In this document: one piece after another, positions 1-64,000 of the stretch
Layout of the letters: the number at the start of each line of letters is the position of its first letter
Numbering within the stretch: position 1 is the first letter of the stretch
Position numbers and translations under genes: made by a program
The notes under the pieces: generated by a model
The model's input: only the letters and a program-made list of their open reading frames with translations
Database searches by the model: none
What the model was told of the DNA's origin: nothing
NCBI GenBank assembly: GCA_964187785.1
Contig: OZ076414.1
Coordinates: forward strand, 51,274,001 to 51,338,000
DNA length: 64,000 bases
Reading direction: 5' to 3'
Source: Amphiscolops sp. MND2022
Taxonomy: Eukaryota

Positions 1-559
1 AAAAGTAAAAGTTTTTTAAATATTCAAAAGAACACGATTGTTGAAATTTCAACAATTTTGCAGTATCAAAAAATACTCGAAGGGATATGCAAAAGGCTCG
101 AAAACTTGTTTTTAGCTAAAAACTCATCTTGTGCAACATAAAATGTCAAAAAACCAAAAATTGACAGAAAATGTTTCGATTTCTTTCTGGAAAGTTTCTC
201 CAGTTCGTCGAATAGTGCCGAAAACCCTAAGGAATTCTCTATGCTCGCAAAACGGTTGGGTTGTTGTAAACATTGAAGGGGGCCTTCAATAAAAACAATT
301 TAGGAAAAGTCGCATACTTCCGAAAAACGTCGTTCTTAAGGACAAAAAGCGCTTTATCCTGTTTAGGTAATATCCGGAATTCATTATATCCGGTTTGAGT
401 TAAATCCAGTTTGCGTTAATTCGGTTTGCCCCAAAACAAAAAACCAAATCTGATGTAACATTGAAAAATTCTCCAACTTGAAGTGTAATAACTTACCAAT
501 GCGTGTAATGTGTGACAAGTGTAAATCTTCCAAAAAAATCGCTCTCTGATTGGACAGAA

Positions 560-589
560 ATCGAACTAGCAGGATCCTGCTAGTTCGAT
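560..589. repeat. Perfect 30-bp palindrome with no spacer
   Basis: ATCGAACTAGCAGGA|TCCTGCTAGTTCGAT equals its own reverse complement, centred on GGATCC. Confidence 0.97.
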
Positions 590-3500
590 ACTGGGATGTG
601 TCTCGTAATGAAGAAACGTTATATGCGGTATACGTTATGTCCGGTTTGCGTTAAATCGGGTTTGCGCCAAAACAAATCCAAAGGGGGACCCTTTCGTAAC
701 ATTGCAAAATTCTCCAAAAACCTTATATCCGGTATCGGTTATATCCGGATATCGTTATATCCGGTTCGCGCTAAATCTGGTATGGGTTGTGTTATTGTCG
801 AAGAGGACACCTTAGCACTTTTTACAGCTTCGAAAATCTCTCCGAAGAACATTATCCGGTATACGTTACAGTTTTTAAAGCTTATGAAATCTGCCTTTGT
901 TGGTTTTTAAAAAAGCCAGTGTTATAGTCGTTGCTTTCTACGAACCAACAATATTATTTGTTTCACAAGTTATTCAATCTCTCAACACTCTTGATAAAAC
1001 TCTTAGCAAGATTTCTATGAAGAATTTTAAAAAGTTTGTATGAAGCAAGAATGAACAAAATCTCATCAAGACTTTCAAGAGTAAACGGGATTATGAAAGA
1101 CGGGAATGCAACGTCTTGGCAAGTGTTTCAAGATATTTTGCACTTTGTAGAAATATCTACGTTTGAGAAAAAAAGGCTTACACTAACCTTTTTAGGCTGT
1201 TTGATACTCGGTAAACTGAAGCGATGAATCTAGATTTTGAAAATGGTTAAACGTTTTAGAATTATCAGGTCCAACAGGCAAAAAATGTTCTTTCTATTAG
1301 TATTAGAATTGGTTAGCAATTTTTGCAATGGAAAACACCAACTTTCTGACACCGTTTTTAGGAAGTTGCTCCAAAAAGGAGAAATAATTGATGAGTCTTT
1401 TTTGCGCCAGATGTTTTCATTATTGCCACTATCAAATTTGAAAGCAAGTAAACATATCCATATGATTGATAACGGCTTTCGGCTCATATTGGTTCGATTT
1501 CTCAATCACAGTGTTGTACACCTGTTGAGAAATCAAAGCTGATTTTTTGTGAGGAAAACAGAATCCGATATTTTTGCTAACATTTGTATTGATTCTTCAA
1601 TTTTATGTTCTACATTTTCCTAACAGTGTGCACTTTCATGAAATGAATTCCGATTTTTTGATTGATTTTTGTTACTGGTCAGGGTACTTTTAATATCGTT
1701 CGTCAATCGCTCTCATCGACTTATTTTCAAAAGCATATGAAAGATGAAAGAACCTAATTAATATTTTTTGCGGAATCTGTTATAAAGTTTTTTCATCAAC
1801 TAAAAGCTCCCAGATGAAGAGACAAGCCCCTAAGTTGAGTTTGATGCTAATTCCGACATGGAATACCCCACATAAAGTGAACTGTACTTCAGCTAAAAGG
1901 TGCCGAAATCGAAGTAGACTTCTCTTGGACCTGATTGCAATGAATCATAACTTGAACAATGGGATCTTGTTCCCTACTAACATCCCTCCTCCCCCCCCTC
2001 ACCCACCCTCAATCACGAAAACTTCTTTGCTCTCCAAAATCAGTTTCTTAATGAAATCGACATTTCAATATGCTATAAAAATTATAGAAATGCCTCCTTA
2101 AATATTTCAATATTTCCAACCAAACGAGTCCCTGGCTATGTTGCATTTTGTCCGAAAAAAAATTCACTCCTTGTAGTATTCCGTTCATCGAGAATTAGGT
2201 AAAAAACAGTTTTTAAGTAGTCATGACTATTGCAATCAAAATATAGTATTTGAGTTTATCTTCTTCATATTTCAACGCTACGTAAAGCTGCTGGAAAGAG
2301 CGTGTTTTGACCTCCCTCTATCCTCTTGGGGAGCACCAAAAATACAAACAGAGTCCGAGTAATGAATCAGTCAAAATCAATAGGCCTTAGTAGCGCGGAA
2401 GAACTTATTTTTAACCTTATTGAAAACAAAATCTGGAGTTTAATGGGGTTACATGTAAAAATCTCCCAAGCTAAAATCTGAATAAAATGAAGTAAAAACA
2501 GTATTCGGTTCATACACGCCCATTCGGACGAATCCGGAACAGGACCCACTACAAATCCATACCGACGGTGAGATATCTGGTGAGAATTTAGAAACAAATA
2601 TAAGACGATCAAACCGAATAAGGAAAAAACCGAGTAGATACGGTAGCATATTTTACACTGGACTTTTTCGGGGCTGAAAACAATATGGCTAAATACACAT
2701 GTTTATATTACTAGTAATCTGTGGACTAGAGCTAAACGAACGCCGCAATCGGAAGAGATCCAAAAGCCTTCAGATTTTTTACCCGGATACGCAACGCCCC
2801 CTGGAACATCGAACCGAAACTGACGAGGAGAGAAAACAAAGATGTGGAAATGTTATATTCGGTTCATTCCGGTTCCTGACCTCTACCGAGTTTCGTTTCA
2901 CAAACTGTTTATCGTCTAGTGTCTAGAAACTTGATGTTGTTTACAAACAAACTCAATTTTTATATCTAAATAGATAATTTATTATACAAAATAGTATCTA
3001 CAGTACAGTTATACGAAAAAAGAGATTTTTCTTTTCCCTTAGTTCTTAGTTAACTAGAATAGAACAAAAACAAGCTGGGAACGGCCAAATTGGCGCCCGC
3101 TCACAATTCACAAACATCAAGTTTGATAAAAACGCAGAGACAAGATTGTGAGAACGTTATCAAGGGACACTCATGAGACTCAAAAACCGCTTTTTCCCAA
3201 CTTTTTTTCGGAAAAAAGTCTGAAAGTGCCGAAAAAGGAGCTTTGATCTCGCCGAACGCTCTTTTCAGGCCGAAAACATTCATGAAAGTGAAGGGGGTAC
3301 CCTTGGTTGAAACTGCTTCAACATTTTACAAGATTTTGTAGGTTCTCCAGCTAATTTATCCTGATTTAATAAAGTTTTCAAGGAGATTTCCATGCATCAA
3401 AATTTCCACAATTCAATTCAATTTCATCAAGCTGCCCAAAAAATGCATTTGAAGATTGGCTGCTATTCCGAGACACTGAGTTTTGCCGGTTTCATGAAGA

Positions 3501-5662
3501 AGCAATTCTGATTTTGAAAGCGGCATTTTGATTGAGGTGTGACCTCAATAATTTACCCGCAATTTCAATGCTAGTAAATTTCAGTCATATTGTAAGTTTC
3601 AAAGCAGCGTCACTTTAAGCGTGCTATTTAACTAACGGTGATACATTTTGATACTTACTTGAGAAACTTACCAGGTGATTCCCGTGGTGATGAAATGGAA
3701 ATGTTCTCAGTTTTAATTGTAGTAGTCGGAGCTACATTGTAATTTTACAAAACTTCTCCATGCGTGCTTTTAGTCTTTTCTATGTTTAATCAAAAGTTTA
3801 GAATGCATGCATGGATGCAACATCGAAAACTTTCCAGCGAAACGTCGCAGGGTCGAAAATAACCGTAGATCTTTCACACAATTATTGAGAAAACTCTCAT
3901 CACTTCCACAGGACCAAAAATGATCAAGAGGTCACCTTTAGGACTACGAAAAGTGTCTTCTCTCAGAAAAGCTTTCAAAAATCAAAACAAAATGTGTCCA
4001 ATATTTTTCAGAATTGTTAAACCGGGCGTAAAGCTCTATACCAAGTGGCAGTTAAAAGTTACAAGTTAGTAAGAGCTTACAAAAATGTGCTTATCGAAAT
4101 GTGGCAGTTCGCTGGTCTTGAAAAAAGCCACTGCTGTAGTCGGTTTTTTTCTTCGAAAGGCGCCGACAAAAATGGTTTTGTCACTCGGATTTCAAATTTA
4201 CAAACCATATGTAATTCCACGCCTATCATCAGTCAAAAATATTTGAAAATAGAAAGCGTAGAAAGCGTTTCTGAAATTAGAAAATAGTTACACGAGATTT
4301 GTACATTACATTCGAAATTGTTGGGAAGGTTCAATCGAAGCTTACATGTCAAAGTCACTTATGATTTTCAATTTATCGTAAAAATAGCGGCCCATAAACA
4401 TCCGAAATTTGTCGGTTCCAAAAATGGCTCCTTTCAGTAATCACTAGTTGTTTCTGAGCCGGGCAGAAACATTCTTCCATTAACATTGACAGCAACATTT
4501 GTTAACAAGTGAAATATCGGAAGCCAAATCGAAGATATATGTTATGACTCTTTGGAGACGAAAATATTCCAAGAAGCTTTCCAATTTCCAATTAATTCCC
4601 TCTTGTTGAATTATTCATATCCAAAAGTTATAACCGGTCAATGAACACGTTTTTTGAACGGGGTAGAAATTGCTAATGGGTCGAGAGAACTAATGCACGA
4701 AAAGACCTGTGATCAAATTAGATTTTCATTTTATCTCAGGTTATTCAACTTCAAAGCACCAACCATAACATTTCTGCTCTGGTAGCTCTTACAAAACTAA
4801 AGAATAGTAAAACGGCAATAATATTTCAAGATATTTTAAAGTATATTTTGGTAGTCCCTCAGCATGTTCGCACCATTTCCTCTTAGGCCCTTCTTCACTT
4901 TCTGTTAAAGGCTAGATCTAATGTTGATGAAGAAAATAGTTACTAACTAAATCTTGTGCAACTTTTCAATGTGACAATGAAAGGAATTGGAAATCTTGTG
5001 AATGTTCAGTTAAATAAAATGCGTTTACAAACACAAGTTTTCATGTCACCAACAAGACTTGTCAACAAAATGAAACGATATTTAAGTTAGGATACACTCG
5101 GGTACCAAAACGTTGGATACACTTGATTTCAAATCTGAAACGCAATAAGTTTGTACATAATCAATAGACACAAAAGTCATTGGAACGGAATTACAGGGGT
5201 ATTTTTTGTTTTGAACTCACACAAAACTACAAAGAAGTTAGCAGCGACCCGGTGTAAAACGTCTTGAAACTCTTGCCAAGATCTTGGGTTTTCCTGCAAA
5301 TTTCAATTACCTCTTGAAACCCTTGATAAGATCTTGAATTATATTGGACAGTTTAAAATCTTGAAATTCTTAACGAGACTCTTGTCAAGGTTCCTATCAG
5401 AACATTCATAAGGTGAAAAATTTCAATTCATCGTTAGGGTATAAAATTGGCACGTTTCCCATTTTAGTACAATAAAAGTGTAGACAAATCTCTAACAGGG
5501 TTTCCTTAATGACCCGGGTAGCAATAAAGACGATTTTTGGCACCGCGTTTCCTGAAGCCGCTGAATAGGTAAAATTTTATGAATTTTTGGCTAGATTGTC
5601 ATGATTTCTAGATGAAAGGGCTCAGATTTGGAAGCTCACAGTTCGCAGATTTAAAATCAATG

Positions 5663-5800
5663 TATTCTGGTGGAATGAGGTCTACTGTATTTTCGTGGAT
5701 TGAGGCCTAAAATCACAATATTTTGGTGGAATAAGGCCTAAAATCACTGTATTCTGGTGGAATAAAGCCTAAAATATTATGTTTTATAAAATAACATCTA
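5663..5800. repeat. Degenerate ~31-bp minisatellite, about 3-4 copies
   Basis: Repeats of GCCTAAAATCACTGTATTCTGGTGGAATAAG-like units. Confidence 0.75.
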
Positions 5801-6998
5801 AAATGAGAGTATTATGATGGGGAAGGGGGAATAAGATCTAAAGTAAAAAGATCTAAAATTCATTTACAACTATCTGATCGACTTTTCGATGCTTGTAAAT
5901 CTGATTTCCGGTGATTTTAGATTCCTTTCCGAACTTTTGTGGTTTGAGTTTTTTTGCGGTGGGCTAAGTTGTAAACGGGAATCTTGCAATCTTGAGACTT
6001 CTTGTTTTTTACCGCTTATTCTTGGCAAGATTATAGGTACTTCTCGGAATTTCTTGGAATTCTTCACAAGATTTTTGGTAACTCTTGGTTTTTCCTGGGA
6101 GGTTTTTTGAACTAAAAAAATAGACTTTTACCTTGATGTGTTTGACAAGATTTTGCGAGATCGTACATATTCTTGACGCTCTTGATAGGAATTTTGTCAA
6201 GATTCTCACCAAGGATTTCAGGAATTTGCGAAATTCTGGGCAAGAGTTTGATGATATTTTACACTATGTAACGAAAGTCTTCGCTAAATTATGACTTTTG
6301 TTTTTCTTCGAATTTCATCAAGCAAAATGTCAAGAACCGCTTATTTTACTCAAAAATGTTTGAGACAATTTTTGTTCCCTCACATCTTTACCTTTTGAAT
6401 TCATATTTTTTTCTGAAAACGCACTCCTTGAGAATTTACGCCGAAAATGATAACAAATTGCAAAATTATCTACTTTTATTCTTTGAGAATATTGTTTCGA
6501 CACAACTACAAGTGTTTTTAGTCGGCGTTTTCGAAGAAAACCCCGACTCTTACAGTGGCTAGTTTTTTTTTCGTCAGTTCAACGCGTAACGTCCACTTTT
6601 TGTGCATTAATCCAATTAATGCACATTTACCAACTTTTACCATATGTACTTAATACTTCATTTTCAACGCATCCAAAGCGTCTAACATGAGAAAAAGCGT
6701 CCCCCCTTTTACATTTTCGGCACTATGCGACTTACCGGAAACTTCGAAAAAAAAATTCAAAAAAAATTTTTTTCTCTATTTTTAGTTTTTTGAGAGCTTT
6801 TGTTGTCTCCAGTTGTAGAAAAAGTGGTTTTCGAGTCTTTTTGAGCCTTAGATATGGCGCCGACTTGTGCCGTTCCCGGCTTGTTGGCTATTAATTCTTC
6901 AAGAAACAGAAAGCCAAAAACGGTTCAAAAATGATCAAGGGATGTTTTTCTTTTGACCTACAGTTTCTGAGATAATGCCTAAGAAAGTTCAAAAAGTT

Positions 6999-7205
6999 TG
7001 TGGCCGAGGCCATTGCCCAAGGAAAAAACAAAAAAGACAGATGCTAACAATTAATTGACAAACATTGTTAAACATTTAGTTAAGTACCTGTTCCATACGT
7101 TGTCAACGACACAAGTGAAAAACATTTGCAGCAAATTGCCTTTACAATATACAGTTGAATCGATACAATTCAAATCTTGTTAGCTCAGTGGTTTTGACTA
7201 TAACA
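6999..7205 (+). repeat. 5' LTR
   Basis: TGTGGCCGAGG...GACTATAACA, homologous to 11839-12030 and followed directly by the PBS. Confidence 0.93.
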
Positions 7206-7218
7206 TGGCGCTGCGAGC
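7206..7218 (+). promoter_or_regulatory. Primer-binding site, probably tRNA-Ser
   Basis: TGGCGCTGCGAGC; its reverse complement GCTCGCAGCG-CCA resembles 3' ends of animal tRNA-Ser(CGA/UGA). The tRNA identity is from memory. Confidence 0.75.
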
Positions 7219-7342
7219 TAATGATCCTGACGTTGGAAAAACCACAAATGGGAATTCAGCAGTAGCTGGCTTGGCACTGTATTGGAATGACCCTCATTAA
7301 AAGCTAAATATCGAATGGAAGAAGTGTTGTAATCTGTTCGCC

Positions 7343-8174
7343 GTGGCGATGACTGCAAAGTACTCAATCTCCATTGCAGAGGTAATGAGGACTGTGGCAA
7401 ATGAGGCCGGTCGAAATAAAGCCTCACCGAATAATCTTGATCACCCAGTAGCAGAGCGAAAGTGTGTCAGCAAACTACACTTATCTCTGGGGGCCGCGGC
7501 AAGGACGACCTTTACCGACAATTATCCAACAGTTAAGATCTCCGAAATAACACTGCAAGTATTACTGGGTAAATGCAAGAGTAAATTCGACACTAAACGG
7601 AAGAGAACACTAGATCGTTTCAGGTTCTTATCCGGGAAGCAAATGCCGTCAGAGACCTTGGAGCAATTCTGGCAGTCATTGAACAAACGGAATGGCATCA
7701 GAATGCGATTTTGAAGCCCAAACTGAGAGTCCTGAGAGCCATAAGTTCATTCTCAATAAGAAGAATCTGGCTGTACAAGAGAAACTGTGTACAGAACCAA
7801 AAGCATCACCAAAGGATGCATGGGATTGCGTAATCGCATACGAAGAGGGCACATTGCGGCAAAAGTTGTTTGGAGAAACAAAAAAAGTTTCAATAAAAAG
7901 TGAACCCATATGCGTTAAAACAAAAAAGAAAGACTGTTTACGTCGTGGAATAGAAAATTTCTCAATGGAGCACCTGAAAGTATGCCCCGCAAAAGGCAAG
8001 ACTCCTAACAAATGTGGAATTCTGGGCCACTTTGGTCGTGTGTGTCGAAAACAACGAAAACCACAAACTTCGCAGAAACAACCACTGCGGCGGGTGAATT
8101 GGGTTGATAAGGAATCAGACAACAATGATGAACAAAAGAAGGCATCGACTGTGGCGTATCACACCTATTCATGA
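7343..8174 (+). pseudogene. gag: Gypsy gag remnant (frameshifted)
   Basis: ORFs 7343-7714 and 7692-8174: RFRFLSGKQ..ETLEQFW, ASECDF, and a damaged CCHC knuckle CPAKGKTPNKCGILGHFGRVC. Confidence 0.8.
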
Positions 8175-10990
8175 TGAAAGGCAAAATAAATCGAAAAACG
8201 TTTTGCCTAATGATTGATTCGGGATCACCAGTGACAATAATAAACCAAAAAGAATTGCAAAAGATGCTGCAGTATGAAGTAGTGTTTGTACGCCCCCTAC
8301 CAAAAGATTAAAAGAAAAAAACGTGGACTATAAAAAACCAGTTAATCTATTGCGATACATTTTTTGCGAACTGGAATTGGGCGGCAAATACATAAGTACA
8401 GCAAGAATCTCGGTGGCACGACCAGGAGCAAAGTCAATGATCTGCAGAGTTTTGTTGATTTGCCTACAGTATCGCATCGAACCAAAAATTAAGTTTTGCA
8501 ATTCAAAAAACTGTATAACTAAAACACTGTCGACAGGTCCATGGGTAAACTAAATGCAGGCATAGTTTCCTGACCTGTTGGCTAGACAAGGTACAAAAAA
8601 AACACAATAAGATAGACGCGAGGCTCCATCAAGGAACCGTAATAAAACAACAGAAAGGCCGTCGCGTACCAATCCAACTCCAATAACCAGTGAAAACAGA
8701 AAAAAATTGGTTGCTGCAAGTAGGCCATATCGTTAAAGTACAAGATATCAAAGAAGATGTCTTCTTGCAGCCCACAGTGATTACTGACAAGAAAGATCGG
8801 AGCGTCAAGACAGCTCTGGATGTAAGGGAATTGAATAAAATTGTTGTTAAAGATAAATACCCGATACCGAACCTGGATAACTTAATGGACATCATTGCAG
8901 AACACGTGGAACAGAACCAGGGAAGACCTTTTTCACAACACTGGATCTGACGTATGCAATTGGACAAGTAGAGCTGAGTGAAGCCACGTCATGACAATGC
9001 AACTTCCAAATAATTGGGGGCGCGGCGACAGGAATCTACAGATTCATAACAGGGTTCTATGGTCTCACAACCATTCCTAATGAATTTCAAAAAAGTGGAC
9101 CTAACATTAGCAAGTATCACAAATACATTTGCTTTCATGGACGATATATTAATCGTCACACACGGAACAGAAGATAAACACACCAAGAAAGAAAAAGAAG
9201 TATTGAAAAGATTAGTTGAAGCAAACATAAGTTTGGAATTAGACAATGCGCTTTTGCCGCGGAAAACAATGAATGAGTCGGATATAAACTGTCACTACAA
9301 GGGGTGGCGCCAATCAATATTACAGTACAAGGAATCTCCGAAAGACTGAAACCAACAAGTTTAAAACAACTCAGATTGTTTTTGGGGGCCGTTAACCAGT
9401 TCAACAAATTCATCCTCAACATTGCACAGCTGTGTTTTCCATTTCGAAATCTATCAAACGAGGATAACGAATGGAATTGGGGCGAAGAACAAGAAAAGGC
9501 ATTCAAAACAGTAAATGAAGAAATTAAGAAGGCAACCATGTTGAAGAACTTCAAACGACAAGGCCCCTGAGGATTGTTTGCGATGCAAGCAAATCAGGGT
9601 TGGGAGCTGTATTACAGCATGAAGAAAACAACGAATGGAAACCAATTTCATTCGCATCACGCTTTTTAACCGAATTGGAATCAATTTTACTCCATAAACG
9701 AACTTGAATTACTTGTTATAGTATGGTCAGTTAAACGTTTTTGCAGCTATGTGTACGGAGTACCATTTAAAATAATATCAGACCATAAAGCATAAGCAAC
9801 AGTATTAAAGGGACAAAAGGCGAATAAAACATATTCTAGCAGGCTCATACGGTAGGTAGACCGACTTTTACCCTTTGACTTCGAAGTAATACATGGACCG
9901 GGTAGGACATTAGGTATAGCTGAATATTTATCTCGAAAGCCATCCCCAATAAATGAATGAAAGTTCCATAAAATCAAGTACATTATGGGATGACTGGTTC
10001 ACTGTTAATGTTGTTTCAGAATTAACGAACTCAATCCTGACAAATCAGACGTCAATCCGCGGCGGCCACCAGCCAGTCAGAAGCGAGAGCGATGCTAGCG
10101 AGAATTTAACCAACGAAGGTGTTAATGAACGTGACGCTACGCCATCAATAAAGCAAACGATCAAAGACGCACTCAGCGAACAAGTTGCTATGGCAAACAA
10201 ACGTGATCGAACCGAGACACGCGAATTGCATGAAATTGCTATTGAACTGCCGGTCAAAAGATAACGCTCGCACTAATAGACAAAACTTCAACAATTCCTC
10301 TCAAATCCTGCATCCCACGAATTGGAGGAAGTATTTTGGCAGGGAGGTATGAACACGACCCAATTATTACAATCGATTATTGACAATTTTTCTACAAAAC
10401 CACAACCAACAAAAGATGAACAAACTCCAGAAAGTCTGGCAAAAGAGGTTCAACTAGTTACGATTGGACGAAAGTCACTTCATCTTGATCGACGGGGAAT
10501 TAGTCATACCAGAAGAGCTCAGAAAACCCATATTCAGAAGCCCCTCAACTGGGGTCATCCAGGAAGGGACTCAATGTTACAAGAAGTTGCGGACATTAGG
10601 CGGCCGCGAATTCACCGCGACATCGTCCTACTAGCACAATCTTGCCCACAATGCCAACAAGCAGGTAAAAATTTGGAAACCTTAAAAACACATTCAGAAT
10701 TTGGAAAATTGCCCGCGGCGGACATACATAACGATGAACTAAAACTAGAATTCGCTGGACCTTTACAAATAGCACGAAAAACTAGGAAATATTTGCTAGT
10801 GTCCAAAAATCATGAAACCATTTCGCCGGACGCCACGTTCGTAGCAAAACCTACCGCTGAACGGGTCGTAAACTTCTTGAACGCACACATCGAACAATTC
10901 GGTATCCCAAAAAGAATTCGCACGGACTCCGCAACTATTTTCCGCGGCGAAGTTTATACACAATTTTGTCAAGAACATTTCATTGAAGGA
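8175..10990 (+). pseudogene. pol: Gypsy pol remnant: protease, RT, RNase H, truncated integrase
   Basis: IDSGSPVTII (~8213); ALDVRELNK..DKYPIPNLD; FAFMDDILI; CDASKSGLGAVL..WKPISFASRFL; integrase HHCC (WGHPG...CPQC) and IRTDS. The integrase core is cut off near 10990. Confidence 0.9.
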
Positions 10991-11827
10991 CAATTCAAGA
11001 AAAAGTCATGGACAATCGTTGCTGAATCGAATCACACGGTGACAATAGTGACAAAGCATGGACGCCAAGTGATATTGAAATTAGACATCGCCACAAAGGT
11101 GCATCTCACTGTCCGAAAACAATTACAAAAAGAGGAAATAGCCATTCATTGGAGATAAAAGTTGCAGCACGAAAAGACACTGGAGAAAGAAGCGAAATGG
11201 AATTAAACAAACCGATCAAAATCTTCGCAGCGAAGGACTACAAAACAAATGCCCAACCAAAGCAAAACCGTTCCCCACGAAAACAATTAAAACCAAAAAC
11301 TCCTTGGCGGGACTATCAGACAAAACTGTGGACATCCTTGACACCTCTTCTGACGAAGATAACGAACCCACACAACAAGAAACAAAGCAAAAAGAGAAAG
11401 CACAAAAGGAAAATCGAACGAAAAACAAGCTGTACATGACACAAACAGCAACACGTTACGTTAAAGCCGACAACCAAAACGACGCCCAGATTGGTATGGA
11501 CAAAATATCATGGTATCAAAAATTGAGGAGCCAGAGGGAGAGGCGCAAACCAATGAACCGCAGCTAAATGAAACAATTCAAGAGGAATTAGAAGCTATCC
11601 CAAACTTCGAAGAAATGACCCAACAACAAAGCGATGAATGGGTTAACAATTAGAAACCAGCAGAATCTGAAACTGAACAAACTTATACAGTATGTTAATA
11701 ACAGTTTCTGTAAACATTCATTATAACAATCTCCTGAGTGGTAGCTTGCACCCCACTTAAACATTTCTGTTAGTATTATTTGTATTGTAAACTTAAATAC
11801 ATTTAAATAGTACGAACTTCATCCCGT

Positions 11828-11838
11828 AGAGAGGGAGG
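11828..11838 (+). promoter_or_regulatory. Polypurine tract
   Basis: AGAGAGGGAGG directly before the 3' LTR TG; also present before the LTR copies at 13520 and 15243. Confidence 0.88.
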
Positions 11839-12030
11839 TGTGGCCAAGGCCAAAAACAAAAAAGATTGATGCCGACATTTAATTGAAAAACATTGTGAAA
11901 CATTTAATAAAGTACCTGTTCCATACGTCGTCGAAACGACACAAGTGAAAAACATTTGCAGCAAGTTGCCTTTATACAGTTGAATCGAAACAATTCATAT
12001 CTTGTTAGCTCAGTGTTTTTGACAATAACA
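11839..12030 (+). repeat. 3' LTR (copy 1)
   Basis: TGTGGCCAAGG...GACAATAACA, 192 bp, followed by AAGTT. Confidence 0.93.
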
Positions 12031-13519
12031 AAGTTCCAAATTTCTCGAAATAGTATTGAGGTATAGGTTCAAGTTTTGTTTCAAATTCAAAACAAAAAAT
12101 TGCCCGTTTGTTGTTAGTCAAAAGTTTAGTGACTTTTGCACCTCGGGTTCTTTGTTTAAAAGATGAATATTTTACAAGATGTCTCTCTTTGAAAGTTTTC
12201 GTTAGCGAAATCAACTGGCTTTAGCTTTTTGGTACCCTAGTGTCTGTTTGCCAACGCAGAATCATTTGAAACGGAATAGTAATTTATTCAGAACCTGAAA
12301 TTAATTTTAGAACTAACCTTGCGTTAAAGGAAGTCACCCAAATCATTGAGGTTTCCAAACGAACAACCTGGCAACAAACTAACTTTTATAACAGTCACCA
12401 TTTTACATCCCCATTTAGCGTGTCAGCTTTAATTCGCCACATTTAAGTTAGCCCGTAAAACTTAGCCACAGTTAAGTTAGCCACCAAATAAGTTCGCCAT
12501 ATACAAGTTCGCCAATTCAGTTCGTATTCAATTTCCATTAGCTGAAATGTGCAAAAAATAAACCTTGCGAACTTATTTGGTGCTAATTGAAACGTGGCTA
12601 AGATTTACGGACGTTAGTGGCGAACTTACAAGGGCACCCTATTTAGATTCGAATAAAATATTTGAGGAAGAGTTCAAGAAAAAGCCAGGGACAATCGTTG
12701 CTGAATCGAACCACACGGTCACAATAGTGACAAAGCGAGGACGCCAAGTGATATTGAAATAAGACATCGCCACAAAGGTGCATCTCACTGTCCGAAAACA
12801 ATTACAAAAAGAGGAAATAGCCCTTCATTGGAGATAAAAGTTGCAGCACGAAAAGACGCTGAAGAAAGAAGCGAAATGGAATTAAACAAACCGATCAAAA
12901 TTTTCGCAGCGAAGGACTACAAAACAAATGCCCAACCAAAGCAAAACCGTTCCCCACGAAAACAATTAAAACCAAAAAATCCTTAGCGGGACTATCAGAC
13001 AAAACTGTGGACATCCTTGACACCTCTTCTGACGAAAACAACGAACCCACACAACAAGAAACAAAAAAAAGAGAAAGCACAAAAAGAAAATCGAACGAAA
13101 AACAAGCTGTACAGGACACAAACAGCAACACGTTACGTCAAAGCCAACAACCAAAACGACGCTCAGATTGGTATGGACAAAATATCATGGTATCAAAAAT
13201 TGAGGAGCCAGAGGGAGAGGCGCAAACCAATGAATCACAGCTAAATGAAGCAATTCAAGAGGAATTAGAAGCTATCCCAAACATCGAAGAAATGACCCAA
13301 CAAGAAATCGATGACTAGGTTAACAATTAGAAACCAGCAGAATCTGAAACTGAACAAACCTATATAGTATGTTAATAATCGTTTCTGTAAACATTTCATT
13401 ATAACAATCTCTTGAGTGGTAGCTTGAGTGGTAACACCTAAACAATTCTGTTAGTATTATTTGTATTGTAAACTTAATTACATTTAAATAGTACGAACTT
13501 CATCCCGTAGAGAGGGAGG

Positions 13520-13711
13520 TGTGGCCAAGGCCAAAAACAAAAAAGAATGATGCCAACATTTAATTGAAAAACATTGTGAAACATTTAATAAAGTACCTGT
13601 TCCATTCGTCGTCGAAACGACACAAGTGAAAAACATTTGCAGCAAGTTGCCTTTATACAGTTGAAGCGAAACAATTCAAATCTTGTTAGCTCAGTGTTTT
13701 TGACAATAACA
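13520..13711 (+). repeat. 3' LTR (tandem copy 2)
   Basis: Near-identical to 11839-12030, with PPT before and AAGTT after. Confidence 0.92.
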
Positions 13712-15242
13712 AAGTTCCAAATTTCTCGAAATACTATTGAGGTATAGGTTCAAGTTTTGTTTCAAATTCAAAACAAAAAATTGCCCGTTTATTGCTAGTC
13801 AAAACTTGAGTGACTTTTGCACCTCATGTTTTTTATGTAAAAGATGAATATATTACAAGATGTCTCCCTTAGAAAAGTTTCAACTGGCTTTAGCTTTATG
13901 GTACCCTAGTGTCTGTTTACCAACGCAGAATCATTTGAAACGGAATAGTAATTTATTCAGAACCTGAAATTAATTTTAGGACTAACCTTGCGTTAAAGGA
14001 AGTCACCCAAATCATTGAGGTTTCCAAACGAACAACCTGGCAACAAACTAACTTTTATAACAGTCACCATTTTACATCCCCATTTAGCGTGTCAGCTTTA
14101 ATTCGCCACATTTAAGTTAGCCCGTAAAACTTAGCCACAGTTAAGTTAGCCACCAACTAAGTTCGCCACATACAAGTTCGCCAATTCAGTTCGTATTCAA
14201 TTTCCATTAGCTGAAATGTGCGAAAAATAAACCTTGCGAACTTATTTGGTGCTAATTGAAACGTGGCTAAGTTTTACGGACGTTAGTGGCGAACTTACAA
14301 GGGCACCCTATTTAGATTCGAATAAAATAATTGAGGAAGAGTTCAAGAAAAAGCCGGGGACAATCGTTGCTGAATCGAACCACGCGGTCACAATAATTCG
14401 AGAAAAAGCCAGGGACAATCGTTGCTGAATCGAATCACACGGTCACAATAGTGACAAAGCGAGGACGCCAAGCGATATTGAAATGACACATAGCCACAAA
14501 GGTGCATCTCACTGTCCGAAAACAATTACAAAAAGAGGAAATAGCCCTTCATTGGAGATAAAAGTTGCAGCACGAAAAGACGCTGAAGAAAGAAGCGAAA
14601 TGGAATTAAACAAACCGATCAAAATCTTCGCAGCGAAGGACTACAAAACAAATGCCCAACCAAAGCAAAACCGTTCCCCACGAAAACAATTAAAACCAAA
14701 AAATCCTTAGCGGGACTATCAGACAAAACTGTGGACATCCTTGACACCTCTTCTGACGAAAACAACGAACCCACACAACAAGAAACAAAAAAAGAGAAAG
14801 CACAGAAAGAAAATCGAACGAAAAACAAGCTGTACAGGACACAAACAGCAACACGTTACGTCAAAGCCAACAACCAAAACGACGCCCAGATTGGTATGGA
14901 CAAAATATCATGGTATCAAAAATTGAGGAGCCAGAGGGAGGGGCGCAAACCAATGAATCGCAGCTAAATGAAGCAATTCAAGAGGAATTAGAAGCTATCC
15001 CAAACATCGAAGAAATGACCCAACAAGAAATCGATGAATAGATTAACAATTAGAAACCAGCAGAATCTGAAACTGAACAAACCTATATAGTATGTTAATA
15101 ATCGTTTCTGTAAACATTTCAATATAGCAATCTCTTGAGTGGTAGCTTGAGTGGTAACACTTAAACATTTCTGTTAGTGTTATTTGTATTGTAAACTTAA
15201 TTACCCTTAAATAGTACGAACTTCATCCCGTAGAGAGGGAGG

Positions 15243-15434
15243 TGTGGCCAAGGCCAAAAACAAAAAAGATTGATGCCAACATTTAATTGAAAAACATTGT
15301 GAAACATTTAATAAAGTACCTGTTCCATACGTCGTCGAAACGACACAAATGAAAAACATTTGCAGCAAGTTGCCTTTATACAGTTGAATCGAAACAATTC
15401 ATATCTTGTTAGCTCAGTGTTTTTGACAATAACA
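15243..15434 (+). repeat. 3' LTR (tandem copy 3)
   Basis: Near-identical to 11839-12030, with PPT before and AAGTT after. Confidence 0.92.
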
Positions 15435-15717
15435 AAGTTCCAAATTTCTCGAAATACTACTGAGGTATAGGTTCAAGTTTTGTTCCAAATTCAAAACAAA
15501 AAATTGCCCGTTTATTGCTAGTCAAAACTTGAGTGACTTTTGCACCTCAGGTTTTTTATGTAAAAGATGAATATATTACAAGATGTCTCCCTTAGAAAAG
15601 TTTCAACTGGCTTTAGCTTTTTGGTACCCTAGTGTCTGTTTGCCAACGCAAAATCATTTGAAACGGAAGAGTAATTTATTCAGAACCTGAAATTAATTTT
15701 AGAACTAACCTTGCGTT

Positions 15718-16085
15718 AAAGGAAACGCTAAAGGAAACCTTGCGTAGAACTTAAACCTTGCGTCACCCAAATCATTGAGGTTTCCAAGCGAACAACCTGG
15801 CAACAAACTAACTTTTATAACAGTCAATATTTTACATCCCCATTTAGCGTGTCAGCTTTAATTCGCCACATTTAAGTTAGCCCGTAAAACTTAGCAAAAC
15901 TTAGTAAAAGGAAACGTTAAAGGAAACCTTGCGTAGAACTTAAACCTTGCGTCACCCAAATCATTGAGGTTTCCAAGCGAACAACCTGGCAACAAACTAA
16001 CTTTTATAACAGTCAATATTTTACATCCCCATTTAGCGTGTCAGCTTTAATTCGCCACATTTAAGTTAGCCCGTAAAACTTAGCC
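15718..16085 (+). repeat. Local ~190-bp tandem duplication within unit 3
   Basis: AAAGGAAACGYTAAAGGAAACCTTGCGTAGAAC...GCCCGTAAAACTTAGC occurs twice in succession. Confidence 0.85.
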
Positions 16086-19000
16086 ACAGTTAAGTTAGCC
16101 ACCAAATAAGTTCGCCATATACAAGTTCGCCAATTCAGTTCGTATTCAATTTCCATTGGCTGAAATGTGCGAAAAATAAACCTTGCGAACTTATTTGGTG
16201 CTAATTGAAACGTGGCTAAGTTTTACGGACGTTAGTGGCGAACTTACAAGGGCACCCTATTTAGATTCGAATAAAATAATTGAGGAAGAGTTGAACTAGG
16301 TAATTATTACGAGAAAAAACTTCAATCAGGGATATCAAAAAATTATTGTCGTTTATTAAAAACAAAAAAACTATGATCATATATTTTTCGGGAGCTCACC
16401 CTGGAATAATTCAATTTTGAAAATTGAATAGAAACCAGAGCCGCATGTGCGATAAAGGAGCCGGAAATGAATTGAATTATTGAAAAGTAAATTACGTACA
16501 TTATTGTCATTTGGTCAATTTTGGACTGATTTTTGCTATGTTTCTCAGATCCCAGTCATACAAATTTGATGTGATTGCGCACACAGGAGCACCTTTGCAT
16601 GTATAATGACTGCTAAATTTTATTCAAAATGGTATGGACAGTTTTTGAGAATTATGAAATTTTCATTAAAAGGTCGGGAGAAAAACGGTACGGGTGCAAA
16701 AGTAGTCAAAATTTTTTCCGACTTCTAAAAATTGTCAAATTTTGAACACTGAATAGTTGTTCCGGCTTGCTTAACTATGTGCATTGGATCCTTTACTATG
16801 ATTCAATGACTCAGATTCCAAGAACATCGAAGGTTGGAAGAACGCTTTTCAGCTGAGCAACGGTGAATCCTGGGTTGTTGCGTCCGGGATCCCACGTATA
16901 TACATTTAGAAGCAGACATATTCCAATTTCTAGATAGAAAATCAAAACAACTCAGCTTCTTTTCAAACACATAAAAAAGTTTCCATATTGAAATATTCAA
17001 TACTTGGACCTAACTTTTTTTACTAGAGAAAATTAAAAAATAAGTTATGGGTTCGAAATAGGTTTTAATGTAATTTAGGAAAGTTTGTTCCCTCAGGGAA
17101 AATAATTTTTTTTCTCGGTATCCCTGACAATAATTGGAACCATGAATTTAGTCGGGGATGAAAACAGAATTAACGCTTAGGGAGCGCAACTAAGCAGGAA
17201 TGAATAAACTATTTCACCAAACGTGGGTATTATAACATTTATGTCAAATTTCAATTTTGCATAAGCTAACACAATACAATACTCAGGTCTGCGTAGCTTC
17301 ACGATAACCTCAGGACAGTGAGGGAAGCCAAGAAAAAGGGGGAGTGATTCAATCTCATGCTTGAGTGAACAATAATGGGAGGGGAAAAGTGAAGAAGATT
17401 TGAGGGATGACCTCTTTTAAAACGGGATCACTTTCTTAGGCCAGGGAATGTTGGTTGGTAAACACATGACCAAACACGGAATGGAAATAAAAAAGTCTTT
17501 ATTTTTTATAAAATCTTATTGGCTATGGTATTTTTCATCTTACCTCTTCGAAAAAAAACATCAAGGCCGAATTACAGCTTTCGCTACTAATTCTAAATTG
17601 TTCAACCTAAAACGTAGGCCACACATGAAAACTTGGATGACTGTTTCACGAAAATTAGAATGTTTTTGCCTATTTTATCAACTCGTAATTCCAATTTGAC
17701 TCTTTTCAAGAGGAGTAGAAACAATGGATAAAACTTTTTTTTACAATTTGTACTTAATGTCTGAAAATCACTCACCATCAGTTTTTTTCAGGCTACTTCC
17801 TAATTATTCATGGCGGAAATCATTAATAAACACGTAAAACAAATAGGTTAAAAGAAGAATGTTTTTACTTACCTGAAGAAATGCAGCCTGTATTTCAAAG
17901 ATTGTGTAATTGAACAAAGATTGTACCAATGTCTCGATTCAAAAGAAAAATGTCGACATCAATACCATTGGACGACACTAACGGGGGTTGAAATAGGATA
18001 CCGGAACGCAGAATATAGTTTCCAGACTCCGGAATGAGCAAATCGCTTCCATTTGTGATCATTATTCATCACATGTGTCATTTCCGGTCAAGCCACCTAG
18101 CGCCAGAATTTGGTCAGAATTACTCGACCAATCTAAAGAACTTTCAATAAACGGAATTTTCTTTAGATTCCATGGATTGGAGCTAAAGGCGAATGATTGG
18201 CGAATGAGAACAACACTTTCAAGCAATACGTATCTTCAGACAGATTGGCAAGTTGTTCATCAATATTAAGTATTTTTGCCTCTTTAAAGTTCCACTCAAC
18301 TCGAACTGTGATAGCAAACTTCTATTTTTTTCAAACAAGACGTGACTGATGAAGAAAATACCCGTTGTTGCGTTCAATTATTGATTATTTCCTGTTGAAT
18401 TTATCAGCCATGTGATTAATTCGCCGCTCTGAGACGTTCGGCTAGTTATAACCTGGTTAGTTTCAAAGTTATAAATTGATAAAAAGCAGACTTTGTGTCT
18501 GAGACTCGGCTGATCAGTATCTGCGCCGCACATCAAACAGGCACTGAAGACCCGGGTAGGAGGTAGTTGATACCACATAGGCTCCCAAGAGACGGCGTTG
18601 CATAATCAAACAAGTCATTTGGTATTCATTCTTGCCCAAAACCCACAAAACAACGCTTCATAAAATTATCAAGACTACAGCACACCCTAATTACATTTCA
18701 ATAATTTTGTATATATTTTTTAGGATATTTTCCACCCCAGTATTACAAAATCTTCGAAAAATCCAAAAAAATGTCCGCTTTCCCTGTTTGAAAGTGAATC
18801 AGTTCTTATCCTTGATGATAAATCGAAAACTTCAGCGTTGAAAATGTACCTAAAGACCCTGCGGCCTCAAAAAACGCCGTAAAAAGCTCAACCATTATTC
18901 AAATAAAGCGAAAAAATCCGGAAATCATTAATCCGAAAAATTCCAAGATATCAAGAAACATATGGCTGGTTGCATTTGAATCCCACACCCGGTTATCACC

Positions 19001-19639
19001 GGGATATTTTCCGCCCTTCAGCGTCAAAACAGGGCAAGTTTTGCCTACTTTGAACACTCGTAACACCGAAGAATTTAGGCTTACATTTTTGATTCCGCGT
19101 GACAACTTCATGGGCCACTTGGTGGTGACAGAAAAACCCGCGTTTCAGTTTATTGCCTTTTTGGCTGCCAAATTAAAAAAAAATTGGCAAAAAAAACTTT
19201 TTTTGGATCTTCGAAGGTCATTTAAAATGTTACTCTGCAAGAAATTGTTTCCCAAAAGCTACCCCAGAAAGTTTCGACTTTCTCACGTTTATCATGAAAC
19301 TGTTGAAATAATCGAGAAAGGTTCAAATGTTTTGTCTCTGCATATTTTTATTTTGAGCAAACTATTATTTCCTTAAAAGGATCAGTTACCAAAAGATGGC
19401 TATTTTCATATTTTTGCGGAAATTGATGTCTTTTAAGAGGTTCTTTTCAAACAAAAATGTTAGTTCTAATCAATACTTTCCAAAATCCTGTCTCGTAAAA
19501 AACTCATCATTGATTGATTGGCACCAATTCAAGGTACGTAGTTTCCAAAAAAAGCATGTTGGGAGAAAAATTAAGGAAATTTTATTCAGTCTGATTTGAC
19601 TGTAAATGAAATTTTTTGCCAAGTAACCATTGGAAATTC

Positions 19640-20000
19640 CAACAAGACGGGAACGTCCCAAGTCGGCGCCATATCTTAGGCTCAAAAATATTCAAGGAAC
19701 AACTATTGGAAATATTTGGAAAAAATTATTTTTTTTCCAAAAAAAGTATTTGGTAAAAAAGTCGCACAATGCCGAAAAACCTAAAAAGAGGTCATTTAGG
19801 CTCATTCAACGTTTTCTACAAACCGAAAATTTCAAAAAATGCAAGGGGGTACCCTTTGATAAAATTCGAAAACTTTCGAAAAAAGTCGCATAGTGCCGAA
19901 AAAAACCCAAAGGGGTGACCCTTTGGTCTCACCTGTACTTTTGGAAGCATTAAAAAATTTATGGTTTAGTGCGAGAATCGAACCCACGCTCTCCGGCTTG
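19640..20000 (-). mobile_element. Copy of an abundant non-autonomous interspersed repeat (SINE- or Helentron/HINE-like)
   Basis: One end AACAAGxCGGGAACGxCCCAAGTCGGCGCC, body with GCCGAAAA/AAAGGGGGTACC motifs, other end a tRNA B-box-like GGTTCGA. Related copies near 3065, 6855, 23450, 24470, 27210 and 31170. Confidence 0.7.
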
Positions 20001-22799
20001 GTCGAAGATGGAAGATGAACAAATATGAAAGATGAACAAATTGTAAGAAAAGTGGAATATCAGAGTGAGATTGTCAACTGAAAAAAAAACTACTCACTGT
20101 AAGAGTCGGGCTTTTTTCCTTAAGGGAAAAGGCGCCGACTAAAAAACAGCTCAAATGTTTTGAAACTACGTTACTGCAAACAAACTTGAGACTTAGTAAA
20201 GCCCCAGTGATGACCAATTTAATGTTTATTACTAGAAAATGGGCACACTAATGAATTTATTGAATAACTTGCATGGGTTTTCTGCAAACACTTCCCAAGA
20301 ACCAAGGTATCTATTTTCACAATCGATACTTATTTATGCACACCAAAATCAATATCGTGTTCAAAAGAAGTCAATGTTTGGTCTTACATTATATAGCCAA
20401 GAAAAGGTTACAAGAAGGTTGCTGTAAAACTCGTTTGAGATCATTGAAAATTCGTTTGTTTGCTCATTCAAAGAAAAATACAACAGATTTTTCAATGGGA
20501 TTCAATATTATAGTTATTGAAAGTATTAACGATACATTATGTCGGTTTTAGATTTAAAATGGTCATCACTGCTATTAATTTTGAGAATTGTTCGATGCTT
20601 TGATTGAACTTTTTGATAAACGTAACAATAATGACTATTTTTAGTCGGGGCTTTTTTGAAAAAAAATGCTGACTGTAAGTGGCTGACTGTAAGTTTTTTC
20701 TGTCACTCTAAATGTCCACTTTATAAATTTTGAATGGTGTGGAAATTTTAGTTTTTGGCGTCTGCAAGAATCCTTTGCTTTTGCGCGAAGCACATACGCT
20801 AGGCAGAACTATGTTAATCATGTTTTTAGACCGCCGGAATAGTGAAAACAGCTGAACAGGCTGACAATAGCATGCTTCGATATGGCTTATTTGGCAAACT
20901 AGGTATTTACTTAGTAAACGAACGTTCTTAGGTAGAATTTATAAGTTATGGAATGACGTCGATGATGAAATTGTCGAATCGGATAAGTCCGAGTTGATCT
21001 CTGAGAGCGAATTTTGCTTAGTCACGCTTAAGAGCAAAAATATTCTAAGACCCGTTATTTGGAAACCGAGGGGGACCAAATCGAAAAACCCTCCAGTCGG
21101 GATTTTCTCAGAGACTATTTATCGTAGAGGACTGAAATTCGGCACACGTATACCTGAGCTGTTATGCTACCAGCCTATAAAAACGGAACCAAGCCCGAGA
21201 CCCCCCAGCCTCAGGCTAGTAGCACCGGAAGTGACACAGGTCGACCCTACGAACTCATCGGCGAAACACGGAGTATGTCATATAGTAGTATATGGAATCG
21301 ATAGCCCATAGAAGATTAAGCCGTTTGCGCATATCTTTGGAACCCTACGACGTGCGTAGGAGGAGCACGGACCTTATGTAAATTAACCGCGAACGTTATG
21401 TAAATAGCCACCAGTTGACCCGAGGATAATGAAACTTACCTAACATGTTCGCCTTCCAACCCTAAGGAATATACATGAAAGATACATTGATCGGTCCACC
21501 ACGCGCGGAGTAATGTTTGTTTAAGGCACGCGGGACGGGACGCACGGGCCCCACCAATAAATGACATCTGACCTTGGCTTGTAATACCTCAAACGAACCG
21601 TGATAACGAATGTAGTCGATTACTAACAAGAAAGGAAACGTATTTGTAACCCATGCGGGGGTAACCGCCTTAAGTAAACAAACTATACGCATAGCATGTA
21701 ATTCGGGAACCATTGACCTTGGGATGATATAACTTGGCATGTAGCAACTTTGGATGGGGACAAATAACTTCAAGGTCACATGAACCTCAAGGTCATTTTA
21801 GATGTAATACCGGAACAATTGGAAAAACTTATGATAAAACATATAAATCAGCGGCGTTGCGTGATAATTTATGCATTTCAGTCAGGCGAGAGGATTCGCA
21901 GTGCACCGCGCTCAGAATAAGAGAAAAGTAACCCTCACACGTAGAGAGCATGTAAGCCATGTAACTGAAGGTCATCGAACGATTGTATCGATAATAAAAA
22001 AATATCTTGGGTCTCGAATTATTTTGATATGTGAACTTTGTACAACTATTGTTGAATTATTTATCGTTGGCGGCAAGGAATGTTCAGTTGAAGAATAATT
22101 AGAAGCGACCGCCTTGCCATAAAAGGAATGGAGATTCATGATTTCAAAAGTATGTAAATAAAAGAGCGACATCGGTACAACAAAAATGCGGGCGATGAAC
22201 AAATATAATTGAGGCGGAATTAGAATATACTTGAAGTGACAACCGAGTTAGAAAGCTGGGATCAAGTTGAGTCTCGGGGAGACAAGATACTTGTTCCGAT
22301 TACCACTCGCGCTTCTCGATATTCGAGTAGGAGAGCTAGAAGAAAGTTGAGTCTCGCGGAGACAAGAGACACTTCTAGAGGATTACGTTGTCGCCAGTTC
22401 ATTCAGTAGATTTGCTGACAAGTCCGGGACTTGTGATAAACCTGTAGTTGGCTGAATCGAAGATTGGTTCTTCGATTGATGAATAGTAATTAGACTGATT
22501 TGAATTACCCAGTGTTATTTTTGTGTTAAAGTAATTGTATTATTCCATTACTCAAAATTTTTGGAAGACGCGAGCCGATAGAGCAAATCTGGAGAGAGAA
22601 ATTGACAGTAACAACAAAAGAGTTGCCTAACTCACTATAACAACCTTTCCTTTCTGCTAAGCTTCCAATCCGAGATTAAACCTCTCTCCGACCCCCGAAT
22701 TGGATTTTCTTACAAATGGGTCAAGATTCGAGAAGAATGGACCCGGCCCAAAGATTACCGCAGATGTCCAGATCCGGTGTAACACGTGCCTGAAAAGCA

Positions 22800-23470
22800 A
22801 GAGTACATGTGGGTTCGAGTCCCGCATTAAACCAAGTTTCTATTCTTGCAAAGGTAGAGGAAAACCCTTTTGGTTCTTTTCGGTAATATGCTACTTTTTT
22901 CATTTTATTTCAACCAAAACTTCAATTTTTTGGTGAAAATGAAGCGTTCTACGAAAATAGAGGGCCCCTTTGACTTCTTCGGCACTGTGAGTCTTGTCGA
23001 AAACATCTTTTTGACAAAAATTTTAAAAATTCTCAATATTTGGTTTTTGAGGCTTTTTGTTTGCGAAAACCGTTTTCCAAATATTGAGTATGACATCTTT
23101 GGTTATAGTTAGGTCTTGTGGGACTGATGAAAACTTTACCTAGGGTTTTGTCTGCATTGTGTGTTTTTTTTGGAGAATTTTCATTTGGTCAAAAGGTATT
23201 TTTCACTTCTTTGAACTTTTTCACTTTAAAGAACGTTTTAGGCTTAGAAAAGAATTTACCGAACCTAGAGGTCTCCTTTTGGGGTTCTTCGGCTCTATGA
23301 GATTATTGCAGGAAAGGAAAAAATCAACTTTTGAGTATCCCTATGGGTATTTTTTGGAGCAGTAACGTTGGTAAACTTATTCACAATAGTGTCCCTAACA
23401 TATTTAAAACACGTTACCCTTTTGAACCCTTGAGCGGAGCGTCGATTTGGGCCGTTCCCGGATTGCTCTA
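22800..23470 (+). mobile_element. Copy of the same interspersed repeat family
   Basis: B-box-like GTGGGTTCGAGTCCCGC near 22810, TTTTCGGCACTGTG body motif, GGGCCGTTCCCGG end near 23450. Confidence 0.6.
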
Positions 23471-26098
23471 AACCCTTCTTTCATTTTTTTGGCAGAGTTT
23501 GTAAACTTTTTTAGCGGATTAGGCAGCTGTTGACAGTACTCTACAACCACTATATAACATGGGTGTTTTAAAACACGTTTTAAAACTGTTTTGAAATACT
23601 GTTTTATTTTGAATAAAATACTATTCAGCGAGTAATGTCAAAATGAGCAATTTTATAAATGTCAAACAAGTGAAAATGAAAGTCTTTCCTGAAGAAATAC
23701 TGAAATTGGCATTCGAAGTGTTATGCCTAGTGTCATGATATTGAATGAATTCATTCTTTCAGGCTTGTTTTTAGTCGGCGCTTAAATTTAAAAAAGAGCC
23801 CGACTATAACAGTCACTCGTTTTTTTTCTTTTCTTTGAAGACAGACTCGAAGCGACGAACGTTAACGTTCAACTAAAGAAACCAAACGAATACCCGGGAA
23901 ACGCATCTAAGTTATTCCAAAGGGTCCCCCCTCTGGCTTTTTTACTTTTTAAACGTAACCTACAAAACCGGACGGTCCCCCTTTCGATTTTTTCGGCACT
24001 GTGCGACTTTTTTTCTAAAAATTTTAAATGTCCCCAAAGGGTCCCCTCTTCGAGTTCTTTGACATTTTGCAACTGAATGTATGTTAATAAATCCCAAATG
24101 GTCCCCCTTTTACATTTTTCGGCACTGTGAGACAAAGTCCTGGATAATCACTTTATGTCACCTTCGTCCGAAGAGTTGCGGAGAAAATAGTCGTAGGTAG
24201 AGTGCCTAAAACCGGAAATAATTACAGATGAAGAAGACGTTTTAATTGTTCCTAAATTGAAATCCTAAATTGTTCTTGAAGTTGAATACTTCAAGTTGAA
24301 TATTACAATTTGTAACTTATTGGCAAACATGACGGGTTGTCGCTTTTTTCTAATTGATATGAACTATCGCTTGATATGAGTTGTTTGCTATGCCCCCTTA
24401 AAGTTTCACCACAGTGCCCTTTTGCATACTCAAAACACTTTGTTCTCTTAGATCCCTGAGAAGGTGCGCCGAATCGGGCCGTTCCTGGCTTGTTTATGTT
24501 TGAAAAAGTCGGCGAGACCAAAAAAACAACTTCGGGTTTTCAGCACTGCGAGTTTCATTGAAGCTTTCGAATCTTACCAAAAAACACATCAAAATCATAA
24601 ACCACACTGAACTAGACTGAAATTGTTTTGTGATCTGAACACAGTATCCGAAATATTTGTTGTTTTCTCAAGCAAATGAAAAAAGTTACTTTCAGGTGGA
24701 TTGTTCTGCTACTTGGTCTAGTGATTATCGCGTGTGTTTGACCGTGGTGACTGATACTGTGAAGCAGATGTACCTGGGTCAGAGATTAGCAAAGGGCCCC
24801 CTTGGGGTAATTTTCGCAGTGACTTTTGAGAAATGGCAGTGATTTTGGTCCAATTTTCGAGTTAGCCCGAGATATAAAAAGGTAAGGTGCATCTACGGTT
24901 GCCAAAAGGCCTTTTAATTCTTCCACATTTTAACAGATTTGAAACATTTTAATTTAACATCAACAGATTTGAAACATTTAAACACATAATAAAAATGAAC
25001 AAAGTTATTCCCGAAGTTTATTGAATCTTGCCAGTTCAAAGCAAGGAATAAACTTTATTTCGAAGTGTTATTCTGGAACTCTATATACATTATTGTATGA
25101 GCTAGTCTTCAGACGTGGAGAAGTCATTTTTGATTTCAGAAACTTTGTTACTTTTGTCAATAAAAGAGTGGAATGTGTGATTAATAGAATATACGAAAAA
25201 GATCCCATTACCACTCGCTTTTTGTTGCCGTTACATCATCATTTTATCACATCTTGTCAGGCAAACGGTGTTGGTTCAAATCTGAGCAGCACGGAGCTTT
25301 TGTATCATTTCAAATAGAAAACCGTTTTCTGATAACGTATATAACAATTTAAAATGCAGATCCGAATTATCGACATCATATCGACGATATATAAAACGTC
25401 ATTCTAGAAAAAGCTTAGGATTCGAATTTCATCAATAGTTATTTTGGTCAATTTTCTAATTGAACAATAATATTACCAAATAATGTCTTTTGACCTTTCC
25501 TCTCAAAAACATTGACTTCTCGAACTTTATAACTATAAAGATCTTAAGATTTTAAAAGTACGGTCCCGTTTGGATTCTCCAGCGTCTTCAGGTCTCTAAG
25601 CGTCTCTTCAATTTGTTGTCGTGACACTGCAGTTAGAACCGTTGTTGAATTCAAGGGAACGAGCTCTATCTTCTGAGAATATAGCTAAATGGTTTTTTTC
25701 TTCAAAAAAAGCCTGGATGTTATATTCCCGCTCCCATATATGAAATATGGCAGGAAACAATTTCTATTCGAAATTCTTGAAAAATGAACTATAATAATAA
25801 CTTCTTGAAAACAAAGCATGAATTTAGTGAAAGTTGTCAATTGCAATTTTTAGACAGTAAACAAAAAATAAATAAAAATAATAAGTCTATAAAAGAAATC
25901 ATCAATATTTTCAATAACAATAGCAGATTTTATAAGTATCATCTGTATTGAAATCATCACAACAGAAATAAACAAAAACTGGCGAAATTCAGTTAGTTGT
26001 CCACAATAGTCAGCCAATCCGGGAAATCCAGTTGTTTCGTTGACAGCTAATAATTGGACAGACATTTTCAAAAATCTTTTCTGCTGCATTTTATTTCG

Positions 26099-35254
<9,156 letters not shown>

Positions 35255-35748
35255 ACAAACCTGAAATTAGAATGTGGGGCAAACCGGGGAACCTATGAAA
35301 AAAACAATCCTACAAACGTCACACTGTGCAAACAGGAAACGGATCCAATCAATTACTTTGAATATAGTTCATTTCTCTGGAAAAATTGGTGAAAGTGATT
35401 TCTGACTGAACATTTTACAAATTCAGAAGGTACAATAAATAATCAAAACCACTAGGAAAAGTCATACATCCGGCACAAAAACCTCCATGTCATAGTACTT
35501 GGAATTGCCGGTAGGATATTGAAATAGCTTCGTTGAAGTAGTTCCAAAATTACCAAAGACATTGAAGCTTTGCAGGAGAAGAGTAGAGAAACTTTAGTCC
35601 ACTATTTACAATTGGGTATTTATGCTGAAATTTGCAGCGAATCGCTCAAAATTGGGAAAAATTGCAGGTGGAATGATTGGTGGCATAAATAAAGAGACAA
35701 ATGAATGTCATGCAATTTAGAATTCGTAATAAAGTCAAATGACAAGTT

Positions 35749-36233
35749 TCATGACATGTGGGCCTTCAATTTGTTTTTAAACACAACTGGCAGTATTGAG
35801 AGCACTGCAAAAACAGCGAGCATTAGAACGCTGGTATAAGAAACGGCGTCTCCTGCTGTCGTTAATTTGTAGATATTCTGACCAGCTGATACTGCTACAA
35901 AGGAAGGTGGAGCAACCCCTATAAAAGTACCAAGAGTAAAGGGTATCAGAGACACATCCAGCACCGGTGACGTAATATTGATGAACCAGTTAGGTAAGAA
36001 TGGCGTGATTCGCAGAAATATGATGTAATTCAGCATATGTGGTCTGTGTTTGTTTACTGAACCCCTCCAGTCCTCGAGACGCTGTCTGCAGTATTTCTGT
36101 AGGAGAGGGGGTCCAATTAGGCTGGAGGCGAGGTAGCAGAGAGTAGCTCCAGTGGCACTGCATGAACAAATGAGGAAAAGGGCGATATAGAAATTGAAGA
36201 GGAAGCCACAGACTACACTGAGGAAAATGGAAC
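35749..36233 (-). CDS. TMEM41B: TMEM41B exon 2
   Basis: TTTCCAG acceptor; conserved FLRITPFLPNWFINITSP; TGA stop. Confidence 0.93.
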
Positions 36234-37134
36234 CTGGAAAAAGGAATCGTTTTTAACACGTGAACACAACAAATTATTGAAGTTAATTTTAATTATGTTT
36301 GATTGATTAAAAGTTTATAAACTTTTAATTGAACTTGATTACACTCTCAAACTTGAAGAGTATTTTAGTTGCCAGGATTTTGGGCGTACTAATTGCTAGG
36401 GGTGTGAATAAAGTTCAAGGAATAGCGTCTAAATTTGTTGCGGGTATGACGTTTGAAATCCAATGTCTCATGATAGAAAATGAACATGACTTGGCTTTAA
36501 ACATTATTTCCCGTTTTGCATTTCGGTGTTATACCTTGGACGTTATTCCTGCCCGCCACTAATTGCAGGTGATTTGGTGGCATCAATAACGAAAGAGGTT
36601 TCGAGGTTCAAAACTCGATGGTCGACTACTTACAAAAACAAGAGCATTATATTTATCACTTCTAATGACGCTTCAGTGAATAATGACTCGGTTGCGAATA
36701 AATCGGAAGTTCAAATTATCAGCTTGGTTTCCAGGATAGGTAAAACTAGCACAAAACTGATTTGAGAGCCGACAAAAACCAAAACTGATCAAAACGAAGG
36801 TACTGTAGATATGAACAACAAATTACTTTGTTTTATTTTCCAATTTATTCGAAAAGTATGAAGCCCAATACGTACCTGGAATGGCAAAAGTCTGCAGGAA
36901 TATATACACAAATGCGATGCACGTGATCAAAGAGTAGTAGTGGTTCTCCCGGTACAAAGAGAGCACCCTTGCAAGGTTCTTGGCATCTTCCATGTCTCGG
37001 GGCAGTTTCTGCACGACTTCTTTATGGTCTTCAGGCAGTTCGGGCAGCTGTTGTAAAACAGAGAGAAGCAGTGTGGAGGAAACCGCGAAGAGCACACACA
37101 AGAGGGAGAGAGAACGTCTGGTAGATTGCGCCAT
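35749..37134 (-). CDS. TMEM41B: Transmembrane protein 41B (VTT/DedA-domain lipid scramblase, stasimon); 2 exons
   Basis: Exon 1 37134-36876 (MAQSTRR...LQTFAIPG), exon 2 36233-35749 (GSIFLSV...YIIFLRITPFLPNWFINITSPV...GVAPPSFVA); canonical GT-AG intron, phase 1. Confidence 0.95.
36876..37134 (-). CDS. TMEM41B: TMEM41B exon 1
   Basis: ATG at 37134; LPRDMEDAKNLARVLSLY; donor G|GTACGT. Confidence 0.9.
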
Positions 37135-38488
37135 TTTCAAAAACAAGAGGTCAAAAACTTTCTGAAAAGTGTTCACTTGGGAATACAATACACGAAACCG
37201 AGGAGAGCACGGAAACCGTGAGAATAATGGATGAGCTAAATACGCTAAATTCAACATCAAAAAGGTTGGACCGGTTGGCTTCTTCAAATCAAAGAACTGA
37301 AATCGAAGTTAAATCATGATTTAAATCAAGCAGCCTTTCGTTACTCTGATGAGTGTCAAAAGCATTCGTCATTCAGGGACACAAAAAGACGCAAATTTTC
37401 TCTTTTGAACATCTCGCAAAGGATCAAAAACAGAAATTATAAAAAATTTTGGCAGCAACTGCTCTCCCTGATAAAAGCGAAATTCAAAACACCAAAAAAG
37501 ATGATTGATTCAATAACGTGTGACACTGAAGACGCAATTGGAATTGAGACTAGCGCATTAATTCGCTAATCGCTGATATCACTTGTTGCATGAGCGCTTT
37601 TCGCGTATTCCGCTTTTTCTAAGCAACCGCTGATCACTTAACGGCCGCTAATTAAAAAATTCAAGAAATCGATACAATTGAAATTTTTCTTAGATGTGAA
37701 AAAATCATTTGTTTTGGGATGTAGGCGATTTCGTCGGGCAGTCATGACTTCCACTTGCCGAGAAAAGTATTTGTGGTTCTTCAATTATTTTCGGCAATTC
37801 TAATAATTGCCTACTGGAGATAATTATGCTATCGAAAAGTTCGAACTCCGCTAACAGCCGCTAAAATCTCTTATCCGCTACCGCTAAATTTAGGCATCGC
37901 TTCAACTTAGTGATCACGCGGACGCTTTTAGCGGGTCAATTAACCGGTTCAGACTTCGCCCAACAGACAATCCTTTTGTTGAGATTTCATGCCCACTTTC
38001 TTTGAAATAAAGCGAGACTTTATGTATGCTTGGAACAACATTTTGAAAAAAAAACAAGTTTCTTTCATAATTTATTAAACTCAGTGGCAAACTTGAGAAA
38101 CACAGTAACTTCTGTAGAAAAATTCATCTTGCAATATATTGAAATGAAAAAAAAATATCAAAATAAAGATATAAATAGACAATGCAAACTTGATGATTAC
38201 ATCTAGAGCACCAATATACGATACATGCTCTTGCATTTGAAGACGGAGCACTGAGGTAAGGAAACACTGAGACACTGATTAAAGATTCAGCTACAATAGC
38301 TGACACAGGTGTAACAAAGACCCAAGATTCGGGAAAAAAACATTTTCTTCTATCCTTAAATGCCGGAGAATCGTCAATCCGTGTAGCATTTAATTTAATT
38401 TTTAATTTGGTGGAAATAGTTTTTTTAATTAGGTGGAATGCTTGAAAAACTTGGAAGTACTACATTTAGTCACAAGATTGGAATTATC

Positions 38489-39244
38489 ACTATTTCGTTG
38501 TTCATTTTATTCAAAGAAAGGTCTGAGAGACTATCAAGCGCTTCGCCGTTGTATTCGATCATATTGTTATATTGTTGTTCTTTAGGATTGATGATAGGTC
38601 TTACTTAGATACGGACTAGATTGGAATCGTTTGAGTTTTTGATTTTATTGAAGCAATCGAAGAGATTTGATACAAGTTTCCAGAGAAAAAGACTACTTCC
38701 TTCCACTTGCCGTCGAACTGTTACAAGTAAACGATGATCGACTTCATTCCGTAAGGCGTACATTTAGTTGAAAGATATGAAACTACTACCACAGAAATCT
38801 TCCGGGCAAACAATGTAACACGTTACCTCGCGGAACAAACTACTTTTAGCTGCCGCTTTTGTTGTGTTTGAGACACCTTGTCAGTAATTTCAAATCGAAA
38901 ATCTTTGATCGGGTTCAATCTAAAGTTTTATTGAATATTGTCAAACGTTGTTGAAGCGGAGGTCAACACATTCATGTCGTTCACTTCCGTATTATTAGGG
39001 GCAACCTTTTCAGTTAGTGTTCGGGCTATACTCGTTAATTGGCCAATCTGAGGTATGTATCATGTCATTGAAACGACAGTCGATCCTGACTTTCTCGTGG
39101 TTCTTGTAATTGAAAATGCTCCCCAACTATTTCGTTGTTCATTCTATTCAAAGAAATGTCTGAGAGCCTATCAAGAGCTTCGTCATCGTATTCCATCATA
39201 TTGTTATATTGTTGTTCTTTAGGATTGATGATAGGTCTTACTTA
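38489..39244. repeat. Pair of 119-bp direct repeats 637 bp apart
   Basis: 38489-38607 and 39126-39244, ACTATTTCGTTGTTCATT...GATAGGTCTTACTTA, with a few mismatches. Confidence 0.85.
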
Positions 39245-41623
39245 AATAGAGTTTGTGTGTTCTGAGATAAGCTAATGTCCTGGTTGGTGTGGACTTAAGC
39301 TGTGGATTTCGACCTGCACTGTTGGGGCGCTTTCTTTGCAGACAATTGAGAGGATGAGAAGGGTATTAGTTTGATGAAAGCCAGCGATTGAACATCGTTT
39401 TGTTCTACTAGGGTGTGAAGATCATTGATTAGTTCTTCTTCGAATGCGTTGGCCACAGGTTTTAAAATCCATTAAAAAAACCAAATCGTCGAAGGGTGGT
39501 AGGGTTTTGAAGTGAAATGTTTAAACGTGAGAAAAAGGTAGGCGTATTCTTTTGATCAGAAGTGAACAAGAAAAGGGACTAACGCTTCCGGATCTTCTGG
39601 TCTCCGACACCAGATTCAGTATACGAAATTGTATCGCTTCAGTAGTAATCTCCAACACTGACTGGATGTGGTACTGGCCATCGGGCGTGGAGGTGGAACT
39701 GCGAGAGGAGGGGACCACAGTTCACACCGTCACCAATTTGACGTTCCTCCACATGTTGATTTGTTTAATTTTTCTGTGACTTGGCAATAATCAATTTTTT
39801 CTATCGATTCATTTGTCACCAAAATAGAGAAATAGCCAATCAGTTACATAAGGTAAATTACAAAAAAGAATGTCGACGTCGTTTGCGATAAACCATAGAT
39901 AAGTGTCGAAAACACCGGGGAATAGTTGAAAAGACCACTAAAATCTTAGGCTGAGATCACGCTGCATATATTCTTTTGTGTTATTACATAATTTGTGTCA
40001 TTTTCTGCTCGATGACGGTCGCTACATGGTGTTCCTGCTTTGCAGGGACAGCGACATGAATGGGACCTTCATGAGGCCCTGCCACCTGTGGGTTCCTCAA
40101 TCAGGCGAGCCGACCCTGGGCAGATAAACGGGGATTGCTGCTCAGTCAGCAAAAATCAGTTGGACGTAGGCTCATAACCAGTGGCCAGTCGGTTAACTGG
40201 TATGAGAAAGAAGAGAAGAAATACGAGACGTAAAGACGGTGGCAGGGTACTGGAGGTGGGAATATTGGCTGGCGAGGATGGAAAGTCCAGGTTTGTTTGG
40301 TCTAAAAACCTCATTTTAAGTGATGGTGTTTTAACACGCTTGGCCTATTTCTAACGTTAGATTTGTTTCAAATGCTAATAACATGTCACTAATGGATCTC
40401 TACAACAATATGCCGAAAACTTGAACTAAGGCATGTTACTAATGGACCCCTACAACAACATGCCGGAAACTTGGAACTAAGTAAAAATACAGAAGCAAGC
40501 GAAAAATAAATCCAACTACCACAGATACTTGAGGTCAAAAAATCGTGTTTTTTGGGTAATTTCAAACAAATGTAGTTTTAAACACATGTTATCGATTTTG
40601 TGGATCCGGTCCACCCCTAACTTGCAGGTTAGAAATGAGCCATCACTGATCATCACCAATCATCATTGATCTTTCAATACTTGTTTGTACTCAAAGGTGA
40701 ACTTCTAGTTCTTTTTGTATCTACTGCTTCTGTGTTATTTCATGTTACCTTTTTAGAAGTCACACTCGAGACTCCTGAACAAAAGGCACAAGAACAAGAA
40801 GAACAGGAACAGCAACAAGATCAACAACAGCAACCTCCAGGGGACATCTTGCAGGAGTAAGAAATCGAGTGGGCATTGGACCTGTTGTCCCGATTTTTAG
40901 ATGGAAAGAACAAAAGGCAGGGGAGCACTTTTTTCAATGACGTCAAGAAAGTGATAGGCCGAAAATCACATGGCCCGAAAGTCCTGACACACAGGATCGG
41001 TCAGTTTTTGACCCGAATCCATTTACATGTTTCTATAATAAATTGAATAAAAAATCGGTAGTGTAGTGACTAAATTGATAGCCGACTGAATGTTGAACAT
41101 CGTACATCAAACATAGTTAACAGTAGTTTCAGTGTTGTTCCTCCCTGCCAATGTTTTGACTTTCCTTCTTTTGACAATTCTTTTTAGTGCCCTAGAGGAA
41201 CGCTGTAACAGCTGCAGAAAGAAAGGTGGATGTCTAGCGGCCTCGTGGGTCAGTCATCTGACAAATTTGTTCGAGAGTGAAATCAGACATCCGGCGGTGA
41301 ATCGGCCTGCAAAGTTTCAAATTCTGCAGGCCGTTTTCAAACGAGCGTGTAGAGGTTTGCGCTTGCAGTGTACCACAGAAGCCGGCATAATCACCACCAG
41401 GTACATAGTCAAAAATTAATGCGTTCAGTTCACATACGTTTTTATCTTTTGTATTTGATAAGGGTCTTTCCAATTGATTCCCCTCCAAAATTGAGTACTT
41501 CTCGTGTGAACCACTGCAGTATTCTGAGACTAACTTAAAGGTTTATCACAAGCGGTTTTTTTAATTATCATACATAATCATACTGTGTTTGAAATACTGA
41601 AGTTTGAAATAACACTTTAAACA

Positions 41624-41697
41624 GGCTAGTGTGGTATAGTGGTAGAGTACCTGCCGTGCGTGCAGAAAATCAGATGTTCGAACTCCCATATGTTCAC
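41624..41697 (+). tRNA. Degenerate tRNA-Ala(UGC)-like sequence (pseudogene or SINE head)
   Basis: A box TGGTATAGTGG, anticodon arm CTGC-CGTGCGT-GCAG and B box GTTCGAACTCC; the acceptor stem does not pair. Confidence 0.45.
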
Positions 41698-42760
41698 TTT
41701 TTTGCATTATGTTACATTCCAGAGTTTTCATTCATACCTGAATTGAAAAGACCCCCTTTGATAATTCAATGTGAGATTAGATTGATCAGAATCCCATTCA
41801 TACGTGTAATATCGGCAATAAGAGACTCCCAACAAATTGGTACTGTATTGTGCTACAACGGATTTTCCTTCCAAAGGATTGGATCACAGTTTACCCTTTA
41901 TTTATCTGTGTTTAAAGTTGTGCTGATTTACCGTGTAGCGTGTTTGAATGCTGCAGAATTCAATCCTGAAATTGCGTGAAATCGAAAGTAGACGTTCCCC
42001 AAACGCTTCATTTACTGCTCTATACTTATACTATACCCTCTGTCTTGTTCGCCCGTTTCTTCCTCGTGAACTAAATTTGGACCTAATGAGCAACGAAACG
42101 AGCTAATTGGACCTATAGAGCAACATGGACATGAGAATTCGTGGAGGAGAAAAAACTAATGAACACATTTGCAAAGAGTGAGATTGATTCATACGGATTG
42201 ATTCGGTTGATGACGACGACGATGATATTGTTGATGGAATGTATGAAGGTGCCGCTGTATCCTTCAACTTAGTATCTACGCAAGATACTTGCAAAGGTGT
42301 TCGTATGTTCGAAATCTTCTTCAGAACAGAGAACCATACAAAAATTTTCCTTGGAGAAAGTAGGCTGTATTGATCTGGAAGCGTTCACTCCAATTTCGCC
42401 GGGCCTCCGTCACATGTGGAACGTTTCTGAACGTTTTGATTGAAAATGATCCTGTGAAACTTCTACATTCTGAGGTAATGGATCAACTTGATGTCTGGTT
42501 CCGCGGTGGTAACAACAGTGCAGTTGTAGAATCCATCCTGGCGATTGATCTGGACCAAGGGACTTTACGCTTCAGTTGCCACAACAGGACGTACGACTAC
42601 GTGCTGCCGATTGCATCTGATAAGTGATATACGGTGAACATTCAATAAGGCAAGGCTTCCGATGCTTTGATGGTGCTGGAAAATTACAACCATCCAAAAA
42701 CCTCGAAAGAGTAGTATACGAATTGCTGATCCTGATATAACCAGTCAATAAATTAAGCAT

Positions 42761-43517
42761 TTGTCTGTGGTTGTTATCATAACTGGTTTCTCTGATTTAT
42801 GAGTTCCTTCTGGGTATTCCTTGTTTGTAAACCCTAAAAGGGTGTTAAGTTCAAGAATTAAAATGTATATTAGAAGTTGTTTAAACGGATTTCATTGTTA
42901 GTGTATCTGCTTGTATGTTGGGTTCAAAATCGAAATCAGAAAGTGTTTGCTTGATGGTATTATTTATATCAACTAATTCATATACTCCTGGTGTTAACTC
43001 AATTTCAAAGAAATCATTTTCAATTCCAAATGCAGGAATATTTATATCATCTTTACGCGAAGCGCCTTCGGTGTCCTTGTTAATTCGATCAAATATTTTC
43101 TTTATCAAAATCTTTTTTGGTAAGTTTCTCATTTTTAGAATAACTATCAACTATAAAATTATCAACTTTTTCTATATCAGAGATTTTATATGAATACTCA
43201 ACATTCATTACCAATTGAGTGTCGATGTTTAATGATTTGAGTTGTTCGTCTTTCAGAAGAATTGTAAGTTTATTGTTGATGGTAGTTATATTATAAACTG
43301 TATTATGTACTTCTAAACTTCTTACTCCCATCATCCATTGTTCTGGCAGCTAGAAGAGAACATCGAATGAAAAAGATTCTTTTTGTTTAGTCATTTTAAA
43401 CTCTAGAGTTTCCTGAGGTTTGGATAAGGTATTTTCAACAATATTCAAATTAGATTTCGCAATACTCAACAAAAGAGATTCTTTTTTATCATAAGTTACA
43501 AAATTTGATAGATCCAC
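42761..43517 (-). pseudogene. Minor capsid (penton)-like protein remnant
   Basis: KPQETLEFKM...GVRSLEVHNTVYNIT..NNKL; ELTPGVYELVDINN; LLGFTNKEYPEGTHKSEKPV. Truncated at 42761. Family call from motif memory. Confidence 0.6.
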
Positions 43518-43712
43518 TTATTAAGAAAAAAATTGTAAACGTATATTTAAATTTTATGAAACTGTTTAAATCCACTAGCGGATATGTTGTTCATAAATTC
43601 TTGCCTCTCTTTTGATAATTTTTTACTTTTTGAATGGTTTTAATTTTGATTGGATTGTTCAGAGATAATTTTATATTGAGCTGAAAAACTTACCTTTTTT
43701 CATTTATTGAAA

Positions 43713-44105
43713 TTAAAAGTCTGATAGTATAAATTTAATACTGCATTTTTGAAGCCTATTTGTGAGATATAACACATACAAACAATACGCTGCACAATAA
43801 CTATCATTTTTCTGAAATTGATATTCCGAATAAAGACCATTTTATATTTGTTTCATTATGTTTACTGGAGGTGGACAGCCATATGAATAAAAAAACTTAT
43901 CAGAAAACATAACCCAATGTGTTCCTTTAGTTGGATGTAAGTTAACTATTCCTGCCGTAGTTGTAAACTTATCATCTCTCATGTATATTCGACAAGAATC
44001 ATGAATATCTAATTCATTACGTAATTCTTTCATTTTTACATTAGAAGTTGCATCATTTTATAGTCCGTAATTTTCAACAAATTCTTTGAATGATAAATAA
44101 TTCAT
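43713..44105 (-). pseudogene. Adenain-like (C5) cysteine protease remnant
   Basis: GIVNLHPTKGTHWV (catalytic His), YSYGCPPP, YQFQKNDSYCAAYCLY (Gln and catalytic Cys); two in-frame TAA codons. Confidence 0.85.
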
Positions 44106-44779
44106 TTAATAGTTTTCTTCATCGATTTCAATTTTTTTATTATTGTTTAAATGGAAAACCTCCAATTTTTACACATGTTTTGATAGGTATTTATTGCTGG
44201 GTTGACTGTACAAAAAACCCTTTGAAACAAAATGTGTGTAACTTTTGAATATCTACAACTTTTGTTTCTGATGTTTTTCTCATTATCTTTTCCCATGTAA
44301 TAAGATTAGGTATAAAAACTGATACTGAATTCAGTATTGAAAATAATACTGGACTGTTTGTGTCTGGTATTAGAAAACAATAGACATCTCTGTCTGGTAT
44401 TAGAAAATACTAGACAGCTCTAACAGGTATTTTTTCTTTGAAGTGAGTTTTCCAAGATATTTTAATATCTATGAAGTGAATGGTGGTTACTTTTCCAACA
44501 CTTGTGTTCCCACTTGAACGCATTCGGTAATTATTCATTTTCAATTTTTGTATTACACAGCAACGCTGGCTTCACATCTTTAGATGCATTACACATTACA
44601 CCATAGAGGTTTTGTTCCTTCATGGCAAATTTTTTCAATACGCAAGGCGCCTTCGGTTAAAATTTTTGTTCAGTGATTTTTTTGCTTTCAATTTTTAGTA
44701 ATGAAAAAACGGTAATTTTAGATGATTTGCCTCGAAAATATGCTTAATTTATTGACTGGTTATATCAGGATCAGCAATT

Positions 44780-44915
44780 CTTATACAGTTAGAAAAAGTA
44801 GGCGGTAACGCTAATCCTATGCTTAGTGAACAAATCATAGCAATTGTTGATAAACTCCTGGAATATGAATGTATTACAACAAATCAACATCAAAATATCG
44901 CAAGCTCCTTCAGTA
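44780..44915 (+). pseudogene. Small ORF remnant typical of Polinton-like elements
   Basis: LIQLEKVGGNANPMLSEQIIAIVDKLLEYECITTNQHQNI; resembles short xxAGN..EI.AI.DKLLEY proteins of such elements (from memory). Confidence 0.45.
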
Positions 44916-44986
44916 AGAAAGGATCAGTTTGTGGATTAAAGATCTGGTATTGCGGATTAGATTCATTACAAATCCTATATATTTTT

Positions 44987-45520
44987 TTACCAATCTTCTA
45001 ACCTATTTATTTCTAAATAATTATACTTCTCTCCCCATGCTTCTCTGCATAATTCTTTGAATTCATCATAAGACATATCAAGCCCAGCTATGTCTCTGTA
45101 TATATGTTCTACATCTTTCAAGGTTCGTTGAAAAAAAATATTATATTCGAATTGTTTCTAAATGTTCTTTTAGGTAAATCAAAATATGACTGTGATAAAT
45201 AATAAACTTCTAAATTATAATATCTTCTTCTAGTAAAAAATGCGTCTATTAGTTTTTGATTACCATCCAACATATCATCAAATACAACACAACAGTTTTG
45301 AAAATCTTGTATTGTTCCATCTTCTAGATCTTCTTCCACTGAAATGTCTTCTAATTCTGTATTTGTATAATGTTCCGGAGATCTAGTTATTATTTTTATT
45401 TATTTTTCACTATCACACAATCGAATTAATTGTAATTTGTTTAATAACGAATGAGTCTTACCACAAAATGATGGACCAACTATTAATGTTCTATTATACA
45501 GCAAAGCACCTTCGGTATTA
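44987..45520 (-). pseudogene. A32/FtsK-like DNA packaging ATPase remnant
   Basis: Walker A RTLIVGPSFCGKT (~45450-45490), Walker B CVVFDDML, FFTRRRYYNLEVYYLSQSYFDLPK..RNNSN; one TAA and one homopolymer frameshift. Confidence 0.9.
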
Positions 45521-45659
45521 TTATAATTATCATTATTTAAAATATTTTCATTATAATTATTTATAATAATTTCATTACTATTATTTATAATAATTTCAAA
45601 AATTATTATAATCGGTATTATAAATATTTATAAATTTATTATCATTTTAATGCAGCTTC

Positions 45660-45894
45660 TTGATAAGGCATCTCTCGATATGTTTTGATGAATATGTTCT
45701 ATTGAATTCCGTACTACAAAATTCATATTTTACTTTTTTTTATCGAAACATTCTATACACGGACTATATATTTTATCGTTTTTATACTTATAAAAATCTG
45801 TTTTCAATATCTTACAGTCCTTACATAATTTTTTATTACTACAATCATTGCAAATTGAAGTTTCACTATTTTTATCACAAATTAAACACTTCAT
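45660..45894 (-). pseudogene. Cys-rich putative zinc-binding viral protein remnant
   Basis: MKCLIC....ICNDCSNKKLCKDC....SPCIECFDKK, followed by a frameshift. Confidence 0.5.
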
Positions 45895-46246
45895 CTATTT
45901 AGTAAAGAAAATCACGAAGTCACTAAGCAAATTCACTATCAGTTTATCTTCTCAAGTTTAGAAAATAAGTGAAAATTTATGCTCTTAGTGAATTTGCTTA
46001 GAGACTTTACTAAGAAAAGCAGTAAGAAATCAAATCCAATATTTTACTGTCTTTCGGTGTAATTAATTGCCTGATCAAGTATAAATTTCTTAAAGTCCTC
46101 TTTAGCTGTGTTTGGAATCAGTGGTTGTTGCATCCTTTCTATTTGATTATCTATTTTGGATTCATACACTTTTATTTTATTTTGTTTACAATACTCCACA
46201 TAATAAAAAGCTATATTATAAGGTGTTAATTCAATTGTCTGGTCAG

Positions 46247-48102
46247 TTGTTGGGCAGTTACACTTGGATTTGAAAACTTTCATAGCTTGGCCGACTTTTA
46301 GTACAACTAGGATTAATATCTCAATTTCCAGCCTCAAAACGTTCTTACCTCGACTGGCCACGTCAGTAGCTAGAAGAACTCGAACTTCGCTGTCTCTGAA
46401 GGCGTCGATTGCATCTTCACGTGCACATTGTTCACGCCCACCGTGAATTGATTCCACAGGCATGCCATCAATGGCACATTTACTGGCTAGTTGGTCCACA
46501 ACAAGTTTTTTGCCGATAAAAACGATCATTTTGTCATCGGGTTTCATCTGTTCGATCATTTCGTACAGCAAAGCATTTTTTCATCATCTTCCGCAAAGAT
46601 GATTTGTTGAGTCACTGAATAAGAACGAGGATGTAAAAACGATCATTTTATATTTTACAAAGAATTCACCATGCATTCATGATTTAAGCTGACAACTGGA
46701 GGCAAAATGCTTTTGCACACGACCGAGGGACATGCGTTCTTGACAATTCACAGCTTGCCACAATTCAAGCTTGTTCTAAAAATTTCTTTTCGAAGAGGTC
46801 TGTCTGTGTTTCTACGACGATAGTTCCTCTGAAATTTGGGAGATCACCTGATAAATAAAAATTCGCAATACTGGTTCACTTGATTGAATGCTACAATGAA
46901 AACTTTCTTTGGATCTCGTTCATCATGCCCCCCCCCCCTATATCACTGGTTACACTATCTCCCCCTTAGAGAGAAAGAATGTTTGTGGTTCATTTATATT
47001 TATCTCCTATTGGCTAATTTCTCCTGCTATTCTGTCAATCAATTGATCTCGTCATAACTATCGACTTTTTATTGGCTCTTATGAAAATCCCCACTCAGCC
47101 AATCAGAAGCGTTGTTAACTAAGAGCAGATCTGCGCTATTAGAATGTGCAATACGTGTATTTAACAGTGTTTCACTTAGTCCAACCCTTTTTTGCTGTAG
47201 GATAGGGGCATAGTGAAAGAGATCCCTTTCTTTTCGCTTAAGATAATTCCGAAAAATTGATTAGAACAAATCTGAGAAAAACCATGAAGTCATCCAAAAG
47301 TGAAATTTGTCCCAACTTTTCAATATTCATTCCTCGAAAATGCAACAAAACCTCGAACATTGGCTCCACTCAAATCAATCTGAATTAGTTTAGAATGATA
47401 ACAACACCGAGAAAATAAGTAAAATTAGAGAAAAATCGGACCATGTGTTCAATTCCTCCCAGGTACACCTTTTTGCGAATTCAAAACATGAAAGCACATT
47501 TCGTTCTTGAACAAAAATATTTCACTAATAAGAGAATATTATAGGAATGTAAATACTTAGAGGATTGTCTATACAACTGTTTTCACACTTCAGGCAAAAA
47601 ATCACCCTTATTTTTGACATTATTGTCCAAAATAGTAGAAATTCACGCTTGGAACAAGCTAAAATCGTATAAATTGGCCATTATTTCAAAGCAAATTTTC
47701 TCCGTGATATAATCTAATGAGCAACTTTGAACTGACAGTTAATGTAATAGATTGGATAATGTCGACATCAATTATTTTATTGGACCAAAATTTCAACGCA
47801 AACGATGTCGACATAATGGTATTTAAACCTTGTGCCTTATTTCACCCTGTGGGGGGGGGTTAGCAATACGACACATTGTCCGAAAAATCGATTAGATAAT
47901 TCTACAACTGCAGTTTTCCGGGCAAAATACCTCAAGAGAAAGAAAGCAAAAATGTGCGAAATGTTAAATGGAATGGTTCTACATATCGAAAACTTTTGAT
48001 TCAACTTTATTTGAAAGGAATTCAGTGAAACAAATCTGAGAAAATCCAACTTCAATTCGTCAAAAAATCGTCTCCTTTCAAATATGTCAAGAAGTAATCT
48101 TT
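46247..48102 (-). pseudogene. DDX43: Segmental duplicate of DDX43 exon 4 with flanking intron sequence
   Basis: Aligns to ~27597-29213. Includes exon 4 (about 46348-46614), the same MITE, and an extra ~260 bp at about 47335-47595. Confidence 0.93.
46911..47225. mobile_element. Duplicated copy of the intron-3 MITE
   Basis: Same TIRs; TSD here is a perfect CTTTCTTT on both sides. Confidence 0.85.
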
Positions 48103-48120
48103 AGTAGTGCGTTGTTACAT

Positions 48121-48777
48121 ATGAGTAACAAATCGACGGGGGGGGTTAGTTAGCAAAATAAAATTTCATTTTCATGAACTAAAGACTTCAACAAAGACTA
48201 AAATTCAGCAAAACAAAAACTATGAGTCCTCCTGTGTTGAAAAGTGGAAGCCCAAGACTCTCGCGGGTCGTATTGTTAAACCTGGCGACGTCACAAACAT
48301 CAAGCAACTGAGACGACTGAAATTGGAAATCAGGGAGCCGGAAACAGTATAGACACTGCTACCTGACCTTAAAGAAGAAGTGTTAAAGGTTACAAACATC
48401 GGACAGGGCCAGTATCAACGAGAGGCCTTCGTCATTGTAGGAGACGGTCAGGGATTGATAGGCCTTGGGAAGCGTTGTAGTTCCAACGACCGCGAGGCCA
48501 TCGTCGGCGCGAAACGGAACGCTCGATTGTCATTGTTTCAAATAAAGTTCCGCAGAACAAAACGGTACCCAAGGTCGTGACCGGAAACTTTGCGAACGTC
48601 ACAGTGAAGCTGGAGCCCTTTGTTAAAGTCATTCTGGCACAACCGATGATAGTCCGCATACTAGAGATGGCGGGCTTCGAGGCTGCGCTACAAACGGGGA
48701 ACTGTGAAAAAGGAACTGGATCACTAATCGAGGCTGTTTTTGATGCGTTGAACAAACTTGTTAGTTCATTAGTTTGA
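48121..48777 (+). pseudogene. RPS2: Divergent uS5/RPS2 paralog, copy 1 (has ATG exon and 64-nt intron; disrupted)
   Basis: Exon 48121-48144, intron GTTAGT..TTCAG 48145-48208, then QNKNYESSCVEKWKPKTLAGR; TAG at 48350 and a 1-nt deletion near 48545. Confidence 0.8.
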
Positions 48778-49724
48778 CATTTTGTTTTCATTTATGAATT
48801 CAATTTCAACCTGCACTTATCATTTTCTTGTGATAAATAGCTAGTTGAATGGATTCGTCCAACATGCGATAACTTGTTCCTTGGGTTCTCTTCCAAACAT
48901 GTTGTGTTGTGGATAATGAAACATCCGGCATGGACTTACTACGCCATAGTGCCAGGTGGTCCAGGGCGGCATTGATGAAACCTTGTCAACATGTTTGAGA
49001 CTTGTTTCTTGTTAAATTCCTCTTTACAAATCGAGTTTAGATACTCAAAGTTTCGTTTCCATACACGCTAGGTACATTTTACGGATATGGGGCCGCATTC
49101 AGGCCTGCGGGGGCAGCATTAAAGACCAGAATTTTGCTTTTATAGCCAAGCATTTTCCATATACAAATCTGTGTGCCATGCACGCCTAGCGGGCTATCAT
49201 CATGGTCGAAGATGTTCAACTGGCCAGAAGATCCGAATTTTTGTAGATTCGAAGTTTTTTGTTTTTTTTCTGAGTGAAATCACAAAACATGGCTGAATAA
49301 GCCGTCTCATTTCAATTTGAATTCTTGATAAATCTTCAATTCATGAATTGATAAATCTTCATACTCGATCTCTCCTCCAAAGTCCAAATTGATATGAACT
49401 ATTGAGAAATTGAGCGATCAGTTTCTAGTGATAGAGTGTTCAATTTTGAGTCAAAACCAGCGGTCAATGAGAAATCGAACAGTCGCTCCTCAAAATCAGA
49501 GGGAGTTATATTGAGAGTGAAAATTTTGAACTTAATAGGTATATGAATAATTTAAGAATCACCAAAAAGTGAAGGATCATTCCAGTAGGTTTGATACTGA
49601 CAAATGAGATAAATTATCTGCAAAAATGTGAAAAATCAAGTCTATCATTGGAACATTCCAATTTGATTGAAAACGAATTCCAGTGATGGGTTTGGAGTTG
49701 GGTGCCAAAACTGAGTAAATTGTT

Positions 49725-49797
49725 TATACAGAATATTGTATATACAAAATATTGTATATAAAAAATATTGGATATACAAAATATTGTATACACAGAA
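49725..49797. repeat. 16-bp near-palindromic minisatellite at the start of segment B (also in B2 and B3)
   Basis: About 4.5 copies of TATACAAAATATTGTA starting ~10 bp after the A|B junction. Confidence 0.85.
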
Positions 49798-50905
49798 TAA
49801 GGTGCACGGCACGTTTGATTGTTTGAAAGTGTAATGTAATGTAGATTGTGTTCTCAATGGCAATGAACAAAACCATTAACTCAAGTCATTCCGGGGAATT
49901 AGAAGCATACTTGGAAAATGCCCCTGCCAATTTTTGTCAAGATCACATTGTCAACACACTTCAACATTACTATCTTTTTCAATTAACTACTCACACCTCC
50001 CCTTGAAATCCCCGTACAACTTTTCCCTTACTCGTCCCTCTGAGCGAGCACTTAACCCGTAAGGAAATACAATCCCTTGCTTCTAGAGCTCCTTCACACT
50101 TTCTGAGAAGCCAACTAAAACAACTTATTCCACAGTGGAGGGAATTGGTTCTATTTTATGAACAATTAATGCGAATAACTACAACTGTGTATCCCCTCAT
50201 CTTAATTTTATTCCCTTTTTCCTCTTTCATTCTCCTAACCCCTTCAACCGACCCCTTCCTGATTTTTCTATGCATGATGCATAAACTGTTGCCTGTGCAC
50301 AAACTGTTGAGTGAAAACATATGATGCTTATATACATGTAAAACTTTCTTTTAATTTATATAATTTATCCATTTCACCTAACCAGTCATAAAAGCAAATG
50401 TGCCTGATTTGAACAAAATTTTTAGCAAACTGCAACCGCATTTGAGTTCAGATGGATATTGAAATTTTTCGGAAAAATGAATGAGTCTGGAAAAAGGTTG
50501 CTGGCTGGTATTGTGCCTATTGCTTCTTTTTAGCTTAGGGAACTTCAAAAATAACATTCATAGGCATGTACTAACAGAAAAATTGACCATCGTTACGCCT
50601 AGTAGTTGACGAAACCTTTTCTTCAATACTGTCAACTTTGAACTACATAATACTAACTTCCATTCTGCGCGAATATTCTACACGTATTGTTACTTGGATT
50701 TTATTCTTTGCCAGTACATAAAATTGTTCCAACTTACCAATCTCGTTCAGTCTGTGTTTTTAGATTGGTGTTTCCGTGATTTTTCAGTTTTGCTTTGTTT
50801 ATATTCGAAAACTGTTGACTTTCGAAAACTGTCGAACAATGTCCATATCCAATTCCTCCTCGTCAACTCCTTCCACATCTACACCCTCTACTTTCTTTCT
50901 CAACA

Positions 50906-51457
50906 TCCTCCTGTGTTGAAAAGTGGAAGCCCAAGACTCTCGCGGGTCGTATTGTTAAACCTGGCGACGTCACAAACATCAAGCAACTGAGACGACTGAA
51001 ATTGGAAATCAGGGAGCCGGAAACAGTATAGACATTGCTACCTGACCTTAAAGAAGAAGTGTTAAAGGTTACAAACATCGGACAGGGCCAGTATCAACGA
51101 GAGGCCTTCGTCATTGTAGGAGACGGTCAGGGATTGATAGGCCTTGGGAAGCGTTGTAGTTCCAACGACCGCGAGGCCATCGTCGGCGCGAAACGGAACG
51201 CTCGATTGTCATTGTTTCAAATAGAAGTTCCGCAGAACAAAACGGTACCCAAGGTCGTGACCGGAAACTTTGCGAACGTCACAGTGAAGCTGGAGCCCTT
51301 TGTTAAAGTCATTCTGGCACAACCGATGATAGTCCGCATACTAGAGATGGCGGGCTTCGAGGCTGCGCTACAAACGGGGAACTGTGAAAAAGGAACTGGA
51401 TCACTAATCGAGGCTGTTTTTGATGCGTTGAACAAACTTGTTAGTTCATTAGTTTGA
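50906..51457 (+). pseudogene. RPS2: Divergent uS5/RPS2 paralog, copy 2
   Basis: Same frame; TAG at 51029; no ATG exon. Confidence 0.85.
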
Positions 51458-53583
51458 CATTTTGTTTTCATTTATGAATTCAATTTCAACCTGCACTTAT
51501 CATTTTCTTGTGATAAATAGCTAGTTGAATGGATTCGTCCAACATGCGATAACTTGTTCCTTGGGTTCTCTTCCAAACATGTTGTGTTGTGGATAATGAA
51601 ACATCCGGCATGGACTTACTACGCCATAGTGCCAGGTGGTCCAGGGCGGCATTGATGAAACCTTGTCAACATGTTTGAGAGTTGTTTCTTGTTAAATTCC
51701 TCTTTACAAATCGAGTTTAGATACTCAAAGTTTCGTTTCCATACACGCTAGGTACATTTTACGGATATGGGGCCGCATTCAGGCCTGCGGGGGCAGCATT
51801 AAAGACCAGAATTTTGCTTTTATAGCCAAGCATTTTCCATATACAAATCTGTGTGCCATGCACGCCTAGCGGGCTATCATCATGGTCGAAGATGTTCAAC
51901 TGGCCAGAAGATCCGAATTTTTGTAGATTCGAAGTTTTTTGTTTTTTTTTCTGAGTGAAATCACAAAACATGGCTGAATAAGCCGTCTCATTTCAATTTG
52001 AATTCTTGATAAATCTTCAATTCATGAATTGATAAATCTTCATACTCGATCTCTCCTCCAAAGTCCAAATTGATATGAACTATTGAGAAATTGAGCGATC
52101 AGTTTCTAGTGATAGAGTGTTCAATTTTGAGTCAAAACCAGCGGTCAATGAGAAATCGAACAGTCGCTCCTCAAAATCAGAGGGAGTTATATTGAGAGTG
52201 AAAATTTTGAACTTAATAGGTATATGAATAATTTAAGAATCACCAAAAAGTGAAGGATCATTCCAGTAGGTTTGATACTGACAAATGAGATAAATTATCT
52301 GCAAAAATGTGAAAAATCAAGTCTATCATTGGAACATTCCAATTTGATTGAAAACGAATTCCAGTGATGGGTTTGGAGTTGGGTGCCAAAACTGAGTAAA
52401 TTGTTTATACAGAATATTGTATATACAAAATATTGTATATAAAAAATATTGGATATACAAAATATTGTATACACAGAATAAGGTGCACGGCACGTTTGAT
52501 TGTTTGAAAGTGTAATGTAATGTAGATTGTGTTCTCAATGGCAATGAACAAAACCATTAACTCAAGTCATTCCGGGGAATTAGAAGCATACTTGGAAAAT
52601 GCCCCTGCCAATTTTTGTCAAGATCACATTGTCAACACACTTCAACATTACTATCTTTTTCAATTAACTACTCACACCTCCCCTTGAAATCCCCGTACAA
52701 CTTTTCCCTTACTCGTCCCTCTGAGCGAGCACTTAACCCGTAAGGAAATACAATCCCTTGCTTCTAGAGCTCCTTCACACTTTCTGAGAAGCCAACTAAA
52801 ACAACTTATTCCACAGTGGAGGGAATTGGTTCTATTTTATGAACAATTAATGCGAATAACTACAACTGTGTATCCCCTCATCTTAATTTTATTCCCTTTT
52901 TCCTCTTTCATTCTCCTAACCCCTTCAACCGACCCCTTCCTGATTTTTCTATGCATGATGCATAAACTGTTGCCTGTGCACAAACTGTTGAGTGAAAACA
53001 TATGCTTATATACATGTAAAACTTTCTTTTAATTTATATAATTTATCCATTTCACCTAACCAGTCATAAAAGCAAATGTGCCTGATTTGAACAAAATTTT
53101 TAGCAAACTGCAACCGCATTTGAGTTCAGATGGATATTGAAATTTTTCGGAAAAATGAATGAGTCTGGAAAAAGGTTGCTGGCTGGTATTGTGCCTATTG
53201 CTTCTTTTTAGCTTAGGGAACTTCAAAAATAACATTCATAGGCATGTACTAACAGAAAAATTGACCATCGTTACGCCTAGTAGTTGACGAAACCTTTTCT
53301 TCAATACTGTCAACTTTGAACTACATAATACTAACTTCCATTCTGCGCGAATATTCTACACGTATTGTTACTTGGATTTTATTCTTTGCCAGTACATAAA
53401 ATTGTTCCAACTTACCAATCTCGTTCAGTCTGTGTTTTTAGATTGGTGTTTCCGTGATTTTTCAGTTTTGCTTTGTTTATATTCGAAAACTGTTGACTTT
53501 CGAAAACTGTCGAACAATGTCCATATCCAATTCCTCCTCGTCAACTCCTTCCACATCTACACCCTCTACTTTCTTTCTCAACA

Positions 53584-54116
53584 TCCTCCTGTGTTGAAAA
53601 GTGGAAGCCCAAGACTCTCGCGGGTCGTATTGTTAAACCTGGCGACGTCACAAACATCAAGCAACTGAGACGGAGCCGGAAACAGTATAGACATTGCTAC
53701 CTGACCTTAAAGAAGAAGTGTTAAAGGTTACAAACATCGGACAGGGCCAGTATCAACGAGAGGCCTTCGTCATTGTAGGAGACGGTCAGGGATTGATAGG
53801 CCTTGGGAAGCGTTGTAGTTCCAACGACCGCGAGGCCATCGTCGGCGCGAAACGGAACGCTCGATTGTCATTGTTTCAAATAGAAGTTCCGCAGAACAAA
53901 ACGGTACCCAAGGTCGTGACCGGAAACTTTGCGAACGTCACAGTGAAGCTGGAGCCCTTTGTTAAAGTCATTCTGGCACAACCGATGATAGTCCGCATAC
54001 TAGAGATGGCGGGCTTCGAGGCTGCGCTACAAACGGGGAACTGTGAAAAAGGAACTGGATCACTAATCGAGGCTGTTTTTGATGCGTTGAACAAACTTGT
54101 TAGTTCATTAGTTTGA
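53584..54116 (+). pseudogene. RPS2: Divergent uS5/RPS2 paralog, copy 3
   Basis: 19-nt deletion near 53672 plus TAG at 53688; no ATG exon. Confidence 0.85.
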
Positions 54117-56245
54117 CATTTTGTTTTCATTTATGAATTCAATTTCAACCTGCACTTATCATTTTCTTGTGATAAATAGCTAGTTGAATGGATTCGTCCA
54201 ACATGCGATAACTTGTTCCTTGGGTTCTCTTCCAAACATGTTGTGTTGTGGATAATGAAACATCCGGCATGGACTTACTACGCCATAGTGCCAGGTGGTC
54301 CAGGGCGGCATTGATGAAACCTTGTCAACATGTTTGAGAGTTGTTTCTTGTTAAATTCCTCTTTACAAATCGAGTTTAGATACTCAAAGTTTCGTTTCCA
54401 TACACGCTAGGTACATTTTACGGATATGGGGCCGCATTCAGGCCTGCGGGGGCAGCATTAAAGACCAGAATTTTGCTTTTATAGCCAAGCATTTTCCATA
54501 TACAAATCTGTGTGCCATGCACGCCTAGCGGGCTATCATCATGGTCGAAGATGTTCAACTGGCCAGAAGATCCGAATTTTTGTAGATTCGAAGTTTTTTG
54601 TTTTTTTTTCTGAGTGAAATCACAAAACATGGCTGAATAAGCCGTCTCATTTCAATTTGAATTCTTGATAAATCTTCAATTCATGAATTGATAAATCTTC
54701 ATACTCGATCTCTCCTCCAAAGTCCAAATTGATATGAACTATTGAGAAATTGAGCGATCAGTTTCTAGTGATAGAGTGTTCAATTTTGAGTCAAAACCAG
54801 CGGTCAATGAGAAATCGAACAGTCGCTCCTCAAAATCAGAGGGAGTTATATTGAGAGTGAAAATTTTGAACTTAATAGGTATATGAATAATTTAAGAATC
54901 ACCAAAAAGTGAAGGATCATTCCAGTAGGTTTGATACTGACAAATGAGATAAATTATCTGCAAAAATGTGAAAAATCAAGTCTATCATTGGAACATTCCA
55001 ATTTGATTGAAAACGAATTCCAGTGATGGGTTTGGAGTTGGGTGCCAAAACTGAGTAAATTGTTTATACAGAATATTGTATATACAAAATATTGTATATA
55101 AAAAATATTGGATATACAAAATATTGTATACACAGAATAAGGTGCACGGCACGTTTGATTGTTTGAAAGTGTAATGTAATGTAGATTGTGTTCTCAATGG
55201 CAATGAACAAAACCATTAACTCAAGTCATTCCGGGGAATTAGAAGCATACTTGGAAAATGCCCCTGCCAATTTTTGTCAAGATCACATTGTCAACACACT
55301 TCAACATTACTATCTTTTTCAATTAACTACTCACACCTCCCCTTGAAATCCCCGTACAACTTTTCCCTTACTCGTCCCTCTGAGCGAGCACTTAACCCGT
55401 AAGGAAATACAATCCCTTGCTTCTAGAGCTCCTTCACACTTTCTGAGAAGCCAACTAAAACAACTTATTCCACAGTGGAGGGAATTGGTTCTATTTTATG
55501 AACAATTAATGCGAATAACTACAACTGTGTATCCCCTCATCTTAATTTTATTCCCTTTTTCCTCTTTCATTCTCCTAACCCCTTCAACCGACCCCTTCCT
55601 GATTTTTCTATGCATGATGCATAAACTGTTGCCTGTGCACAAACTGTTGAGTGAAAACATATGATGCTTATATACATGTAAAACTTTCTTTTAATTTATA
55701 TAATTTATCCATTTCACCTAACCAGTCATAAAAGCAAATGTGCCTGATTTGAACAAAATTTTTAGCAAACTGCAACCGCATTTGAGTTCAGATGGATATT
55801 GAAATTTTTCGGAAAAATGAATGAGTCTGGAAAAAGGTTGCTGGCTGGTATTGTGCCTATTGCTTCTTTTTAGCTTAGGGAACTTCAAAAATAACATTCA
55901 TAGGCATGTACTAACAGAAAAATTGACCATCGTTACGCCTAGTAGTTGACGAAACCTTTTCTTCAATACTGTCAACTTTGAACTACATAATACTAACTTC
56001 CACTCTGCGCGAATATTCTACACGTATTGTTACTTGGATTTTATTCTTTGCCAGTACATAAAATTGTTCCAACTTACCAATCTCGTTCAGTCTGTGTTTT
56101 TAGATTGGTGTTTCCGTGATTTTTCAGTTTTGCTTTGTTTATATTCGAAAACTGTTGACTTTCGAAAACTGTCGAACAATGTCCATATCCAATTCCTCCT
56201 CGTCAACTCCTTCCACATCTACACCCTCTACTTTCTTTCTCAACA

Positions 56246-56791
56246 TCCTCCTGTGTTGAAAAGTGGAAGCCCAAGACTCTCGCGGGTCATATTGTTAAAC
56301 CTGGCGACGTCACAAACATCAAGCAACTGAGACGACTGAAATTGGAAATCAGGGAGCCGGAAACAGTATACACATTGCTACCTGACCTTAAAGAAGAAGT
56401 GTTAAAGGTTACAAACATCGGACAGGGCCAGTATCAACGAGAGGCCTTCGTCATTGTAGGAGACGGTCAGGGATTGATAGGCCTTGGGAAGCGTTGTAGT
56501 TCCAACGACCGCGAGGCCATCGTCGGCGCGAAACGGAACGCTCGATTGTCATTGTTTCAAATAGAAGTTCCGCAGAACAAAACGGTACCCAAGGTCGTGA
56601 CCGGAAACTTTGCGAACGTCACAGTGAAGCTGGAGCCCTTTGTTAAAGTCATTCTGGCACAACCGATGATAGTCCGCATACTAGAGATGGCGGGCTTCGA
56701 GGCTGCGCTACAAACGGGGAACTGTGAAAAATCAACTGGATCACTAATCGAGGCTGTTTTTGATGCGTTGAACAAACTTGTTAGTTCATGA
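56246..56791 (+). CDS. RPS2: Divergent uS5/RPS2 paralog, copy 4 (open 181-codon body, no in-frame start found)
   Basis: WKPKTLAGHIVK..IREPETVYTLLPDLKEEVL..AFVIVGDGQGLIGLG..AI.GAK..A.LS..TVPKVVTG..VTVKL..ILEMAG..AVFDAL aligns with uS5. TAC at 56369 where the other copies have TAG. Confidence 0.7.
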   Translation, partial: SSCVEKWKPKTLAGHIVKPGDVTNIKQLRRLKLEIREPETVYTLLPDLKEEVLKVTNIGQGQYQREAFVIVGDGQGLIGLGKRCSSNDREAIVGAKRNARLSLFQIEVPQNKTVPKVVTGNFANVTVKLEPFVKVILAQPMIVRILEMAGFEAALQTGNCEKSTGSLIEAVFDALNKLVSS

Positions 56792-59711
56792 GTTTGACAT
56801 TTTGTTTTCATTTATGAATTCAATTTCAACCTGCACTTATCATTTTCTTGTGATAAATACCTAGTTGAATGGATTCGTCCAACATAAGATAACTTGTTCC
56901 TTGGGTTCTCTTCCAAACATGTTGTGTTGTGGATAATGAAACATCTGGCATGGACTTGCTTACTACGCTATAATCCCAGGTGGTCCAGGGCGGCAATAAT
57001 GAAACCTTATCAACATGTTTGAGACTTGTTTCTTGTTAAATTCCTCTTAACAAATTGAGTTTAGATACTGAAAGTTTCGTTTCCATACACGCTAGGTACA
57101 TTTTACGGATATGGGGCCGCATTCAGCCCTGCGGGGGCAGCATTAAAGACCAGAATTTTGCTTTTATAGCCAAGCATTTTCCATATACAAATCTGTGTGC
57201 CATGCACGCCTAGCGGGCTATCATCATGGTCGAAGATGTTTAACTGGCCAGAAGATCCGGATTTTTAGTAGATTCGAAGTTTTTTGTTTTTTTTTCCTGA
57301 GTGAAATCACAAAACTTGGCTGAATTAGCCGTTTCATTTCAATTTGAATTCTTGATAAATCTTCAATTCATGAATTGATAAATCTTCATAGTCGATCTCT
57401 CCTCGAAAGTCCAAATTGAGATGAACTATTGAGAAATTGAGCGATCAGTTTCTAGTGATAGAGTGTTCAATTTTGAGTCAAAACCAGCGGTCAATGAGAA
57501 ATCGACCAGCCGCTCCACAAAATCAGAGGGAGTTATATTGAGAGTGAAAATTTTGAACTTAATAGGTATATGAATTATTTAAGAATCAGCAAAAAGTGAA
57601 GGATCATTCCAGTAGGTTTGATACTGACAAATGGGATAAATTATCTGCAAATATGTGAAAAATCAAGTCTATCATTGGAACATTCCAATTTGATTGAAAA
57701 CGAATTCCAGTGATGGGTTTGAAGTTGGGTGCCAAAACTGATGTGATATTTCTATTCGGCTGAAAAATCTATCAGGAATTTTACCTAAACATTCTAGGGC
57801 AATTCATTCATCTGCCAAAATTTAAATCATGACCCTGTTTTTTTTCTGGTTTTGTTTTTTAGCCATGATAACTTTAAAAAATTAGCTCCAAGTAGAGAAA
57901 GTTGGATCTTAGTGAAGCTCTAGTTCAAATCAAGTTGAGTGCAACAAAATACTCAGTTTATCACAAATCAACGGTCAAACTCGAAATTTCAATTGGTTCG
58001 CTTCTCCGCCGCTTGTCAGTAAATTTTGGAACTCTTGGTGCCTGCTACAACCAAGTGCAACTCAGGAAGTTTACAAATTCCGAATTTCCGATTCTTTATC
58101 CCAGCCAGGGATGATGTGACACGGGAGATGTGACAGTGGGAGCCGACATCAAATGACAGTTTTCTCGTGTTAGTATTTTTGTCGAGTAGGCTCTCCAACA
58201 GCGTATATGGGTGATTGTTACAAAAGTGTAGGTCTCAAAGGAGCGTCGATTTCGAAGATGATGATCATCAGTGAGGTGCTTCTTCACTCAGATTCGTTCT
58301 TGAAGCAGCAAATCTGAGATTAAAATATTATTTCATTGAGTTGGAGAACACGCGTTAAGACGAGCCCACATGAATTCGGACTATGTAAAGAGATAGGTGA
58401 TAAAAGAGTGGGCAGGATACCTGATTATTAGGGCTATAGTATATAGAATTAGATTAGGGTTGATATAGTATATAGAAAGAGCATGAACAACAACAAAATA
58501 CCAGATTACTACGTGGAATCTACTCATGAAGAGGCAGATGCTCCTGCATCATCTGGTTCAATTGCAGCTCGCTCCTCTGTCTGTCTCCTTCCTTTGTTGT
58601 TGTGCCCGTCCCCTCTTCTTTGTGGTCCCTCCTATGGAGCCGGTGGCTGGGACTAGTCGTCCGGACATATCTGCGCCTGTTGGGGCACCGGGGCTGTCCG
58701 CTTTTCCCGTTCAGCGTTAGCACGGTTTATTAACACCGGGTGATATACAAAGATCGGGAGACACTTATGGACATCTATGATTGGGGGATGTCCGGCAATT
58801 ACAAGCTGGTTGTTTAGGTTGTGCTCGTTGGTAGCGTGGGTTTCTTACAAAATACCTGTGAGGGTTGTTGAGAGGGTTCGGAAAAACTTTTGGTCCAAAA
58901 TTGTTCTCTCTCAAAATTGCATGAAGAAGCAGAAAACACTTCTGTGACCCGCTTTATCGTTGTTATAAAGGTGATCAAAATGTTTTGTCAAACGAGATCA
59001 TCATGATGTCCAAGTTCTTTGTGATGACTTCAAGCGAGGCTGTGTTTATGTGCGTCATCACGTCAGAGTTTTTCCTTTTTACGATGGAGAAATTTTCCTT
59101 GGCTGTGAAGATAGTGCGCCAATTAACATCCACCGAGTTTGAAACATATGCGGAAATCAGGAAGCGCAATCAGTTTGAGAGCTTCTTGAGTACAAGTGCG
59201 CGAAGTGAGCCTATGTAATGGAAGATTTCAAAATGCTACACTTTCATAACAAATTTTTCCGAAACATTTGTTGGGGAAACCATTTAGAAGTTTGTGCTGA
59301 ATTCAAAAATTTATTCAAACGCATGGATTCGGTTGATGACGACGACGATATTGTTGATGAAATGTTGCATGGAGGTGCCGCTAGTTCCTTCTAAATAGAA
59401 TCTACGCAAGCTATTTACCAAGGAGTTCGTATGTTCAAAGTCTTCATTGAAAAAGGGAACCAACTGAAATTTTCCTTGGGGAAAGTGGGCTGTCTCTATC
59501 TGGAAACGTTCTCCCCAATTTCACCGGGCCTCCATCACACGTGGAAGGTTTCTGAACACGATTCGATTGAAAATGATCATGTGAAATTTCATTTTCTTTC
59601 ACTTTTGAAATCAAACGTAAATTGAACATGTCAGGTATGAAATGAAAACAAGCCTTTAATGTCATTCAAATCAGAACAAAATCACTGTAAAGACTAGAAA
59701 GACTGATTTGA

Positions 59712-60055
59712 TGTCGAGATATCCATCATTATATCCAAAAGACAAAACTTAGTTTATAAGGACCTGCCCAACGAAGATGTGGACCAATAAGAACGACCAG
59801 CCAATGAGAGAAGGCCAAAAGTAGAAGACAGAAGAAATCTCATAAATCGCTAATTGTAAAGTTTTATGACTAGATTTGTGTCTTGAATAACTTTTTCTGC
59901 ACTTTTACCACTCCAGAGAAAATAAGTATTGAGAGCGTTCAGACTCTCAACCAAGTTATGAGTGACCCAAAGAACACAAGGAAGCTAAAACTACTGAGAT
60001 AAATCAGAATTTAAAATTAAATAAGTCTTTCCGCTCTTAGGCCACAGTCATTACA
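59712..60055. repeat. Solo-LTR-like repeat, copy a
   Basis: TGTC...CATTACA termini; diverged homolog at 62771-63173. Confidence 0.55.
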
Positions 60056-61478
60056 AGGTGACAGGAGTCATCAGTTTCTATGGCTCTCTAGTTACGTTCC
60101 CATGTCTCTACTGAATCGTGATCCACTTGAAGCCGTCATTGAATCGGTACACTACATGCAGATCTTTGCCAAAGACCATCTGACTCTCCCTATCCCGTAT
60201 GTTGATCTCTCATACTATGAAGCCCAGCTGCTTCGCGATGTAAATACTCTCCGGAAGGTTTGCTGCTAACAATATCAATTCTGTTGGCTTCGTCACAGAC
60301 AAGGTTCACTGTGTATGAGTCGATTCTTTTGCCTATGCCGCAACTGGACTCTCCTGGTGTTACCATCATGTGCGACCTCCAGGCTCCCTACTTGGCGATC
60401 TCAAACGATGCTTGACAAAATGCTACCTGTCATGCGACCAGTTGTCGCGTTGCATAGTTCTTCGCGCTATAGCATATGCCATCGAGGTTTAGCCAAAGCT
60501 GGACGAGATCCTTCTCGCTTGAGCAATGAAATATGCGTCGTTTACCCAGTAAAGCTCATGCAACTAACTTGAGATGTGGCATTTGGTTAATGAAACGAGC
60601 CACTAATGGTTTTTAAATGGAGGAATTGTCCTTGGAAGCGCCATCTCCCCTTCCGATCACCTCTTATGATGGTTATACGATATGCATAATCACTCTAGCA
60701 TGTGGCCACAAGCGCATTGGTTCAGATATCACGGTACTATCTGATTTAGAAAGTTGTGATGCTGTTCCCCCAACTTTTATCCATGTTGACTTGCCCGATG
60801 CACTGTCATGTTCTAAGCATTTGCCCCCTTTAGATCAGCTACCCACTTATAATACCAAGACTTCTTCAAACCTCGACCTCTTACATTCACTCAAAATTGC
60901 CCTGAAGATGATTGATTTAAAGCTGGCACTCCAACCACAATTATCTTCCGCCTCGAATTCTTAAATGTCCCTTCACATGGGTCTCGTTAGTTTTATAGTT
61001 TCAATCTTCTAATCTCCTAGTGGAATTTCTGTACAATAAATTAGCCCATTTCAAGGAAATCCTTCCGCTAAAACTACGTCATACTGAATAGGATACACCT
61101 ATTTGTCTCCGCCCACTTGTAACCACTTCAACTGAGAATGATTACCATAATCTAAAGGACAACAAATGTCTTCGAAAAACCCCATATTCTCACGCCATCA
61201 ATTATTGACAAAAACTCTCCAGGACATCAACTCTATAACGAAAATGAAGATATCCACCATTCTCAAGGTTTTCTCTGATGAAACCACCTTCTTCCTTTTG
61301 GATTCTTAAGTGCTTTGTGTGACTCATTTGTTTCCTAACATGTTTTGATTTCTCTCTAAATTTCTGAAGCCTCTCTAATTTTCTTAACATGCTGTATTCA
61401 TGCTTGTACATCCTATTTTCTCTACTCACTTCACAAGTCGAGGCATTCCTTCGTTTTTCTTTTCTTATATCCTTCCTT

Positions 61479-62400
61479 TTATTGAGGCTTCGAGCGAGCG
61501 AAGCGAAGCGACGAAGTCTCTATTGTTCCGCGTTTACTAGCGTTTTGGTTTTTTTTTCGCGTGACATACCCTCTGCATTTGTATTAATTGAAGGCTATTT
61601 TCTCAGAGCCTATTTTTCCGCGACCATCCAAACTTTCCAAAAACAAACGCAACTTGATGCTCTTTCTAACCGTGTAAAAACTTTCCGAAAATTTTCCACC
61701 GGCGCGATTTTATTAGCTTCGAAAGCGCGAAATTTTCGAAAATTTTTAGGGTTTTTGTCGATTTTGCTATTTTACTTTTCGCAAACCAAAGCGAATTGGC
61801 CCGATGTAGGTACTAACCGACGTAAAACGATGTTTTCTTTAATTTGGTGAAAGTTTTTTATCCTAGAATTATTGGGCTTTGCGAAAATGACCATTAAAAA
61901 TAGGAAAACTTTTCGGTTTTTTTGCGTAAAAAATTTCTCTACCTATTTTCAAGTAGCAATATGTTCTAATCCAAGCAGTGGTGTTTCTACTCGATAACAG
62001 GTCTGCTTAGCTGCCCAAAGTTAGAAATTGGAAAGTCACAACGTTTACGTCGGACAGATAGAGACAAAAAAGTTTTCAAATTTTTTGAATTTTTGATAAA
62101 TTGCTCTCTTTATTCAATTTTGTAAAAGTTTTGGCCTATTTTCTCGGAGCCTAATACTTCGAGACCATCCAAAAACTCAACAAATTGTTGGAACTGAATT
62201 TGTTGGTGAAGATTTAAATGTTGTTGGATTTTCGGGCAGTGAGAAAATAGCGATTCAATATCGAAAATTTTTTTGGAACATAATTTTTTTCGAAAATTTT
62301 GGAGCTTTCACTGATTTTGCTCATTTCTACATTACAACATTTTTAGAACTGAAAGTATACTTGCTAGTGATGGCACATATCAACCGTCCTATTGATAACT
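61479..62400 (+). mobile_element. Probable non-autonomous interspersed element (Helentron/HINE-like)
   Basis: Starts TTATTGAGGCTTCGAGCGAGCGAAGCGAAGCGACGAAG and has internal duplications; the right boundary is uncertain. Confidence 0.35.
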
Positions 62401-62770
62401 AGGGCAGCCCTTCCTTTTATATAGTGGTAAAGGCCGAAAAAGTTAAGCTTCATAGGATTAATACCCGCAATTCTTTTCAATTTCATTGTATTTTGAGCAT
62501 TCTCGTGCCGTATATAACCTTAGCTATTCGTCATAGCTAATAACTTGGTAATATGGTTCAAATGCACATGATGATAGTCAATTATGGCTGCGGGACCTGT
62601 CGCTCGAAGCCGTGCGCAAATTCCTTTGCGCCTATGTTTTTTTTGGGTTCTCCGTGTGCGCTGACTTTAGTATATTGGTCAAAATGTTTTGTTGTTTTCT
62701 GCACTGCGGTCTGATTCTTCACGGCAGCCATCTTTCTGGCTCCCAGGGTCTCCCACCTTTCTGCGGGTAG

Positions 62771-63173
62771 TGTCAAATCCATCATGATATATAAAAGAAA
62801 ATTTCGTTTATAAGGACATGCCAAACGAAGTTGTGGAACAATAAGAAAGGCCAGCCAATGAAAGAAGGTCAACAGTAAGAGACAAAAGAAATCTCAAGTG
62901 ACTCTCAAGATAACAATATAGCCATTCCAAACTTTTCGCCTTTCATAATAAATCGCTCTAATATTGTAAAGTTTTATAACTAGATTGCTGTCTTGAATAA
63001 TTATTCTCCTCTTATACCACTCCAGAAATAATGAAGTATTTAGAGCGTTCAGACTTTCAATTTCAACCAAAGTTGAACCCAAAGAACACATCAAAGAAGA
63101 AACTAAAGCTACTGAGATAAATCTGAATATAAAATGTAATAAGTCTTTCCGCTCTTAGGCCCCGGTCATTACA
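62771..63173. repeat. Solo-LTR-like repeat, copy b
   Basis: Shares ...AATAAGTCTTTCCGCTCTTAGGCC..GTCATTACA end with copy a and has a ~50-bp insertion. Confidence 0.55.
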
Positions 63174-63389
63174 TTCCATATGTCTCGTTTAGCCAGGGTG
63201 ACCACTTCGATCAACTCAAATTTCTGACCTACCAAAAATCTACAATTTCTGATCTGAAAAAGAACAATATGAATTCAAAAATTATCGTCCCGCATCGTCC
63301 CATCATTCTGAATGAAAACATATATGGATGAAAAATGAAATTCAACTGAACATAGAAGAAATTATTTCATCAGATACATTGTCTCGTCG

Positions 63390-63845
63390 GGCAATTACAC
63401 CACTTTTCATCGCTTCAAGTTCTTGTTTGCGTTTTTTAGCTTGAACAAATGCAATCTCTGCTTCGGTGAGTTCTTTTCCTGCTTCTTGGAGCTCTCTGTC
63501 CAACGCTTTATCTGCTTTCCGCTTAAAAACCAGAACTTCGACATGTTTTTTATTATCACTTTTTTCGACTTATTGAAGACTGCTCTGTTCATCTTCGTAC
63601 ATTTTTGATGCTGATTTGGCCAATTTTAGAAGTGATTCCGTCGGCTTGAAATCTTCGAAAGCATCCCGGGAAAAATTATCCGCCACAAGTCGAAAGCTGT
63701 TGTACATATCAACACTGAAGTTAGCTTGATAATTATCTTGGCTAGACCGTAGAGAATGCCCGTCTATAACAAGTTTGAGGCAATGAAGTAAAACAACTTT
63801 GAGTTTTCCTTCTTCCACAGAGGTACCTGCCTGCATTTGGGCCAC
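63390..63845 (-). pseudogene. Coding-like remnant, possibly a DNA-transposase C-terminal region
   Basis: ORF 63570-63845 continues past one stop into a coiled-coil-like KRKADKALDRELQEAGKELTEAE; only weak resemblance to transposase C-termini. Confidence 0.3.
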
Positions 63846-64000
63846 AATATTTGAACCAGCTACAGAAGTTACCGCTTTCAGATGAATACTGCAAGCTTCG
63901 TGACGCTTCAGTGCTTGACTGCCACATTTTAAGTCAATTAATTTTCCAGGGCAATACTTGCATTTGGCCTTATGTGCATTTTCAGGAACGGGTAATACCC

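What the first reader, a model, noticed from the sequence alone, without database searches (positions are those of the whole stretch)
48121..56791. Tandemly amplified, strongly remodelled uS5/RPS2 paralog lacking its rRNA-binding basic loops
Seen: the reconstructed ~195-aa protein keeps the uS5 scaffold. Compared with canonical eukaryotic uS5 (recalled from memory), QKQTRAGQRTRF is replaced by GQGQYQRE, RRGYWGNKIGKPH by EVPQNK, APRGTG is collapsed, and there is no RGG N-tail. IREPETVYTLLPDLKEEVL looks more like archaeal IKEPEIVD.LLPDL.EEVL or fungal TLLPGL than vertebrate RPS2. Established: uS5 is among the most conserved proteins, and these loops line the mRNA entry channel and affect decoding accuracy. 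Inference: an old paralog under relaxed or new selection, either a specialised-ribosome subunit or an extra-ribosomal RNA-binding S5-fold protein. Horizontal origin is a less likely option.
Basis: partly seen in the sequence, partly recalled or inferred. Interest (0 to 1): 0.85.

Follow-up and report, generated by a model that had tools for sequence, protein, structure and literature searches.

The report
Decayed tandem copies of virus-borne uS5
The four repeated gene copies are broken leftovers of a trimmed ribosomal-protein uS5 gene that large virus-like jumping elements (Mavericks/Polintons) carry in hundreds of copies in this animal genome; they are not a spare ribosome gene of the host, and no paper I found describes this cargo.

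Summary
Window 48227-57741 is a tandem array of 3.57 units of 2659-2681 bp. Each unit carries an intronless ORF with the uS5 fold (Pfam PF00333 over cut-off; AlphaFold model matches eukaryotic uS5 at TM 0.85). The basic hairpin, the RRGYWGNKIGxPH linker, the APRGTG loop and the RGG tail are all missing.

The interpretation needs changing. This is not a host RPS2 paralog. The same ORF family has at least 148 scored matches genome-wide (313-347 first-look candidates). It lies in fixed convergent synteny with protein-primed PolB genes of Maverick/Polinton elements, which also carry an rve integrase and an A32-like ATPase. The family forms one clade and has been under strong purifying selection. 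It carries a new conserved loop motif and diverges much faster than the neighbouring polymerase.

The host has two normal two-exon RPS2 genes. The window holds only a fragment of the element: the ORF, a 230-nt conserved 3' element and one 83-bp repeat unit. No polymerase, integrase or terminal repeats are present.

All four assembled copies are disabled. The ATG is out of frame in copies 2-4, copies 1-3 carry a TAG, and copies 1 and 3 have deletions. Reads show that the frame state near the start is polymorphic.

No RNA data exist. Other windows of this genome had already been noted in this scan as holding Maverick-borne uS5.

The parts
48227..57741 (+). Tandem array, 3.57 units of 2659-2681 bp
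   Evidence: Self-BLAST of unit 53301-55980 against 44-64 kb and repeat families D1-D9. Contigs from short-read runs of the same sample show both the array-internal continuation and the array-end junction at 57741.
48227..48777 (+). Copy 1 of the uS5-like ORF: 5'-truncated at the array edge, TAG at 48350-48352, one base missing near 48545
   Evidence: Copy alignment; coordinates checked.
50839..51457 (+). Copy 2: ATG at 50839 out of frame with the S5 body; TAG at 51029-51031; open body 51035-51457
53517..54116 (+). Copy 3: ATG at 53517 out of frame; 19-bp deletion near 53671; TAG at 53688-53690
56179..56791 (+). Copy 4: ATG at 56179 out of frame. The S5 body is open from 56159 to the stop at 56789-56791 (210 codons, no in-frame ATG before the domains). 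TAC where copies 1-3 have TAG. It ends two codons earlier than the others.
   Evidence: Pfam; structure.
56867..57100 (+). Conserved non-coding element directly 3' of the ORF. It is also at 48847-49076, 51527-51756 and 54186-54415.
   Evidence: Mean column identity is 88% over 17 copies from elements whose coding sequences have saturated synonymous sites. There is no conserved ORF, no three-base periodicity, no Rfam match and no tRNA.
57101..57183 (+). One unit of the 83-bp satellite that in full Mavericks fills the space between the uS5-like gene and the PolB gene. It is also at 49077, 51757 and 54416.
   Evidence: TRF on L027 10893-11597 gives 8.5 copies of an 83-bp unit. Homology of the window unit to other elements stops after this first repeat unit (query position 1199).

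Best explanation
The array is a segmentally duplicated, decaying fragment of a Maverick/Polinton element. It retains only the element's uS5-derived accessory gene, a conserved 3' non-coding element and one 83-bp repeat unit.

Shown: the gene family is Maverick cargo. It derives from eukaryote-type uS5. It has been kept by purifying selection inside the elements. In the assembled haplotype of this window it is disabled.

Inferred function of the intact family: a uS5 mimic made by the element that acts on the host 40S subunit or its assembly. It keeps the two-domain uS5 core. It also keeps the N-terminal WKPKTxAGRxVKxG segment, which the model predicts with low confidence and which I take to be ordered only through contacts with other molecules. 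It has exchanged the hairpin that lines the mRNA entry channel for a new conserved IGxGxY motif, and it has lost the universal PH and GTG rRNA-contact loops. I put about 0.35 on this ribosome-directed role. The alternatives are a non-ribosomal RNA-binding role or a virion-core role.
For: Family size and spread: at least 148 protein matches (313 first-look candidates) and 150 scored PF00333 matches (347 candidates) across all chromosomes. Most have open frames of 180-290 aa without stops.

Synteny: for about 50 of the 84 scored PolB matches, a uS5-like ORF lies 1.5-4.5 kb beyond the PolB 3' end, in convergent orientation (one search compared).

Element identity: dispersed copies share more than 7 kb at 92-99%. 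The neighbouring ORFs are PolB-like. Contigs L027 and L048 add an rve integrase (47 bits) and a Pox_A32 ATPase.

Window content: tblastn with Maverick proteins finds only the uS5 ORF and the repeat unit. There are no inverted repeats of 80 bp or more. Homology to other elements covers only unit positions about 248-1199.

Lesions.

Selection: pN is 0.15-0.30 with pS 0.77-0.96.

Phylogeny: the family is one clade (98/95). Window copy 4 sits inside it, next to L005, L006, L013, L014 and L027.

New motif: I82, G83 and Y87 are invariant and G85 is nearly invariant within the remodelled loop; W31, P33, T35, G38, R39 and G44 are invariant in the N-terminal segment. That segment has pLDDT 48-67 in the model.

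Charge: the family stays basic, pI 9.1-10.3.
Against: No RNA run exists for this organism in the index, so neither this array nor the family has expression evidence.

The PolB Pfam hits are under their cut-offs. I did not examine capsid genes, protease genes, terminal inverted repeats or target-site duplications of the uS5-bearing elements.

Contigs from two of four runs of the same sample differ by four letters at 56231, inside the stretch where the frame break lies. Both TAC and TAG occur at 56371. The 'all copies dead' statement therefore holds for the assembled haplotype only and is unphased.

Copy 4 differs from the family at only 2 of 17 otherwise invariant positions, so any decay is recent.

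The ribosome-directed function is inference only. Loss of the universally conserved rRNA-contact loops argues equally well for a role away from the ribosome.
Confidence: 0.8

Rival explanations
1. A domesticated host gene. On this reading the animal has co-opted the Maverick uS5 derivative, and the tandem array is an adaptive amplification that yields a working protein, for example from copy 4 or from the other haplotype.
For: Copy 4 keeps a 210-codon open frame and only 2 of 17 changes at invariant positions. The frame state near the start is polymorphic in reads. Tandem clusters of uS5-like ORFs recur elsewhere: C3:58.05 Mb has at least 9 hits in 8 kb, C7:42.17 Mb has 7 hits in 17 kb, C1:32.40 Mb has 3 units of 1826 bp, and C12:6.79 Mb also holds one.
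Against: Every assembled copy has at least one disabling lesion, and the out-of-frame start is shared by copies 2-4. The 5' flank is not shared with any relative in the fetched loci. The C1 array sits beside a PolB gene with stops. The 83-bp satellite next to the gene offers a neutral route to tandem duplication. There are no RNA data.
Confidence: 0.1
2. An old host RPS2 paralog or a processed pseudogene of RPS2, unrelated to mobile elements.
For: The ORF is intronless and uS5-like. The AU test does not reject a clade of the family plus host RPS2 (p 0.09) or the family plus animals (p 0.22).
Against: Copy 4 is only 36% identical to host RPS2 but 53-66% identical to Maverick-borne copies. It nests inside the Maverick clade with starred support. 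It shares with them a non-coding 3' element and the 83-bp repeat.
Confidence: 0.03
3. Archaeal or other horizontal origin of the gene, with the element acquiring a prokaryote-type S5.
For: Word-based search and language-model look-alikes return archaeal uS5 first. The protein has archaeal length and lacks both eukaryotic extensions.
Against: Archaea form their own starred clade that excludes the family (99/96). Six columns are shared by family and eukaryotes against Archaea, versus one the other way; one of the six is the Cys of GLGxKC. A profile search ranks eukaryotic uS5 directly after the family. JGI metagenome hits are only 26-34% identical S5 genes, taken here to be ordinary archaeal ones.
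Confidence: 0.04
4. Assembly artefact: a single copy wrongly expanded into a tandem array.
For: Near-identical 2.66-kb units are a classic place for assembler errors.
Against: Short-read contigs of the same sample contain both the internal unit-to-unit continuation and the terminal junction at 57741. They also contain both copy-specific variants (56371, 56732-3). Depth over the unit is about 2.2 times that of the unique flank.
Confidence: 0.03

Closest known systems
Eukaryotic cytosolic ribosomal protein uS5 (RPS2)
   Same: It has the same two-domain fold: a dsRBD-like S5 N domain and an S5 C domain. It has the same archaeal/eukaryotic N-terminal W-x-P-x-T...GR-x-VK segment, IKEPEII and GLGxKC motifs. 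TM-score to solved uS5 chains is 0.85.
   Different: It has no RG-rich N-extension and no C-terminal tail. The basic beta-hairpin is shortened and replaced by a new conserved IGxGxY motif. The PH linker and the universally conserved GTG loop are lost. It is 175-210 aa, intronless and encoded by a mobile element in hundreds of copies. Identity to host RPS2 is 36%.
Virus-encoded ribosomal proteins: phage-encoded ribosomal proteins (14 kinds across viral genomes, PMC6375957) and eL40 of giant viruses, reported in 2024 as the first ribosomal protein of a eukaryotic virus (PMC11499249)
   Same: A virus-like element carries a homologue of a host ribosomal protein.
   Different: Here the element is a Maverick/Polinton in an animal genome. 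The protein is a core rRNA-binding protein of the mRNA entry channel. It is heavily remodelled rather than near-canonical. No uS5-like fold is present in the BFVD viral structure library, and none was found in IMG/VR.
Maverick/Polinton (adintovirus-like) accessory or cargo genes
   Same: The gene sits at a fixed position beside the protein-primed PolB gene, on the opposite strand. It is far more divergent between lineages than the polymerase, as accessory host-interaction genes often are.
   Different: Three full-text searches did not surface a paper describing a uS5-derived gene among Maverick genes.

Membership tests
Ribosomal protein uS5 (S5/RPS2) family | S5 N-terminal (dsRBD-like) domain, Pfam PF00333 | tested here: met
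   42.4-43.2 bits against a cut-off of 27.1 for window copies.
Ribosomal protein uS5 (S5/RPS2) family | S5 C-terminal domain, Pfam PF03719 | tested here: inconclusive
   Window copies score 15.5-16.8 bits, under the 21.5 cut-off. Other family members score 28.4 and 31.6 bits, over the cut-off. The fold of this domain is predicted with pLDDT around 90.
Ribosomal protein uS5 (S5/RPS2) family | Overall fold superposes on solved uS5 | tested here: met
   The top 50 Foldseek PDB hits are all uS5 chains (49 eukaryotic, 1 archaeal), with TMq 0.82-0.86 and E down to 2e-15.
Ribosomal protein uS5 (S5/RPS2) family | Conserved rRNA-contact loops: the basic hairpin, the PH of the inter-domain linker, and the P-x-x-GTG loop | tested here: not met
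   All three are absent or replaced in the alignment with host RPS2. That these loops are universal rests on my own knowledge of S5 families.
Ribosomal protein uS5 (S5/RPS2) family | [quoted passage not shown] | not testable with these tools
   Needs ribosome proteomics or cryo-EM.
Maverick/Polinton element (applied to the elements that carry intact relatives) | [quoted passage not shown] | tested here: inconclusive
   ORFs of 1403-1483 aa lie next to the gene. Pfam DNA_pol_B_2 and DNA_pol_B score 15.5-23.1 bits: one hit just reaches its cut-off (DNA_pol_B 23.1 against 23), the others are under. There is no PDB sequence hit. The ORFs are 56-89% identical among elements.
Maverick/Polinton element (applied to the elements that carry intact relatives) | Retroviral-type (rve) integrase | tested here: met
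   L027 3416-4360 scores 47.1 bits against a cut-off of 32.6. rve is also present in L048.
Maverick/Polinton element (applied to the elements that carry intact relatives) | FtsK/A32-type packaging ATPase | tested here: met
   L027 5191-5916 matches Pox_A32 at 23.8 bits against a cut-off of 22.8, a marginal pass.
Maverick/Polinton element (applied to the elements that carry intact relatives) | Capsid proteins, adenoviral-type protease, terminal inverted repeats, 5-6-bp target-site duplication | not tested
Maverick/Polinton element (applied to the window array itself) | Any core Maverick gene or terminal inverted repeat within the insertion | tested here: not met
   tblastn with Maverick ORFs hits only the uS5 ORF and the repeat unit. 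There are no inverted repeats of 80 bp or more. Pfam finds host-type KH and DEAD-box genes nearby. The array is a fragment, not an element.

The most novel reading that the evidence does not exclude
Mavericks of this animal lineage make their own uS5 variant. It takes the place of host uS5, or blocks that place, at the mRNA entry channel of the 40S subunit. That would create element-specific ribosomes or shut off host translation. If so, it would be the first core ribosomal protein known to be encoded and re-engineered by a virus-like element of an animal.
Probability: 0.2. Interest if true: 0.9.

Novelty: new variant of a known kind. Interest (0 to 1): 0.55.

Why it matters
Ribosomal protein genes are commonly treated as a hallmark that separates cells from viruses. 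Until 2024 no eukaryotic virus was known to encode one (PMC11499249).

Here an animal's Maverick/Polinton elements carry a uS5 derivative. It has been maintained under purifying selection and systematically reshaped at the loops that in uS5 line the mRNA entry channel. That makes the question of whether a mobile element can tune or hijack host ribosomes directly testable.

For this window the practical message is an annotation one. The array should be annotated as Maverick-derived pseudogene copies, not as RPS2 paralogs. The hundreds of similar ORFs in the genome should not be counted as host ribosomal protein genes.

Tried and rejected
Expression: two searches for sequencing runs found only four runs of one sample, none recorded as RNA. 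Expression could not be tested.

Distribution:
- An IMG/VR scan with the family profile found no relative.
- A JGI metagenome scan found only S5 genes at 26-34% identity, taken here to be ordinary archaeal ones.
- BFVD holds no similar viral structure.

The conserved 3' element: Rfam and tRNA scans were blank. RNAalifold gave no covariation support, with a covariation term of +0.8.

The synteny for those relatives therefore rests on coordinates only.

The neighbouring AT-rich stretch, 42.7-46.2 kb: another first-reader note calls it a fossil Polinton morphogenesis module. It gave no Pfam hit and no BLASTP hit to proteins of the uS5-bearing Mavericks. I could neither confirm it nor link it to the array.

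The reading that the gene is 'split across the array, start exon in copy 1': rejected. Copy 1 is the one that lacks the start region. The ATG at the left junction (48222) is out of frame.

Phasing: not possible from contigs.

Not run: complex prediction, because I make no specific binding claim.
Full report
**1. What is in the window.**

Self-comparison shows a head-to-tail array from 48227 to 57741. Unit lengths are 2680, 2659 and 2681 bp. Copy 1 starts part-way into the unit, and copy 4 stops 1.78 kb into its unit. Copies 1-3 are about 99% identical to each other, and copy 4 is 96.5% identical to them.

Each unit holds an intronless ORF that passes the Pfam cut-off for the S5 N-terminal domain. 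It scores just under the cut-off for the S5 C-terminal domain.

An AlphaFold model of the natural open frame of copy 4 (56255-56788, 178 aa) has mean pLDDT 82.6. Its domain order is that of uS5. The 50 best Foldseek matches in the PDB are all uS5 chains (49 eukaryotic, 1 archaeal), with TMq 0.82-0.86 and 29-34% identity.

I aligned it with this genome's own canonical RPS2.
- The basic hairpin QKQTRAGQRTRF is replaced by a shorter IGQGQYQRE.
- The linker RRGYWGNKIGLPH is replaced by EVPQNK.
- The APRGTG loop is collapsed.
- There is no RG-rich tail.

**2. The host's real RPS2 is ordinary.**

A genome-wide scan with PF00333 gave two outstanding matches at 107.6 bits on C5. Both are two-exon genes that encode a typical animal uS5 with all three loops, the RG-rich N-extension and the C-terminal tail. 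This protein is about 80% identical to uS5 of various arthropods and nematodes.

**3. The ORF belongs to a very large family carried by Mavericks.**

The copy 4 protein finds at least 148 matches in the genome, out of 313 first-look candidates. PF00333 finds 150 scored matches out of 347 candidates. They lie on all chromosomes, most with open frames of 180-290 aa and no stops. Several sets of copies give identical scores on different chromosomes.

Ten-kilobase contexts of three such sets share more than 7 kb at 92-99% identity. They contain long ORFs with family-B, protein-primed-type polymerase signatures. These polymerase ORFs are 56-89% identical among elements.

Two metagenome-assembly contigs carry close relatives of the window's gene (L027, L048). 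Each shows the uS5-like gene facing a polymerase ORF (1403 aa in L027; 1015 and 455 aa in L048), plus an rve integrase. L027 also has an A32-like packaging ATPase.

A search with the polymerase C-terminus scored 84 places, out of 3761 first-look candidates. For about 50 of them a uS5-like match or 10 lies 1.5-4.5 kb past the polymerase 3' end, on the opposite strand. These include the window's nearest relatives at C13:18.03 Mb, C2:43.53 Mb, C4:86.60 Mb, C11:34.08 Mb, C5:4.98 Mb and C1165.

This fixed synteny makes the uS5-like gene a regular Maverick/Polinton gene in this genome. The space between the two genes is filled with an 83-bp satellite.

Earlier notes of this scan on other windows of the same genome say the same thing. 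I reached it independently before opening them and tested it here.

**4. The window holds only a fragment.**

Other elements match the window unit only from about position 248 to 1199. That stretch covers the ORF body, about 230 nt downstream and the first 83-bp repeat unit.

tblastn with all long ORFs of the fetched Mavericks hits nothing else in the 64 kb. There are no inverted repeats of 80 bp or more. The surrounding ORFs are host-type: a KH-domain/DEAD-box helicase gene and a duplicated helicase exon. The 5' flank of the ORF has no counterpart in the fetched relatives.

**5. State of the four copies.**

| Copy | Lesions in the assembly |
|---|---|
| 1 | 5'-truncated at the array edge; TAG at 48350; one base missing near 48545 |
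| 2 | ATG (50839) out of frame with the S5 body; TAG at 51029 |
| 3 | ATG (53517) out of frame; 19-bp deletion; TAG at 53688 |
| 4 | ATG (56179) out of frame; TAC where the others have TAG; stops two codons early |

In copies 2-4 the ATG opens a Ser/Thr-rich reading frame that closes after 26 codons. The S5 body is in another frame. Intact relatives read straight through an equivalent Ser/Thr-rich start into W-K-P-K-T. The frame break therefore lies between the ATG and that motif.

Every assembled copy is thus disabled. The shared start-region state suggests the fragment was already broken when it was duplicated.

Two cautions apply. Contigs of four short-read runs from the same sample confirm both junction types of the array. 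However, they differ among runs by four letters at 56231, inside the stretch with the frame break, and they show both TAC and TAG at 56371. The frame state there is therefore polymorphic in the sample and unphased. Copy 4 also departs from the family at only 2 of 17 otherwise invariant positions, so any decay is recent.

**6. The family is a working gene in its elements.**

Among natural open copies, non-synonymous differences are 0.15-0.30 per site. Synonymous differences are saturated at 0.77-0.96. That is long-term purifying selection.

The remodelled hairpin is not degenerate. I82, G83 and Y87 are invariant and G85 is nearly invariant across 13 diverse members. So are W31, P33, T35, G38, R39 and G44 of the N-terminal segment. 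That segment has low model confidence, pLDDT 48-67, which fits a segment that is ordered only through intermolecular contacts.

The proteins stay basic, with pI 9.1-10.3 and net charge +3 to +16, against +16 for the host uS5 core.

Between elements whose polymerases are 82-88% identical, the uS5-like proteins are only 31-42% identical. The gene therefore either evolves much faster than the polymerase or is exchanged as a cassette. That pattern is common for host-interaction genes.

**7. Origin.**

In maximum-likelihood trees the family is one clade (98/95), and window copy 4 lies inside it. Archaeal S5 (99/96) and eukaryotic uS5 (95/79) are separate clades. With three clades meeting at one node, the topology alone cannot name the donor.

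Three further results bear on the question:
- AU tests do not reject a family-plus-host clade (p 0.09) or a family-plus-animals clade (p 0.22).
- Six alignment columns unite the family with eukaryotes against Archaea, versus one the other way.
- In an exhaustive profile search, eukaryotic uS5 follows directly after the family.

The archaeal look in word-based and language-model searches is best explained by the short, extension-less format. I conclude that an ancient capture of a eukaryote-type uS5 is most likely. The donor is unresolved.

**8. Distribution and prior knowledge.**

Public protein collections hold about 15-20 clusters (at 50% identity) of the family. All are unnamed and come from ENA or Logan assemblies of at least four samples. 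None is in IMG/VR or in BFVD structures.

Full-text searches found no paper linking Polintons, Mavericks or adintoviruses to uS5/RPS2. The closest literature is on phage-encoded ribosomal proteins (PMC6375957) and on eL40 of giant viruses. The latter was presented in 2024 as the first ribosomal protein of a eukaryotic virus (PMC11499249).

**9. How it probably works.**

Shown: a uS5 fold, a Maverick gene, selective constraint, new conserved motifs, and loss of the canonical loops.

Inferred: the protein acts as a uS5 mimic directed at the 40S subunit or its assembly line. It keeps the globular core and the N-terminal segment. In the mature subunit, uS5 contacts 18S rRNA and is connected with eS21, uS2, uS8, uS4 and uS3 (PMC10216425). 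It lacks the N-extension that host uS5 uses for its chaperone PDCD2 and for PRMT3 methylation (same paper), so it would bypass that route.

I give this about 0.35. A non-ribosomal RNA-binding role through the dsRBD-like domain gets about 0.3. A nucleic-acid-binding virion or other role takes the rest. None of these could be tested here.

**10. Verdict.**

The sequence observation is right. The biological reading changes from 'host paralog, possibly a specialised ribosome subunit' to 'decaying, tandemly duplicated fragment of a Maverick-borne uS5 derivative'.

The family itself is an unusual and apparently undescribed kind of viral cargo. This particular locus is a by-product of it.

Noticed in passing
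window 56867-57100 (also 48847, 51527, 54186); L027:10658-10909: A stretch of about 230-250 nt of non-coding sequence directly 3' of the uS5-like ORF is better conserved than the ORF itself. Mean column identity is 88% over 17 copies, and 94% between the window and L027, whose proteins are 67% identical. It holds two copies of the palindrome AACATGTT about 100 nt apart. It has no conserved ORF, no Rfam or tRNA hit and no covariation. It could be a cis element (origin, promoter or terminator) or an unknown RNA.
   Followed up: partly
G000 C3:58049776-58057901; C7:42172019-42188918; C1:32400300-32405736; C12:6789614-6792191: Other tandem clusters of uS5-like ORFs lie on different chromosomes: about 9 hits in 8 kb, 7 hits in 17 kb, 3 units of 1826 bp beside a broken PolB gene, and 2 units of 2179 bp. 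Some copies are open and some have stops. Local tandem duplication of this gene region is therefore recurrent. The adjacent 83-bp satellite may drive it.
   Followed up: no
L027, L035, L039, L042, L048: Divergence of the uS5-like gene is uncoupled from that of the neighbouring polymerase. Polymerases are 82-88% identical where the uS5-like proteins are 31-42% identical. One subfamily (L035 type, 189 aa) keeps longer, more canonical loops.
   Followed up: partly
window 46044-46571 (-) and 27663-27920 (-): The Helicase_C ORF just left of the array is a 98.8% identical duplicate of an exon of the DEAD-box/KH helicase gene at 27.5-35 kb. It then runs on into unrelated sequence, so it is a stray exon copy.
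   Followed up: partly
window 42700-46250 (-): This is an AT-rich stretch (27-34% GC) with short ORFs. By eye their motifs recall a packaging ATPase (VVFDDM...YLSQSYF) and an adenoviral-type protease (GTHWV). Another first-reader note calls it a fossil Polinton. It gave no Pfam hit and no BLASTP hit to the uS5-bearing Mavericks, so it is unconfirmed and not linked to the array.
   Followed up: partly
L023 = G000:C1:84639802-84642933 (-): This looks like an exon of a third kind of uS5-like gene, reading KKEWIATTKLGRLVKNGYVSTLEEIFRHNIPITG and ending where an intron could begin (PF00333 positions 1-44, 51.7 bits). It is neither the canonical RPS2 nor the Maverick type.
   Followed up: no
L027 (ENA contig, 20.6 kb fetched): The Maverick-like gene set repeats head-to-tail with a period of about 17.4 kb. 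The same 442-aa gene lies at 891-2219 and at 18261-19589, with 99.8% identity. This points to tandem integration or a concatemeric or circular form.
   Followed up: no
L048:4068-5222: A gene whose precomputed Pfam hit is Monjiviricetes_fusion (a viral fusion glycoprotein) lies a few kb from the uS5-like gene, on a contig that also carries Maverick genes and a second integrase of retroelement type.
   Followed up: no
G000 whole genome: The polymerase C-terminus gave 3761 first-look candidates. Many scored copies have open frames of 1470-1483 aa. Mavericks are therefore extremely abundant, and many look recently active in this 1.07-Gb genome.
   Followed up: no
G000 C5:874121 and C5:66370840 (L045, L046): There are two copies of the canonical two-exon RPS2 gene on the same chromosome, 65 Mb apart. 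They are nearly identical in protein sequence.
   Followed up: no
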